DNA from: an uncultured virus (IMG/VR IMGVR_UViG_3300037189_011323)
Taxonomy: Duplodnaviria > Heunggongvirae > Uroviricota > Caudoviricetes
DNA length: 55,100 nucleotides
Reading direction: 5' to 3' (one strand)
IMG/VR virus record: IMGVR_UViG_3300037189_011323
Location: 62,001-117,100 of that record
In this document: positions 1-55,100 of the stretch, piece after piece
Layout: every line of letters starts with the position of its first letter
Numbering within the stretch: the stretch's first letter is position 1
Notes under the pieces: model-generated
What the model was told of the DNA's origin: nothing
What the model saw: only the letters and a program-made list of their open reading frames with translations
The model's database searches: none
Made by a program: the position numbers and the translations under genes

Positions 1-759
1 TGTCTTGTTCCACGTGATTGTGTTGTAAAAAAAGAAATATACGAATATCCATATCTTATACGTGAAACAAGTTATGGATTTGATCTTGCAATCGATGTTA
101 TTTTTATTGAGAATGGTGAAAGTTGTGCAAAAGAAAATTATGAAAGATTGAAAAAGTTAGAACCATTGACAAAATACTGTGCTGGTGTAAATGGCAGATT
201 AGCTGCATATAAAAATGCTGCAAACCAAAGTAACAGTGATTGGTTCATTGCTGTGTTTGCAAAGTGTCATGTGAAAGACAATTTTGACGATTTTGATTGG
301 CAACCAGATTTTTGGCAAGAACCTAAACATTATATTTTTTATAATCACAATCGTAATAATAATTTGACATATGGACACATGGCACCTATTGCCTACAATA
401 CAAAACTAATTTTACAAAATACGGGTGGTCTTGATATGACATTGGCGCAAATGCACACCACCGTGCCAATTTGTATAAGTGAAACCTATATTGAAGATGA
501 TCCATGGTTGACATGGCGAACTGCGTTTCGTGAGGTAATTAAACTACTTCATTATAGTAAGAATAATCCAAGCGTTGAAAATGAATATCGACTATGGTCA
601 TGGAAAAATATAACAAATGGAAATGATGCTATTTGGCAACAGCGTGGTGTTAAAGATGCAGAAGATTATTATAAAATGTGTGGCGACAATGAAGATGCAC
701 TAATGTTGACAAGTGAATGGGATTGGTTGCAGGCACATTATTCATCTTTACAAAGATGA
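1..759 (+). CDS. phage glycosyltransferase-like protein, C-terminal part (5' end outside window)
   Basis: Frame is open from base 1 (...IDVIFIENGESCAKENYERL...). Carries the WRTAFREVIKL motif I associate with large-phage GT-like proteins and abuts sugar-modification genes. Confidence 0.55.
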   Translation, partial: CLVPRDCVVKKEIYEYPYLIRETSYGFDLAIDVIFIENGESCAKENYERLKKLEPLTKYCAGVNGRLAAYKNAANQSNSDWFIAVFAKCHVKDNFDDFDWQPDFWQEPKHYIFYNHNRNNNLTYGHMAPIAYNTKLILQNTGGLDMTLAQMHTTVPICISETYIEDDPWLTWRTAFREVIKLLHYSKNNPSVENEYRLWSWKNITNGNDAIWQQRGVKDAEDYYKMCGDNEDALMLTSEWDWLQAHYSSLQR

Positions 760-1848
760 AATTACAGTTTGAATAATATAATCAACTTGTTCATCAGTAA
801 GATGTGTATGACTTGGCAAACTAATTATTTTACCAGATAAAGATTCACTTTTAACACACTGATGTTGATTCCACTGTTTAGCAAATTTTTGAGTATGCAA
901 TGGATGTTTATAATGACTGCTATAATTTATTTTTGCATTTTTTAAGTAATTGCATGTTTTTTCATAATCGTTGGTTACAATTGGCATAACATACCAATTA
1001 TAGAGATTTTGAAATGCAAATTTTGGAATTTTAATTTGATTGTGATTTGAAAATGCTTCACAATATTTTTTAATTATTTGGACTTTTCTTGTGAAAATTT
1101 TTTCATAATTTTTAATATTTGCTGTAATAAGTGCAGCTTGTATACTTGTTATTCTGGATGTAAATCCAACATTATCAATATTACTATCAAAACCATAAAA
1201 AGATTTACCATTTGAGCAAATTGAATCTAATAATAATGTATCAATTTTGTTAGTGATGATTGCACCACCACCGCCAGCACCCCCAAAATTTTTGTAAGGA
1301 TTAAAACTTATACAAATAGCATCTGCTATAGTTTGATCATAATCTTTTGTTGTTATACTAAAACTCTGTGCAGCATCAATGATAAGTTTTAAATTTCTCT
1401 CGTCACACCATTTCTTTAAATTATAAATGTCACAACCTTGACCATATAAATCAACGACTAAAACAGCACTTACTTCATTAGCATACAAATTATAAACACG
1501 AGTAAGATCATTTAAATCTAACAACCAACTGTCATCAATATCAACAAATGTTGGAATACAATTAGCATTTAAAACAGACTGCGCAGTAGCTGCATATGTC
1601 ATTGTTGGTATTAATATTCTTGAATCTTTTGGAAGATTTAACGATAAGATACCTGCATGTAATGCGGCCGTGCATGTGCTTGTTAATTGCACACTTGCAT
1701 TATTATATAAATTACTAATAAATTTTTTTAATTCAATCTCATGTTGACCACGATAAACTTCACCGTATTCTAAAGTAAATTTTAAATTTTTTAAAATTTC
1801 TTCATTATTGTCTTGATATTGTAAATCCAAATCCGAAAATTTTATCAT
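748..1848 (-). CDS. DegT/DnrJ/EryC1/StrS family PLP-dependent aminotransferase
   Basis: TSTCTAALH, VDLYGQ, IIDAAQSF, SFNPYKNFGGAGGGG (PLP lysine) and ISLPSH motifs. Confidence 0.9.
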   Translation of the reverse strand: MIKFSDLDLQYQDNNEEILKNLKFTLEYGEVYRGQHEIELKKFISNLYNNASVQLTSTCTAALHAGILSLNLPKDSRILIPTMTYAATAQSVLNANCIPTFVDIDDSWLLDLNDLTRVYNLYANEVSAVLVVDLYGQGCDIYNLKKWCDERNLKLIIDAAQSFSITTKDYDQTIADAICISFNPYKNFGGAGGGGAIITNKIDTLLLDSICSNGKSFYGFDSNIDNVGFTSRITSIQAALITANIKNYEKIFTRKVQIIKKYCEAFSNHNQIKIPKFAFQNLYNWYVMPIVTNDYEKTCNYLKNAKINYSSHYKHPLHTQKFAKQWNQHQCVKSESLSGKIISLPSHTHLTDEQVDYIIQTVISSL

Positions 1849-2717
1849 AGTAATATTTTTATACCACTTTCTAAATCAACTTTGGGGGTATAACCAAGAT
1901 ATCTAACAGCAGTGCGTGTATCCATTGCACCACGACGAGGCATGTCCTCTGGTAAATCACGACCACAAATAATTTCACTTTCGCTTTGTGTCAATTCAAC
2001 GATAAGTTTAGCCGCATCATACAAACTTACAGCTTGACCATAACTCACATTAGCAATAACTTTGCTTACTGGTGATGTGGCAGCATTAACGATTGCTTGT
2101 GTAATATCACTTACATATGTAAAGTCAAGTTTAGCTAATGGATCATCTACATTAATTGGTTCATTATTTCTAGCTGATAATATCCATTTACTGATTACTC
2201 TGTTAGGATTATCACCAATTCCATATGCAGCCGTTGGTCTTGTGATAACCCAATTCTTTGCAATATCCTGAACTAATCGTTCACATGCAAGTTTAGCTTT
2301 ACCGTAATCATTAATGGGACGAAGTGGATCATCTTCACGAACAGTTCCAACCCAATTTCCATAAACCATGCTACTGCTTATATAAACAAACTTTGCATTT
2401 GGGTATTTGGTTAATAGATATACAGTTGAATTAATAGTGTTTTGCCAAGCATTGCCAATTTCTTTTGCAAAACTTGCTTGGTTAGGATGGCAAGCAAGAT
2501 GAACAATAACATCTACATCTTCTACAATGGTTTGTGCACAATCACAATTTAACCAATCATCATAACCATAATCCATACGACGACCACGATCAAGATATAA
2601 TTGTGTTGTAATAAAACGTAGGTCATCAACAATTGTTACCTTATGTTTTTTATTCTTAAGTGAATTTACAACATGATGACCAATAAACCCAAAACCACCC
2701 GTAACTAAAACGTGCAT
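1845..2717 (-). CDS. NAD-dependent nucleotide-sugar epimerase/dehydratase (extended SDR)
   Basis: VLVTGGFGFIG Rossmann motif, ISSSMVYG, YGKAK (YxxxK), DFTYVSD. Confidence 0.92.
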   Translation of the reverse strand: MHVLVTGGFGFIGHHVVNSLKNKKHKVTIVDDLRFITTQLYLDRGRRMDYGYDDWLNCDCAQTIVEDVDVIVHLACHPNQASFAKEIGNAWQNTINSTVYLLTKYPNAKFVYISSSMVYGNWVGTVREDDPLRPINDYGKAKLACERLVQDIAKNWVITRPTAAYGIGDNPNRVISKWILSARNNEPINVDDPLAKLDFTYVSDITQAIVNAATSPVSKVIANVSYGQAVSLYDAAKLIVELTQSESEIICGRDLPEDMPRRGAMDTRTAVRYLGYTPKVDLESGIKILL

Positions 2718-2718
2718 A

Positions 2719-3609
2719 TTAGACCGCCATATCTGCTTTAATAGTTTGGTGATGAATATAATTCATTAAACGGATATCATCCATTTGCGCTGTCCACACA
2801 TCTTTAACATCACTTAAGTCAAGATGCGGTAATGGAAATGGGCGACGACTCATTTGTTCTTTAACCTGTTCAATATGGTTATTATAAATGTGAACATCAC
2901 CAAATGTCAAGATTAATTCGCCAACTTGTGCCCTAATTGTTTTGGCAATAAGATGCGTTAGCAATGCGTAGCTTGCGATATTAAATGGTACACCCAAAAA
3001 TAAATCAGCACTGCGTTGATACATCTGACAACTTAAAATATTATTACGAATATAAAATTGTGCAAACATATGACAAGGTGGTAATGCCATATCTTTAAGT
3101 TCAGCAGGATTCCATGCTGTCAAAATATGACGACGACCAGTAGGGTCTTTTTTAAGACCATCAATTAATTCTGCAAGCTGGTCAGTTTCACGATAATTTA
3201 TTTTGTTTAGGTTGCTATCTGGTTTAAATGGATTACCAGCTTCGTCTACTGAACGCCAATGTCGCCATTGAACACCATACACACGACCTAAATCACCATC
3301 ATACTTTGCTTTTGGTTTCCAGTATGGTGCTTTTGCATTTGCAGTCCAGATAGTTGTTTTATCTTTATCACGTGTGCCGTGTAGTATTTCTGCAAGACGG
3401 CGTTCATCACCACTGCCCTCAATAAACCAAAGTAGTTCACTTACTACACTCTTCCATGCAAGTTTCTTTGTTGTAACTGCTGGAAATCCTTCTTGTAAAT
3501 TAAAACGTAATTGTTCACCAAAAAGACTAACTGTGCCTACGCCTGTTCTGTCTTCACTTTGGGTGCCATCTAAAATAACTTTTGCACATAAATGATTATA
3601 ATTTTGCAC
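2719..3609 (-). CDS. thyA: thymidylate synthase
   Basis: DRTGVGT, ELLWFIEG, GRVYGVQWR, ALPPCH, YQRSADLFLGVPFNIASY, GDVHIYNNH. Confidence 0.97.
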   Translation of the reverse strand: MQNYNHLCAKVILDGTQSEDRTGVGTVSLFGEQLRFNLQEGFPAVTTKKLAWKSVVSELLWFIEGSGDERRLAEILHGTRDKDKTTIWTANAKAPYWKPKAKYDGDLGRVYGVQWRHWRSVDEAGNPFKPDSNLNKINYRETDQLAELIDGLKKDPTGRRHILTAWNPAELKDMALPPCHMFAQFYIRNNILSCQMYQRSADLFLGVPFNIASYALLTHLIAKTIRAQVGELILTFGDVHIYNNHIEQVKEQMSRRPFPLPHLDLSDVKDVWTAQMDDIRLMNYIHHQTIKADMAV

Positions 3610-4093
3610 GTTTCCACACCTGAAATAATTTGTCTTTGCCGTAGGTTTCCCAATCCACTTGGAAATTGTGTAACAATTCTACCACATCTACGGCTACATC
3701 ACAATTATAATTATCATCAAAAACTGTAAGATATATTTGTTCAAATAAATGTTTTGTGCTTCTTATAAGTTTTGCACCACCAATTATCCATATATCTTTA
3801 TCAGGATTATTGGCTTTTAATACTGCTAAACTTTGTTCAATAAAATCACCATTAATTACATAATGTGCATCACGAAAATTATCAACAGGTTGATTAGATA
3901 CCACACAACATAGTCTTTCAGGAAGTGGTTTGGGCATTTTTGGATCTAACCATGTGTTACTACCCATAATAACAATATGATTGCGTGTATTGTTACTGAA
4001 CCATTGCATGTCTTGTTTATCATGTGGCCAGGGAAGACTGCCACCCTTGCCTATCCCACCATCACGGTCTACGGCAAATATGGCTTTAATCAT
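3596..4093 (-). CDS. folA: dihydrofolate reductase
   Basis: GIGKGGSLPWP, DMQWF, VIMGSNTW, PLPER, IIGGA; overlaps thyA. Confidence 0.92.
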   Translation of the reverse strand: MIKAIFAVDRDGGIGKGGSLPWPHDKQDMQWFSNNTRNHIVIMGSNTWLDPKMPKPLPERLCCVVSNQPVDNFRDAHYVINGDFIEQSLAVLKANNPDKDIWIIGGAKLIRSTKHLFEQIYLTVFDDNYNCDVAVDVVELLHNFQVDWETYGKDKLFQVWKRAKL

Positions 4094-4395
4094 AGGTCCA
4101 GTAATTCGTTAGTTTTGGATTCTACTTCTTCTGCAATTGCAGATATATTAAGATGAAAGTCCACACACTCTATTTCTTCATCATGTGCATCAAGATAGCT
4201 TTCAATTACAGTTTCAATTTCTGAATATTCATATCCATTTGCCAACATTGTTGTTACATCAAATGCATGAAGCTGACCATCTTGAAATTTTGCATCTATT
4301 CTTTTAATAAAACGAATGGGAACATCTGATATTTCAACACTTGAAATCAAATGCTCCCATCTGTCAAAAAATTCGTCACTGAAACTATCAGACAC
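4090..4395 (-). CDS. hypothetical acidic protein
   Basis: ORF coupled by overlaps to both neighbours. Confidence 0.7.
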   Translation of the reverse strand: MSDSFSDEFFDRWEHLISSVEISDVPIRFIKRIDAKFQDGQLHAFDVTTMLANGYEYSEIETVIESYLDAHDEEIECVDFHLNISAIAEEVESKTNELLDL

Positions 4396-5080
4396 TGGTC
4401 TTATTCTTAACGGTCTTTGCTGGTGCTTTCTTTGTAGACTTTACAACTACAGGTTTATCACCTTTAAGTTCATTAAGTTGCTTCTGCATGCTTTGCATGG
4501 TCTTCATCATTTCCATTATAAAAGCAGTCATATCTGGTTGTGCTGTTGGTGCTGGTTGAACTACAGGTGCTGGTGCAAGTTTTGCATTTTCTGCCGCAAG
4601 GTCTATGCCAAGGTCTTTAAAACTTGCATTTTCACTTACAAATGCATCTGTCTGTGCAGTCTTTGCTGGATCAGAATAACCTTGTGAATTTTCCATACGC
4701 TCAAGTTTCTTAACAGCATCATCACCTTTACCAACTGTAGATAATAGGTTGTTTAATTCATCAAGACGCATACTGCTCTTGCTGTTTGGTGTTACCATAA
4801 CACTGTTTGCAGCAACACGCTTAAGATAATTTTCTTGACTTAATGCTTGCAACATATTTTGTCCATCGCTCATCATACGGCGTTCAAGAATATCACTGAA
4901 CTCATATGCAGCTTGACCTTCTGTGCTTTCCAAAATCTTCATGACATCATCATGATATTTCTGTGGCATGATATCACTATAAATGACAACTGCCATATGT
5001 GGTTCATCACCACCAATGCTACGCTTGACGATGATAACTTTTTTACTATTGACTTTACCTACGTGTTTAAAAAAACTCAT
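4388..5080 (-). CDS. hypothetical protein
   Basis: 230-aa ORF coupled to neighbours; basic low-complexity C-terminal tail. Confidence 0.75.
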   Translation of the reverse strand: MSFFKHVGKVNSKKVIIVKRSIGGDEPHMAVVIYSDIMPQKYHDDVMKILESTEGQAAYEFSDILERRMMSDGQNMLQALSQENYLKRVAANSVMVTPNSKSSMRLDELNNLLSTVGKGDDAVKKLERMENSQGYSDPAKTAQTDAFVSENASFKDLGIDLAAENAKLAPAPVVQPAPTAQPDMTAFIMEMMKTMQSMQKQLNELKGDKPVVVKSTKKAPAKTVKNKTSV

Positions 5081-5286
5081 TGATCCGTTCCTTCGGTTGG
5101 TTGTGCAGCTGGAGTTGCGTTTGCAATAAATGCTTTTACTTTATCATAAACTGCACCAACGGTTGATAACTCTTCTGCTTTAAATGCACCACGTTGTGCA
5201 ACAATCTCTATAATTTGCACCAAAAATGCAATATCATTGATAGTTACACTTGGTGGTGTTTGAACTTCGTTATTTTCGTCGCTCAT
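5077..5286 (-). CDS. hypothetical protein (start likely ATG 5286, MSDENN)
   Basis: GGAG SD at 5293-5296; ATGA overlap with next gene. Confidence 0.7.
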   Translation of the reverse strand: MSDENNEVQTPPSVTINDIAFLVQIIEIVAQRGAFKAEELSTVGAVYDKVKAFIANATPAAQPTEGTDQ

Positions 5287-5318
5287 TTTAGTCTCCATTA
5301 TATTATATTTAATATAAT

Positions 5319-5348
5319 AAAAAAGGCTCCGAAAATTTTCGGAGCCTT
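5319..5348 (-). terminator. intrinsic terminator downstream of the VWA gene
   Basis: Perfect palindrome aaggctccgaaaattttcggagcctt with a minus-strand U tract (A run 5319-5324). Confidence 0.8.
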
Positions 5349-5350
5349 AA

Positions 5351-5385
5351 AAGATGCCTTATGGATGGATAGGATTAGGCATCTT
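5351..5385 (-). promoter_or_regulatory. stop-codon hairpin with loop antisense to the gene's own RBS
   Basis: Stem aagatgcct 5351-5359 / aggcatctt 5377-5385; loop atggatagga 5365-5374 is the reverse complement of tcctatccat 6646-6655. Confidence 0.6.
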
Positions 5386-6637
5386 CGTAGTAAGCACTTA
5401 CACCAAATGGTGGTTCAATGGTCTTGTTATACTTGTTATGGATAATCCAAACAGTATCACAATAGTTTTCATCACCCCAAGAACCAAATGGTTCACCGTC
5501 AGTAAACACAATCAATAGCTTTGGTGAAACATCTTCGTGCTTCATCCAGTTCCAATTCACTTCAAAGTCGGTGCCACCAAAACCTTTAGGTTCATAGTTT
5601 ACAAGGTCATCACCATCAGCAGTGGTATATTCTTGTGGGTTATGGACCTGTGTATCAAAGCACCACACTTTAATCTTGTAATCATCATATGATTGCATAA
5701 TACCGTTGATTTCACCAAAGAAATTATTCAACTGTTCATTGCTGATAGAACCACTGGTATCAATGGCAACACAGACATCAATAGCTTGGTCCTTACGCAT
5801 GTTAGGCAGAACAAAACCATTGCTGAAATGTTTCTTATTAGGAACAGTCCAAGTGTAATCATTCTTAACAGTGGATTGGATTTGTTGTGTAATGAGTTCA
5901 CGCCAGTTGATTTTAGGTTGTGTGAGTTCATTAATCATACGCTTGACATTGCCAGGAACATTGCCAGCGCCAGCAGATTGTGCGGCGGCAAGCATTGCTT
6001 CCTTAAACTCATCCTTAATCTTTTGACGTTCTTCTTGTGAAAGTACGGGACGACCTTTGCCATCCTTCTCACCATCACCTTCGCCGCCACCGCCCTTGCC
6101 ATCCTTGTCAGCATCAAGATGGTCATCAAGCAATTGGTCAAGCAAATCTTCAATGTTGATTTTGGTAGCGTTCTTGATCAAGTCATCATAAACTTGTTCA
6201 AAATTCCATTCATCGTATTTGCGATCATGCAATACGGGAACAACAGTAATTTTTGCACCAAGGTTATACTTAATACAATCAGCATTAACAACATAATCCA
6301 TTGCGATGTTGGCAATGTCACGTTGTTTGCCAATACCACGGTTGATATGGTCATATGCACAATGAAGCAATTCGTGACAAAACAAAAACATCATTTGGTT
6401 TGTAGGCAACTTGAGGATAAAGTCACTGTTGTAATAAAAGTGACGACCGTCAGTTGCGGCAGTGGTCAGCCAGCTATCGGCATTAACCAATTTTAGTCGC
6501 ATGGCAAGATTGCCGAAAAAAGGTTGTTTAAGAACCAGTGCAATACGAGCCTTGAGAATTGCTTGACGTGCGTTGTAATCTACCGTAGCATCAATAGTAT
6601 CGGACAGTTTGCCACCACCCTGTTTAACTTTAGCCAT
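5375..6637 (-). CDS. VWA-domain / HExxH metallopeptidase protein (DUF2201-like), partner of the AAA ATPase
   Basis: TAATDG, HELLH (HExxH), DTSGS MIDAS, GGTDF, VFTDG; start MAKVKQ at 6637 with AGGAG SD. Confidence 0.85.
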   Translation of the reverse strand: MAKVKQGGGKLSDTIDATVDYNARQAILKARIALVLKQPFFGNLAMRLKLVNADSWLTTAATDGRHFYYNSDFILKLPTNQMMFLFCHELLHCAYDHINRGIGKQRDIANIAMDYVVNADCIKYNLGAKITVVPVLHDRKYDEWNFEQVYDDLIKNATKINIEDLLDQLLDDHLDADKDGKGGGGEGDGEKDGKGRPVLSQEERQKIKDEFKEAMLAAAQSAGAGNVPGNVKRMINELTQPKINWRELITQQIQSTVKNDYTWTVPNKKHFSNGFVLPNMRKDQAIDVCVAIDTSGSISNEQLNNFFGEINGIMQSYDDYKIKVWCFDTQVHNPQEYTTADGDDLVNYEPKGFGGTDFEVNWNWMKHEDVSPKLLIVFTDGEPFGSWGDENYCDTVWIIHNKYNKTIEPPFGVSAYYEDA

Positions 6638-6661
6638 AATTAATCTCCTATCCATATATAC

Positions 6662-6689
6662 ATAATACCACAGAATTATATTATGTCAA
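6662..6689 (-). promoter_or_regulatory. sigma70-type early promoter
   Basis: TTGACA (6684-6689), 16 bp, TATTAT (6662-6667) with TGn extension. Confidence 0.7.
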
Positions 6690-6692
6690 GAG

Positions 6693-6730
6693 AAAAAATA
6701 GGGGGGAAGTGTTGCGGCACTACCCCCCTA
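6693..6730 (-). terminator. intrinsic terminator downstream of the AAA ATPase gene
   Basis: tagggggg/ccccccta stem with inner agtg/cact pairing and minus-strand U6 tract. Confidence 0.75.
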
Positions 6731-6763
6731 ACCGTAGGAAAAATCACACTTTTTTCCTACCTT

Positions 6764-6803
6764 ATCTCGCCCTCACTGTGATGGAGAACGATAGGGGCGA
6801 GAT
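6764..6803 (-). promoter_or_regulatory. stop-codon hairpin with loop antisense to the GAUGGAGAA RBS
   Basis: Stem atctcgccc 6764-6772 / gggcgagat 6795-6803; loop tgatggagaac 6779-6789 is the reverse complement of leaders at 7936, 8229 and 9043. Confidence 0.6.
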
Positions 6804-7930
6804 TAATCACGCACTGCCGCAAGGATGAAGTCACCGTTTTTAGCATGATATTCCTTATAGTGCTTCATCTTGCTAGTCTTCATTGGCAACTTGTAGTTAC
6901 GGAGAATAGTAGCAAGCATCATAACTTGTAATTCCGTATCCATGTTGTCAAGGAAGAAGCGGAACACGTTGTCAAGTTCATCGTGCCAAGCGGTATTCTC
7001 GTTGTCTTTCATACGTTCACCACCACGACGATCATAGCTATCCTTGAGTTCATAGCAACATGAAACCGTCAGCGAATACTTTGCACCAATGTCTTTCGCT
7101 TTGAGTTCCTTAACCTTACCGTTAAGAATATCGGTAGGATTAGGCATCTGGCTTGCTACCTTACGATGTGCGGCAAACTTAAGTGCAACACCTTCACCAA
7201 CTGTACCAGACACAAGGTCATTCAGTTCAGTATCTACAAGGTCTTCTTGCAAGAGATCGCTAACAAACGACCACGAACGAGGCGTAGCAAACGATGCACC
7301 ACTTTGGCGAGGATCAAAGTTGAACAAATCATTCTTGTTGCAAGTTACATAAGCAACAACGTCAGGATTGATAGCATTGTTCAATGCCCAATCATTCCAC
7401 GACTCGAAGTCAACACGCAAGTTCAAGTGAACAAAACGGTTGGCAAGTGGCGATGGCATACGATACACAACACCACGGTCAGTGTCACGGTTACCAGCGG
7501 CAACGATAACAACATTGTCAGGAAGTTCATACGTGCCAACACGACGATTAAGAACAAGCTGATAAGCGGCAGCTTGTGTTGCTGGTGCAGCAGAGTTCAT
7601 TTCGTCAAGGAAAAGAACCACAACAGGATACTTGGCAGCTTCTTCTGCTGTAGGCAGATCGGGTGGAGCATTCCACATGGCATTGCCAACGGTTGGGTTG
7701 TAGTAAAGAACACCTTTAAGATCGGAAGGGTCCATAAGTGCAAGACGCAAGTCATACAGCTTGCCGCCCATGCTTTCACAGATATCGGCAACAAGTTCGG
7801 ACTTGCCAATACCAGGTGCGCCCCACAAGAAGATAGGACGTTTACGCTTCATACATACCATAATTTCACGCTTTGCAGAAGCGAGAGTAACGGTGCGCAC
7901 TTCGGAAAGTGCCTCATTTGGTTTAGCCAT
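6803..7930 (-). CDS. MoxR/dynein-related AAA+ ATPase
   Basis: Walker A GAPGIGKS, Walker B LFLDE, AAGN sensor, PLANRF arginine finger, TPRSW. Confidence 0.9.
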   Translation of the reverse strand: MAKPNEALSEVRTVTLASAKREIMVCMKRKRPIFLWGAPGIGKSELVADICESMGGKLYDLRLALMDPSDLKGVLYYNPTVGNAMWNAPPDLPTAEEAAKYPVVVLFLDEMNSAAPATQAAAYQLVLNRRVGTYELPDNVVIVAAGNRDTDRGVVYRMPSPLANRFVHLNLRVDFESWNDWALNNAINPDVVAYVTCNKNDLFNFDPRQSGASFATPRSWSFVSDLLQEDLVDTELNDLVSGTVGEGVALKFAAHRKVASQMPNPTDILNGKVKELKAKDIGAKYSLTVSCCYELKDSYDRRGGERMKDNENTAWHDELDNVFRFFLDNMDTELQVMMLATILRNYKLPMKTSKMKHYKEYHAKNGDFILAAVRD

Positions 7931-7935
7931 TGTAA

Positions 7936-7958
7936 TTCTCCATCAGTTGACTATAACT
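7936..7958 (-). repeat. conserved early-gene leader, copy 1
   Basis: ttctccatcagttgactataact; near-identical at 8229-8251, related at 9044-9066. Confidence 0.85.
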
Positions 7959-7959
7959 C

Positions 7960-7987
7960 AATATAACACATTATTTGTAGTTGTCAA
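7960..7987 (-). promoter_or_regulatory. sigma70-type early promoter
   Basis: TTGACA (7982-7987), 16 bp, TATATT (7960-7965). Confidence 0.7.
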
Positions 7988-8226
7988 GCAGAAATTTTTT
8001 GCAAATCTGCAAGCGCACCTTGCAACCAACGTGATTTCTGGACAAGTGCCTTACCAGACAATTCACCGTCACAGCAAAGGTTTTCGGGCGAAAGTTCAGC
8101 TTCAAGACTATCTTGCAATTCTGCAATATCACGACTTGTCAAATTATTGACATCCATTTGACGCTTGTTGAAAATAGCGTTCCAAACGTTCTGCTTATTG
8201 ATATAGGCTTCAAGATTACGCATCAA
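7984..8226 (-). CDS. hypothetical early protein
   Basis: Own promoter and GGAGA SD; LSPENLCCDGE motif. Confidence 0.75.
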   Translation of the reverse strand: MMRNLEAYINKQNVWNAIFNKRQMDVNNLTSRDIAELQDSLEAELSPENLCCDGELSGKALVQKSRWLQGALADLQKISA

Positions 8227-8228
8227 TT

Positions 8229-8251
8229 TTCTCCATCAATTGACTATAACT
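8229..8251 (-). repeat. conserved early-gene leader, copy 2
   Basis: ttctccatcaattgactataact, 22/23 identical to copy 1. Confidence 0.85.
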
Positions 8252-8252
8252 T

Positions 8253-8280
8253 ATATTACCACAGGATTAGGGGTTGTCAA
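8253..8280 (-). promoter_or_regulatory. sigma70-type early promoter
   Basis: TTGACA (8275-8280), 16 bp, TAATAT (8253-8258). Confidence 0.65.
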
Positions 8281-8924
8281 GCACTTTTTTCAAGACGAAC
8301 ATAATGTAAACGGGTTACATTTTTGTCATCATGTTTATAGATACGTGCGGTCAAGCTGATTTTCTCGTTATTTTCCAAGCGGTTAGCATGTGGAAAACTT
8401 ACAAGATTTCCGTCAATTTCAGCCGTATGATACCATTTACCATAATTATGGCTATAAACGGCACTTACAATTGTTACGGTTGCCTTTAACCCATCACCAA
8501 TTTGTCCAATATGACGGCTGTTTTCGCCAATTTGTGCAATCTTTTCAACGGCTTGCTCACGCTTTACAGCGTTATTATAGGAACTAGGAACGCTGGCAAT
8601 AACCGCCAAGTTACGGTAATCGTCAGTTTTAAATTCTTTTTGTTCTGTTAAAAGAACGCAAGTTTTCCAGTATTCTTGTAATGTGCCAGCAATAAGTTCA
8701 ATCATCTTGCTGTCAAGATATTCACAAATTTGTTCAGCAAATTCAATATCTTGCGGTAAAATTTTAAAGTTTTCCATTTCTGGATTAAGAAATTCACGCA
8801 TAAGTGCGGCATTGCTTAATTCACCCTTGGTGTTGTCAGCATCATGCCGTTTGATATAACGACCATTTGTCCGTTGTGCCGCACAAGCGGCAGACATAGC
8901 ATGTTTCAAGCCAATAGTGGTCAT
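8277..8924 (-). CDS. hypothetical protein with possible C-terminal OB-fold
   Basis: C-terminal SRHIGQIGD...ISLTARIYKH...VTRLHYVR beta pattern. Confidence 0.65.
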   Translation of the reverse strand: MTTIGLKHAMSAACAAQRTNGRYIKRHDADNTKGELSNAALMREFLNPEMENFKILPQDIEFAEQICEYLDSKMIELIAGTLQEYWKTCVLLTEQKEFKTDDYRNLAVIASVPSSYNNAVKREQAVEKIAQIGENSRHIGQIGDGLKATVTIVSAVYSHNYGKWYHTAEIDGNLVSFPHANRLENNEKISLTARIYKHDDKNVTRLHYVRLEKSA

Positions 8925-9037
8925 TTTGCACCTTTATGCTTTGGTTTACGGGTATAGCTGCCCTTGCCCTTACGGGGGGTGACAATTTTTTGACGGTATT
9001 TGGGGTCAGCCAATGACTTGGCAATAAGGCTACGCAT
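8921..9037 (-). CDS. arfA: ArfA-like alternative ribosome-rescue factor (38 aa, not in ORF track)
   Basis: Manual translation MRSLIAKSLADPKYRQKIVTPRKGKGSYTRKPKHKGAK matches the ArfA core DPxxRQ...KGKGSYxRKxKH; GGAGA SD, own promoter, ATGA overlap with downstream gene. Confidence 0.75.
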   Translation of the reverse strand: MRSLIAKSLADPKYRQKIVTPRKGKGSYTRKPKHKGAK

Positions 9038-9043
9038 CGCTAG

Positions 9044-9089
9044 TTCTCCATCAATTATGCTATAATATCATATAATTATGCCTTGTCAA
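9044..9089 (-). promoter_or_regulatory. early promoter plus leader copy 3
   Basis: TTGACA (9084-9089), 16 bp, TATTAT (9062-9067); leader ttctccatcaatt. Confidence 0.7.
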
Positions 9090-9487
9090 GACATATTTTG
9101 GATGGCTTGGCTTAAATTATTGTCACAGAGTGCTAACATCATGCTTAATTCACTATCCATAAGGAATAATTCACCCTTGCTCATTTGGTAAAACCACGGA
9201 TGATTATGGTAACGATCCATTAGAACAAGTTCTTTACCATTGATTTGATATTTTTGCCTATCAATATGATGTTCATAGAATTTATATCCATAACTGCGCA
9301 ATAGTTCAAGGGCAGTATTGTTGAGCCTAAATCCAAAATTTTTATTATTATTATACCAATAAAGAATAAAAATATTTTTTTGATTTATGTGAGGAATAGG
9401 CGCATCTTGTCCATGTGACAAATGATATAATTCGTGTGTCCAATCAATTTTGGATTTATTATTTTGTTGGGTAAACGATTGGGCCAC
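9086..9487 (-). CDS. hypothetical protein
   Basis: 133-aa ORF in operon context. Confidence 0.65.
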   Translation of the reverse strand: MAQSFTQQNNKSKIDWTHELYHLSHGQDAPIPHINQKNIFILYWYNNNKNFGFRLNNTALELLRSYGYKFYEHHIDRQKYQINGKELVLMDRYHNHPWFYQMSKGELFLMDSELSMMLALCDNNLSQAIQNMS

Positions 9488-9752
9488 TATTGAGCAATAC
9501 TACGCTAAAACGATTTGTTTTAAATTGTGCATTAAGTTTCTTGCAAAGATTAATAGCATGACCAGGATTGCTAAAACTACTTTTTTTATATTTTGGTCCA
9601 CTATACTGTGCCAACATGCTTGTAGTTTTAAGATTTACTGGTTTATTGTCAAGAAAGATAGCCCAAATACCTTCACTTGCCAGCACTTGTTCTGACTTGT
9701 AAGTTTGCTTATTCGTAATTTCTAATAGTACTTGAGGCTTTGGTCTACTCAT
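9459..9752 (-). CDS. conserved phage hypothetical protein
   Basis: MSRPKP...KYKKSSFSNPGHAINL; TAAATA late motif at 9773-9778. Confidence 0.75.
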   Translation of the reverse strand: MSRPKPQVLLEITNKQTYKSEQVLASEGIWAIFLDNKPVNLKTTSMLAQYSGPKYKKSSFSNPGHAINLCKKLNAQFKTNRFSVVLLNSGPIVYPTK

Positions 9753-9794
9753 AATTGATAATATCTATAGTTTATTTATCGGATCGATTCGATC

Positions 9795-10016
9795 CTAAAA
9801 ATCTTTCCCTATCATTTCTACATTTATAGTATCTGCATTTTCAAGTTTTACTTCTAAATCAGCAATATGATTTTCTAATTGCAGAACATATCCAAGTAAA
9901 TCTACAAGTTCACCTTGGACTTTTCGTATTTCATCATTATCAATAATTTGTTTACCTGCGGCAACAGTTACACGATTATTAAATTCACGGATGTAATGCG
10001 TATTAGGCGGTCTCAC
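9795..10016 (-). CDS. hypothetical coiled-coil protein
   Basis: Overlaps upstream gene; heptad-like C-terminal half. Confidence 0.6.
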   Translation of the reverse strand: MRPPNTHYIREFNNRVTVAAGKQIIDNDEIRKVQGELVDLLGYVLQLENHIADLEVKLENADTINVEMIGKDF

Positions 10017-10479
10017 TATTACAAATCCTTAAACGTTCTTGCTGTTCCAATTTGGTCTTAAATGGACCTTCATACTCATATCGTTGTAGTGTAATGAGTT
10101 TTGGTGTAAACTCTGGAACAAAAGTTTTATTATATTTTACAATGTAATAACCAGCACAATAATATGAACTGCTCTTATCGTTCTTTGTATAAATTGGAAC
10201 TTTAAGTTTTACATTCCATAAGATATTATGTGGTGTATGATTTGTTGGATAATCATACACCGTATTTTCAACAGTAGGTTTTGTTTCACGACTGCGGCGA
10301 ACAAACTTAATATCTTTGTTTGCAATCATTTCTTGCATGTTTGGAAATACTTCAACACTGTCTTCCATAGTGCAACGAACACCACTTGTGGTTTGCGCAA
10401 TGTTTCCAATGCGCTCACCACGATCATTTTCAATAATCCAAAAGCGGTTTTCTACAATACTCTTTGCTTTAAGACTCAT
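10003..10479 (-). CDS. conserved phage hypothetical protein
   Basis: Start MSLKAK; SYYCAGYY, PKLITLQRY, GPFKT motifs. Confidence 0.75.
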   Translation of the reverse strand: MSLKAKSIVENRFWIIENDRGERIGNIAQTTSGVRCTMEDSVEVFPNMQEMIANKDIKFVRRSRETKPTVENTVYDYPTNHTPHNILWNVKLKVPIYTKNDKSSSYYCAGYYIVKYNKTFVPEFTPKLITLQRYEYEGPFKTKLEQQERLRICNSETA

Positions 10480-10681
10480 TTTTAACACTTCCTTTTACCA
10501 TATCAAGCAATGAATAATATTCACCACGTAATTCAATTACACTTAACCAACCAACGATAGCTACAATACTGATTACAGTTCTGGTAGTATCAGTGCCCCA
10601 ATAGTGGACTGTATCATAAACACAAAGTGTTACAACTGCCCACGGAAGAATATTATCAATAATTTTAATTACTTTATGCAT
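10469..10681 (-). CDS. small membrane protein
   Basis: Two hydrophobic segments; start MHKVIK overlaps RNase H stop. Confidence 0.6.
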   Translation of the reverse strand: MHKVIKIIDNILPWAVVTLCVYDTVHYWGTDTTRTVISIVAIVGWLSVIELRGEYYSLLDMVKGSVKNES

Positions 10682-11672
10682 AGGATTGCTCCATAAGAGG
10701 TTTAGCCAAAATATCGGCAATGGGTTGCACATTTTCACTTAACTTGACAAGTTCCCACTTACTACAAAACTTAATAAGATGGGTGCCAATTTGACGATTG
10801 CTCTTGGGCTTTACTTGCATAAGTTCAGCATCAATAGCATCACGTATATCCTGTGGCTGTGCAGTTAAATCCACAAGAACACGATTTTCTTCATAACGGT
10901 CAAGCACACGATGTTCTACACCTTCATGGTCAGTCCAACGTTGTAACATCATATTATTCCATGCCCAACCACGTTTATCACGGTCAGCAAATGCTTCTAC
11001 AAGACCAACTTTTTTAGCACTGCCTTTGGTGCGAACACCAGGATATGCAGTCATAATGTTATCAGTTGGGTCACCACGCATACATTTTTCAAACAACACA
11101 AACTTTGGATCACCAACAGTCTTGTGTTCTTTGGTTTTATTATCAACAACTGGTTTACCATTATCATCAAAATATCCATCAGTTGTAATATAATGGTTAA
11201 CTAAACCATTGTAAATGCTGACGTTTTTTTCAAGTAATTGATGAAAGTCACTGTCATTGCTTAAGATGATGTGTTCATCTTGCGGATGTAATGCAATCCA
11301 ACGTGCAATAATATCATCTGCTTCTGCACGTTCAACTCTAATAACACTACAGTTTGTCTTTTCATTTACCCATGAGGTAAAATCGCCATAGGCTTTCCAA
11401 AACTCTGCATCTTCTTCTGCTTCACGTACTGTCATTTTACCCTTAATAACTGCACGGTTTGCTTTGTATGTGAGTTTATGATCCTTACGCCAACTACGAG
11501 CCTCAAGTGCAAAAATAACATGGTCAGGCTTGTGCAAACGATTTACCTTTTGGATCACATTAAACATAATGTGCAAGGCAAGCCCAATCTTTTGCCACGT
11601 ATCAGTTCCACGATTGGTGGAATGACGTGCACGTGCAAACAGGTTAGCTGTATCTACAAGAAGATATTTCAT
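10674..11672 (-). CDS. rnh: T4 RNase H-like 5'-3' exonuclease / flap endonuclease
   Basis: LLVDTAN, YKANR, EADDII, SNDSDFHQL, GDPTDNI. Confidence 0.88.
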   Translation of the reverse strand: MKYLLVDTANLFARARHSTNRGTDTWQKIGLALHIMFNVIQKVNRLHKPDHVIFALEARSWRKDHKLTYKANRAVIKGKMTVREAEEDAEFWKAYGDFTSWVNEKTNCSVIRVERAEADDIIARWIALHPQDEHIILSNDSDFHQLLEKNVSIYNGLVNHYITTDGYFDDNGKPVVDNKTKEHKTVGDPKFVLFEKCMRGDPTDNIMTAYPGVRTKGSAKKVGLVEAFADRDKRGWAWNNMMLQRWTDHEGVEHRVLDRYEENRVLVDLTAQPQDIRDAIDAELMQVKPKSNRQIGTHLIKFCSKWELVKLSENVQPIADILAKPLMEQSYA

Positions 11673-11681
11673 AATAACCTT

Positions 11682-11710
11682 AATATAATGTATGGACTTT
11701 AATTTGTCAA
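11682..11710 (-). promoter_or_regulatory. sigma70-type promoter
   Basis: TTGACA (11705-11710), 17 bp, TATATT. Confidence 0.6.
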
Positions 11711-11713
11711 GGG

Positions 11714-12145
11714 TTATTTTATTTCAGTGCGACCATCACCAAGATTAGTTCTGGTAACATACCGAGTGTTATCTAAATTGGGGGGATTTTGTTCGTTGGT
11801 GCGTATGATATTACGTGCCACATCATTAAGCCAAGCATCAACAAGGTCTTCGGGATTGATACCACGATAACCATTTTCACGCAGCATTTCAATAAACTCT
11901 GCGTTCCAATCAAGTTCCATACTACCCATACTTGGATTTTTTGGATCAAAGTCAAATCCAAGCACGGATACACGTGGTTCTACTTTTACAGGTTTTTCTT
12001 TTTTTACACGAGGTTTTTTAGGTTTTGGTTCTGGTTTAGTTTTAGTAACGGCTGGTGGTGCGCTTTCTGTTTGCACAGTAGAGGCGTCAGCGGTTTTGTT
12101 ATTTGTATTAGTTAATGTTTCTATAATTTTATTAAAGATTTTCAT
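11714..12145 (-). CDS. conserved phage hypothetical protein
   Basis: Lys/Pro-rich N-terminus, ELDWN motif; ATGA overlap. Confidence 0.7.
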   Translation of the reverse strand: MKIFNKIIETLTNTNNKTADASTVQTESAPPAVTKTKPEPKPKKPRVKKEKPVKVEPRVSVLGFDFDPKNPSMGSMELDWNAEFIEMLRENGYRGINPEDLVDAWLNDVARNIIRTNEQNPPNLDNTRYVTRTNLGDGRTEIK

Positions 12146-12453
12146 TGACACACTGTTTGAAATACTGGACGACCATAAATGTCACGCCCAGCAAAGTAAC
12201 GGTTACATACTGGTTGATAATATGGATCGTAATAAGGTTGCTGTTGATAATATTGTGGTTGGTTCATGCTGTTGAGCATACCACCAATGATAAGACCGCC
12301 AACAAGTCCACCAAATAGAGCAGCACCAGCGTCACCGCCACCGCCACGATAGTATCCGCCACCACCATGATGGTGATGACCGTTCCAATCAGCATAAGAT
12401 ACTGATGGCATTAAAGTAGCAGTTACTAATATAGCAGCAATAATCTTACGCAT
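12142..12453 (-). CDS. secreted Gly/Tyr-rich protein resembling rhizobial BA14K-type proteins
   Basis: Signal peptide MRKIIAAILVTATLMPSVSYA, His/Gly tract, glycine zipper GAALFGGLVGGLIIGG, C-terminal Cys pair; own promoter (TTGACA 12496-12501). Confidence 0.65.
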   Translation of the reverse strand: MRKIIAAILVTATLMPSVSYADWNGHHHHGGGGYYRGGGGDAGAALFGGLVGGLIIGGMLNSMNQPQYYQQQPYYDPYYQPVCNRYFAGRDIYGRPVFQTVCQ

Positions 12454-12504
12454 GGTTTTCTCCATATAACCCTTTATACTACGGTATTTAATATCTGTCA
12501 AGTA

Positions 12505-12738
12505 CTAATTTAGATAAGGACGATGTTTTGCCTCAAATTCTTTTATAAATTTAGCGGCACTTGGATGTAGGACAATTTTCTCATTTTCCAAGTCTTCTGG
12601 CAATTCAGCCCCAAGATATTCATATATTTCACGTGCCTCTACGTATTTTTTACCGTTTTTAGTTTGTTCCTGAATATATTTTAACATAAAATATTCAATT
12701 TCTTCTTGGTCAAGTTCAAGTTCTTCTTGGCTATTCAT
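12505..12738 (-). CDS. hypothetical protein
   Basis: Coupled ORF. Confidence 0.6.
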   Translation of the reverse strand: MNSQEELELDQEEIEYFMLKYIQEQTKNGKKYVEAREIYEYLGAELPEDLENEKIVLHPSAAKFIKEFEAKHRPYLN

Positions 12739-12991
12739 TTGTCACCTGCAATAGTGTTAGGTAGGTTTTCCATGCTTCTTCAAGAGATGGATGCTGTTTT
12801 TGAAGTTCTTTTTGTTTAGCGTAAGAAATGTTAAAAAACGCACTGTCATTAGTTTCTAACAATGCGTTTTCAACCCATTTTTTTATATTATTCCTACGAG
12901 CATCATGAAAATCTTGCCATCCTGCACTATCACGTGGAATAGCCCGTCCAGTATCATACTCAAAATCGTATTCGTATTGAGTGCTGCTCAC
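12731..12991 (-). CDS. hypothetical protein with HPSLEEAWKTYLTLL C-terminal motif
   Basis: Coupled ORF; C-terminal motif shared with two other ORFs in the window. Confidence 0.65.
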   Translation of the reverse strand: MSSTQYEYDFEYDTGRAIPRDSAGWQDFHDARRNNIKKWVENALLETNDSAFFNISYAKQKELQKQHPSLEEAWKTYLTLLQVTNE

Positions 12992-13302
12992 CTGTTACTT
13001 ATCACATATTGCGTAACGATTTCAGTAAGTTCAGCACCAAGAGTTTCTAAACCATCTGGAATTATATAAATCTGATTGTTACAGCGATCCTTAATACGGT
13101 CATATTTGCTAAACTCTACGATATAACCACCATTGTCAGCAAACCATAACTTGAAATCAACATAATCTTTTGATGGATGCGAGTTTCTTGTTTGATTACT
13201 AACTGTCCTTGGTCCATCATTGAGTAAGATGTGTTGTTCTTTCTGTGCCGCATCCCAAGCCCGCTTTGCTTGTTTTTGGAACCACTTATCAAACCACTTC
13301 AT
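12988..13302 (-). CDS. hypothetical protein
   Basis: Coupled ORF; ADNGGYIVEF...YD motif. Confidence 0.7.
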   Translation of the reverse strand: MKWFDKWFQKQAKRAWDAAQKEQHILLNDGPRTVSNQTRNSHPSKDYVDFKLWFADNGGYIVEFSKYDRIKDRCNNQIYIIPDGLETLGAELTEIVTQYVISNR

Positions 13303-13652
13303 TGGAACTGCCTTTCAATGTCATCTTCATCACACGCTTCACCATATTGTGTTTCAATAATAACAAGTGGTTCCTTACCAATATTCACAACTTGATGCCA
13401 ATTACCAACAGGAATTGAAACAGTTTCGCCTGCCTGTAAAATTGTAGTGTGATCATTGTCTTTGGCACCACTATAATTTTTTACAACTCTTGCAACACCA
13501 CTTTGAATTACCCAAAATTCACTGCGCTTGCTATGCTTTTGGTAACTTAAACAATGGCTTGGCTTTACTACAAGTTCTTTTACTTTGACATTGCCAGCGT
13601 CATGCAACACTGTAAAATGTCCCCAAATACGTTCTTCATAATCTTTGCTCAT
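13299..13652 (-). CDS. cupin, mannose-6-phosphate isomerase type II C-terminal-like
   Basis: ERIWG, LSYQKHSKRSEFW, IPVGNWH, IIETQYG, EDDIER. Confidence 0.85.
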   Translation of the reverse strand: MSKDYEERIWGHFTVLHDAGNVKVKELVVKPSHCLSYQKHSKRSEFWVIQSGVARVVKNYSGAKDNDHTTILQAGETVSIPVGNWHQVVNIGKEPLVIIETQYGEACDEDDIERQFQ

Positions 13653-13957
13653 ATTTCTAATCCATCTTTCGGTAAAACTGGTAATTTCATAGCGGCATAA
13701 GTTGCCGCCTCTTTATTTTTAAATTCTATATGAACTTTGCCTAATCCGCAAGTTAAAAATGTAAAATCCACATTATATCTATAACCTGCTTCACCCATTG
13801 CATTGCAGATTATACAAGCGGCTTCTACATCCTGATAGTTTGCATTAAGTGCACCACCCTCTATATAATCACCAGGATCAATCATATATCCGTTTGAAAT
13901 CGGTCTTTGTGTAAGTGATTTACTTGGAAATTCAAGTATTAAACTTTTTCTTGGCAT
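13649..13957 (-). CDS. hypothetical protein
   Basis: Coupled ORF; C-terminus similar to upstream neighbour. Confidence 0.6.
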   Translation of the reverse strand: MPRKSLILEFPSKSLTQRPISNGYMIDPGDYIEGGALNANYQDVEAACIICNAMGEAGYRYNVDFTFLTCGLGKVHIEFKNKEAATYAAMKLPVLPKDGLEI

Positions 13958-14178
13958 TTATATTTCAACGCATAAAAACTACAGTTTGAAGGTTCTGCAA
14001 ACCTGACTTTAATACAATTGCTATTGTCTATTTGTAAAAAAAGATAATCTTGCCCATTTACAAGATTATCTTCATTAAACCACCTTTTTAAAGTATACAT
14101 TGCTGTTTGACGACCTACCCAATTTCTTGGTACTTCAAAAGCTACTTCATTATCTTTTGTAATATATGGCACTGGCAA
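13939..14178 (-). CDS. hypothetical protein
   Basis: TTG or GTG start; similar to downstream neighbour. Confidence 0.55.
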   Translation of the reverse strand: MPVPYITKDNEVAFEVPRNWVGRQTAMYTLKRWFNEDNLVNGQDYLFLQIDNSNCIKVRFAEPSNCSFYALKYKCQEKV

Positions 14179-14455
14179 ATATCCATTAATTACTGGACGC
14201 TTCCGTATACTTTTTCGGTAAACAATTTATCATCAATATCCCAATTATTTGGGATCTTCTCCCCACGCTTTACACGCTCATATTGCGAATAAGCATGCTT
14301 ATCCTTGCGATAAAGTTCTGCCTCATTAAAGACAAAACCATACTCCACACAAAATGCCTTGAACGCCTCAAGGTCATTGAACACACGATTTACATTTTGG
14401 TTCTTAATCATTTGCTATCTTTCTGTTAGCGTTATATGGACTTGCCAGTGCCATA
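14165..14455. repeat. 14-bp perfect inverted repeat flanking the 73-aa ORF
   Basis: tatggcactggcaa 14165-14178 and ttgccagtgccata 14442-14455. Confidence 0.8.
14190..14411 (-). CDS. conserved small phage protein
   Basis: VFNDLEAFKAFCVEYGFVFNEAELY; preceded by promoter TTGACA 14484-14489 / TATATT 14462-14467. Confidence 0.75.
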   Translation of the reverse strand: MIKNQNVNRVFNDLEAFKAFCVEYGFVFNEAELYRKDKHAYSQYERVKRGEKIPNNWDIDDKLFTEKVYGSVQ

Positions 14456-14475
14456 ATTGTCAATATACAGTAAAC

Positions 14476-14814
14476 TTATAGTTTGTCAACTACTTTTTTA
14501 TCTTTATTTTTCAATAACTTATTATAATGGTCAATAGCCGCCTGTATTTTAGGAATATCTTCCTTTTGAACAATTACATCATTCCAAGTTAATTCTGCTC
14601 CAAAAATGTATTTTATAGCAGCCCACACTCTCTTATGAAATGGTTTGTAATTAGAAGCCTGTATTTCAATAAAGAAATCTGGTTTATAAGGCATGCTATC
14701 GCCCCAATCATAAACTTGGATAATAACAGTATGATCAGGAGATTGACATTCACACGAAAGAAATACTTTCAGGTCATTATCATTCTTTACTGATATATCT
14801 TCAATTTTGCTCAT
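14476..14814 (-). CDS. hypothetical protein
   Basis: CECQSPDH and KRVWAAIKYIFG motifs; TAATG coupling. Confidence 0.7.
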   Translation of the reverse strand: MSKIEDISVKNDNDLKVFLSCECQSPDHTVIIQVYDWGDSMPYKPDFFIEIQASNYKPFHKRVWAAIKYIFGAELTWNDVIVQKEDIPKIQAAIDHYNKLLKNKDKKVVDKL

Positions 14815-15545
14815 TATTTTGTCTTTGCTGGTAATAGATATTCATACTTGATAAGACCGCTGTCAACTGTAATCTTGGCTACACCATCATCACTGAATTG
14901 CATTGTCTTATCACCTTGTAGGTTAAGAATTGAAACTACCAAACCTACTGGCCATGCCCAACCCTTTGTAAGAGTTCCAGTTACACCGCTTTGGAATACA
15001 AAGTTACCAGCGTGAGTGGAAGCATCACCAAAATAAAACTTTAAGTCACTGCCTTCTGTTTTTGCAATAAATGCAGGTTCTTCATTATTAGCTTGTGCTT
15101 GAAATTTAAGGCGTTGAATATTACTACCAGTTGGTTCAAAAGTAACACCAAAATTAGCACCACGGAATGTTACAGTCTTCAACTTTTCGTTAATAACTTC
15201 TGTTGTCATAAAACGATAGTCGTTTTTAAAATCACCCTTTGCATTTTCAAAATGAATACCAACTGGTGTTGAAGCACCATTACGAGTTTCACGCTTTAAT
15301 TCAATTGTGGCATCTTTTGCATATTCTGGAATATTAAGAATAGTATTCAATTTTGGCAGATTTGGCATACCAAATACACCAACAAAATCTGCATTCACTT
15401 CGTTGAATGTTGCGTTAAGAATAAGTGTGCGATCTTCGCTAACACTTTGAATTTTAGTTTCTTTATCATCACCTGTAATCTTGATAACATCAATTTTACC
15501 AGTTCCAAGTGTATGATGTACGATATCTGTAAGAAAGTCTTTCAT
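14814..15545 (-). CDS. probable sliding clamp (gp45-like)
   Basis: 243 aa, two-domain alpha/beta pattern ending YEYLLPA; near the polymerase, with clamp loader elsewhere in the window. Confidence 0.6.
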   Translation of the reverse strand: MKDFLTDIVHHTLGTGKIDVIKITGDDKETKIQSVSEDRTLILNATFNEVNADFVGVFGMPNLPKLNTILNIPEYAKDATIELKRETRNGASTPVGIHFENAKGDFKNDYRFMTTEVINEKLKTVTFRGANFGVTFEPTGSNIQRLKFQAQANNEEPAFIAKTEGSDLKFYFGDASTHAGNFVFQSGVTGTLTKGWAWPVGLVVSILNLQGDKTMQFSDDGVAKITVDSGLIKYEYLLPAKTK

Positions 15546-15584
15546 AGATTTTTTCCTTTATGTCATAGAATAACAAATTATTAA

Positions 15585-16421
15585 TTATAAGTCAATTATT
15601 TCTGCAGTACCACCACCAATTTTATATCTTGGTTGTAGTTCACCAGATTTTCTCCATACCATGTAACTACTTTTTAATGGTTTAATTTCAAAATTGTCCA
15701 AAACAAAACCTAACATAGTAAGTTCATTTATTACATGTTGATAATCAATGACGCTTAAATTATTTTCTATATTAGCTTGTTGCGCCCATACTTGGTCATT
15801 AGGTAAAAAATTAAAAACCCAAATACCACCTTCATAAAGCAAATCATAAACTTGTTTGCTTATATCAATAATATAATTTTCGTCAGCCTGTATAAATTCA
15901 CTAAAACAATATACTATCCCAAATGATTTTTGAGGAAGAGATAACATATTATTATCAGGTATTTCATATTTTCTTAAACGACGATTTGCATAAAATGGAT
16001 TGTTTAATGATGCTGCAGCTTCAATGCAAATATCATAATATCTATCTGCGATGTAGAAAGGTTCTGCAGATACACTAAATGGTAGAAATTGTCCACGACC
16101 TGGAAATAATTCTAAAGTAGGAACATTATTTGCGATATATTTTAATAATAAACTTGATAGATTAGTTACATCATATTCATTAAATTTGTTTGAATCAAGA
16201 AAAATTCTTCGTGACTCTAAACTTTGACCTTTCAATTTATTAACATAAACAGTTGTATTGTTTTTTAATATTGTTAAATCTTTTTCCAATCCTATTTCAA
16301 GTTTTTTTATTAATGTATCATATAAATCTGCAACTTCATTAAAGTATGTAGAATAGTTTTGAAAAACTTTTTTTGATTCTTTTAAAGAATTAAGGTGATT
16401 TTGTTTTTCTAATAGGTTCAT
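15585..16421 (-). CDS. class I SAM-dependent methyltransferase-like protein
   Basis: LELFPGRG (motif I-like), FGIVYCF, LLYEGGIWVFNF. Confidence 0.5.
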   Translation of the reverse strand: MNLLEKQNHLNSLKESKKVFQNYSTYFNEVADLYDTLIKKLEIGLEKDLTILKNNTTVYVNKLKGQSLESRRIFLDSNKFNEYDVTNLSSLLLKYIANNVPTLELFPGRGQFLPFSVSAEPFYIADRYYDICIEAAASLNNPFYANRRLRKYEIPDNNMLSLPQKSFGIVYCFSEFIQADENYIIDISKQVYDLLYEGGIWVFNFLPNDQVWAQQANIENNLSVIDYQHVINELTMLGFVLDNFEIKPLKSSYMVWRKSGELQPRYKIGGGTAEIIDL

Positions 16422-19084
16422 TAAATAAACTCAAATAAATTGGTAAAAGTATTGCTTATATTAGTTCTGTTAGTTATATCCCAACCTAACACACCAAGCA
16501 AGTTTTCTACTTTCTGACTTACAATTGTGTCTTCCATTTCATCACTATCAAATGGCATATCTTTAAACCATTGCGGAATACGTGTTTCATCTGTAGGATA
16601 ACCAATACTTGTTAATTTAAGTGGATTATCTTTTAGCTTACACACAATAGTTTTCATACCGTCAACGATTTCAATACTGCGAGTATCACCATGCATGCGA
16701 CGAAGATTATTCCAATTGAGAGCGGCACGAACGTGACCTGGCATATTAGCACGACCTTCACGGCGTTCTGCTTCACCATAGAATGTTAATTTATTAACAC
16801 GTTTTGGTGTTCCCTTTTCCCAACTTGGTAAGTTTTTAAACTTATATTTGAAATCACGAATTTCTTCAACAAGTGTTTCTTGGTCAACACCATCAAGTGT
16901 TTTTTTAAGAATGTCAGCAAGAAAGTCCTGAACAAGTTTTGGTGTATCACTGCGTTTTAAGTCTAAACCCATTGCTTTAAGTTTGCCAGATTTTCCTTCA
17001 ACATCGAGACGTTTGTTTTCAAGGTCATAAATCAATACTGCATATCGTTTCTTTGTAATAAACAAACCTTTACTTGCAACCAATTCACGACCACCCTTAA
17101 TGATTTCACCAAGTTCTGGTGTAGTATGAAATGCTTCATACATAAACTTTGGAAACGTAAGGTTAACTTGTTCACCAATACTGTCATAAAGTTGGACACA
17201 TATCTCTTTGTTCCACTCCATGCGACCAGCTTCAACATCATCTTTGATAACTGGCCATGCAGAGAAATAAACAGAGTCAGTATCACCATAGATTATTGCC
17301 TTACCAACATGGTCATGCTCACCAGTAATAAGTTGATTAACTGTAGCATCCATGTGCTTTGCAATCGTACGACCACATAGCGTAGTGCTTTGTCCAATAC
17401 GTTGGTCAAAGAAACGACAACCTGCGTTAAGAATAGCACCGTATAGACTGTTCAAGTTAATCTTTTTAACCAACTGACGTTTATCCCAGAAAGCAATTTC
17501 TTTTGGGTCTTTGGCTTCTTTCTTTTTAGCTTGCAATTCTTTACGTTCACTATACCAACGTTCAAGCAAACTTGGCACAACACCTTGGCGTTCAAGGTTA
17601 AAAATAGTTCCATTGGCACTTAATGCCCATGGAGCATAATTGTCAAAAATCATATCATAAATTTGTGCTGCACTGTAAACTTCACTACTACCATTTTCCC
17701 AATCAATGGTAATTTCTGTGCCAATTTCACGATTCATTACAGCAGTGTATTCTAATGTTGCAAACAAACCTTCCCATGCACCTGCAAATGATTTGCCTTC
17801 ATCTATGCGTTGTTTAAGTAGTGCTTCTGTCATAATAGGACGAAGTTGTCCAACGATGGTTTCTGGTCCCATATTGAGTGCACGAATAACGGATGGATAC
17901 AGTGAGTTAATATCAATAGCACCAATCCAATCATGCAATCCTTTCTTTGGATATGCAACATAAGCACCAGCAACCTGTGTATTGACTTCTTCTTCACGTG
18001 AACGGCGACTTGGAACCACTAACCCACGACGATGCGCTTCATTGATAATTGCCTGGTCTGTCACTGCAACAGCACCCATTGTAGTCTGCAACAACACGGT
18101 ATTATCATGCGCAATTTCGTTTGCCAAATCAAGAAAACGCAACTTTTTATCTAATTTGTTTAACAGTGCAACGTCCTGACGAGAATACTGAATAAAGGTT
18201 TCAAAGTCACGATTATATAACTGGTCAAGCGAACCTTCGTATGCTGTCTTGCGTTCATTGAGTTCGTATTCGCCAATAGCATCAAGGCTATAGGAATGGC
18301 GTTCTTCATAGGTATACTTGCGATATAGCACCATATAATCAAGATGAACACGACCTACCAAATCATAGGTATAACTGGTCTTGCCGTATTTTTCATATTC
18401 ACGTTCTTTAGGAAACTGATCCCATAAGCAGAAACGACGAGTATCGTCTTTGCTTAATACACGTGTAACACGATTAACGGTATATGGAATATCAAAACCT
18501 TCACTATTCCAACCACTTAACACATCTGCGTCATCAATAAGTTCAAGGAATGTAAGTAGTAATTCACGCTCACTTTCAAACATAAATGTGTTTTCAAATC
18601 GTGCGCCAATCTTATTAGCTTCATCTATGCTCATTCCCTTTGGTGGCATGGCAAGTGTAATAAGTTGGTCGAGCCAATCCAAATAGATTGTTATTGCAGT
18701 GATTCTGGTAAACGGGTCATCAGGAGTGCTGTAACCTTTTTGCGGATCAAAGTCCGTCTCAATATCGAAAAAGGCTGTTTGTAATTGTGGCGAATCTTTA
18801 CCAAGATAATTTTCAGCGAGACAACGAAAAATTGGGTTGAGGTCACTTTCAAATATACGTTTACCTTTTTTTACTCCGTTTAATTCACGGCGTAAATCTT
18901 TATTACTACGACAACTTACACGACGAACTGGGGTATCATAAATGCTGCGATGAGTGCCATTGTCATCTTCATAATAAAATTGATAGTTACAATTATACTC
19001 TTTATAAACACGTTTACCATCTACACGTTCAACAACATGAATGCGTTCTCGTGTTCTGTCATGGATGGCATCAACATAACTCAT
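16421..19084 (-). CDS. family B DNA polymerase (gp43-like)
   Basis: Exonuclease FFDIET and GWNSEGFDIPY; polymerase DINSLYPS, KINLNSLYG, YGDTDS, KKRY. Confidence 0.97.
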   Translation of the reverse strand: MSYVDAIHDRTRERIHVVERVDGKRVYKEYNCNYQFYYEDDNGTHRSIYDTPVRRVSCRSNKDLRRELNGVKKGKRIFESDLNPIFRCLAENYLGKDSPQLQTAFFDIETDFDPQKGYSTPDDPFTRITAITIYLDWLDQLITLAMPPKGMSIDEANKIGARFENTFMFESERELLLTFLELIDDADVLSGWNSEGFDIPYTVNRVTRVLSKDDTRRFCLWDQFPKEREYEKYGKTSYTYDLVGRVHLDYMVLYRKYTYEERHSYSLDAIGEYELNERKTAYEGSLDQLYNRDFETFIQYSRQDVALLNKLDKKLRFLDLANEIAHDNTVLLQTTMGAVAVTDQAIINEAHRRGLVVPSRRSREEEVNTQVAGAYVAYPKKGLHDWIGAIDINSLYPSVIRALNMGPETIVGQLRPIMTEALLKQRIDEGKSFAGAWEGLFATLEYTAVMNREIGTEITIDWENGSSEVYSAAQIYDMIFDNYAPWALSANGTIFNLERQGVVPSLLERWYSERKELQAKKKEAKDPKEIAFWDKRQLVKKINLNSLYGAILNAGCRFFDQRIGQSTTLCGRTIAKHMDATVNQLITGEHDHVGKAIIYGDTDSVYFSAWPVIKDDVEAGRMEWNKEICVQLYDSIGEQVNLTFPKFMYEAFHTTPELGEIIKGGRELVASKGLFITKKRYAVLIYDLENKRLDVEGKSGKLKAMGLDLKRSDTPKLVQDFLADILKKTLDGVDQETLVEEIRDFKYKFKNLPSWEKGTPKRVNKLTFYGEAERREGRANMPGHVRAALNWNNLRRMHGDTRSIEIVDGMKTIVCKLKDNPLKLTSIGYPTDETRIPQWFKDMPFDSDEMEDTIVSQKVENLLGVLGWDITNRTNISNTFTNLFEFI

Positions 19085-19116
19085 TTATTACCCCAGTCTG
19101 TGTATATTATAATTTA

Positions 19117-19383
19117 TTACTGTGAATCTTGCAAATTATCCGTAGATTGTAGGATACTTTCAATGATATCAAGTTCATCACGTGCCTTATCAAAGTCACG
19201 CTTCTGTGCCATCTTTACTGCTTTCTTAAGAAGATTTGGCTTAAGTTGCATTTCTTCTGCTACAGCGGCAATCGTATCATTAAGTCCACCAGTAAGTACT
19301 TCTACTTCGGTGGTTACGCTGATTGCTTCTGTAATAAGTTGTTTAAGTTTTGCACGTTCTTCATTGCTAAATGTTCTTGACAT
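19117..19383 (-). CDS. small dsDNA-binding protein (T4 DsbA/GapR-like)
   Basis: 88-aa helical protein, LNDTIAAVAEEMQLKPNLLKKAVKMA pattern; upstream of the polymerase. Confidence 0.55.
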   Translation of the reverse strand: MSRTFSNEERAKLKQLITEAISVTTEVEVLTGGLNDTIAAVAEEMQLKPNLLKKAVKMAQKRDFDKARDELDIIESILQSTDNLQDSQ

Positions 19384-19528
19384 GATTTAAGTCCTTTCAC
19401 TGTCTAATATATATAATCTTTAAAAATAAGTCAATATAATATGTTTTGTCGTCGTAGTGTCATAGTATACAACTTAAATATTTGCGTACCATGGTGGTAC
19501 ACAAAATTCAAACCAAAAGGAACAACCC

Positions 19529-20179
19529 ATGAGATTAGACGATTTGGCCACACGTTTAGTTGCTGTTGAAGCAAAAGTAGCAACACTAACAGGCACTACA
19601 GTTAATACAAATGCACCTACTACTACAGAAGAACTTGATGCTCGCCTTTCAGTAGTTGAAGCACAAGTTGACCACCTAATTGCTGCAAAGACCGCAGAAC
19701 ACATTGATGCTATCGTTGCAGCACCAGCAGACGCTGCACCAGTTGCAGTTGAAGATGTTGTTGCTCTCTCACCAAGTGCAGACGTTCCAGAAGCAGCAGC
19801 TATTGTAGCTGACGTTGTTGCAGATCAACATGAAGCAGATGCTATTGTTGATAGCGAAGTAGCAGTTATTATTGCAGCCGCTGTTTCAGCAGTTGTTAGC
19901 GCAGACCCAGAAGTTGTAACTGATCCAGTTGCTATCGCTGATGCTATCTCTGCAGCAGTTGCAGATGCACCAGCACCAACAACTCCAGAAGCAGTAGAAG
20001 CAGCAGTAGCAGCAGTTGCTGATATTATTGCAACTGCAACTGGCGTTGATGAAGTAGCACCAGAAGTTGTTGCAGCGGTTTCAGAAGCAGTTGCTACACC
20101 TGCTGACCCAGCACTTGATGCAATTGAAGTACGTCTTGGTACTGTTGAAACAAAGGTTGATTCACTTTTGGGAAACTAA
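19529..20179 (+). CDS. acidic Ala/Val/Pro-rich low-complexity protein
   Basis: AAGGA SD, TAAATA late motif at 19475-19480, own terminator; three RLxxVExxV motifs. Confidence 0.8.
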   Translation: MRLDDLATRLVAVEAKVATLTGTTVNTNAPTTTEELDARLSVVEAQVDHLIAAKTAEHIDAIVAAPADAAPVAVEDVVALSPSADVPEAAAIVADVVADQHEADAIVDSEVAVIIAAAVSAVVSADPEVVTDPVAIADAISAAVADAPAPTTPEAVEAAVAAVADIIATATGVDEVAPEVVAAVSEAVATPADPALDAIEVRLGTVETKVDSLLGN

Positions 20180-20221
20180 TAACCAACGCTCTGCGTTGGG
20201 TTAAAAAGTTTTTTTAATACG

Positions 20222-20248
20222 AAAGAGCCACTTCGGTGGCTCTTTTTT
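20222..20248. terminator. intrinsic terminator with UUCG tetraloop between convergent genes
   Basis: aaagagccac-ttcg-gtggctcttt followed by a T run. Confidence 0.9.
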
Positions 20249-20660
20249 ATTCTTCACCCTGTTTGTATAGGTTTAATAGTGTTTGGTATTGTTCATAAGC
20301 ATCCTTTAATGTAGGATACTTTTCTGTAAAGTATGGGTCATCTGCAATAATCATCATCTTATCTGCAATCATCATAACAGTTTTATACAATTTATCAAGA
20401 TTTATTTCATTATGATTAGTTTTAATAATTGCATCACCCTTATCTTGTGGCGTAATTTGCAATTCTTTGCTTGTTATTGCTACTGATGGAGTTATTGTAT
20501 TAAAATTGTATGATGAAGATGAACCAGTAGCAAGATACATTCCACTACCACCACCGCCTCCGCCGCCTATTGTGTTTATAGTAATAGAACCAGTAGGGGC
20601 ATTAGTTGGAAGTGTATAAGTGGTTCCTGATAATGGTATTTGAGTAATATTGGTGCTCAT
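20247..20660 (-). CDS. hypothetical protein with Gly/Ser/Thr-rich N-terminus
   Basis: C-terminal EKYPTLKDAYEQYQTLL motif. Confidence 0.7.
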   Translation of the reverse strand: MSTNITQIPLSGTTYTLPTNAPTGSITINTIGGGGGGGSGMYLATGSSSSYNFNTITPSVAITSKELQITPQDKGDAIIKTNHNEINLDKLYKTVMMIADKMMIIADDPYFTEKYPTLKDAYEQYQTLLNLYKQGEE

Positions 20661-20696
20661 TCTTTAATTTACTAATTTACATAGCTAAAGTCAATA

Positions 20697-21827
20697 TTAT
20701 TCTACTCTTCTTTCTATGTCACAAGTAATACAATGTAAACTACCTTCCCAAAAAACATCATTTGACCATTCAACATAGATTGCAGTAATACCATCGTTTT
20801 TTAAAACTGAATAAAAGTTCCTGTCATAAAACGGTAAAATTATTGTTTCTGGATTAATTGTTAAACAATTAACTTTTTTGTTATTTTTTTTAAAAAGAGG
20901 TTGCCACTTATGTAACCACAAACTTGGATCGTATTGTTCTTGCACAAAAGAAGATGGCAAGGTTTTAATCCACTCATTACTATTTTCTGGAACATATATT
21001 TTTTTAAAATAATTAGATAAAACGTTTTCTTTATTAAAAGAAATTATTGAATCAGAATTTAAAATACAAATTTCACTATCTAAATGTCCAATTGCATCAA
21101 CGTAAATTAATTCAATTCCCAAAAAGTTAAGCCAATTTTTCATCCATATTTTGCCTAATTCTGTTCCACTATATTTGCTAATAAAACACTTACTATTATG
21201 TTTTAAAATAGAAGCAGTGTGAAAATAATTTTTTGAATAATTTGAAATGTTATGTTTTATTAACCACTCCAATTTATTAAATGGATCAACTTTTTTTATA
21301 TTTTTAACAAAACTTTTTGCATGATTTATATTTTTTGGTGGAAAAATTCCTACCATTTTGAAATAATCATCATATGTTTTTAAAATATATTCAGGATTAA
21401 TTTCTACATCTTCTTGTAAATTTACCTCAGTTGAATTGACAATTAAATTACCATCCCTTAATAAATCATCACAAATTTTTTCTAGCCACAAATGTTGATA
21501 TCTACGTTCAACATAAGGTCCATACGTTGTAAAAAACATATTACCATAGACCATATAAAAATCACGCATGTTTATAAGTGGGTCATGATTTATTATTTCA
21601 ACACAATTATAATTTAACGGTTGCTTTGGTCGTAAAACTTTAACATTTAGTTGTTCTAAAATATTTTGAAAATTATTCAGTTCACGATTTGATTGTTCAA
21701 CAATACTAACAAAATCTTCTTGTTTTTTATCATCATACCTTGAAGGAATTTTATCATTTTCAAAAACAGAACCTAATATAACAGTTTTTAAACTATCATA
21801 TTCATTCCAACAGTGTATTTTGGTCAT
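20697..21827 (-). CDS. amidinotransferase (glycine amidinotransferase/pentein fold)
   Basis: WNEYDSLKTVILG, VKVLRP, MRD, GHLD, EGSLHCITCDIER (catalytic Cys). Confidence 0.8.
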   Translation of the reverse strand: MTKIHCWNEYDSLKTVILGSVFENDKIPSRYDDKKQEDFVSIVEQSNRELNNFQNILEQLNVKVLRPKQPLNYNCVEIINHDPLINMRDFYMVYGNMFFTTYGPYVERRYQHLWLEKICDDLLRDGNLIVNSTEVNLQEDVEINPEYILKTYDDYFKMVGIFPPKNINHAKSFVKNIKKVDPFNKLEWLIKHNISNYSKNYFHTASILKHNSKCFISKYSGTELGKIWMKNWLNFLGIELIYVDAIGHLDSEICILNSDSIISFNKENVLSNYFKKIYVPENSNEWIKTLPSSFVQEQYDPSLWLHKWQPLFKKNNKKVNCLTINPETIILPFYDRNFYSVLKNDGITAIYVEWSNDVFWEGSLHCITCDIERRVE

Positions 21828-21830
21828 AAA

Positions 21831-22184
21831 TTAAACGCTTTTTGGACGATTTTGACGGTCATGCTTTAATTTAGCAGCAAAGGCATCTGGGGTCAATTTA
21901 TATTTTGCAATAAAAGCATCATGTAAATCTTTTGGGTCAACTTGGAAAGCCACTGATATGTTTTGCATTAAATCATCAATGCTTGCATAATCTATTTGTT
22001 CCATATCATCTAATTGGCTTCCAAGACGTGCAACAGCACCCATCATATTCTTACCTTCTACACCTCTTACAACAGTGTCATACTTCCAACGTGCTGCCAT
22101 AAGACCACGTGCACCAGCACTTATAGGATTGCGTCCTTGAATCGTAGTGCTCATTGCTGCTTCAATAATTTCTTTAACTTTCAT
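21831..22184 (-). CDS. putative internal head protein
   Basis: N-terminal MKVKEIIEA capsid-targeting-like leader. Confidence 0.55.
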   Translation of the reverse strand: MKVKEIIEAAMSTTIQGRNPISAGARGLMAARWKYDTVVRGVEGKNMMGAVARLGSQLDDMEQIDYASIDDLMQNISVAFQVDPKDLHDAFIAKYKLTPDAFAAKLKHDRQNRPKSV

Positions 22185-23137
22185 TAGGTTGCCATAATTT
22201 TTTTAAGTAATGTGGGAGCAAATAAATTTTTAACTAATTCAGATTTGTAAATTTCAGAAGTCATTTCTTTAAATTTTTTCATTTCATCTACACCAAATTC
22301 AAAAAACCCACTGCATCTATTTTTGCTTTGCTCTACAAATTTTTCACTATCCTTAATAGTTTCTGTTCTTTCAATTAAAGCGGTTTTTTTAGCAGTTTCT
22401 TTAAATAATTTTTGATCATTTTCTGATAGTGAATTCCAAAAATCATTTGATATAACAATAGTTGTTAAAAACAAACTATGATTTGTATTTGTGATAAAAG
22501 GTGTTTTGTGTTTGACTTTATCAAATCTGACCAAAGTTGTTTCACCACCATCAAAATTAATATCTTTCATTCTTTCAAAGTGTGCGGATAAATCATCACC
22601 ATGTTCATCTAAAATCGCATTTGCTCCTAAAATATCATAAACCTTTTTTGTAATTGGGCTTTCTGAACAACTAACTGTTTTACCCTTAATATCATCTATT
22701 TTTTTTAAAGGTTGATTACTTACCATGATACGGAATCCACCGCTGTAAGTAAAAGCTAATCCTCTCATTGCAGTATTTTTACCTAATAATTCTAAAAGAT
22801 TTTCTCCTATAGAACCATCAAGAACTCTGGAAGCATGGTCATGGTCTTGAAACAAAAATGGCATATCAAATATATAAAAGTTATTAAATTTTGAACCTAT
22901 TGCCGTAGTTTGAAACTGTGCCATTTGAAATTTGTTGTCACGTAATGATTTATAAAAACTTGCACTATGATTATAACTAGGATTAGAAAAAAATTCTTTT
23001 CTAGTTAAAACTTCAATATTGATTCGTCCACTTGTCTCTTTTTCAATTATATTTTTAAAAGTATTTGCTGATCTTAAAAATAGATTAAGAGGTTCATGAG
23101 CAACAACCCAACGACAATTTATTGAAGTTTCAGTCAT
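22184..23137 (-). CDS. TRAP-transporter DctP-like solute-binding protein without signal peptide
   Basis: ETSGRINIEV, FDMPFLFQDHDHASRVLDG, GLAFTYSGGFR, TNHSLFLT, FWNSLS; TAAATA at 23155-23160. Confidence 0.8.
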   Translation of the reverse strand: MTETSINCRWVVAHEPLNLFLRSANTFKNIIEKETSGRINIEVLTRKEFFSNPSYNHSASFYKSLRDNKFQMAQFQTTAIGSKFNNFYIFDMPFLFQDHDHASRVLDGSIGENLLELLGKNTAMRGLAFTYSGGFRIMVSNQPLKKIDDIKGKTVSCSESPITKKVYDILGANAILDEHGDDLSAHFERMKDINFDGGETTLVRFDKVKHKTPFITNTNHSLFLTTIVISNDFWNSLSENDQKLFKETAKKTALIERTETIKDSEKFVEQSKNRCSGFFEFGVDEMKKFKEMTSEIYKSELVKNLFAPTLLKKIMAT

Positions 23138-23189
23138 AGTAATTCCTTTTTACCTATTTATGAATAAAAATATGAAATTATATGTTATC

Positions 23190-23597
23190 TTAAACTTTAC
23201 CACTTGGGTCCATAATAGGCGGTAGACCTAACTTATTGGTTTTATTACCAAATTTGGCGGCTTGACGCTGTGTTTCGCCAGGTTTTATATCAACTGTCAT
23301 GCTCATAGCATAACGTGGGTCTTTTGCCATCTTTTTATTGCCAGCAACTACGCCTACACCAGCAGATTCACGGTAAACTTTTTCGGCACCAACAGGGTTA
23401 ATCTTAAATCCCCACATCTTTAATTTATATAATAATTCTTCTTCATCTTGTGCAACAAAATCATATTTGTTTGTATAACCATAATAGGTTCCATTAGGAC
23501 GTTTTGTTACATATGCAGTTTCGCCTGTGCGTGGGTTATCATATACAGTGGCGTAAGTTGCTTCGTCTAACTGTGAGAATAATTCGTTTAATAACAT
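23190..23597 (-). CDS. putative internal head protein
   Basis: Start MLLNELFSQLDEA (TAATG overlap); internal YRESA site. Confidence 0.55.
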   Translation of the reverse strand: MLLNELFSQLDEATYATVYDNPRTGETAYVTKRPNGTYYGYTNKYDFVAQDEEELLYKLKMWGFKINPVGAEKVYRESAGVGVVAGNKKMAKDPRYAMSMTVDIKPGETQRQAAKFGNKTNKLGLPPIMDPSGKV

Positions 23598-24256
23598 TAC
23601 ATTAAGTCCCATTTTTTAAGAGACCATTTTTTAACCATATCACGTGATAAATTTACTTTGGTTGATATCTCTCTTGCTGTTAAACCTTCATTTTTTAACA
23701 TCTGAATAGAATCAAATTGTTCTTTCGTTAAACCACGACGAATCATCGCTCGTTTCTCTATAATTGATTTTTCCCACTTTACCCAAGGTTTTTTCTTACC
23801 TTTATGTGATTCTGATATTTTCTTTTTAGATTCTTCCGAATGAATTTTACCGTGCATTCTTGTATAATTTTTAGCAATGCCTTTTAATGCTCTACTTCTT
23901 TTTACATTTGACTCTTCTGACATAATTATGCCATTATTGCCATCGCCACCTTTTGTAGAATTATATCCATTTTTATAGGTATCAAATTTTTCTATAAGTT
24001 CTATTTCTTTTTGTTTAGCAACTTCTGCGGAATCAACCAATTCTAATAATTCTATCTTCCACACATCAGTTCCATACTTGTTTATAGCATTGTAAAATTT
24101 TCTATTGTCACGAATTTTTATAGCATCTTTCTTATGCTGTTCAAATCTTTCAAATATGGTATTACCAGTAAAACCAATATATGATTTACCATTTACATTA
24201 TTTGTAATTTTATAAACAGAATAGGTTTTTGCAATTACCATGCACGGCAACTCCAA
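23597..24256 (-). mobile_element. free-standing GIY-YIG homing endonuclease with NUMOD3 repeats and C-terminal HTH
   Basis: SVYKITN..NGKSYIG, RFEQH, GYNSTKGG, HGKIHSEESKKKISESHKGK. Confidence 0.85.
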
Positions 24257-25176
24257 TATCTTGCAGTTGTTCTATCTTTTGCTGTTTTGCAATTGTGTCT
24301 GGCTCTAAAAGACTTTCTGCGTTTTGGATTTGACCGCTTTATTCTCATTTTTTTGTCACCAAAATTTACTTTAATTACTTTGCCTGTTTTTGGATTTTTC
24401 ACGTACACTTTTTTCTTTTTAACATCGCCCTTCATAGGTTTGCCAAGTGGAACTTTACGACCATGATATTCTGCTTCTGCAACGAGTGATTCATGAAGTT
24501 CATCCATAAAGAAACGAACTTCTTTGTCGCCTTTGTTAAGAACAATATCATCATCGTCTTCGTCAATATCCCAACCCATGTTGCTTAACATTTTTACGGC
24601 TTGGGCATGCTTACCTTCATCACCATGCCACCACATCTTTGCCAAACGTTTTAGAGTTTGGTGATTATCTTGCATAGAAACTACTTCACCTTCTGCTACA
24701 CTACTTTTCTGTGCGATTGCACGTTCTGCAGCTTGGTTGATGTCCTCACGACTTGCGCTATATGGGCTTACATTTAGCGTGGTGATTTCTTCGTATGCAG
24801 GCGTCATTTCATCATCGGTTTTTACAACTTTTTTAAGAAGATGATAATTTGTCTTACGAACATCATCAGACTCATGACCACTTGTTGCAATAAAATAATC
24901 ATCACGATAATGCTTTACATAATTGTTGCCACCAAAATCACGTTCTCGCCAAAGTTTTGCTTCACCAAGATATTTGGTTTCAATTGCGCCTAAACTTTCT
25001 AATAAACCAAGTAATTTTTCATCACCAAGTAATGTAATACTTTCGTTATCCATTTCCATAATTTCAGTATCTACTTGTAGAATATTACTGAACTCAAGAT
25101 AGACACCATCACCAATGGTTGGACGATCTTCGCTTATGGCTGTAAGTTTTTCAATTAGGGAACGCATATCACTCAT
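24235..25176 (-). CDS. putative head-associated modular protein
   Basis: Leader MSDMRSLIEKLTAISE; internal LGEA, VAEG, LHES, AEAE; basic C-terminal VNFGD...RRKSFRARHNC...ARYWSC domain. Confidence 0.7.
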   Translation of the reverse strand: MSDMRSLIEKLTAISEDRPTIGDGVYLEFSNILQVDTEIMEMDNESITLLGDEKLLGLLESLGAIETKYLGEAKLWRERDFGGNNYVKHYRDDYFIATSGHESDDVRKTNYHLLKKVVKTDDEMTPAYEEITTLNVSPYSASREDINQAAERAIAQKSSVAEGEVVSMQDNHQTLKRLAKMWWHGDEGKHAQAVKMLSNMGWDIDEDDDDIVLNKGDKEVRFFMDELHESLVAEAEYHGRKVPLGKPMKGDVKKKKVYVKNPKTGKVIKVNFGDKKMRIKRSNPKRRKSFRARHNCKTAKDRTTARYWSCRAW

Positions 25177-25198
25177 GTTAAAAATCCTGATATGTTAT

Positions 25199-26149
25199 TT
25201 ATTTTGCTTTGGTGCTTACACGAATTGGTGCTTTACCTGTTCCGCCAGTATCTTTACCACCACGACCTGCTGCATTTTGTGCTTTACGTTTACGAGTAAC
25301 TGCACTGCGTTTTTGTGCCGCACTCATTTTACGTGCTTTGGCTGCTGGTACACATTTTGCATAGCCACTCTTGCTGCCGCTTGTTCCGCATGGTGGATGC
25401 TTACCGCCAACCTTCTTGCCAATATTAACCCACTTGTCTTTAAACCACTTGTGTAGATTGCCCTTGGCTTCTGGTAATACAAGATTTCCGCAATGAATAC
25501 AATAATCAACTTGTTCAAGTAGCACACTCTCGGTAATTGGATCACATGTAAGTTCTGTGCTTTCTAAGGTCATTTCCATAGCGATTTTTTTCTTATATAC
25601 GTATAGTTTGTAACCTGAAGCATCATCGCTAAAAATCTTTTTCTGTTGGACTGGATCAGTTACAGCCTTAAAACCCATCTGCTCAAAGAATTTTGCTGCC
25701 CTATCATATAACTTGATTCTGCTTGGTTCGTTTGATTTTGCACCCATGACAATTACTTCAGTTTTAGGATGTCTTGCAATAAAGTGATTCAAACAATAGG
25801 CAACGCCATTGAATATTTTAAAAACAGTATCTCTTTCAGTGCCAGTTGCAGCATGGGTATCAGGTCTGCTCTGCGTTTTATTTTCAAATGCCAATACATA
25901 ATAATTTTCATTATATTCTTTAAATGTGACTTCAATTTTGGTTTTATTAACGGTGAAATCATAATCAGAACCGTAATTATCTGCATACACATCAAAATTT
26001 TCTGGCGCTTTGTTTACGTCGATAAATTCTTCAATTTCTTCGCTTTCGTTCTTGACGCAGTTTGGATACTTCTTTCCAAACATTGTTTTCATGCCTTCTT
26101 TATGATAGCCTTTCCAACATGCTTCGCCAAGAACATCTTCCATCTTCAT
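25199..26149 (-). CDS. putative head-associated modular protein
   Basis: Leader MKMEDVLGEA; CWKGY...PNCVK motif; CxxC; basic C-terminal KWFKDKW...KCVP domain. Confidence 0.7.
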   Translation of the reverse strand: MKMEDVLGEACWKGYHKEGMKTMFGKKYPNCVKNESEEIEEFIDVNKAPENFDVYADNYGSDYDFTVNKTKIEVTFKEYNENYYVLAFENKTQSRPDTHAATGTERDTVFKIFNGVAYCLNHFIARHPKTEVIVMGAKSNEPSRIKLYDRAAKFFEQMGFKAVTDPVQQKKIFSDDASGYKLYVYKKKIAMEMTLESTELTCDPITESVLLEQVDYCIHCGNLVLPEAKGNLHKWFKDKWVNIGKKVGGKHPPCGTSGSKSGYAKCVPAAKARKMSAAQKRSAVTRKRKAQNAAGRGGKDTGGTGKAPIRVSTKAK

Positions 26150-26883
26150 TTGGATTTATTTCCCCAGTTTTTAGCACCAGCCTTGCGGCACTTAACTAAC
26201 GCACCGCTTGCATAAGCACTTGGCCATACTTTATAACGGCTCTTAACTTTGTAATAACAAGCATCTTTCTTTTCATTCATAAGACTTGCTTCATACATTA
26301 ATCCACCACAATGTGGACAACTTTCTTCTACAGCTTCTAACTCATCTGTTGTATCACCAGTAACAGGATATGTCTTGCCACCAACATTGAATGATTTTTT
26401 ACCTGCTTTTATAGCATTCATTCTTGCATCAGTAAAGGCATTGGATTCTTCCATGTCATCGTGTTCAGCATTACCAATGATTTCATTATAATTGTCCATG
26501 CAAAGATAATCATGACTCTTACTCAACTCTATAAGTTTTTCAGCAACATCGTGTAAATCCATATCAGTCTTTGCATCTTCACGTGCATATTCCATGATTC
26601 TAATAAGCAATGGAACATCCATTGTTACAGTATCTGTAGCATCTGCTTCTGGAATTACTTCAACATTTTCTTGTGGAATTACTTTTGGTTTACGAATAGC
26701 ACTACCTGGTATCATCTTGTCCATTGCAAGTTCAACACCAGCACGTTGTTTTTTGCTTTTACCAGCAGCATGACCCTTCATTAAATTAGGGTTGCGTGAT
26801 AATCGCTTTGTTACATAAGAAGTAAGAGTTTTATTGCGTAGTTCTTCTAAATCTGTCTCAACAATAATATCATTTATACGCAT
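26146..26883 (-). CDS. putative head-associated modular protein
   Basis: Leader MRINDIIVETDLEE; DVPLLIRIMEYARED module; C-terminal DACYYKVK..WPSAYASG module. Confidence 0.7.
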   Translation of the reverse strand: MRINDIIVETDLEELRNKTLTSYVTKRLSRNPNLMKGHAAGKSKKQRAGVELAMDKMIPGSAIRKPKVIPQENVEVIPEADATDTVTMDVPLLIRIMEYAREDAKTDMDLHDVAEKLIELSKSHDYLCMDNYNEIIGNAEHDDMEESNAFTDARMNAIKAGKKSFNVGGKTYPVTGDTTDELEAVEESCPHCGGLMYEASLMNEKKDACYYKVKSRYKVWPSAYASGALVKCRKAGAKNWGNKSK

Positions 26884-27755
26884 TAGTCACCACCTACCAT
26901 TTTATCACCAGGTGGTCCACTATCTGTACCTTTCCAATAGCCAGTAAATTTTGGACCAGTTTTTTTAGATTCGTTTTTTCTACGTTTCTTTTGCTTATAT
27001 GTTCCACCGAATAATGATCCAACACCATTGCGACTTATCATTCCACCTAATGGACTTGAAACAGCAGCAATACCACCTGCACTACTTGCGCCAGCACTTG
27101 CACTTTCACCAATCACGTGAAAGCCAGCTTGTTGCTTACTTTTAACTTGTGCTTGTGGAACCATAACAGGAATACCCTGAACATTACCATTTGTATCAAT
27201 TTTTGCCATCTTTACCATGCCTGGTGTTTGTGTCATACCAGGTGGCTTTTTAGGACCAAGTGTTTTTTGTGGCGTTCCTGTTGTTGTGGGCTGAACTGGC
27301 ATTTCTGCTTCTGTCATTTCACTTGGATAACGCATTTCATAATCAAGATAATCAAAAACACTTTCAATATAATCAGCTGCACGAGTTAGTTTACGTTGAA
27401 CCCAACCCTCAAGTCCTTGATTTTCCCCAACATTTTTAAGCATATCATGTAACATGATAGCAAGTTTAGCTGTGCGGTAAAGTTCCTGACGTGCCATTTG
27501 AACTTCGTGATCTGGATACTGATTATATGTTTGTGGCATAATTTCGCCAGTTGGTTGTGCTTGGCAATCACATTCATCAAGACTCTTAATAGTTTCTGGT
27601 AGTTTAATCATATAACGACCAGTTGGAAGTTTCCAAACAGTGCCGTTGAAACGTTGTAATAGTTTTTCTGCTTCATCGTAATTTACAATTACTGGCTTGC
27701 CATTTTTAGCAAGAATTTTACCATAAACGTAAGTGTCTTTAATCTGATAATCCAT
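26883..27755 (-). CDS. putative head-associated modular protein
   Basis: LDEC, MTEAE and IGES linkers; helical LEGWVQRKLTRAADYI module. Confidence 0.7.
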   Translation of the reverse strand: MDYQIKDTYVYGKILAKNGKPVIVNYDEAEKLLQRFNGTVWKLPTGRYMIKLPETIKSLDECDCQAQPTGEIMPQTYNQYPDHEVQMARQELYRTAKLAIMLHDMLKNVGENQGLEGWVQRKLTRAADYIESVFDYLDYEMRYPSEMTEAEMPVQPTTTGTPQKTLGPKKPPGMTQTPGMVKMAKIDTNGNVQGIPVMVPQAQVKSKQQAGFHVIGESASAGASSAGGIAAVSSPLGGMISRNGVGSLFGGTYKQKKRRKNESKKTGPKFTGYWKGTDSGPPGDKMVGGD

Positions 27756-28092
27756 TGGAAATTTCCTCTGTATTATTTATTTTACTTTCTGTAACAGTAA
27801 GGTTAAGATTTTTGATAGTAATACCATTGAAAGAATTAAATTTAATGTTATTAATATTCATTGATTTAATTTTACATTCTTTATTTTTTAAATTAATAAA
27901 TTTTAACGATTTGGGTTCAAACCCTTCATTTTTTACATAAAAAATATCAACGATGCCTTGATTTTGTTGCAAAACAGGCAAACTACGTTCACTTATAAGT
28001 TGATCTTCAAAATATATTCTATAACATATTTCTTCTTCACCATAATCATATGATTCTGGTACAATTATTAATTTAAATTCAATTTCCGCCAT
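27739..28092 (-). CDS. hypothetical beta-rich protein
   Basis: Resembles 39801-40277. Confidence 0.6.
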   Translation of the reverse strand: MAEIEFKLIIVPESYDYGEEEICYRIYFEDQLISERSLPVLQQNQGIVDIFYVKNEGFEPKSLKFINLKNKECKIKSMNINNIKFNSFNGITIKNLNLTVTESKINNTEEISNGLSD

Positions 28093-28361
28093 TATAAAAC
28101 CTGTTGCAAACCTTTTAATAATTTATCTTGGTGCAACTTTGCTGTTTTACTTTTACTTTTTTTAATTTTTTGGATTTTTGCGTGAAAGCGGCGTAAATCG
28201 CTGCGAGTGAGTTTTTTATTTTTCTTTGAAAGAAATTCTATAGCTTGGCTTTTTATATTTGTGGATTGTATTTCTAAATTACTGTTTATTTGATACTCTT
28301 CCCAAAGTTGAACGATTTGTTCCCATTGTGCTTGGGAGAGAGCAGTATTGTCGTCAAGCAT
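28092..28361 (-). CDS. hypothetical basic protein (start ATG 28361, MLDDN)
   Basis: GAGGAG SD directly upstream; avoids a long overlap with the nucleotidase. Confidence 0.6.
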   Translation of the reverse strand: MLDDNTALSQAQWEQIVQLWEEYQINSNLEIQSTNIKSQAIEFLSKKNKKLTRSDLRRFHAKIQKIKKSKSKTAKLHQDKLLKGLQQVL

Positions 28362-28374
28362 TGTACTCTCCTCA

Positions 28375-28887
28375 TTAATTGTATCTCCCCAATTTTGCAT
28401 AACTGGAGAGTTCTCTTGCAACTTTTCCAAATTCACTGTCATTATACTTGATGCCAATGCCGCCAGCACTTTGCCAACTTGCAATGTTCTTGCCATAATC
28501 ATCTACAAGAATACAAGAATTACCACCCAATGTGGCAAACATTGCTTTATTATGTGTAAGTTCAATGTGGCGTGGTGGCATATCACTAAAGTGCATATTA
28601 ACCCAAGCAACCTTGCCTGGCGCACTACGTGGATCACCTGTTAGCGGTGAACTGCAAATATGATAACTGCCAAACTCTTTAATAACATGTCGCACTAACT
28701 GACGAGCATGTGGAAGTAACGGTAGGTCAACCCAAAATGTAGGATGGTCACGGACCAACTGTAATTTTGCCTCTGGATTGTCTATATCTTTATAGTGGTC
28801 TTTTTTATCTAATCTGGCCCACTCACCAAAAAAATCAGCAAGAACGCCGTCCATATCAAGATAAACTCGGAATTTTTGGTATGCCAT
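28375..28887 (-). CDS. 5'(3')-deoxyribonucleotidase, HAD superfamily
   Basis: YLDMDGVLADF, CSSP, GKVAW, ILVDD, WQSAGGIGI; early promoter (28919-28947) and late motif (28893-28898). Confidence 0.88.
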   Translation of the reverse strand: MAYQKFRVYLDMDGVLADFFGEWARLDKKDHYKDIDNPEAKLQLVRDHPTFWVDLPLLPHARQLVRHVIKEFGSYHICSSPLTGDPRSAPGKVAWVNMHFSDMPPRHIELTHNKAMFATLGGNSCILVDDYGKNIASWQSAGGIGIKYNDSEFGKVARELSSYAKLGRYN

Positions 28888-28950
28888 AGTAATATTTACC
28901 TAATTTTGCCTATGGTTTATACTACCACGGATTTACAAATCTGTCAAGTC

Positions 28951-31900
28951 TTAAACTTCACGCAAAGACAATCTACCCGTCTCATATTCTCTTGTAAATG
29001 TATCAAGAAGTGCTTGACCACCAGCTTCTTTATAGTGTTTTACCAATATTTCATATGCTTCCGTTGGTGTATCAGCACCAACTTCAATAAATCGATCAAC
29101 AGAGGTATCTCTATATAATGCAAACACTTTACTTGCATTTGCACGACCAATACGGTCTACAATTACATTAGAACGCTGTGGCTGTGGTTTTGGTTGTGGT
29201 TTTGGTTTTCTTACACCAGTTTTATAATCAGTTGGTGTTACCAGATGATATGGTCCATTACCATTACTAATATTATTTGCAATGTTGCGATAACCGCCAT
29301 TATTAAGATTTGCTAATGCACTTTCTTCACTATCGCCACGAACACGAACAAATACAAAGTTATTTGTATCACTTACAACATAGAACTCAATCTTGCCGCT
29401 ACCAACAACAACAATGTGATTTATATCTTGCTTGCCTATGGCTTGACGTGCGTTTCTGCTGCCCCAATGCAATCTACGATTACCACGATAAACAATCATA
29501 TTGTTATCAAATGCATTTGCATAATAATCAGCAATTTCTGCAACTTGATCTTGTGTATATTTTGCTGGATCAAAACGTGCAATAATATGGTCATCATAAT
29601 CTTCAATGCGATATGCAAGAGTATTGTAAACCTGTTCAGCATTAGGTTTGCCATCCAAACCGTTTCGCTCAATTTTTATGATTTCACCATAAAGTGATGC
29701 AATGTTATTATCACTATAATTATATCCTATAACATTCAAGTAATTTTTAACATCTTCTCTGCTAACATTTGGTATAAGATTTTTTACAGCTTCAAATTCT
29801 ATTTCATCAGTGTTTGCTTGATTTGGATAAAGTCCTAATCTGCTATACTCACGATTCTTTAAACCATTGCCCTGCATATAAATCGTTGTGACGTAAATGT
29901 TAAAATATGGGAACTTTAACAAATATGCTTGTGTATCCATATTGCGTTCATTTAGCCAATCATATGCAAGTTTAATCATTTCATATAGTTGTTCACCATG
30001 AACTTCTACTACTTCATCACCTAATTTAGTTTCAATTTTAGCAGTAATTTTACCTTGACCGATTGGTTTAACTGGCTCACGTGACTTACGAACTGCTTGA
30101 ACTTGACGCACCAATTCTTCTTTGTCAATATCACCAGTAACATATTTTGCAAATATATCAACTGTGCTACTGTCTTTCTTTACGCTATCTACAATAAGTT
30201 TATAAAACTTCTTGTGATATTCTTGTTTGCTATCTTCTGGATCAGCAGCCGCAGCCATAGCACGAACATAACGTAACATTGTGTTACGGATTTCATCATA
30301 CTTTTCAAAGTAATTGCCACCAGCACTACGAAACTCAATATAATTAGACTTGATGTTTACACTTACGTAACGATCACCTTTAGTTCCACTGATAATTTTG
30401 TTTACTTCTCTATTAGTTTGGTCAAGTAAACCAGCACGTGCATCATCCAATATCTTTGGTAGTGACTTACGGAAATCACGTGTTTCTGTTGCTTTATATG
30501 CTTGGTCAAACATACTCTTTGTCCAACGGCTGTTTAGTCGTTCAAAACGGTCTAATACATACTTGTCACCAAGCAACAATATAAGTTTAAGGTGATTTAT
30601 ATTTGCCATAGTTTGGTCAGGAACACTAACACCAATATGGAAACCTGTTGTGCGATTAGTATAATAACGGTTACGCTTTGCCCATGTGAATACGTTATTA
30701 AGTGCTTCAAGTGCATCATCAAGTAACATTGGTGGTGATACAAGTTCTACACCGCCATCTTCAAAGTCTTCTGGACTATCTAAACTGCTATCTGGTTCAA
30801 ATATCCAGTAATCACCACGACTTGTGCCGTGATAACCACTGCTTTCAACTGCGCTATAACCTGTTGCATTTTCAAAACTATTCACTAAATCATCATAAGT
30901 TACATCACCTGAACTACTGCCATCAGTCATATATGGCCAATCAAGACTATCAACATTTGTTTCACGATTAATGTAACGTGCAAAACCTTGCATTGTGTCA
31001 ATTTCGTGGATTCTTAAAAAGTCTTGCCAGTTTTCTTTATCGTTTTCATTTTCCCAATTTTCACGAACAGAAGATTCGGCTTCATCTTTTTGTTCTTCGG
31101 TTACTTCACTGTAATCATCTACGCCTACTTCATCAGCAATTGCTTGTTTCCATTCATCGCTGTTTTCATATTCATAATATTGATCACTTACATAATCGCT
31201 AAAGTTTTCATAGAATGCTTCTAATGCACGTTCTACACTGCGACGACTATTGCCATAATCACCTTCTGTAAAGAAGTCTATAATCATACGTTGGCGATCT
31301 TTGTAAGTTTCATCTGCTGGAAAATCTTCATCTTGATCATAATCTGGCTCTGGGTCTTCTTCTTCACCTTGTAGACCAGGTACATACATTTCAGTTTCAA
31401 AGCCAACACGCATTTGTTGTGCAAACTCGCTCTTGGCAAATGCTTCCAAACTCTTTGGATTCATTTTTACTTCTGCAAGGAAAGATTCTGTTAGACTTTC
31501 TTCAATGCTTTCGTTGCGTTCTGGAACTGCTACAATAGTATAACCTGGTCCCATATTATGTTCAGTTGCCCAACTTTGTGCATAACGACGAGCAGCAGTT
31601 TCACTTGCAGCAGTAAATGTATGGTAAACACCGCCCATACTACCTACAATATTATATGTAGTTTCTCCTTGCGGTGTAGCACGATGCTGTGCAATAATTA
31701 GTGGTGGTATTGTATTGCCAGCAATATCATAACCACGCTGTATTTCCCAATCTGCATATTGTCGTTGTTGTTCTGGTTGTGGTCTTGGTTGTGGAATTAG
31801 TTGACCTTGCGCATCCCATAGATTATTGTTGTTTGGTGTTCTAATTGCAATATTTGCTAATGATAGACCACGTTGTTGTGCAAAACTTTGTGCTGCTTGA

Positions 31901-34900
31901 CTTGCTTGGTAAAAACTTCGTGCTTGTGTTGCTAATAATTCTGTGCCATCGCTTCGGTTTACAACAACATATGTTCCGCCAGATTGTTGTTGCTGTACTG
32001 GCTGTGCTGATGCACCGCCAACAGTTCTCCATTCCCACCTGCCATTTATAAGACGATTATCATCTGCCCATTGTCTTGCATATTGGTATGCTGCTGCTTG
32101 ACTGTCAGCAGTAAAACGATGAACAACACCGCCTTGCGATAGTATTTCAAATTGTTGTCCTGACTGTGATGCTTGTTGTGTTTCATTAGGTCTAAACAGA
32201 TTGTATGAATCAAGTGCTATATTATTTCTATTTGCATATTCACGAGCTGCTGCAATAGCCTCTTGGGTAGTAGTATAAGTTCCTTGTGCAATTACTCTAT
32301 CACCACTACTGGTTCGCATTTGGAATACAGCGCCAGCAGTTTGGTATGGCATTTGCGGAATAGTTGCAGCAGTTTGTGTTTGTCCAACAGTTTGTGCATC
32401 TGTTTCACGGCGTGTCATAAATTGCGGAACATCAATCATTTCACCACTTGGTGCTTGTAGTTGAACACTATCAGGATAACCACCATCACGTGCAATTCTG
32501 CGACCATAACCACGAGCACGATCCATTACATCAAGTAGTGTGCCAAACATAGTTACTTGACGTGAACCGTTTATAAACAACATAAAGTTTTGTTGTGCGT
32601 CTTGTGGTGTTTGTGTTTGTTGTGGTTCGCTACGGCGTGTTTCGTTGGCTGTAAAAACATTATAATATGTATTAACACCCATATAATTGTGTTTTAATTC
32701 ATAATTATTATAATTTACACCACGACCACGCAACCACCTAAATGCTAAATCAGAAGCATCGTATTTGTTATCTGCACGAACAATCTGCACTGCTAATTCT
32801 GTATCTTTATAAACTATTTCATAACGATTGCTACCACTGCCAATACCAGTGTCACTTGCAACAAACGCCAGTGGTGGTAGTGCAGGCATTAAACCACTTA
32901 CATACGTAGCATTTTTCAAACGAACCAGCATTACATCTTGTAGATAATAGCCACTGTCACTGCTTGTCCAATTACGTGCATCGTCATAAACTTCATAAGG
33001 ATCATTGCCATAAAACTTTTTAAGAACTGTTCCGTTCTTGGTGCGAACTTCATATTCCTCTACACCAGAACCTTTTTTATCACGACTAATAGCACGTTTA
33101 CGCTGTTCATTACGAACATGTGATAACAGTGCAGTCTTTGGAATAGTGCCGCTTACATATTGACTAAAATACTTGATTGTATCTGTATCTTCTTTTGGTG
33201 CATTAGTTGCTAATAATTTATAAAACTTCTTTGCATATTCTTGCTTTTCTGCTTCTGGATCAATCGCAATACTCAATGCATAAACTGTGCGGTAAAGGGT
33301 GTTTATAACTTTATCTAAATCCATATCTAACCAATTACCGCCAGGACTACGAATCTCAATACGATTATCTTTGGTGTTGATACTGGTAAACTTATCAGTA
33401 TTAGTATCGTGAATCATCTTACTAACAGTTTTGTTTAAGTTAGTGCGAATCATACTAATTGCTTGTTCTGCTTTGCCTGGATTACGCTTGATTACAGTGG
33501 CTACTTTATCTAATGCACTTACTGCATAATTATTACCAAGACGACCGAATGTATCAAGAACATACTTGTCTCCTAAAAATAGTGCCATCTTTACATAATC
33601 AAGATTTTGCAAACTATAACCAGGCAGACTTACATTCATATGCAGACCAGTGGTTTTATTGGTATAAGCATTTCCACTCTTTGCCCACGCTGCAACTTTC
33701 TTTATAACATCTACCATTTGCGGAATAGTTAGTGGTGGACTTACAAACTCCCAACCTTCACCACCACGACCGCTGCTTGCATGCAAACTACTATCTGGTT
33801 CAACCTTAAAGTAATTAGGTTTTTGGCGTTGGGTGTGATAACCACCACTTACTTGTATATCATAACCTACGGCTTGACTAAAACTACGTGCAGGCGGACC
33901 ATCGCCACGACCACGACTATTATCATAATCTGGTTCTGTCCAGTGCGGCCAATTTATAGTTCCACTAAAATAATTGTGAATGTCACTATATGTATCACCA
34001 CCAATAACACTATCTAAAAAGTCTTCTACAAGTGAGCCGTCTTCGCTTGCTTTATCATACCACTTTTCATAGTTTTCACGAGTGAAGCGCATGTAAGCAT
34101 CAATTGGTGGTATTTCAGGAAATAGTTCACCTTGCTTTTCATAATCACGACCATAGGTTTTATCTAACCATACTTGATATCGTGTATCAGTTTGTCCACT
34201 TTCTTGACTATTTGCCCAATTATCAAACGCAATTTTAGCATAAGTTTCATATTCACCAGCAATACTTTCTTGAACTTGTTGTATATCACGGCGAGTATTA
34301 TGGTCACCACGGAAGAATTCCATAATTGAATTTTGTAAATCAGTTAGATTATCTGCAAATATGTTTCCATCTTGGTCATAATCTGGTTCGCTGTCAAAGT
34401 CTTCGTATGGATCATAGTCATCGTCATCTTCAAACTCTGTAACGATAAGTTCAAACTCTAAACCAGCACGTGCAAGTGGCAATGCATCAACTGCTTTTTT
34501 AAGTGCAGTAGGACTCATTGCAACTTCATTTAATAATTCTTCTGTAATCAAACTATCGCCAAGCACTACATCTTCAAGCCAAGGAATCTTTGGACTTTGT
34601 TGATCTCCACGTGGATATTCATCCCATGGAAACTTTGCTACTGCACGGTCAGTAAGAGTAGGACCACCACCAACTGTTCCAAGAATACTTGGTGCGTGTT
34701 CGCTTTGCTTTTGTGGTCCAAGTAAGCGCATAAACTTTACCTTGTCTCTTGGCATTACATAATCATAAGAAAGTTGGTTATCAATTGTTCCATCAATAAT
34801 TATATCTACTGCAATATTTTTGAATCCAAGTGCGGTTTGTGCATATACACGATAAGTCTTTCGCAGATCAGGCAACGTTCCTTGAACAAAGAATGTGACA

Positions 34901-37488
34901 GTTGCTTTTGCAAATCGCACATATCCAAGTTTAAATGCTGCTTCATATCCATCTATACCTTGGCTATGTAGATAACCTTCGTGATATTCTGGTGGAACAT
35001 AAACAACTTTACGATCAGGCAATATCCAACCATGTGTTTCATTTGGGTCAAGTGCTTCTTCAATGCTTTCAGCCTTTTGCATCCACTTACTTTTAATGTA
35101 TTCAATTACACCCATAGTATCTTTAATATTATTCTGCTGCATGAATCGCACAATCTTGCGACCATTTTCATAATCAGTATCACCAGGCTTTCGTGAATTG
35201 CTTAATTCTCTACGTAAACCAAAGTCATCACCATCAATATTATAATAACGCAAGTCAAACAATATCTTGCTTGCTTCTTTGCTTAATGTTGAACGATTCT
35301 GTCCAAATAACAATTCAACATAAGGAGCCAAATAACTTTTTCTGCTATATTGCTTACGTGATGGTTGTGGACCTTTAAGGATATTCTTTGCCGCACCAAT
35401 TGTAATACTCTTTGCAGTATTTTGTAATCTCCATGCTTCTTCATCGGCATAAAGATATGTTGGAATACCACGCTTTTTTGCAGCAAGTAATACACGGCGC
35501 ACCGCTGGACTTTGGAACTCATGTTGTTCTTTAATTAAAACATGAACACTCATTACTGGTGTAATTGCAATAGTGCCATCACGACTGAATACACGGTCTT
35601 CACTTTCACGATGACGTGTAGTGCTTTGGTCATTCCAATAATCAATTGGTTTTACTTTATAATTTTGGTTTAACCAACGACCATTCAATACAAACATTAC
35701 AGCACTATTACCAACATATTTGTGATAACCACCGCTACGACTGCGTGTAGTGCTTAAAAAGTATGGATAACCTTTTGGTTGTAGTTTATATTCCCAATCA
35801 CTGCCAACAGTGTTGCTCAACTTAAACTCACCACTTGTTAATATTTCAGCGGCAGCAGTTGTTCCTGTGTAATGGTATAGAACATCAGTTGCTAATTCTG
35901 TTAGTGGTTCAACGCCTTCATCAAGTTGTGATTGTATACTTTTAACAATTTGTGGTGATGCTTTTCCGCTTGTCCATTCAGTTTCAATACTGCCATCAGG
36001 ATTCATCCAGAATAATGCTGCTTCACCATTGTCAATAGCATCAAGATAACGATCAGCAACATAGAAATTATGATGGAAATCATTTTCTGCAGCTTTTTCA
36101 TATGTATAGGTTGCTAATACATGACCATCACGTGTATCAAATACACCAATGTAAAATGGTTTACCACGGAAACTACCAACATTCTTGTTGGTGCTTTCTT
36201 CTAAATCTTTACGATGACTACGCTTGTAGTATGAACACCAACCATTAGGCGCAATCTTGCCTTTTACCGCACTACAACCATGAGGAGGACGCCACATAGT
36301 GCAGTGGTCGCAACGTTGACCATTGCGAGGCATTGCCTGATACTTTGCTTCGGCTTTGGTTGATTTTTCTGCGGCTTCTTCAACTTTCTTTTGTGCAAGA
36401 TGCATTATATCTTTTTTAGGAACAACATAAACATCAATGGTTTTCTTGTTCTCTACATCAATCGCTTTTTTCATACGATTTAAACCATCAGCAACACTTA
36501 AATGACCATCATCATTTTGTATTACAAGTAGCGGATAACGTGTGTCAGCATTCTGCATACGCTCACGCTGTGCTGCATTATCTTGCCACCAACTTAAATC
36601 GTGTTTAATTTTATCTAATGGAAAATTCTTGTGCAAATATTGTGGTTTAGATTGTGCAAACTTTAATACCGCTTCTACACTAAACTGATTGCCAGCATCA
36701 TCGCCAAACTTACTACCGTGAAAGTAATCTTTTGCTTCATACTTTGGTAAACCGTATAAATCTAAATCAACACCGTGTGTAGAACCATAATAGGTATCAT
36801 CTACATTTGGTTTATATGGTTTACGACCAACCTTTACAAGTTTTGGTAAATCATCCCAATCACCACCAATGCCTGGTGCTTCTGTAATGTTTTCTTCAAC
36901 TGCTTCGCCTAATCCCAAACCAATACGCACTGCTTGCATAAGTGTTTTGCCATCTACCATGATGTTTTGTGGGACTTGTGTAGCACGTTCAAAAGCATCT
37001 GCATCACCACTCTTTGCTGCTTCACGTGCATTAGTAGCACTGGTTAGTCGTGGACTTTCAACAAATGTAAGTGGTTCAAATTTATAAAAACCGTGTGCAA
37101 CTTCTTTGCCATTATATTGTTCAAGCACTGGACGCATACTTGCCATATCATCTTCGCCAGCAACAAAGGTTGCACTACGGAAACCTTTTTCATAAAGATA
37201 AGCAGCGGCTTGTAGGAATGTTTTAATATTTGGATCTTCTACGATATGACCTTTGGTTTCTGGATATAATGTATAAAGCCAACGTAGTTTTAAATCATAT
37301 GGCAGTGGATTTTTTTTCTTGTCTTGTGACTTACTTAAAAATCCTGCCCATGCACCATTCTTTGCACTGGTAATTGTAGTTTGGATTAATCCCTGATGAC
37401 CAAAATGTGGTGGATTTAGTCTGCCAAAGAAGAAAGAGATATGTGGTCCGCTTGCTTCTTTTAATGTGCTGTTAATAATTGTCATCAT
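28951..37488 (-). CDS. 2845-aa multidomain protein: HIGH nucleotidyltransferase, ParB-like, HiPIP-like, ART-like, two amidoligase domains, short repeats
   Basis: FGRLNPPHFGH...SATNAR; VADGLNR; CDHC...C...GWC; YHYT..STT..ESE; two copies of G(L/F)E(F/T)E...EPDSSL...E(F/L)VSPP...TG(L/F)H...IE(I/F)RS. Confidence 0.85.
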   Translation of the reverse strand: MMTIINSTLKEASGPHISFFFGRLNPPHFGHQGLIQTTITSAKNGAWAGFLSKSQDKKKNPLPYDLKLRWLYTLYPETKGHIVEDPNIKTFLQAAAYLYEKGFRSATFVAGEDDMASMRPVLEQYNGKEVAHGFYKFEPLTFVESPRLTSATNAREAAKSGDADAFERATQVPQNIMVDGKTLMQAVRIGLGLGEAVEENITEAPGIGGDWDDLPKLVKVGRKPYKPNVDDTYYGSTHGVDLDLYGLPKYEAKDYFHGSKFGDDAGNQFSVEAVLKFAQSKPQYLHKNFPLDKIKHDLSWWQDNAAQRERMQNADTRYPLLVIQNDDGHLSVADGLNRMKKAIDVENKKTIDVYVVPKKDIMHLAQKKVEEAAEKSTKAEAKYQAMPRNGQRCDHCTMWRPPHGCSAVKGKIAPNGWCSYYKRSHRKDLEESTNKNVGSFRGKPFYIGVFDTRDGHVLATYTYEKAAENDFHHNFYVADRYLDAIDNGEAALFWMNPDGSIETEWTSGKASPQIVKSIQSQLDEGVEPLTELATDVLYHYTGTTAAAEILTSGEFKLSNTVGSDWEYKLQPKGYPYFLSTTRSRSGGYHKYVGNSAVMFVLNGRWLNQNYKVKPIDYWNDQSTTRHRESEDRVFSRDGTIAITPVMSVHVLIKEQHEFQSPAVRRVLLAAKKRGIPTYLYADEEAWRLQNTAKSITIGAAKNILKGPQPSRKQYSRKSYLAPYVELLFGQNRSTLSKEASKILFDLRYYNIDGDDFGLRRELSNSRKPGDTDYENGRKIVRFMQQNNIKDTMGVIEYIKSKWMQKAESIEEALDPNETHGWILPDRKVVYVPPEYHEGYLHSQGIDGYEAAFKLGYVRFAKATVTFFVQGTLPDLRKTYRVYAQTALGFKNIAVDIIIDGTIDNQLSYDYVMPRDKVKFMRLLGPQKQSEHAPSILGTVGGGPTLTDRAVAKFPWDEYPRGDQQSPKIPWLEDVVLGDSLITEELLNEVAMSPTALKKAVDALPLARAGLEFELIVTEFEDDDDYDPYEDFDSEPDYDQDGNIFADNLTDLQNSIMEFFRGDHNTRRDIQQVQESIAGEYETYAKIAFDNWANSQESGQTDTRYQVWLDKTYGRDYEKQGELFPEIPPIDAYMRFTRENYEKWYDKASEDGSLVEDFLDSVIGGDTYSDIHNYFSGTINWPHWTEPDYDNSRGRGDGPPARSFSQAVGYDIQVSGGYHTQRQKPNYFKVEPDSSLHASSGRGGEGWEFVSPPLTIPQMVDVIKKVAAWAKSGNAYTNKTTGLHMNVSLPGYSLQNLDYVKMALFLGDKYVLDTFGRLGNNYAVSALDKVATVIKRNPGKAEQAISMIRTNLNKTVSKMIHDTNTDKFTSINTKDNRIEIRSPGGNWLDMDLDKVINTLYRTVYALSIAIDPEAEKQEYAKKFYKLLATNAPKEDTDTIKYFSQYVSGTIPKTALLSHVRNEQRKRAISRDKKGSGVEEYEVRTKNGTVLKKFYGNDPYEVYDDARNWTSSDSGYYLQDVMLVRLKNATYVSGLMPALPPLAFVASDTGIGSGSNRYEIVYKDTELAVQIVRADNKYDASDLAFRWLRGRGVNYNNYELKHNYMGVNTYYNVFTANETRRSEPQQTQTPQDAQQNFMLFINGSRQVTMFGTLLDVMDRARGYGRRIARDGGYPDSVQLQAPSGEMIDVPQFMTRRETDAQTVGQTQTAATIPQMPYQTAGAVFQMRTSSGDRVIAQGTYTTTQEAIAAAREYANRNNIALDSYNLFRPNETQQASQSGQQFEILSQGGVVHRFTADSQAAAYQYARQWADDNRLINGRWEWRTVGGASAQPVQQQQSGGTYVVVNRSDGTELLATQARSFYQASQAAQSFAQQRGLSLANIAIRTPNNNNLWDAQGQLIPQPRPQPEQQRQYADWEIQRGYDIAGNTIPPLIIAQHRATPQGETTYNIVGSMGGVYHTFTAASETAARRYAQSWATEHNMGPGYTIVAVPERNESIEESLTESFLAEVKMNPKSLEAFAKSEFAQQMRVGFETEMYVPGLQGEEEDPEPDYDQDEDFPADETYKDRQRMIIDFFTEGDYGNSRRSVERALEAFYENFSDYVSDQYYEYENSDEWKQAIADEVGVDDYSEVTEEQKDEAESSVRENWENENDKENWQDFLRIHEIDTMQGFARYINRETNVDSLDWPYMTDGSSSGDVTYDDLVNSFENATGYSAVESSGYHGTSRGDYWIFEPDSSLDSPEDFEDGGVELVSPPMLLDDALEALNNVFTWAKRNRYYTNRTTGFHIGVSVPDQTMANINHLKLILLLGDKYVLDRFERLNSRWTKSMFDQAYKATETRDFRKSLPKILDDARAGLLDQTNREVNKIISGTKGDRYVSVNIKSNYIEFRSAGGNYFEKYDEIRNTMLRYVRAMAAAADPEDSKQEYHKKFYKLIVDSVKKDSSTVDIFAKYVTGDIDKEELVRQVQAVRKSREPVKPIGQGKITAKIETKLGDEVVEVHGEQLYEMIKLAYDWLNERNMDTQAYLLKFPYFNIYVTTIYMQGNGLKNREYSRLGLYPNQANTDEIEFEAVKNLIPNVSREDVKNYLNVIGYNYSDNNIASLYGEIIKIERNGLDGKPNAEQVYNTLAYRIEDYDDHIIARFDPAKYTQDQVAEIADYYANAFDNNMIVYRGNRRLHWGSRNARQAIGKQDINHIVVVGSGKIEFYVVSDTNNFVFVRVRGDSEESALANLNNGGYRNIANNISNGNGPYHLVTPTDYKTGVRKPKPQPKPQPQRSNVIVDRIGRANASKVFALYRDTSVDRFIEVGADTPTEAYEILVKHYKEAGGQALLDTFTREYETGRLSLREV

Positions 37489-37490
37489 AT

Positions 37491-37517
37491 AATCCAGATA
37501 AAATATTTATCTGGATT
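37491..37517 (-). promoter_or_regulatory. late promoter TAAATA inside an RBS-sequestering hairpin
   Basis: aatccagataaa/tttatctggatt 12-bp stem; tattta at 37504-37509; stem ends 2 nt before the ATG. Confidence 0.7.
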
Positions 37518-37918
37518 CATTTAGAACGATTTTTACTATAGTAGCCATTCTTAATTGCTCTTATTGTTTTAAGAGCATGGTATCTTTGTTTTAAATCACC
37601 CTTTTTCTTATATTCTGCGCTTTTAAAGTGTGGATTAGCGTCAAGTTCTTTGTGTTGTCTTAATAAATCTTCTTCTGTATCGTTATCATATTCATGTGGT
37701 CTGTATGTTACAACTTGATATGGGAAATGTATTCCCTTGTTCATTGTTGCAAGATTTTGTTCTACCCAATCTGCACCAATACGATCAGCTTCATCTTGAG
37801 AATCTGCACTAAAAGTATCAACTGTTCTGTATGAACGTTGATTGTATGCATTTGGAAATAATAATTGTACGGCATATGTTTGTTGGGTATCTTCGCCAAT
37901 TATTTCACTATAACGCAT
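37517..37918 (-). CDS. putative internal head protein sharing the short repeat of the giant protein
   Basis: Leader MRYSEIIGE; TFSADSQDEADRIGADW resembles RFTADSQAAAYQYARQW; late motif at 37938-37943. Confidence 0.65.
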   Translation of the reverse strand: MRYSEIIGEDTQQTYAVQLLFPNAYNQRSYRTVDTFSADSQDEADRIGADWVEQNLATMNKGIHFPYQVVTYRPHEYDNDTEEDLLRQHKELDANPHFKSAEYKKKGDLKQRYHALKTIRAIKNGYYSKNRSK

Positions 37919-37943
37919 CTTATAATCCTTCAAGTATTATTTA

Positions 37944-39083
37944 TTAGGTTGGTGTCCAACGATGTCTTGGAACCAATTTAACATTAGGTTCACCAGCTTT
38001 ACCATAAGCAACATAGCCCTCACCACCAGGCTCACCTTTTGTAGTTTGTGTAATGTCACTTAGTTCACTGTCAATTTGTTCAATAATATTATTCTTGATA
38101 GCACGTAGATTTTCTAATACATTAAATGTAGCAAGGAATCCACGACTATTCTTGTTTACCCATTCAGTAATCTTATTCTGCATAGGAACACTTTGGCGAC
38201 TGCTTGGTAACCATTCTAAAAACTTGTTAGCAAGTCCAGTTGTAATACCACTACGTGCCATTTGGTTGTTAAAATTATATAATACTTGCTTAAATCCAGA
38301 CATCTTCATAGCTGCAAGATTCTGGTCATTTAAGAAATTATCAATAGCAATCTTATTTGTGGCAACATACTTCTGTAAATTAGCAAGTGCAGTTGTATCT
38401 ATTTTTGGTTGTGATTGGGCATAACGTGGACCTAATACAATCAAGCCAGCAGTTTTATTAAATGCTGTAAAATCATTTATAGGTTGTTGCTCATCATCAC
38501 TTAAACCAAACTCTGGGAAGTAAGCATGACCAACAGCTGCTGCTGTGCTTTTTGCAATACGTTGTCCAAGTTCACTATTTGCCTTAACACTGTATGTTAC
38601 ATTGTTTGGTGTAAATGTGTAAGCACCGTCTTTAAGTGGTGGACGATTCATATAAAGTAAATCAGCATATACATAACCACGAAATTCTTTCGGTGTAGCT
38701 GCTTCAAATAGCGGCCAAAGGCTTGCAAATTGTGTAGCAAATGCTTGTCTTTGCTTGATTTCTTCTGGTGTTTCTGCTTTACCAGTTTGCATAATAAAAC
38801 GTGCAAGGTCACCTGCACTTTGTGATTTACCATCTATGGTTCGTTTTAACCAACCGTTGTGACCAACCATGATGAATTTACCATCAGGTTCACGTCCCCA
38901 ATATACTTGTGGTTTGCCATCCCATTTCCAACGAATATTTTGCTGTGGATTTTTGGCAATTTCTGCAAGTTTGTTTATTGCAGTAGTTGCACCCAAACTA
39001 CCACTTATAAGAACCAAGTCTTCAATATGTTGGAAAGCACGACCAACTTTTGGTGCTTCGGTAAGGATTTGGTTTATAAACAT
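37944..39083 (-). CDS. RNA-ligase-like nucleotidyltransferase with internal-protein leader
   Basis: KWDG (motif I KxDG), GEGYV (motif IV), KLV (motif V); leader MFINQILTEA. Confidence 0.55.
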   Translation of the reverse strand: MFINQILTEAPKVGRAFQHIEDLVLISGSLGATTAINKLAEIAKNPQQNIRWKWDGKPQVYWGREPDGKFIMVGHNGWLKRTIDGKSQSAGDLARFIMQTGKAETPEEIKQRQAFATQFASLWPLFEAATPKEFRGYVYADLLYMNRPPLKDGAYTFTPNNVTYSVKANSELGQRIAKSTAAAVGHAYFPEFGLSDDEQQPINDFTAFNKTAGLIVLGPRYAQSQPKIDTTALANLQKYVATNKIAIDNFLNDQNLAAMKMSGFKQVLYNFNNQMARSGITTGLANKFLEWLPSSRQSVPMQNKITEWVNKNSRGFLATFNVLENLRAIKNNIIEQIDSELSDITQTTKGEPGGEGYVAYGKAGEPNVKLVPRHRWTPT

Positions 39084-39724
39084 TATAAAATATTTAGTTT
39101 GTTTTTTCTATATGGGCCACGAGATTTTCCTTTTCTTGCATTCCCCATTTTAATACGTGTTTCACTTGATAAAGTTCTTCCTTTAAGAGATGAACTTATT
39201 TTTTGTTTTGTTTCTTCCGAACGTTTTTTTCCTTTATTTGCATTACCTATTTTTTCACAAATTTCTTTATTGTTTGGGTTATTTTTCTTTACTTTGCTTA
39301 ATTTGGCACGATGCTCTGGTGATTTTATTTTTCCTTTTGTTGCAATACTTAAATTATCGCAATGTTTTTTGGAAAATATTCTGCCTTTTTGTACAATACT
39401 CATTTTAATTCGTGTTTCTTTGGATGGTGATAATCCACTTATTCCATCGCCGCCATCTGTTTTATTATGTAATATACCAGTGCCAATATCTTTGCGACCA
39501 TACCACGCAATCATACGCCGTTCTATTGCTAATGCACCTATTTCGGTTAAATTATGTTCTAAAATAATAATATTATTTTTGTTTTTTGGTGTAGACGTAT
39601 TATAATGCTTTTCATATGCACGTCTATCTTTGCCTTTACCAATATAATATGGAGTTAAATCATCTGCTCTTATATAAGCATATACGTAATATCCGCTTGG
39701 CGGATTAGTGCTGGTAAATACCAT
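39083..39724 (-). mobile_element. free-standing GIY-YIG-type homing endonuclease with NUMOD3 repeats
   Basis: YYVYAY...[19 protein letters not shown]; several S-x-E-T-R/K-x-K-M/I repeats; start likely ATG 39724. Confidence 0.85.
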
Positions 39725-39744
39725 TGCTGTGTTCCCTATAAACA

Positions 39745-39789
39745 TAGAGTAGGTAGGGCTGCAACCCGTGACCTACACTATTATTTATA
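39745..39789 (-). promoter_or_regulatory. T4-type late promoter TATAAATA followed by a structured leader
   Basis: tatttata 39782-39789; stem gtaggt 39749-39754 / acctac 39771-39776 with inner ggg/ccc pairing. Confidence 0.7.
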
Positions 39790-39800
39790 ATTTAATTATA

Positions 39801-40277
39801 TTACAAATTTTCTAAAAACCACATATAGGTTGGAACAGAGAACTTTAATCGCCATTCACCATTCCATCCTAAATTTTTATAACTGTCTGGAAGTGGTTCT
39901 GCTTCATACTCTGCTGAACCATTGATTTGTTTATGATATTTTCCAAGACTGTAAAACAAATAGTCTAATTCAATTTCATCAATTTCTATTTGTTTAATGT
40001 TTAACAATTGGTCTGCAAGTATATTACCATTTTCATCAACGGGTGTGTGACGATTCTGTTTATCAACAAGTCTTATCTGTAAAACATGATCGCCTTCAAT
40101 TAAATCTTTGCTAAAAGTGATGACTTTTTCATCACCACTTTCTGCTTTTTCTACAACTTCACCAGATTCAATAAGTTCACCATCAAGTAGCACTTGGTAT
40201 TTTGGCGGTTCATTATGCCAAATACTATCTAAAATAACTTTAAATTCTACAAGTTCACTATCAAGTTCTTCACTCAT
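39801..40277 (-). CDS. hypothetical beta-sandwich protein
   Basis: LGWNGEW...PTYMWFLENL C-terminus. Confidence 0.7.
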   Translation of the reverse strand: MSEELDSELVEFKVILDSIWHNEPPKYQVLLDGELIESGEVVEKAESGDEKVITFSKDLIEGDHVLQIRLVDKQNRHTPVDENGNILADQLLNIKQIEIDEIELDYLFYSLGKYHKQINGSAEYEAEPLPDSYKNLGWNGEWRLKFSVPTYMWFLENL

Positions 40278-40280
40278 TGT

Positions 40281-41204
40281 TTAGCCTTTCTTAATGGCAT
40301 CCTTGTTAATGTTTTTATTTAATTTTAATTTAATTGGTTGTGGTGCTGCACCTGGTGGTTGTGGAGCCTGACCGCCCTGTGGTTGTTCAAGTGGATATTT
40401 TGCATCTGGATTAAGATGATGTGCACCACCATTGCTAATTTGGTTAGTAAGAACCTTCTTAAGTTCTTCTACGTTACCTTCATACTTGTGATAACCAGTG
40501 TGGTCAAGTTTAATACCTGTATCAGCAAAAATCTTACCACCAGCCATACGCCATAGGTAACAGAATGTCCAATCTTCGGAAAGATAATTGTCATCCTTGT
40601 CAATCATGGTATCAAACAAACCATACATAAGTGGTTCATATTGCGGACCAATACCGATATTATCACGATATTTTAATTCTGGATGTAGGTTGATAAGTTG
40701 TTCAATCACCTGACGCTTTACCATCATGAAACCAGTTCCCAATGTAGAAACTTCAACGAGGTCACCCATAGTAACTGGATTTGGAACAGTGTTAATAACA
40801 TAACGAATTGGAATACGCTTCATTGGATAAACACCACCAACAACATCTTGGTTGGCAAGTAATAGACGAATGATTGCTTCTGGATCAAAACCAAGGTCAA
40901 CGTCAATAAACATCAAATGTGTAGCAGCTTGGTTAAACAAGAACTTTGCAACAAGGTTATTACGACCACGAGTAATAAGTGATTCGTTAACCATTGTATC
41001 AATGCTATAGTTAAGTCCCATCTTACCAGCAATGATACCAAACTTAATCATTGCGATAAAGGTTGCTTCATTACAAAGTCCACCATACATTGGCAAACAG
41101 AAATGAATATGTTGTTTTCTTAAAAAATCCAATGCCTCTTGTGGCAAACCAAAGGTATTATCTTGTTGTGGTTGATTTAATTGTTCTGTCATTGATCTTT
41201 CCAT
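40281..41204 (-). CDS. GT-A fold glycosyltransferase-like protein
   Basis: NESLITRGRN, THLMFIDVD (DxD), GTGFMMVKR, YLSEDWTFC, LDHTG. Confidence 0.75.
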   Translation of the reverse strand: MERSMTEQLNQPQQDNTFGLPQEALDFLRKQHIHFCLPMYGGLCNEATFIAMIKFGIIAGKMGLNYSIDTMVNESLITRGRNNLVAKFLFNQAATHLMFIDVDLGFDPEAIIRLLLANQDVVGGVYPMKRIPIRYVINTVPNPVTMGDLVEVSTLGTGFMMVKRQVIEQLINLHPELKYRDNIGIGPQYEPLMYGLFDTMIDKDDNYLSEDWTFCYLWRMAGGKIFADTGIKLDHTGYHKYEGNVEELKKVLTNQISNGGAHHLNPDAKYPLEQPQGGQAPQPPGAAPQPIKLKLNKNINKDAIKKG

Positions 41205-41253
41205 AAAGTGTAGATATAATTAGTTATCTACTACAAGCAGTATGACAGAATTT

Positions 41254-41625
41254 TTATGTATTGTAAAGAACTTGATTAATATTACCAGAAGTAAAGTTAG
41301 TAATATGTGCACGGCACCATACAAAATTACCAGTAAAATTAAAGAAATAACTACCAGTGATTGGTGTAGTTCCATCACCAATTATAGTTGATGTAATATC
41401 AAACCAATCACTGTCGGTTGGGTTTTGTAGTAATGATGCTTGGAAATCAATAATCCCAACAAAGTTAGATAAGTTGTAACTTACTGTATGCAAACCATCT
41501 GTGTAACCATAGTATCCATTACCTTTAACTTTGTCACTGCTCCAAGTTGTGCTACTGCCATTATATGGTCCATTTGCTTGACCATATGCAATAGAATTTA
41601 ACACTACTTGTGGGATACTACTCAT
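41254..41625 (-). CDS. probable structural beta-rich protein
   Basis: Ser/Thr/Gly/Asn-rich; NFTGNFVWCRA. Confidence 0.6.
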   Translation of the reverse strand: MSSIPQVVLNSIAYGQANGPYNGSSTTWSSDKVKGNGYYGYTDGLHTVSYNLSNFVGIIDFQASLLQNPTDSDWFDITSTIIGDGTTPITGSYFFNFTGNFVWCRAHITNFTSGNINQVLYNT

Positions 41626-41627
41626 TA

Positions 41628-41798
41628 TTATTCCGCTTTTTCAATTTCAACGATTACTTTTTCACCAACAAGTTCCTGAACAACTGCTTCAATGTTTTCA
41701 ACAACATCACTACTGATGATTGTTTTTGAACTTGATTCTTTGTCAGCAACAAGTTTGCTTACTTTGATAACCAATACTTCTTCGTAGATTTTTGCCAT
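41628..41798 (-). CDS. small hypothetical protein (56 aa, not in ORF track)
   Basis: Manual translation MAKIYEEVLVIKVSKLVADK...VQELVGEKVIVEIEKAE; GGAG SD and TAAATA at 41814-41819; fills the gap. Confidence 0.7.
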   Translation of the reverse strand: MAKIYEEVLVIKVSKLVADKESSSKTIISSDVVENIEAVVQELVGEKVIVEIEKAE

Positions 41799-41799
41799 C

Positions 41800-42141
41800 T
41801 TATGACTCCATAGTATTTATTCGTGGTTTACGTCCACGCTTTTTACCACCACCACGTGCGGTGCCATTTGGTTTAATATCATAGGCAAGGCCAAGACGTG
41901 TAGGTTCCATACCATCAATTTCCATAATTTTATCAGTTGGAACACTAAACTTACGACCATTTCTATGACTTGCAATAAACTTAAAACTGTTATCTTCCCA
42001 AACTACATTATCTACATTTAAGAATAGTTCTTGTTCACCTGGCATACCACCAAAAACTTGAACAGGACATTTAGCAAGTATTCTTGTTTTTCTATTAATT
42101 ACTTTCTTTTCAATTAATGCACGTGTTAGATCTGTATTCAT
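41800..42141 (-). CDS. hypothetical protein
   Basis: IDGMEPTRLG motif; basic KKRGRKP tail. Confidence 0.7.
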   Translation of the reverse strand: MNTDLTRALIEKKVINRKTRILAKCPVQVFGGMPGEQELFLNVDNVVWEDNSFKFIASHRNGRKFSVPTDKIMEIDGMEPTRLGLAYDIKPNGTARGGGKKRGRKPRINTMES

Positions 42142-42857
42142 TACGCTTTACTCTCTTTCTTAACATGTTTATAAATCTTATTGACGCCATCCTGAAACAT
42201 CATATACATAAGTGGAATATTGTCACCACTTTTGGCAAATACACGAACAGCACCATAATAATAACCACCACTACCAATATAACCATCCACAATTTTCTCA
42301 CACCAACGGTCAAGTTCATATGTCATGCTTAAATCGTCACTGTTGGTTTTTACAAAATTATATAATTCAATTAGATTATCTTTCTGTGTTGATCTACCAC
42401 CTACTCTCCAACCCCAATAGGTATGAAAATCAATTTGATATTTGATATCTGGATCATACTTTATTGCACTGATAAGTTTAACATCAACAGCAATATTGTC
42501 AAGTTTATCCAACTCATCAACATATTGTATATTACTTGTTGTTAAACCATAAACATGTCCAAGCATTTCTGGATCATCAAGAAACGCATCAAGAAGTGAC
42601 GTTTCATTTGTAAAAACACGCAAACATCCTTCTTTACGCACACGTGCGGTTGGATCAAGTGCTAATACTTTTTTTCGCAAAGGAGTTGCATGAGTATAAG
42701 AAAAATTCCTTATACTACCATGTGGATCGCCTAATTCCAAACGGAATCTATACTTGTTCTTATACCAAGTTTTAGCTTCGCTTGTTACACGCCAATGTGG
42801 AATTACGTTTTTAAACTTTTCCTGATATTCAATCAGCGTTTGTTCTGTCACTGCCAT
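42141..42857 (-). CDS. hypothetical protein
   Basis: 238-aa ORF coupled to neighbours. Confidence 0.7.
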   Translation of the reverse strand: MAVTEQTLIEYQEKFKNVIPHWRVTSEAKTWYKNKYRFRLELGDPHGSIRNFSYTHATPLRKKVLALDPTARVRKEGCLRVFTNETSLLDAFLDDPEMLGHVYGLTTSNIQYVDELDKLDNIAVDVKLISAIKYDPDIKYQIDFHTYWGWRVGGRSTQKDNLIELYNFVKTNSDDLSMTYELDRWCEKIVDGYIGSGGYYYGAVRVFAKSGDNIPLMYMMFQDGVNKIYKHVKKESKA

Positions 42858-45063
42858 TTTCTGCCACCAATTCTAACTTGTCATCAAGCAAGTCTACTTT
42901 AATTGTAACACTGTTCTGTGATTTGTCAAACAGTATTTTCTTTGCAAGTGGAACCTTGATGTGTTCATGAATTGTGCGGCTCATTGGTCTTGCACCAAGC
43001 AATGGGCTATAACCCTTCTTGACAAGCCAATCATAGGCAGCGTCAGTAATATCAAGTGTGATATTTTTACCTGACATCTGTGCTTCAAGTTCAGCAATGA
43101 ACTTTTCAGCAATCTTACGGATAGTTTTGCTATCCAGTTTGTTGAATGTAACAATCGCATCTACACGATTGCGGAACTCTGGACGGAAATGTTCTTTAAC
43201 AGCAGTTTCAACAACATCACTACGATCTTGGCTGCCAAAGCCAATAGCAAGACGTTCACTATCAGCTGCACCAAGATTACTGGTCATAATCAGCAATGAT
43301 TGGCGACAATCAGCACGTTTACCATTTGTGCCAGTGATGAAACCCTCATCCATAACTTGCAACAATACTTGTGCAACATCAGGATGTGCCTTTTCAATTT
43401 CGTCAAATAATATAATACAATGTGGGTTCTTGGCAACTTCACTGATAAGCAATCCACCAGCAAGATTAGCATCATCATAACCAACATAACCTGGCGGAGA
43501 ACCAATTAATCGTGAAATGCTATGCTTTTCTTGATATTCACTCATATCAAAACGTAGCAGTTTCATATTAAGTTTTTCACTTAACTGTTTAGCAAGTTCT
43601 GTTTTACCAGTGCCAGTTGGACCAAGGAACAAGAAGGAACCAACGGGCTTGTTATCAGCCTTCAAGCCAGCTTGACTTACCCATACACGATCAAGAACTG
43701 CATCAACCGCCGCATCTTGATTATAAACTTTACGTTTAATTTCTTTGTCAAGAGTTGGCATAAGTTTCTGTGTATTCTCTGCACCAAGCTGTGACTCTGG
43801 AATACCAGTGATACGGCTCAATTCACGGCGGATTTGTGCAACATCAATAGTGCGTGATCCACGTGACTGTGTGCGGCGTAGTGCTGCGGCACTATCAATA
43901 AGGTCAATAGCCTTATCTGGTAGACGTTTATCTGCTTGATAACGATGACTTAACATCACTGCTTCTGTGACAGCAGCATCTGTAATCTTAACATTATGAA
44001 ATGTTTCATAATTGGATTTAATGCCAAGCATAATTGTCTTACAATCTTCAATGCTTGGTTCACCAACACTCACACGATTAAACCTACGCATAAGCGCACG
44101 ATCTTTTTCAAAGTGCTTGGTATATTCTTCCCATGTAGTAGAAGCAATAACCTTGAAATCACCACGAGCAAGTGCTGGCTTAATCATGTTGCTTAAATCA
44201 ACACTGCTATTGCTACCACTGCCAGCACCATTCATTTGGTGTGCTTCATCAATAAACAGAATAACATTACCTTGTTCAGTTGCGGCGTTCATAATTTCTT
44301 GTAGACGTTCTTCAAAATCACCACGATATTTGGTACCTGCAAGCAAGCTACCAATATTCAAACTGTATACTTCATGTCCACGTAGGAACTTTGGAACATC
44401 ATCATGCACAATGTTGTAAGCAATACCCTCTGCAATAGCAGTTTTACCAACACCAGGATCACCAACCAACATAACGTTGCACTTGTTCTTACGTGCAAGA
44501 ATTTGTGTCATATCTGCAATTTCACTTGCACGACCAATGACAGGATCAATCTTGCCATCACGCACAAGTTCATTTAAATTTGTGCAATATTCATCAAGCG
44601 CATTACCACCAACACCAACTGCTTTTTTATTTGTCTTTTTATATAATTCTAAAACTTTTTCTGGTTCAACACCATACTTGTTAAGGAAATAAGCAGCATG
44701 GCTTTGTGTTTCCTTACTGATGCTCAAATATAGGTCAGTAATATGAATTTGCTGACGACCAAGTAGAATAACTTGGGTAAAGGCACGGTTGAATACACGT
44801 TCAAGACTTTGTGTTTTCTTGGGTTCTGCACTATCACTATCTTTTACTACTGGAATATTATCAAAGATATAATTTTCCAATTCTAATACGAGATTATCAA
44901 CATCTACACCAATTTCTCGTAGGGTTTTGCTGAAACCACGTTCGTGGAGCATACTAACCAGTAGATGTTCTACGGTGTAATATTGGTGGTTGTTGTCAAT
45001 AGCAAATTGCTTTGCTATTTTCACTACTTTTTCAAGGTCGCCGTTGCTGCTAAATTGTGTCAT
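42829..45063 (-). CDS. clpA: ClpA-like Hsp100 ATP-dependent unfoldase
   Basis: Clp N domain; GDPGVGKT and GPTGTGKT Walker A motifs; KYRGDFEER, LPDKAIDL, FRPEFRNR; IGF loop (LAIGFG); no ClpB middle domain. Confidence 0.9.
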   Translation of the reverse strand: MTQFSSNGDLEKVVKIAKQFAIDNNHQYYTVEHLLVSMLHERGFSKTLREIGVDVDNLVLELENYIFDNIPVVKDSDSAEPKKTQSLERVFNRAFTQVILLGRQQIHITDLYLSISKETQSHAAYFLNKYGVEPEKVLELYKKTNKKAVGVGGNALDEYCTNLNELVRDGKIDPVIGRASEIADMTQILARKNKCNVMLVGDPGVGKTAIAEGIAYNIVHDDVPKFLRGHEVYSLNIGSLLAGTKYRGDFEERLQEIMNAATEQGNVILFIDEAHQMNGAGSGSNSSVDLSNMIKPALARGDFKVIASTTWEEYTKHFEKDRALMRRFNRVSVGEPSIEDCKTIMLGIKSNYETFHNVKITDAAVTEAVMLSHRYQADKRLPDKAIDLIDSAAALRRTQSRGSRTIDVAQIRRELSRITGIPESQLGAENTQKLMPTLDKEIKRKVYNQDAAVDAVLDRVWVSQAGLKADNKPVGSFLFLGPTGTGKTELAKQLSEKLNMKLLRFDMSEYQEKHSISRLIGSPPGYVGYDDANLAGGLLISEVAKNPHCIILFDEIEKAHPDVAQVLLQVMDEGFITGTNGKRADCRQSLLIMTSNLGAADSERLAIGFGSQDRSDVVETAVKEHFRPEFRNRVDAIVTFNKLDSKTIRKIAEKFIAELEAQMSGKNITLDITDAAYDWLVKKGYSPLLGARPMSRTIHEHIKVPLAKKILFDKSQNSVTIKVDLLDDKLELVAENGSDRTNAD

Positions 45064-45069
45064 AGTCCT

Positions 45070-45104
45070 AATATAACATGTATTCAGTAGTTGTCAAGTA
45101 TTTA
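45070..45104 (-). promoter_or_regulatory. adjacent early (TTGACA-16-TATATT) and late (TAAATA) promoter motifs for clpA
   Basis: tgtcaa 45092-45097, aatata 45070-45075, tattta 45099-45104. Confidence 0.55.
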
Positions 45105-45966
45105 GTGGACGAATTTTCTGTATTTCTTTAACTAAATTAAGTTGTTCATTAGTCAAAATTGTAGGTATTTTTATATTAATTTTTGCAATATACTTGCCAC
45201 GTGTTCCATTTTGTCTTGGGAAACCTTCGTCTGTGATACCAAATTGGCTATTATTTTGGGTTCCACGAGGAATATGTAATTCTATAATTTTACCACTTGG
45301 TAAACTAATAGGTAAATTACATCCTAATATGGCTTGAAATGCATCAATTGTAATATCTTCCATTACATTTTCAGCATTTCTTGTAAAACGTTCATGCCGC
45401 TGAACACGGATTTGGACATCTAAATTACCACGTGGAACGCCTGGATTGGCATCATCCCCACGTCCAACTACCTGAAATACATATCCATCTTCAACACCTG
45501 CTGGTATTTCAATTTGTATTTTATCTTTATTATTTGTGGTATTAAATTCTATAATTTTAACTTGTGGATTTAGTGTATCCAAAAAGTTAAGGTCTAATAC
45601 TACACGTAAATTACGGTTTCTTGGCTGTTGGCGAGTCTGGAAGCCAAATTGGTTAAAGAATTGGTCATGGAAATTAGCAAATGGGTCTGAACCACCACCA
45701 AAGTTAAAGTGAAACTCAAATGGATTTCCGCCACCTTGATGCTGATGAAAATTACGGAATTGTGGTTGTGGATTTTTCAAACTATAATCATAAGCGGCAC
45801 GTTCTTGTGGATTGCTTAATGTATTATAAGCATCGTTGATCTGTTGAAACTTGTCTTTGCTACCACCCAAATCAGGATGATGCTGTTTGGCAAGTTTTCT
45901 AAAAGCTGATTTAATTTCTTCTGGAGTGGCAGACTGTGCCACCCCAAGTGTTTCATAATGACTCAT
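45094..45966 (-). CDS. DnaJ-class co-chaperone (class B/CbpA-like, no zinc finger)
   Basis: J domain with HPD, G/F region, IPAGVEDG, IPRGTQ. Confidence 0.9.
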   Translation of the reverse strand: MSHYETLGVAQSATPEEIKSAFRKLAKQHHPDLGGSKDKFQQINDAYNTLSNPQERAAYDYSLKNPQPQFRNFHQHQGGGNPFEFHFNFGGGSDPFANFHDQFFNQFGFQTRQQPRNRNLRVVLDLNFLDTLNPQVKIIEFNTTNNKDKIQIEIPAGVEDGYVFQVVGRGDDANPGVPRGNLDVQIRVQRHERFTRNAENVMEDITIDAFQAILGCNLPISLPSGKIIELHIPRGTQNNSQFGITDEGFPRQNGTRGKYIAKINIKIPTILTNEQLNLVKEIQKIRPLNT

Positions 45967-45986
45967 ACTAATAATTTAGCATGTAA

Positions 45987-46589
45987 TTAATTGCTTGTCA
46001 AGGTGCTTTTTGGTGTAGCAGCCGCAGTATCTTTCTTTTCTTGGGTTCTGCCCCAAGCACTTATACCTAAAATTGCACCAAATGCAAGATGTATAAGTCC
46101 ACCGTTAGATAATGTTAGACTTGTCCATTGTGTGTATGCAATCGTAGTTGAACCAAGAGATTTAAGAAATACTGGCATCGCCATTGTTAAGAATGGAGCA
46201 ACGATAAAATCAAAAGCACAAATAAGCATATAAAGAACTGCCATCATAGGACGCCAAAATTTTTGCATCCAATGTTCTGGTGGTTTTTCATTTGCTTTAC
46301 GTTCTTCACGCAATTGGCGTTGACGTTCATATTCTATTTCATCTTCTTTTTGTTGTTCACGACGATCTTCAATCATCATCTTGTGAAGTTCACGGCGTTC
46401 TTCAAGATGAAACTTCATTTCTTCTAATGCAATTTTACGAAGTTCTACATTTTTTTGATCTTCTGCACTTAGTTGTGTTTGTGGAGTAGGTGCATAAGAT
46501 GTAGCGGCAGTTGTTAATTGTGCGTCTTCTGGACGCTCATCATCTGCCATACGGCGTGGACCAATTGGTTCATCATCGTCATCTGCCAT
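45987..46589 (-). CDS. probable holin (GTA-type 3TM-like) with acidic coiled-coil N-terminus
   Basis: WRPMMAVLY...FDFIVAP and FGAILGISAWGRTQEK membrane segments; downstream of spanins; start MADDDD. Confidence 0.6.
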   Translation of the reverse strand: MADDDDEPIGPRRMADDERPEDAQLTTAATSYAPTPQTQLSAEDQKNVELRKIALEEMKFHLEERRELHKMMIEDRREQQKEDEIEYERQRQLREERKANEKPPEHWMQKFWRPMMAVLYMLICAFDFIVAPFLTMAMPVFLKSLGSTTIAYTQWTSLTLSNGGLIHLAFGAILGISAWGRTQEKKDTAAATPKSTLTSN

Positions 46590-46590
46590 C

Positions 46591-46989
46591 TTATTTTGTT
46601 CCTGTAGTTGTTTTTGTTGTATCTGGCTTTGCGGCTTGTGCATCATAGTATTTTTTGTATGCTCCAAGTTGTGCTTGATATTGTCTAATGATTTTAACAA
46701 GATTGGCTTGGTTGATTGCCATGTCTTCGTAGTCTTTTGGAGTAATTGCGAAAAGAGTGTCGCTATTTGCCGTTCTAAATGTTGTGTCAATGTGATCATC
46801 CGCACCAGTTTTGGCGTTTTTATTTATAATATACCATTCTACGTCACTTAATTGAACTTGGTCTACATTAGGTAACATAAGAGTAGGTTTTTCTACTGTA
46901 ATTACTGCTGTTGTTGGACCTGTAGTTTGGCAACCCATTAGCAATGCAGTTGCAAATATAGCTGCAAGGATTTTAACAACCTGAGACAT
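46591..46989 (-). CDS. o-spanin-like lipoprotein
   Basis: Lipobox LLMGC; Pro-containing linker; overlaps the i-spanin 3' end. Confidence 0.65.
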   Translation of the reverse strand: MSQVVKILAAIFATALLMGCQTTGPTTAVITVEKPTLMLPNVDQVQLSDVEWYIINKNAKTGADDHIDTTFRTANSDTLFAITPKDYEDMAINQANLVKIIRQYQAQLGAYKKYYDAQAAKPDTTKTTTGTK

Positions 46990-47374
46990 TTGCGGTTCCT
47001 TTGTTGACTGTTTCTTCTATGCATCGGAATGATTTTGCAGTAGCATCATTCATGCGTTTCTTGACTTCTTTTGGTTTGGCTTGTGCAAATGCTGCAAGGT
47101 CACGGTTATTTTTTTTAAACTTTTCTTGTATTGTGTTTACTTCATTACGAGCAGTCTGATAATCATCATATGCTTTTTGTGCAACTTCTTGCTGCACTTT
47201 TAAATCTTCTTGTGTTTTCTTAAGAGTTTCAGTAGTTGTTTTAAGAGCAAATTCTTTTGCTGCTACTTCTTGATTTAATCTGGCTAATTCGTCTTGGGTG
47301 TATTTAAAGTAGCCTACAATACTACCTACTATCGCAAGAACGATGCCAATCTTCCAAAGGCTGATTCCAAACAT
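46973..47374 (-). CDS. i-spanin-like protein
   Basis: N-terminal TM, long coiled coil, C-terminal cysteines. Confidence 0.65.
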   Translation of the reverse strand: MFGISLWKIGIVLAIVGSIVGYFKYTQDELARLNQEVAAKEFALKTTTETLKKTQEDLKVQQEVAQKAYDDYQTARNEVNTIQEKFKKNNRDLAAFAQAKPKEVKKRMNDATAKSFRCIEETVNKGTANVSGC

Positions 47375-47901
47375 TAGATAATTCCACTTAATTTCTTGAT
47401 TGCGTCTATATCTGTATTTAACTTTTCGGTTTCACTCTTTACTCTATTAAAACTTTTTACACTTTCTTCATATTGTGCTGGATTTTGTGGCACAGACTTT
47501 GTAAAGTTTTCTTCATTCATTGGTTGATAATCATTGCTCTTATACCAACGGAATTTCCAATCGCCACGCTTTACACCTGTGAGATGATTTAGATCGTCTA
47601 ACATTTCATTTACATATTTGTAAACATTTGGTCTGCGTTGGACTTCAACAAATACAAGACGTTCATTATCAGCAACTTCACCCGTGCTAACATCAGCATC
47701 AAGAATAAAATCATAACCATTTTCAAGAAAACTTACTAAATCAGTTGCTGGCATTAAGTCTTTTACTTTAAAACTTAATGTAACAACATCACTTGGGTCA
47801 CCCATCTTACTATTATATTCATCAATATGAATAGTATTATCAACCAAATATTTTAGGTCTTCTGCTTGTAAACCTTCATTTAATTGATTATGCTTGTTCA
47901 T
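47374..47901 (-). CDS. conserved phage protein (start MNKHNQLNEG)
   Basis: IDEYNSKMG, ENGYDFILDADVS, VFVE; GGAGG SD. Confidence 0.7.
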   Translation of the reverse strand: MNKHNQLNEGLQAEDLKYLVDNTIHIDEYNSKMGDPSDVVTLSFKVKDLMPATDLVSFLENGYDFILDADVSTGEVADNERLVFVEVQRRPNVYKYVNEMLDDLNHLTGVKRGDWKFRWYKSNDYQPMNEENFTKSVPQNPAQYEESVKSFNRVKSETEKLNTDIDAIKKLSGII

Positions 47902-48439
47902 TTTCTTCCTCCTCATTTTCAATTGGAGCTTCTTGATTTGTATCTTGTTCCTTTGCACCCTTATCACTCAAGCCTTTTTCAATGCTTGCTTGTAGGTCAG
48001 CAAGATCAACTTCTTCACCAGCAATATCCACACTACCTTGTTTAATATCACTCATAAGTTTCTTTGGTAGCAACATTTCTACATACCAAATTGGAAATTC
48101 TACAAGTTTACCTTTATGACTACCTGGTCTAATGTCAGCGGGACTACGAATTTCAATTGGAACTCGCACTTTTTCTTTTTTATAAGTAATCTTTGCACCA
48201 TATGGTAGCAAACGTTTAGCCGCAGCTGGATCAGGCATACGATCTAGTGGCCACATGAATATGCACTTTACCCAATAACGACTAATAATTGGACCTTCAA
48301 CCAATTCACCAATACGCCAGTTTGGGAAAGTATAGAAATCCATATTGTCAAGAACACGTTCAAAATCGCAGAGCATGCTGATTGCTGCATCACTCATATA
48401 AATTTGCTTTACTGCTTTTAAATTCTGTTTAATATCCAT
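47888..48439 (-). CDS. conserved phage late protein
   Basis: DFERVLD, GELVEGP, MPDP; TATAAATA at 48456-48463. Confidence 0.75.
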   Translation of the reverse strand: MDIKQNLKAVKQIYMSDAAISMLCDFERVLDNMDFYTFPNWRIGELVEGPIISRYWVKCIFMWPLDRMPDPAAAKRLLPYGAKITYKKEKVRVPIEIRSPADIRPGSHKGKLVEFPIWYVEMLLPKKLMSDIKQGSVDIAGEEVDLADLQASIEKGLSDKGAKEQDTNQEAPIENEEEENEQA

Positions 48440-48555
48440 AGTGACACTCTTAAGTTATTTATAACAAATTGAGGTCAAGATACATTACATTATAATGTCA
48501 TATATTGTGATTTAAATACTTTTGTGCTACAACCAGCACGGGAAGAGAATACTTT

Positions 48556-49311
48556 ATGAAGCGTAAACAAAAGTTACATCAAATGAACCCTAACGCACAA
48601 AGCCAAAACAGAAATTATAACAACATAACTCAAATAGAACAGTTCTTACCACAGAAGAAAAGAACAGTTGAAATTATTCCCAGAAATATAAATCAGGAAA
48701 CCTATCTTGCACTGCTCATGGACCCATCTATGAGCATTATTATTGCAAGTGGACCTGCTGGCACGGGTAAAACACTGTTAGCTATGCAAGCTGCAATTAA
48801 ATTCCTTAAAGAACGCCAAATTGATAAAATTATTTTAACAAGACCAGCAGTTGGTGTTGAAGGTGAGCGTCATGGGTTTTTACCAGGTGATTTAGTACAA
48901 AAAATGGAACCTTGGACTAAACCACTATTTGATGTGCTACACGAGTATTATACCACACGTGATACACTTTCTATGATTGAAAATGGTGTTATTGAAATTT
49001 GTCCACTTGCTTTTATGCGTGGGAGAACTTTCAAAAATGCAGTAATCATCGCAGATGAAATGCAAAATGCAACACCAAATCAAATGAAAATGTTATTAAC
49101 ACGTATTGGTGAAGGCAGTCGTATCATTGTAACAGGCGATGTTCGTCAGACCGACCGAACAGAAGGTGAGAACGGATTATTAGATTTCAACAAACTAATT
49201 AACCAATTCCGCTCCAGCGCACATGTTGGCACCGTAGAATTTACAGGCAGTGATATTGAACGTCATCCAGCAGTAGAGGAGGTATTGCGAATATACGGTG
49301 ATATCAAATAG
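48556..49311 (+). CDS. phoH: PhoH-family ATPase
   Basis: GPAGTGKT, TRPAV, GFLPG, MRGRTF, DEMQN, TRIG, GDxxQ, DIERH. Confidence 0.95.
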   Translation: MKRKQKLHQMNPNAQSQNRNYNNITQIEQFLPQKKRTVEIIPRNINQETYLALLMDPSMSIIIASGPAGTGKTLLAMQAAIKFLKERQIDKIILTRPAVGVEGERHGFLPGDLVQKMEPWTKPLFDVLHEYYTTRDTLSMIENGVIEICPLAFMRGRTFKNAVIIADEMQNATPNQMKMLLTRIGEGSRIIVTGDVRQTDRTEGENGLLDFNKLINQFRSSAHVGTVEFTGSDIERHPAVEEVLRIYGDIK

Positions 49312-49660
49312 TCTTACGACTTAGTAACTTTAATAACCGCCATTGGTCATAAGCGTCTTTTACGGCTTCACTTTCATGTTGGCGATCTTTTGCCCAACTT
49401 GTTTCTTGAATCCATCCGCCGTTTTTACCCTGTGCTTTATATATTGCCCATGCTTCTGGTAGATACTGTTCAAACCAAGTATCTTCGCCCAAATCATTAC
49501 GGGTCATACCAAAGAAAGCATTTCCGTCCATTATAGCCATAACTTCGGCTATTGGTCGCAGCAATTCTTTTTCTTTCTGTGTAAACTTTCTCTTTTTAAG
49601 TTTTTGGTTATAGTTTTTCCAGAACCATTTTAAAAAAGAATCAGGTTCACTTTTATTCAT
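49304..49660 (-). CDS. hypothetical protein
   Basis: ATGA overlap with clamp loader; C-terminal AVKDAYDQWRLL motif. Confidence 0.65.
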   Translation of the reverse strand: MNKSEPDSFLKWFWKNYNQKLKKRKFTQKEKELLRPIAEVMAIMDGNAFFGMTRNDLGEDTWFEQYLPEAWAIYKAQGKNGGWIQETSWAKDRQHESEAVKDAYDQWRLLKLLSRKTI

Positions 49661-50583
49661 TGTAATTCGGCTAACTCACAAAATGTAGCACTTAAATTAA
49701 TTTCAGCATCAGCAACCATACTATGATTTACCAAGCCATTGCGAATGATAACAATTGCACGATCCTGTGCATCATCACTACTTGCAAACAAATCAAGATT
49801 ATCATACATCCAACGGAATACTTCTTCCATCTCATCAGGACGAACTTGACTACAAATTAGTTTACGTGCTTCACGAATCTTTTTTGCTTTAAACAATTCA
49901 ACTGCTTGTAATCTATAGTCACTGCTATTCTGCGAACCTTGTGCAACCTTTTGTAGGGTTCCGCCACTACTTCCACTTTGTAGTGCATTAATACATTTAC
50001 GAAGGTCAGGATATTGTGCACTTACATAAGTGTCTAACACATCTAAGTCAAAGTTAATATTTTCTTCAACAAGAATAGTAGCGGCACGTGCAGTAAACTC
50101 TGTTTTGTCAAGTTTCTCAATATGGAAACCTTGACAACGACTATGCAACGCTGGAATAATCTTGTTAGGATAGTTGCAAGTCATAATAAAACGAGCAGTG
50201 CTGCTGTAAGTCTCCATCAAACCACGCAGCACTGCTTGTGCGTTAGGCGACAGATAATCTGCCTCATCCAACAGCACCACCTTAAACTCACCAAATGGCA
50301 TTGTAGATACAAATCCTTCAATGCGGTCACGAATAAAATCAACACCGTTATCTCTGGAAGCGTTGATTTGCATAATATCATAATCTTCTACGCCAAGATC
50401 ATTCATAAGAACCTTGGCAAGCGTGGTCTTGCCTGTGCCTGGTCCACCACTGAATAACAGATGTGGAATATTCTTCTCACTCACCCACTGACGAACCTGT
50501 TGTTGTTGGGCATCATCACGCCAAACATAATCATTTACCGTGCGTGGGCGGTATCGTTCTGTCCAAAGATAATTTGTAATCAT
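49657..50583 (-). CDS. clamp loader subunit (gp44/RFC-like)
   Basis: LWTERYRP, GGPGTGKTT, INASRD, LLDEAD, CNY, SRC, DLRK. Confidence 0.93.
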   Translation of the reverse strand: MITNYLWTERYRPRTVNDYVWRDDAQQQQVRQWVSEKNIPHLLFSGGPGTGKTTLAKVLMNDLGVEDYDIMQINASRDNGVDFIRDRIEGFVSTMPFGEFKVVLLDEADYLSPNAQAVLRGLMETYSSTARFIMTCNYPNKIIPALHSRCQGFHIEKLDKTEFTARAATILVEENINFDLDVLDTYVSAQYPDLRKCINALQSGSSGGTLQKVAQGSQNSSDYRLQAVELFKAKKIREARKLICSQVRPDEMEEVFRWMYDNLDLFASSDDAQDRAIVIIRNGLVNHSMVADAEINLSATFCELAELQ

Positions 50584-50623
50584 GTTTTTATACTAACATA
50601 CGGTTATAGTGATGTCAACTATT

Positions 50624-51013
50624 TTAAGTTGGGTTAATACCAAAGGTTAAATCTTCTGTTGGCATTTCATCGCTGCTCATAAGAATATCTTTGGGATCAA
50701 CCAGACGAACAGTGGTAGTTTCACCGCTTTCATCTGTCATATCAAGACCACGAGTCCAACGACCATGTGCAACAAGAATATATTCACCTGGTTTTACATC
50801 TTCTTGTAAACGACCAACAGCAACAACTTGTGCCCAACGTGGACGAATACCTTGTCCTTTCTTGTCATCATCAATAATGATGATACCACCAAGTGTCATA
50901 CGCTCACCAAAATCCATGTCCTTTACAAGAACATTATTTTTAGTTGGTATAATTTTTCGATAGTCTTCACGAACATGGTGTAGACTACTTTTTGCTTTAT
51001 TGAGTTTTGTCAT
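50624..51013 (-). CDS. GroES-like co-chaperonin
   Basis: PTKNNVLV, TLGGIII, VVAVG, VKPGE, KDIL. Confidence 0.85.
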   Translation of the reverse strand: MTKLNKAKSSLHHVREDYRKIIPTKNNVLVKDMDFGERMTLGGIIIIDDDKKGQGIRPRWAQVVAVGRLQEDVKPGEYILVAHGRWTRGLDMTDESGETTTVRLVDPKDILMSSDEMPTEDLTFGINPT

Positions 51014-51420
51014 ATTCTGCGTCTCTGGTTTCTTAAACGGTCTGCAAGTTCTTGGCTACGTGCTTGTGCATCATTAATACCACCAGTTGTTGGTGCTGGT
51101 GTATTTGGATCAACTGGTGTAGATTCCTGCTGTGAACTAACAAGATTTTCTAACGGAGTTGGTGTTTCAAAAATATCTGCTACTGCTGCGGCATTTGCCT
51201 CATCAACCGTATTATAAATTGGTGCGTCTTTTAATGGACTACCTTTCTGTGCATTATAATAACTTTTCATTCGCTGATCCCTTGTTTCAACAACTTGTCC
51301 ACCTGGTCCAAGTATATCACCACGTGCATTTTGCCTGCTATTACCTACAGCAATAGTTCTTTCTTGTTGTATTTTCAACGCATTTATATCTAAAAATTTG
51401 CCATTTGCTGTGCGATTCAT
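51010..51420 (-). CDS. conserved phage late protein
   Basis: RTANGK...AVGN...NARGDILGPGG; TAAATA at 51440-51445. Confidence 0.7.
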   Translation of the reverse strand: MNRTANGKFLDINALKIQQERTIAVGNSRQNARGDILGPGGQVVETRDQRMKSYYNAQKGSPLKDAPIYNTVDEANAAAVADIFETPTPLENLVSSQQESTPVDPNTPAPTTGGINDAQARSQELADRLRNQRRRI

Positions 51421-51442
51421 AAAAACTCTACTCCTTGCGTAT

Positions 51443-51958
51443 TTAACGCATAAATTCTGCGAACTCTAAATTATTTCTTAAACTATGTATGCGATGAACA
51501 CCAATCAAATATAAAACAAAACTTGCTACACTTGAACCACGACCAACGCCCCATACTATACTATTCTTACGCATGGTGTCAACAAAATATTTTAAATACT
51601 GCAATAGTGGTAACAAATCTCTTTCAGCATATTCTAATAATTCTTGACCAGCACGTTGTAATTCATTTTGGTCTTGGCATTGATCTAAAATCCATTTAGC
51701 AATATCCAAATCCAAATATTCCTGTGGCATGAACCACACCTGTTGATTACGTTTATGAAACTCATTCACACTGATATCCAACGCCTCTAACTTTTGTAAA
51801 GGTTTCCAATCAAGATATAATGATTTAATTGCCGCATTATATTTTTCTGGATTAGTTATTGGAATATCGGATATTTCCCGTTCAGGATTAATATAAAGTA
51901 ATTCTGCTAGTTCAACATCATTTATTACTGAACGGGAAAATTCGTCAAGATTTGTCAC
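51443..51958 (-). CDS. stand-alone fragment of DNA polymerase III alpha (DnaE-like)
   Basis: R..QEL, WGVGRGSSVASFVLYLIGV; ends at LEFAEFMR, before the catalytic PDIDxD. Confidence 0.75.
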   Translation of the reverse strand: MTNLDEFSRSVINDVELAELLYINPEREISDIPITNPEKYNAAIKSLYLDWKPLQKLEALDISVNEFHKRNQQVWFMPQEYLDLDIAKWILDQCQDQNELQRAGQELLEYAERDLLPLLQYLKYFVDTMRKNSIVWGVGRGSSVASFVLYLIGVHRIHSLRNNLEFAEFMR

Positions 51959-52604
51959 CTTTGATTACCTCTGGCTTCCAATTCTTTTTCAATGGAACAA
52001 CATTGTTATCATTCTTTTTCTTGATTTCTACTTTATCAGGTTCTTGTTCCCATTGCAACCATTCAGCCCATTCAGCTTCATGATATACCATAACACTTTG
52101 ACCTTTTTGTTTTGTTAAAATATCAAATGTTGTGGGTGTTGGGCGAAACCACCAAGCAGGTTTATTCCAATTTTTCATGGCTAATTCTTCCATGAGTTCA
52201 TCTTCCATTGCCATGTCTTGATCTATATGAATACAAATATTATCGCTTTTGTCACAACTTAAATCAACATTTGTTAAACTTACACGACCTTGCCCCATAC
52301 TTAAAATTTTATACCAAGTTGTTACACCAATGCAATAATTGTTTGGTGCAAAGGGTAATGTAACTATTTTAGCATCTAATTTTTTATAAAGTGTTGGCAA
52401 AATTGGATTTCCAACCCATATAAAAATGCTATCTTGGTATAAATCTTTAATTAAGTGACGAATACGACCAAAAGCAGTTGCTTGGTCTTCGGGTGTTAAT
52501 GATTCATCATCAAATGTAATATTAATATTATAATTGCATGGCTCCATGATTTTAGCATAGCAATTAATTGCACTAAATTCGGCACTCCAACTGATTGTGC
52601 TCAT
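51945..52604 (-). CDS. hypothetical protein
   Basis: 219-aa coupled ORF. Confidence 0.7.
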   Translation of the reverse strand: MSTISWSAEFSAINCYAKIMEPCNYNINITFDDESLTPEDQATAFGRIRHLIKDLYQDSIFIWVGNPILPTLYKKLDAKIVTLPFAPNNYCIGVTTWYKILSMGQGRVSLTNVDLSCDKSDNICIHIDQDMAMEDELMEELAMKNWNKPAWWFRPTPTTFDILTKQKGQSVMVYHEAEWAEWLQWEQEPDKVEIKKKNDNNVVPLKKNWKPEVIKGDKS

Positions 52605-52834
52605 CCTACGTCCAAACTATCTTTAAAAATTGGGTTCTTTTTTGTAGCTTCTGCTTCTGCACGATAACGTTTGTTAATTTCTTCCTGGTAGGTATCAACA
52701 ACATTACGCATTTGCTGTATCATGACACCGTTGCCCATACGACCAAGCCATGCCATTTTCTTGTGTAAACCGTTAACTGTTTCTAAAAGTTCATCAAGTG
52801 TTTTGCCACTTAAATCACTCATAAGAGGATGCAT
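52601..52834 (-). CDS. hypothetical helical protein
   Basis: MHPLMSDLS start; coupled ORF. Confidence 0.7.
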   Translation of the reverse strand: MHPLMSDLSGKTLDELLETVNGLHKKMAWLGRMGNGVMIQQMRNVVDTYQEEINKRYRAEAEATKKNPIFKDSLDVG

Positions 52835-53250
52835 TATAGATCACCTTGTTTACGATTTTCACTATGCCAAGCATCAAATTTACCGCCTGGATAGCGTGAT
52901 TCTAACTTCTTAACATTTTCATTAATTACATCATTTGGGTCAAGACCAAGTGCGGTGCAAGCATTTACCCAATACCATATAATATCACCAAGTTCACGCT
53001 TCATATGAAATACATTTTCTTCATTAAGTGGTTTACCTTGAAAGAAAATCTTCTTAATAATTTCATTAAATTCGCCACTTTCGGCACTTAATCCCATGCC
53101 AGCAGTCAATAATAATGCGGGATTAATCTTGGTTTTGTCATCTTGATAATTGCTTAAATAGTCAAATCTGTCTAGAAAAGCATAATTGTGTTTACTTTCT
53201 TCACTGGTTACTACGGTAACAAATTCTTGGTAAAGTTTTAAATCAGTCAT
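52834..53250 (-). CDS. mazG: MazG-like NTP pyrophosphohydrolase
   Basis: GLSAESGEFNEIIKK, RELGDIIWY, NVKKLESRYP. Confidence 0.85.
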   Translation of the reverse strand: MTDLKLYQEFVTVVTSEESKHNYAFLDRFDYLSNYQDDKTKINPALLLTAGMGLSAESGEFNEIIKKIFFQGKPLNEENVFHMKRELGDIIWYWVNACTALGLDPNDVINENVKKLESRYPGGKFDAWHSENRKQGDL

Positions 53251-53256
53251 TAAAAT

Positions 53257-53295
53257 ACTCCTGATATAATATAGTTATTATTAAATCAGGAGTCA
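53257..53295 (-). promoter_or_regulatory. early promoter inside an SD-sequestering inverted repeat
   Basis: actcctgat 53257-53265 / atcaggagt 53285-53293; TTGACT overlaps the upstream arm, AGGAG SD lies in the downstream arm. Confidence 0.55.
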
Positions 53296-53298
53296 ATA

Positions 53299-54195
53299 TT
53301 AATTAGTGGCAGTTCTAAACCATCTATTTGCACTGTTTACGAAAGTAAATCCAATGTTACTATTACCACTTAAAGTAGTGGTATTGCCATTAATTGTATT
53401 TCCAGCAACAAGGAACATATTTGCAATAGAGACATTCGCACTTATGCTTAGTGACTGACCATCCATTGGATAACTTGGGAAAGTTACCTTAACATTTGCA
53501 AGAGCACCAGCGGCACCGTTATCAAGAATTAACTTGCTGATAACGCTTACGTTTGTGGTATTCGTGGAACTTGTTCCATTACTGACGTTAGAATAAAGAT
53601 AATCTGGATTTACACGAGCACGGCTTAGTGGGAAAATTGTGATTGTAACACCCGCATCATCACTAATAAACTCATACCAATAAATTCCTACACCACTTTG
53701 TGTGTAACCAATGCTATTATTAGTTTGATCATAATCTTGAAGATATTTTGTTCCAATACTTACCGCACTTGGTAAAATTAAACGGTGACTTGTGCTTGTA
53801 ACATTTAGCTTAAGACGAATACGACCAACTGTTCCTGCAGCAGGAAAGTTACTAAAAGCAAGTGTTACTGTTCCGTTAGTTTGAACTTTATGATAATGTC
53901 CACGGCTATGATCTAATGTGACGTTAGTAGAGATAATACCATTGTCATATTCTGTTTCACGAAAATCTTGAATTTGCGCACTGCTTAATAGTGTGCCGCC
54001 CATGTTGTTATTCAACGTTGTTCCACTTAAGGCACTTTTTACGATTGCTTTACTTTGTAAATCATCAAGTTCACTTTGCGCATAAGCAAAGTTATTCTTT
54101 ATGTTTGTAAAGTTATCACGAAAACCTTGACTATCGTTATCAACACCAGCTACAGGATAAGCAGAATTGATATTATTAGGGTTAATGTTACTCAT
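53299..54195 (-). CDS. probable virion structural (baseplate/tail) protein
   Basis: YPVAGVDNDSQGFRDNF N-terminus, Ser/Thr/Asn-rich beta regions; TAAATA at 54215-54220. Confidence 0.65.
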   Translation of the reverse strand: MSNINPNNINSAYPVAGVDNDSQGFRDNFTNIKNNFAYAQSELDDLQSKAIVKSALSGTTLNNNMGGTLLSSAQIQDFRETEYDNGIISTNVTLDHSRGHYHKVQTNGTVTLAFSNFPAAGTVGRIRLKLNVTSTSHRLILPSAVSIGTKYLQDYDQTNNSIGYTQSGVGIYWYEFISDDAGVTITIFPLSRARVNPDYLYSNVSNGTSSTNTTNVSVISKLILDNGAAGALANVKVTFPSYPMDGQSLSISANVSIANMFLVAGNTINGNTTTLSGNSNIGFTFVNSANRWFRTATN

Positions 54196-54221
54196 TTAAT
54201 GTTTCCAACAACTATATTTAT

Positions 54222-55100
54222 TTATGTAGCAGTTTCCAAGATATTTTGTAATGGGAACTTCAAGTAACTATCATTTGCAAATGGCAACTGATATTGATCT
54301 TGATTATTGATGAATTGTGTTTTTGTGTTATCAAATGTGGTTGGTGATTTCAATTGTAAAGTTTGAAAATTACCTTCTTCATATTTTGGCACAGTCTGAT
54401 TGCCAACACCAACATTTTTACTACTATACTGCCAAGTTTGACCAGCCTTTGCACCAAGTTGAACTAAAACAACATCGTTTAATGCAATTTCTTGAACAAA
54501 TGTTAATGATACTGTTCTATTAGATATGCTTATTTGCCAAACACCGCCACGTTTGTTTACCGTTGCAGAACCATTTTGAACTTCTGCATAACCTGGTATA
54601 ACCGCACCATTTTGATTCCAACCATCATTGTATAGTATTGGAAATTCTGTTGGATTATAGTTTTGTTGCGTGCTGAATACAACATACTTACCATCCCAAT
54701 CACCACTTTCATCACCATCCATACCGCCTATATCATTAATTTGGGTTATTGTAGAATTGTCTACATGATCAAATGGTATATCTAATGCATAACCAACGGT
54801 TGCTGTTGGTGTAATACTTAAAACATAACCAGTATCAAAAGTTGTATATTGTTTTGTATAAAAGAAACCAGTTGCAATGTCGTAATTTATATCTAGATTA
54901 TTATCAAAAATATAACGATCAGCAACAAATGGTACTAATTTAATATCATTTGGAACACCGTTCTTTAACAAATACAGCACACGCTCACCAGTGCCTGGTT
55001 TTAAATAAGCTAAAACTGCCGCAGTTTGAAATCCTAATATTCTACCATCATTTTGAATACTTGTTTCCCACTGTGGTAATGTATTGGTATTTGTTTCACC
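54222..55100 (-). CDS. probable baseplate wedge protein, C-terminal part (5' end outside window)
   Basis: Frame open to window end (LPQWETSIQ..LGFQTAAVLAYLKPG); DRYI, TTFD repeats, YLKFP. Confidence 0.55.
   Translation of the reverse strand, partial: GETNTNTLPQWETSIQNDGRILGFQTAAVLAYLKPGTGERVLYLLKNGVPNDIKLVPFVADRYIFDNNLDINYDIATGFFYTKQYTTFDTGYVLSITPTATVGYALDIPFDHVDNSTITQINDIGGMDGDESGDWDGKYVVFSTQQNYNPTEFPILYNDGWNQNGAVIPGYAEVQNGSATVNKRGGVWQISISNRTVSLTFVQEIALNDVVLVQLGAKAGQTWQYSSKNVGVGNQTVPKYEEGNFQTLQLKSPTTFDNTKTQFINNQDQYQLPFANDSYLKFPLQNILETAT

What the first reader, a model, noticed from the sequence alone, without database searches (positions are those of the whole stretch)
5351..7958. Stop-codon hairpins whose loops are antisense to the same gene's ribosome-binding site
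Seen twice, with different sequences. VWA gene: a 9-bp stem (5351-5359/5377-5385) displays UCCUAUCCAU, perfectly complementary to its leader AUGGAUAGGA (6646-6655), extendable by a few more pairs across a 2-nt bulge. AAA gene: a 9-bp stem (6764-6772/6795-6803) displays UUCUCCAUCA, perfectly complementary to its leader UGAUGGAGAA (7936-7945). A terminator follows each. The match is gene-specific, which argues against chance. Inference: 5'-3' mRNA pairing that shuts off or times translation once the transcript is complete, closed-loop translation, or 3'-UTR-derived sRNAs controlling the AAA:VWA ratio. I know no description of this in phages.
Basis: partly seen in the sequence, partly recalled or inferred. 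Interest (0 to 1): 0.85.

Follow-up and report, generated by a model that had tools for sequence, protein, structure and literature searches.

The report
Stop-codon hairpins antisense to own ribosome site
Two early phage genes each end in an RNA hairpin whose loop can base-pair with the ribosome-binding site at the start of the same messenger RNA, probably a built-in brake on translation similar to a few known bacterial cases.

Summary
Both genes lie on the minus strand as separate promoter-leader-gene-hairpin-terminator units. The hairpin at each stop codon displays a perfect 10-nt complement of the gene's own leader, covering the Shine-Dalgarno sequence.

- **Chance:** each 10-mer is expected about 0.1 times in the window. 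Only 3 of 188 large-loop hairpins in the 117-kb genome sit at stop codons, and these two are among them. A loop-leader run of 10 or more occurs in 9.4e-4 of control pairs.
- **AAA gene:** across 25 related loci, synonymous sites are 63% identical, yet the leader 10-mer and the loop core never vary. Pairing spans 8-13 nt. One lineage with a different stem carries two compensatory pair changes.
- **VWA gene:** this case is weaker. The 10-nt match occurs only in the closest relatives; elsewhere the hairpin is absent or mismatched.
- **Specificity:** the AAA match is not gene-specific. Three nested promoters carry the same leader.

The most likely reading is a fold-back anti-ribosome-site element that limits translation of completed mRNAs, as in icaR or hok. 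This is a new variant of a known kind, and its function is untested.

The parts
7960..7987 (-). Promoter of the AAA unit (TTGACA-16-TATATT, TG extended); predicted +1 about 7953
   Evidence: 11 of 12 consensus matches; +1 inferred from spacing
7936..7947 (-). AAA leader segment ACUGAUGGAGAA containing the SD (GGAG). The 10-nt perfect complement of the loop is 7936-7945; 7946-7947 pair across a 2-nt bulge
6803..7930 (-). AAA+ (MoxR-like) ATPase gene, 375 aa
   Evidence: PF00004, PF07726, PF07728; phrog_1297
6764..6803 (-). AAA stop-codon hairpin H1: 9-bp stem starting at the last base of TAA, 22-nt loop. No U tract follows, so it is not the terminator
   Evidence: 3' region z = -4.9
6779..6788 (-). 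Anti-leader UUCUCCAUCA in the H1 loop
6734..6760 (-). Second hairpin (10-bp stem), variable or absent in relatives
6690..6730 (-). Intrinsic terminator of the AAA unit (G/C stem plus U run)
6662..6689 (-). Promoter of the VWA unit (TTGACA-16-TATTAT, TG extended); predicted +1 at 6655
   Evidence: +1 inferred
6646..6655 (-). VWA leader AUGGAUAGGA, from the predicted 5' end into the SD (AGGAG)
5375..6637 (-). DUF2201 metallopeptidase-like / VWA-like gene, 420 aa
   Evidence: (PF13203, PF09967)
5351..5385 (-). VWA stop-codon hairpin H1: the 9-bp stem includes the last codons and the first base of TAA; 17-nt loop
   Evidence: z = -6.2
5365..5374 (-). Anti-leader UCCUAUCCAU in the loop
5323..5348 (-). 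Intrinsic terminator of the VWA unit
8229..8280 (-). Upstream nested promoter (8280-8253) and leader with the same 10-mer (8238-8229), ahead of a 79-aa ORF. No terminator before the AAA 3' end
9044..9089 (-). Second nested promoter (9089-9062) and leader with the same 10-mer (9053-9044), ahead of the ArfA-like ORF

Best explanation
Each hairpin is a cis-acting anti-ribosome-binding-site element in the 3' untranslated tail of a short early phage mRNA.

Proposed sequence of events:
1. Transcription starts at a near-consensus sigma-70 promoter, giving a 20-25-nt unstructured leader.
2. Ribosomes load while the mRNA is being made.
3. Once the 3' end is transcribed, the pyrimidine-rich loop next to the stop codon can pair with the leader over 8-13 nt, including the Shine-Dalgarno sequence. 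For VWA the pairing starts at the very 5' end.
4. This masks the ribosome site, so completed transcripts are translated less and probably decay faster. Output from very strong promoters is thereby capped or timed.

For AAA, the same loop would act on all three nested transcripts that share the leader.

Shown: the anatomy, its statistical rarity, its conservation, and one compensatory lineage. Inferred: that the pairing forms in the cell, and that its effect is negative.
For: 1. Exact 10-nt complements sit in the loops of the only GC-containing large-loop hairpins at stop codons, together with one unrelated AT-rich case. The control rate is 9.4e-4 per loop-leader pair.
2. Both complements cover the SD.
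3. The leaders are no more structured than shuffles (z +0.56 and +0.27), while the 3' regions are strongly structured (z -4.9 and -6.2).
4. AAA conservation in 25 loci: third codon positions average 63% pairwise identity and only 41 of 375 are invariant. By contrast, 10 of 10 leader columns and 7 of 7 loop-core positions are invariant in 25 of 25. The loop flanks, stem and downstream terminators do vary.
5. Contiguous Watson-Crick pairing in those 25 loci: 8 nt in 1, 10 nt in 8, 12 nt in 15, and 13 nt in 1.
6. L023/L160 have an unrelated stem (UGCCCCCC). At two positions both partners changed (C-G to A-U, A-U to G-C), and 2-3 further pairs are gained, compensating two pairs lost at the other end.
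7. 28 distinct leader/trailer combinations from distant homologues (51-59% aa identity) give runs of only 4-8 with no pattern.
8. Experimental precedent: aSD-like sequences hundreds of nt downstream pair with the RBS, block initiation and promote decay in B. subtilis (PMC12697547, abstract and discussion). A 3'-UTR UCCCC motif masks the icaR SD (PMC3868564, abstract and passages).
Against: - No expression or structure data: no RNA run was available, and the transcript ends are predictions.
- Broad within-genome tests are not significant.
- VWA is patchy. Among 18 close-clade combinations the run is 10 in 3, 8 in 1, 7 in 2 and <=6 in 12. 8 lack the hairpin.
- L088/L029 keep UCCUAUCC in a new stem, but GGAUAGGA is absent from the whole 7-kb locus.
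- In L021/L161 and L035, single changes weaken AAA pairing without compensation.
- The compensatory evidence rests on one lineage, so effectively one event.
- Geometry (inference from pseudoknot rules, not computed): in the commonest AAA loop only 2 nt separate the 12-nt anti-leader from the 3' arm. The full duplex and an intact stem are therefore probably mutually exclusive.
- Ribosomes loaded co-transcriptionally could keep the site occupied.
- Loop conservation could reflect a protein-binding site.
Confidence: 0.5

Rival explanations
1. Trans-acting 3'-derived small RNA. The hairpin plus terminator survives as a stable 3' fragment after the mRNA body decays and accumulates during early infection. 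Its loop then titrates the ribosome sites of newly made early mRNAs carrying the GAUGGAG (or GGAUAGGA) leader. This would be delayed negative feedback on the whole early leader class, not a fold-back within one molecule.
For: - The AAA loop complement matches three leaders in the window and 8 nt of a fourth (12503 unit; read).
- GAUGGAG leaders behind promoters recur 1-3 times upstream of AAA in 17 of 19 related loci examined.
- The 3' modules fold as two or three stable hairpins ending in a terminator, the usual shape of 3'-derived sRNAs.
- Autoregulatory 3'-UTR sRNAs are known (OppZ/CarZ; PMC7398697, search listing and start of abstract only).
- There is a sub-threshold resemblance of 5319-5416 to RcsR1 sRNA (28 bits, gathering 60).
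Against: - No evidence of a processed fragment.
- The Rfam match is below threshold.
- The VWA loop has a single target in the window.
- Nothing here separates trans from cis action.
Confidence: 0.15
2. Positive 5'-3' closure. Pairing of the leader (for VWA the extreme 5' end) with the 3' hairpin protects the mRNA from 5'-end-dependent decay, or places terminating ribosomes next to the start site. Termination melts the stem and hands ribosomes back to the freed ribosome site.
For: - The VWA complement starts at the predicted +1.
- In five unrelated stem designs the stem abuts or overlaps the stop codon, as if termination and the hairpin were coupled.
- A 5'/3'-UTR interaction that stabilises hbs mRNA is known (PMC5737220, search listing and start of abstract only).
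Against: - The paired segment includes the SD itself, and the duplex is calculated to be 2-3 times more stable than SD:anti-SD pairing. That predicts masking, not help.
- Downstream aSD-like sequences were repressive in the one systematic experiment.
- Adjacency to the stop codon may only reflect compact 3' tails.
Confidence: 0.15
3. The loop is conserved for another reason, such as the binding site of a phage or host protein or a nuclease-processing signal. Its complementarity to the leader is then a by-product of both being SD-like/anti-SD-like sequences, or reflects a DNA-level inverted repeat.
For: - All loop variants are pyrimidine-rich with CCU/UCC motifs whatever their leader.
- L088 keeps UCCUAUCC without a matching leader.
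- The leader 10-mer lies in a 20-nt promoter-proximal block repeated at three promoters, which could be an operator.
Against: - It does not explain why the L023/L160 loop follows that lineage's own leader at five positions outside the SD core.
- It does not explain why two different genes carry two different, each perfectly matched, 10-mers.
- No open reading frame or promoter was seen on the opposite strand at either loop (read).
Confidence: 0.1
4. Coincidence: two chance 10-nt matches in an A+T-rich genome.
For: Broad leader x trailer tests are not significant. The third stop-codon hairpin's 9-nt match proved not to be conserved.
Against: - Architecture-restricted control rate of 9.4e-4 per pair, seen twice.
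- 10-mers expected 0.1 times per window.
- Invariance against a 63%-identical synonymous background, plus compensatory change.
Confidence: 0.04

Closest known systems
icaR mRNA 5'-3' UTR interaction, Staphylococcus aureus (PMC3868564; abstract and passages read)
   Same: An anti-SD motif in the 3' untranslated region of the same mRNA pairs with the SD region. In icaR this blocks the initiation complex and creates an RNase III substrate.
   Different: - icaR has a long (>100 nt) 3' UTR and a 7-nt UCCCCUG motif.
- Here the motif is 10-13 nt, displayed in the loop of a hairpin that touches the stop codon, in phage early genes, and occurs twice with different sequences.
- Effect and RNase III involvement are untested here.
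hok mRNA fold-back inhibition (fbi) of plasmid R1, and the RNAIII 3'-end fold-back (as described in passages of PMC3868564; primary papers not read)
   Same: [quoted passage not shown] For VWA the pairing starts at the predicted 5' end.
   Different: - No toxin or antisense partner is present.
- There is no sign that 3' trimming would remove the element; the stable stem would more likely protect it.
Long-range repression by aSD-like sequences in B. subtilis mRNAs (Gill et al. 2025 preprint, PMC12697547; abstract and discussion read)
   Same: Pyrimidine-rich anti-SD-like sequences hundreds of nt downstream pair with the RBS, inhibit initiation and promote decay.
   Different: That study reports such sequences as depleted from genes, i.e. 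selected against. Here they are conserved at a fixed place, which implies selection for them.
Autoregulatory 3'-UTR-derived sRNAs OppZ and CarZ, Vibrio cholerae (PMC7398697; search listing and start of abstract only)
   Same: The 3' end of an mRNA carries a sequence that base-pairs with its own operon's transcript to give negative feedback.
   Different: Those act in trans after processing. Processing and chaperone dependence are unknown here.
T7 gene 1.2 / RNase III (Saito and Richardson 1981; only the title seen in a reference list; mechanism recalled)
   Same: As I recall it, a phage early mRNA whose unprocessed 3' region pairs with an upstream ribosome site and lowers translation.
   Different: Recalled only. 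In T7 the element is an RNase III processing site in a polycistronic RNA, not a loop complement at a stop codon.

Membership tests
cis 5'-3' UTR anti-SD interaction (icaR type) | Sequence in the 3' untranslated part of the same transcript complementary to the SD region | tested here: met
   10-nt perfect complements covering GGAG / AGGA. Co-transcription is inferred from the promoter and terminator scans.
cis 5'-3' UTR anti-SD interaction (icaR type) | Complementarity maintained in evolution | tested here: met
   Met for AAA: 25 of 25 loci pair over 8-13 nt, with one compensatory lineage. For VWA the result is inconclusive to negative outside the closest relatives.
cis 5'-3' UTR anti-SD interaction (icaR type) | Pairing forms physically and lowers initiation and/or triggers RNase III cleavage | not testable with these tools
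   Only duplex energies were calculated. No RNA run was listed.
hok-type fold-back inhibition | 3' end pairs with the extreme 5' end of the full-length mRNA | tested here: inconclusive
   The VWA complement begins at the predicted +1, but the TSS is not mapped. The AAA complement starts about 7-9 nt in.
hok-type fold-back inhibition | Type I toxin gene with an antisense RNA partner | tested here: not met
   The genes are an AAA+ ATPase and a DUF2201/VWA protein.
3'-UTR-derived autoregulatory sRNA (OppZ/CarZ type) | Stable processed 3' fragment ending at the terminator | not testable with these tools
   The fold is compatible, but there are no RNA data.
Rfam RcsR1 sRNA (RF02552) | Score at or above the family gathering threshold | tested here: not met
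   28 bits against a threshold of 60 at 5319-5416.
Intrinsic terminator (for the stop-codon hairpins themselves) | G+C stem with a short loop followed directly by a U tract | tested here: not met
   Loops are 17 and 22 nt and no U run follows. Separate terminators lie 1-33 nt further on.

The most novel reading that the evidence does not exclude
A ribosome-gated, self-closing messenger. Because the stem abuts the stop codon, and the full loop-leader duplex seems incompatible with an intact stem, the stem would hold the anti-ribosome-site sequence in check. The first ribosomes to reach the stop codon would melt the stem and license the 10-13-nt duplex with the leader. Each mRNA would then close, and perhaps become a nuclease substrate, after a small number of translation rounds. 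The element would count translation events, not time. A phage-encoded ArfA ribosome-rescue factor sits in the same nested transcript, so cleavage in a stem that contains the stop codon could also feed non-stop mRNAs into a phage-controlled rescue route.
Probability: 0.12. Interest if true: 0.85.

Novelty: new variant of a known kind. Interest (0 to 1): 0.55.

Why it matters
Few natural long-range self-interactions of bacterial mRNAs are documented; the discussion of PMC12697547 cites three.

A phage that has fixed an anti-ribosome-site sequence in a hairpin loop at the stop codon would matter for three reasons:
- It would be a compact natural example, occurring in two genes with two different sequences and conserved against a diverged background.
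- It would show that such interactions are selected for, not only against.
- It would provide a small portable part (leader plus 40-nt tail) for capping or timing expression from strong promoters.

The fixed position at the stop codon makes the link between termination and mRNA closure directly testable.

Tried and rejected
The longest leader/trailer complement and RNAduplex energies do not single out the cognate pairs. There is no excess of downstream over upstream complements. I did not rely on these.
- **First hairpin scan.** It had a bug and found none of the hairpins. It was rewritten.
- **Third stop-codon hairpin (53257-53293).**
  - It has a 9-nt loop/leader match.
  - Relatives that keep the hairpin at 58-76% identity (L192, L194/L214, L207, L212, L213) have no match, and close relatives show uncompensated changes.
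  - The loop holds a promoter -10 box.
  - I rejected it as an instance.
- **Distant AAA and VWA homologues (50-66% identity).** They have plain terminators. The occasional UCUCC in their loops is not conserved.
- **Public phage records.** No close relative was found; the best DNA matches are 68-81% identical over 2-10% of the query.
- **Metagenome scan.** It added only a few new variants among its 22 loci.
- **RNA evidence.** No RNA holder was listed.
- **Earlier notes of this scan.** Nothing on record.
- **Rfam.** Nothing reached a gathering score.
- **Small ORF at 9037..8924.** Searches used a wrong frame (8927-9036), so those blanks are void.
- **Literature for a phage description of this arrangement.** Three searches listed none. 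Subscription-journal papers, including the T7 paper, are outside the library.
Full report
**Anatomy.** The window is A+T-rich (36% G+C) and most genes run on the minus strand. Between 9089 and 5320 there is a row of short units driven by near-consensus sigma-70 promoters, at 9089, 8280, 7987 and 6689 (10-11 of 12 consensus positions, three with an extended TG).

The AAA+ (MoxR-like) ATPase gene is 7930..6803. The DUF2201 metallopeptidase-like/VWA-like gene is 6637..5375 (Pfam; PHROGs). Each is followed by three elements:
- a hairpin that touches the stop codon;
- for AAA only, a second hairpin;
- a separate intrinsic terminator.

The VWA start is best placed at ATG 6637, behind AGGAG.

**The observation.**
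- AAA: stem 6803-6795/6772-6764, with loop UUCUCCAUCA (6788-6779) against leader UGAUGGAGAA (7945-7936). Two more pairs follow across a CA bulge.
- VWA: stem 5385-5377/5359-5351, with loop UCCUAUCCAU (5374-5365) against AUGGAUAGGA (6655-6646).

Both complements include the Shine-Dalgarno bases. The calculated loop-leader duplexes are -16.4 and -15.3 kcal/mol. The 5' regions are no more structured than shuffled sequence (z +0.56 and +0.27). The 3' regions are highly structured (z -4.9 and -6.2; 0 of 200 shuffles fold as well).

- With heuristic gene calls for the whole 117.1-kb contig (124 genes), a run of 10 or more between a 38-nt leader and a 68-nt trailer occurs in 2 of 124 cognate pairs and in 78 of 15,252 non-cognate pairs. 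A+T-only runs are common.
- RNAduplex energies are dominated by G+C-rich terminator stems. They rank the two cognate pairs only in the best 2.3% and 2.8%.
- Leader complements are no commoner downstream (43) than upstream (56).

The signal appears once the described architecture is required.
- Of 606 perfect-stem hairpins with 8-30-nt loops, 188 have at least three G-C pairs, and only 3 of those lie at a called stop codon.
- Among 23,309 control pairs of such loops with non-cognate leaders, a run of 10 or more occurs in 9.4e-4 and a run of 9 or more in 2.1e-3.
- In each of the three, the gene's own leader is the best of 124.
- Each 10-mer is expected about 0.1 times in the window on both strands. 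They occur 4 and 2 times, always as a leader or as the loop complement.

The third hairpin (53257-53293) has an A+T-rich 9-nt match, but I do not count it:
- its loop carries the -10 box of an internal promoter;
- its 3' arm is the ribosome site of the next gene;
- relatives that keep the hairpin lose the match without compensation.

**Comparative evidence, AAA.** 79 viral loci and 22 metagenome loci encode relatives. They split into a close clade (86-100% aa identity) and a distant group (51-59%).
- The 28 distinct distant leader/trailer combinations give runs of 4-8 with no pattern, and their tails are plain terminators.
- All 21 distinct close-clade combinations keep a stop-codon hairpin with the complement. 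The run is 10 in 6, 12 in 13, 13 in 1 and 8 in 1.

I then aligned 25 representative sequences.
- Third codon positions average 63% pairwise identity (minimum 41%), and only 41 of 375 are invariant.
- All 10 leader columns and all 7 positions of the loop core CUCCAUC are invariant in 25 of 25.
- The loop flanks (4 and 6 variants), the stem, the second hairpin and the terminator vary.

L023 and L160 carry an unrelated stem (UGCCCCCC/GGGGGGCA).
- Their leader differs upstream of UGAUGGAG, and their loop follows it.
- Two positions changed on both sides (C-G to A-U, A-U to G-C) and further pairs are gained, giving 13 and 12 contiguous pairs. Two pairs at the other end are lost.
- This is compensatory change, but in a single lineage.

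Uncompensated weakening also occurs. In L021/L161 one leader change gives 10+1 pairs. In L035 loop changes give 8+2 pairs.

**Comparative evidence, VWA.** This case is much weaker. Among 18 distinct close-clade combinations:
- The window's design (run 10, or 8 in L083) is limited to WIN/L080, L081, L083 and L084, which have diverged too little to be informative.
- Other lineages have different stop-codon stems with pyrimidine-rich loops, and the complement to their own leader varies: 7 nt in L089 (AUAGGAG), 7 of 8 in L087, 7 in L094, and 5 or fewer in L082, L088 and L092.
- Eight combinations have no such hairpin.
- L088/L029 keep UCCUAUCC in a new stem, but GGAUAGGA occurs nowhere in the 7-kb locus.

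The recurring feature is an anti-SD-like loop at the stop codon. Strict pairing with the gene's own leader is not maintained.

**Not gene-specific.** UGAUGGAGAA follows three promoters (leaders at 7945, 8238 and 9053). No terminator was found between 9089 and the AAA tail. Three nested transcripts would therefore share one 3' hairpin. Related phages likewise repeat GAUGGAG leaders behind promoters upstream of AAA, in 17 of 19 loci examined. This fits cis action on nested mRNAs or trans action on a leader class. It contradicts the argument from gene specificity.

**Mechanism.** The best-supported reading is an anti-ribosome-site element in the 3' tail that pairs with the leader of the completed mRNA and lowers its translation and probably its stability.

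Shown:
- placement and complementarity;
- rarity under architecture-matched controls;
- purifying selection on both partners for AAA;
- one compensatory lineage.

Inferred:
- the transcript ends;
- formation of the duplex in vivo;
- the negative sign of the effect.

The sign is inferred from three things:
- the SD lies inside the duplex;
- the duplex is calculated to be much more stable than SD:anti-SD pairing;
- there is experimental precedent. aSD-like 8-mers hundreds of nt downstream pair with the RBS, block initiation and promote decay (PMC12697547, abstract and discussion). The icaR 3' UTR masks its SD and creates an RNase III substrate (PMC3868564, abstract and passages). That paper also describes the hok and RNAIII fold-backs.

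One caveat comes from pseudoknot geometry (my inference, not computed). In the commonest AAA loop only 2 nt separate the 12-nt complement from the 3' arm. Full pairing would therefore probably require the stem to open. Stems of five unrelated sequences all abut the stop codon, so a terminating ribosome may gate the switch. That is the most novel reading, and I give it low probability.

**Rivals** are set out with their tests in the Rival explanations section:
- a trans-acting 3'-derived sRNA;
- a positive closure or stabilisation role;
- a protein-binding loop;
- chance.

**Comparison with the known, and novelty.** The element works like the icaR, hok and RNAIII fold-backs and like OppZ/CarZ autoregulation. 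It differs in four ways:
- the anti-leader is displayed in a large loop of a stop-codon hairpin;
- it is 10-13 nt long;
- it sits in monocistronic or nested early phage mRNAs;
- it occurs twice with different sequences.

No Rfam family reaches threshold. Three literature searches listed no phage description. The library lacks most subscription journals, and the T7 gene 1.2 case is only recalled. I rate it a new variant of a known kind, of moderate interest. The AAA case is solid at the sequence level, the VWA case is suggestive, and function is untested.

Noticed in passing
window 8924-9037 (-): A 38-aa ORF right after promoter 9089 is an ArfA family member (alternative ribosome-rescue factor A; PF03889, 37.4 bits against cutoff 25.5). 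Its stop overlaps the next gene's ATG. Related phages have the same ATGCG... start behind a GAUGGAG leader. A phage-encoded ribosome-rescue factor next to stop-codon hairpins may be connected, but this was not tested.
   Followed up: partly
window 53257-53293 (-): A 9-bp hairpin after gene 54195..53299 encloses a promoter-like TTGACT-17-TATATT. Its 3' arm AUCAGGAGU is the ribosome site of the next gene (ATG 53250). The promoter is conserved in relatives; the hairpin is kept in only some.
   Followed up: partly
window 11709-11717 and 12470-12478 (-): The start of the leader of the unit behind the promoter at about 12503 (AAGGGUUAU) is complementary to AUAACCCUU at the stop codon of that unit's last gene. 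This overlaps the -35 box of the next promoter (11710). It is within the chance background.
   Followed up: no
window 6734-6760 (-): A second, A/U-rich 10-bp hairpin lies between the AAA stop hairpin and the terminator. In relatives it is replaced by other sequences or absent.
   Followed up: no
L011-L013, L029 (about 4216-5302), L030/L034: In some relatives an extra gene is inserted between the AAA terminator and the VWA gene. In L011-L013 and L029 it is a protein of about 360-380 aa starting MFDFENIL. The VWA gene keeps its own promoter.
   Followed up: no
L014 / L162, 3' end of the contig: The contig ends with an inverted copy of the AAA stop hairpin region directly after the terminator. 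This looks like an assembly fold-back artefact at a contig end.
   Followed up: no
window 5378-6637 (-): PHROG 1314, which this protein matches at E 5e-106, is labelled 'HNH endonuclease'. Pfam gives DUF2201_N (putative metallopeptidase) plus a VWA-like domain, and several GenBank phage records carry the HNH label on homologues. The label looks like a propagated misannotation.
   Followed up: no
window 5319-5416 (-): The VWA tail (stop hairpin plus terminator) gives a sub-threshold match to the RcsR1 sRNA family (28 bits, gathering 60, E 0.0087).
   Followed up: no

Follow-up and report, generated by a model that had tools for sequence, protein, structure and literature searches.

Among the small rescue factors that act through a release factor, ArfA of Escherichia coli is one of the closest known relatives of the gene reported here, and its mode of action has been described in the structural and biochemical literature. 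The basic C-terminus of ArfA, which includes the KH motif, occupies the mRNA channel; residues 25-30 supply an additional strand to RF2, and Pro23 together with Arg26 sets A1492/A1493; Ala18 is packed against Ile11 and C1914, and a regulatory role falls to the final 17-18 residues; the A18T variant recruits RF2 without opening or release, and A18C is active (PMC8012679, PMC5378476, PMC4245945, PMC8874680). It has also been described that the N-terminal minidomain of E. coli ArfA, which becomes ordered upon RF2 opening, activates RF2, and that Leu19, Leu24 and Phe25 contact RF2 Trp319, an arrangement that explains RF2 specificity (PMC5378476). In vitro, ArfA binds the 70S ribosome but not RF2 (PMC4245945). 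E. coli ArfA cut to 40 residues is inactive, the contacts of its aromatic residue 25 are not conserved in RF1, and ArfA/RF2 pairs from different species show low compatibility (PMC8012679). ArfT of Francisella works with both RF1 and RF2 (PMC8874680).

With respect to distribution, reviews assign ArfA to a subset of beta- and gammaproteobacteria, and a nucleotide-level survey of 15,000 genomes reported arfA in 0 of 2,376 Alphaproteobacteria (PMC11633108). ArfA has nevertheless entered the phage literature by name: g10 of Citromicrobium phage RXM is annotated as ArfA (PMC8953757), gp30 of Pelagibacter phage HTVC027P, whose transcription is high at 3 h and at 12-15 h, is called ArfA (PMC12753301), and several GenBank records of Brevundimonas jumbo phages carry the label on CDSs. 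The family assignment is automatic, and annotated phage members, one of them with published transcript timing, already exist. In their available text, the RXM and HTVC027P papers offer annotation and transcript timing only, and within the literature searched, mostly outside subscription journals and in part seen as excerpts, we found neither a published functional test of a phage ArfA nor a published discussion of an ArfA without the tail or the minidomain. A 2026 jumbo-phage review makes no mention of phage ArfA, and the word ArfA is absent from the current version of PMC10680825.

The gene described here lies in a 55,100-nucleotide stretch (the window) of a linear, 117-kb uncultured virus record that is 35% complete. 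It is a 38-codon open reading frame on the minus strand, running from an ATG at 9037 to a TGA at 8921 (8921..9037), and its assignment draws on the translation, on Pfam and PDB matches and on dN/dS. Pfam PF03889 (ArfA) matches the ORF with 37.4 bits (E 1.7e-9) against a curated cut-off of 25.5 bits, and the E. coli ArfA chains in the PDB (six solved sequences) match the peptide with E values of 3e-5 to 6e-5, with 16 of 30 residues identical between peptide positions 5-34 and E. coli ArfA when the PDB alignment is counted by eye. The NCBIfam models gave no match to the peptide, and a PHROGs search returned two families, both without assigned function. The peptide is strongly basic (13 K/R and 1 D/E) and lacks the GGQ motif of ArfB and class I release factors. 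A first-pass annotation of this DNA had proposed an ArfA homologue at this position: the ORF is real and its translation agrees exactly with the one given there, and the homology is borne out by the profile and PDB matches. The same annotation called the gene unannotated, which does not hold for the family, as JGI already names 5 of the 28 members of its 90% cluster ArfA.

Comparison at the residue level used a register in which peptide residue i corresponds to E. coli ArfA residue i+11 (full-length chain 5h5u), in agreement with the published numbering of Pro23, Phe25, Arg26, Gln27 and Lys34, so that the 38 residues are equivalent to E. coli positions 12-49. The residues of the RF2-recruiting strand and of the decoding centre are kept (P12, Y14, R15 and Q16), with Glu30 replaced by Val, and the basic C-terminal channel segment extends to position 49 with the K44-H45 equivalent present. 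On the other hand, the E. coli-type N-terminal minidomain (Thr7, Lys8, Ile11, Ala18) is missing, as the peptide starts at 12 and has Lys at 18, and the hydrophobic patch Leu19/Leu24/Phe25 reads Ser, Lys and Tyr, so that one of the three is kept. The peptide is a PF03889 member that lacks three E. coli-type features: the minidomain, the hydrophobic patch and non-stop control. The first-pass annotation had caught the loss of the tail and overlooked the missing minidomain and RF2-activating patch.

The reduction of the specificity patch to a single aromatic residue, together with the ArfT precedent of a factor that uses RF1 as well as RF2, raises the question of whether release-factor use has changed, with rescue proceeding through RF1 or through both factors. 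This appears unlikely, since the aromatic residue at 25 is an invariant Tyr in the phage clade and F/Y across the family, with contacts that are not conserved in RF1, and since RF2 of four alphaproteobacteria that carry a chromosomal short form retains both the SPF region and the switch-loop Trp.

Upstream of the ORF, a sigma70-type promoter with -35 TTGACA, a 16-nt spacer and an extended -10 TATTAT (9062..9089, minus strand; 11 of 12 positions matched, with the TG of the extended -10) is the best of 11 promoter matches in 2.2 kb, a number that is by itself at chance level (shuffle mean 9.7). Its -35 element overlaps the stop codon of an upstream hypothetical ORF of 133 aa (9086..9487, minus strand), identified from the ORF list and in relatives, where it serves as a synteny marker. 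A similar promoter is found at most 75 nt upstream of the arfA-like gene in 28 of 28 carrier loci. The leader TGATGGAGA (9045..9053, minus strand) contains the Shine-Dalgarno sequence GGAG, 8 nt upstream of the ATG, and occurs in five copies in the 117-kb record, three of which, at 9053, 8238 and 7945, precede consecutive genes and stand each behind a TTGACA. The genes that share this promoter/leader cassette, which include an ORF of about 78 aa and a MoxR-type AAA ATPase (6803..8280, minus strand; Pfam match and cassette copies), form a probable early-gene block, and early expression of the arfA-like gene is suggested by the repetition of the sigma70-type cassette before three neighbouring genes. 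Within 5375-7930 of the window, the MoxR-type AAA ATPase is paired with a VWA/metallopeptidase protein (DUF2201), each behind its own sigma70-type promoter.

The ORF ends in an ATGA stop/start overlap, with a possible Shine-Dalgarno sequence AAGGTG at a short, 4-nt spacing in its last codons (8921..8934, minus strand). The second cistron (8277..8924, minus strand) encodes a conserved hypothetical phage protein of 215 aa, with a weak match to phrog_2319 and otherwise virus-only hypothetical clusters, which is probably translationally coupled to the arfA-like gene; the interval between this gene and the ATPase varies among relatives in length and content. As predicted from the layout, the 9062..9089 promoter drives a two-gene unit made up of the arfA-like and 215-aa genes. 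In relatives without the ORF (9 listed of 13), a similar promoter and Shine-Dalgarno sequence directly precede the 215-aa gene, and for this reason the earlier claim that the ORF has its own promoter and Shine-Dalgarno sequence stands as to the presence of both elements and is too strong as to "own", since they are shared with the downstream gene.

A TGA stop follows the core in 27 of 27 complete carriers and overlaps the next start codon in each of them, 14 as ATGA and 13 by 8 nt. No T run longer than 2 occurs in the ORF, no unusual RNA fold was found in it (z 0.46), and the arfA-like message can thus be regarded as an ordinary polycistronic mRNA. A hairpin with a U-run ahead of the stop was found in 0 of 16 distinct clade genes in a test at the sequence level, the only terminator-like site within the ORF belongs to the opposite strand, and a hairpin of -12.8 kcal is located 3' of the stop. 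A non-stop mRNA design was accordingly rejected for this gene, in which neither a terminator nor an unusual fold precedes the stop. The true stop after the core and the missing regulatory tail, both noted in the first-pass annotation, are in this way corroborated, there being no RNase III stem or terminator and a stop that overlaps the next start, an arrangement in which the peptide would be made without a tmRNA-controlled tail. The idea that the RF2-specific TGA (27/27) acts as a sensor of RF2 was dropped, because other short members end in TAA or TAG and the conserved TGA is explained by its overlapping the next start codon.

Conservation was assessed in 55 related phage loci collected by anchoring on an upstream gene. 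The arfA-like gene is carried by 28 of them (27 complete copies, one cut), 13 have both neighbours without it, 4 are of insufficient length and 10 lack synteny, so that it is present in 28 and absent in 13 of 41 syntenic loci. All 27 complete copies have 38-40 codons. Among 11 distinct 38-codon relatives, variable columns fall on third, first and second codon positions 21, 8 and 3 times, respectively, and dN/dS is 0.12, a rough value from pairwise counts on kindred sequences that points to purifying selection. In E. coli numbering, Leu20, Tyr at 25, Arg26, Gln27, Lys34, Gly35, Gly37, Ser38, Tyr39 and Arg41 are invariant in the 11 distinct clade proteins, and the His of the KH motif is present in only 7 of them. 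To explain the absence of the gene from syntenic loci, 4 changes are needed on one neighbour-gene tree and 5 on a second, numbers not clearly below those for shuffled labels. An ORF that is missing from 13 of the 41 syntenic loci, with the 215-aa gene then driven directly by the same promoter and Shine-Dalgarno sequence, and whose absence costs 4-5 changes on the two trees, might be a passenger or leader kept merely to couple translation of that gene. This reading is very improbable, as it is largely refuted by the selection signal (dN/dS 0.12 along with family-specific invariant residues), and as the ArfA core is kept in each of the three types of junction with the downstream gene. From its substitution pattern, the ORF is a genuine conserved gene, accessory yet selected where present.

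The host and the translation partners were considered next to this. The complete 338-kb genome of a relative (G001), which has terminal repeats and is identical over the arfA-like gene and the genes beside it, identifies the source virus as a jumbo phage. This genome has 19 tRNA matches above cut-off, and neither tmRNA nor SmpB nor a member of the release-factor family (including PF00472) was found in it; phage-encoded rescue partners were rejected on these grounds, and the peptide would consequently act on host machinery. The MoxR ATPase has its nearest matches in Pseudomonas PA5oct-like phages (47%), and a search with DctP gave no usable host name. The only near-identical GTDB match (L079) was rejected as a host, because this contig measures 4.6 kb and matches a phage locus (L009) both in the gene and in the DNA downstream of it, and it is probably a mis-binned phage piece. 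Other features of these genomes include host-like genes at 22184-23137, 42829-45966, 48556-49311, 50624-51013 and 52834-53250 of the window (TRAP solute-binding DctP, Clp-type ATPase, DnaJ, PhoH, GroES-like and MazG) and a 2,845-aa ORF at 28951-37488 whose sole Pfam match consists of two amidoligase-like stretches. In the complete relative (L070:2472-2545), ARAGORN calls a tRNA-Thr with anticodon AGT, with a weak Rfam score; a tRNA-Thr with this anticodon is unusual in bacteria.

Short ArfA forms are widespread, accounting for 7,360 of 8,000 scored candidates and for 36 representatives at 50% identity. In IMG/VR, 302 of 457 pattern matches are short-form ArfA, and in GTDB genomes 419 of 550 were confirmed as ArfA-like with a short N-terminus. 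The best 80 GTDB matches are nearly all from Pelagibacteraceae, and among the 64 distinct proteins in this set, 62 have a tail of at most 10 residues and 61 have K/R at 18. At a loose threshold, 28 GenBank phage records match, some of them by chance or as host contigs. Among cultured phages, short ArfA-like ORFs above the Pfam cut-off and without annotation are found in Caulobacter phage Cr30 (L002:1498-1599), immediately ahead of a gene that precedes RNA ligase, and in Ralstonia phage RsoM2USA (L005:1001-1123). Roseobacter phage CRP-212 (MZ892988.1; L003:983-1108) has a 41-codon ArfA-like ORF (Pfam E 3.3e-8), in a different reading frame within the acidic C-terminal portion of the annotated gp38, which is apparently an overprinted gene. 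The short form is common and already carries database labels.

In a sample of 401 genomes from the class of an alphaproteobacterial record, 26 match and 25 of these look genuine, compared with 8 of 400 around a gammaproteobacterial centre, the profile used for both samples being biased to short forms. Some alphaproteobacterial-class ArfA-like ORFs (L251-L263) do without any KGKGS loop and represent a still shorter variant. The one Pelagibacteraceae chromosomal copy that was inspected lies among housekeeping genes, and four genomes with a chromosomal short form keep SmpB and have RF1 and RF2 as the only members of the release-factor family. In the SAR11 chromosomes retrieved, short forms as a rule end at a true stop codon, from which it follows that tail loss is not a phage invention. 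ArfB is present in 5 of 25 short-form carriers and 131 of 376 other genomes (p 0.19; this tally takes in two unpublished genomes, G041 and G216), and, with a size limit chosen post hoc, in 5 of 13 carriers and 113 of 167 others among genomes of at least 3 Mb (p 0.064; without those two). Co-avoidance of ArfB by short-form carriers is not shown in this alphaproteobacterial sample of 401 genomes.

Relatives with longer tails differ in the region before the stop. A hairpin of -8 kcal/mol or better with a U-run ending at most 50 nt from the core, ahead of the stop, is found in 26 of 32 long-tailed, unfused relatives, compared with 14 of 725 coding segments drawn at random from these loci, a count from which a motif filter had dropped 18 of 27 alpha-class, 1 of 8 gamma-class and 2 of 5 GenBank loci. 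At any distance from the core the figure is 27 of 32, the design occurs in 9 of 11 sequence clusters (70% core identity), and 0 of 115 short-tailed rows have such a terminator, in part for lack of room. Among 28 non-stop rows, 0 have Ile at 11 and 19 have K/R at 18, although these represent only two sequence clusters and one fused protein, with three genes fetched twice. One marine phage group with the design has K/R18, S19, R24 and F25, nearly the pattern of the 38-aa peptide; its terminator stands at a convergent junction and could serve the operon. The combination of a short N-terminus with a hairpin and U-run before the stop was seen in phages and alphaproteobacterial genomes alike (L001:1486-1668, which is RXM g10, the L189 group, L116, L138, L148, L240, L245 and L249). 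A terminator ahead of the stop would be the feedback design of a back-up rescue factor, as synthesis only upon tmRNA overload fits such a role.

These observations bear on whether the peptide might be an antagonist, that is, a rescue factor turned early inhibitor of host ribosome quality control, which would plug the mRNA channel, hold RF2 closed like ArfA(A18T), exclude tmRNA-SmpB or host rescue factors, or park ribosomes. Retention of the channel plug and the RF2-binding strand along with loss of the RF2-opening parts, the ability of A18T to bind and recruit RF2 without release, and escape from tmRNA control are all consistent with this proposal. Both the general proposal and its specific form as an early inhibitor are nonetheless improbable in our estimation, because the same residue pattern occurs in SAR11 chromosomes beside housekeeping genes, in genomes that retain SmpB, and because relatives with K/R18 and a polar residue 19 stand under the non-stop design, which suits a back-up rescuer better than an inhibitor feeding on its own stalling.

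In 15 rows, the ArfA-like module occurs as the fused part of a longer basic protein of a phage. In marine phages (L169, L170, L174, L181, L183, L188, L204, L228 and others) it stands between or before very basic modules, in fused proteins of 93-142 aa whose partner modules have no Pfam match. Such fusions, the variable KH motif and a K/R content of 13 in 38 residues would suit an ArfA-derived basic peptide that binds rRNA or other nucleic acid with no release-factor partner, in ribosome protection, hibernation or another RNA-binding role. There is little probability in this, given that the invariant L20, Y25, R26, Q27 and GxGSY exceed what mere charge would demand and that stand-alone relatives show the non-stop design.

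The gene is in our view probably a phage-encoded, minimal RF2-dependent rescue factor of the ArfA family under phage transcriptional control, a reading favoured because the same short N-terminus sits in SAR11 and other alphaproteobacterial chromosomes and because relatives show the non-stop design. As first cistron, it would be transcribed from the sigma70-type promoter, and phage transcription, rather than tmRNA, would govern the level of the peptide. By analogy with the E. coli structures, its basic C-terminal half (KGKGSY..R..KH) would plug the mRNA channel left empty in ribosomes that have stalled on broken messages, P12 and R15 (E. coli Pro23 and Arg26) would set the decoding-centre bases, and Y14-I18 (E. 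coli 25-29, with Phe25 first) would contribute a strand to RF2 of the host, with the GGQ of RF2 then releasing the chain. In the absence of the Ile11/Ala18 minidomain, opening of RF2 would be left to a short helix (I5, A6, L9) and Y14 alone, presumably as in the chromosomal short forms. The likely benefit would be that non-stop ribosomes are recycled fast in early infection, with no tagging and alongside host trans-translation, and an anti-defence role against stalling caused by host mRNA decay or defence nucleases is speculation. Against the rescue reading count the lost RF2-activating elements, the variable KH, the 13 of 41 syntenic loci without the gene, the species specificity of ArfA/RF2 pairs, and the fused basic phage proteins, in which another role is possible. 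The stop-terminated phage ArfA-like ORF of the first-pass annotation is confirmed as an observation, and the interpretation attached to it is partly supported.

If the peptide is active, ArfA-type rescue needs neither the N-terminal minidomain, which is the RF2 switch of the cryo-EM model, nor tmRNA feedback, and phages as well as bacteria of the SAR11 type employ a rescue factor of 38 residues, the latter in a class for which the survey reported 0 of 2,376 (PMC11633108). Two questions, phage-supplied ribosome rescue and minimal RF2 activation, are open to direct test with a cheap 38-mer and standard assays.

In comparison with known systems, the peptide shares with E. coli ArfA (YhdL; PF03889; PDB 5MGP, 5MDV, 5MDW, 5U4I and 5H5U) the core equivalent to residues 16-45, including Pro23, Arg26, Gln27, KGKGSY, Arg41 and KH, and GGQ is present in neither. 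It differs in the absence of residues 1-11 and in K18, S19, K24 and V30, and its gene, unlike E. coli arfA, is phage-encoded and accessory and lacks both the hydrophobic tail and, ahead of the stop, any RNase III stem or terminator. BrfA of Bacillus and ArfT of Francisella are likewise small rescue factors that depend on a release factor; the KH motif is present in BrfA too, and ArfT has no RNase III site and an mRNA level that is unchanged without tmRNA (PMC8874680), although both have little or no sequence homology to ArfA according to the reviews, on whose descriptions this comparison is based. RXM g10, HTVC027P gp30 and the Brevundimonas CDSs belong to the same Pfam family as the peptide, and none has the E. 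coli N-terminal arm; RXM g10 differs in its hairpin and U-run ahead of the stop, and HTVC027P gp30, which has a true stop right after the core, differs in being annotated with a longer N-terminus. The chromosomal short forms of Pelagibacteraceae and other Alphaproteobacteria, labelled ArfA by NCBI, have the A17/K18/polar-19/L20/K24/Y25 pattern in common with the phage peptide. Some larger alphaproteobacterial genomes, unlike the phage gene, retain a terminator ahead of the stop, whereas the SAR11 forms, which mostly end before KH and use TAA or TAG, reach a true stop where the core ends or shortly after it, as does the phage peptide.
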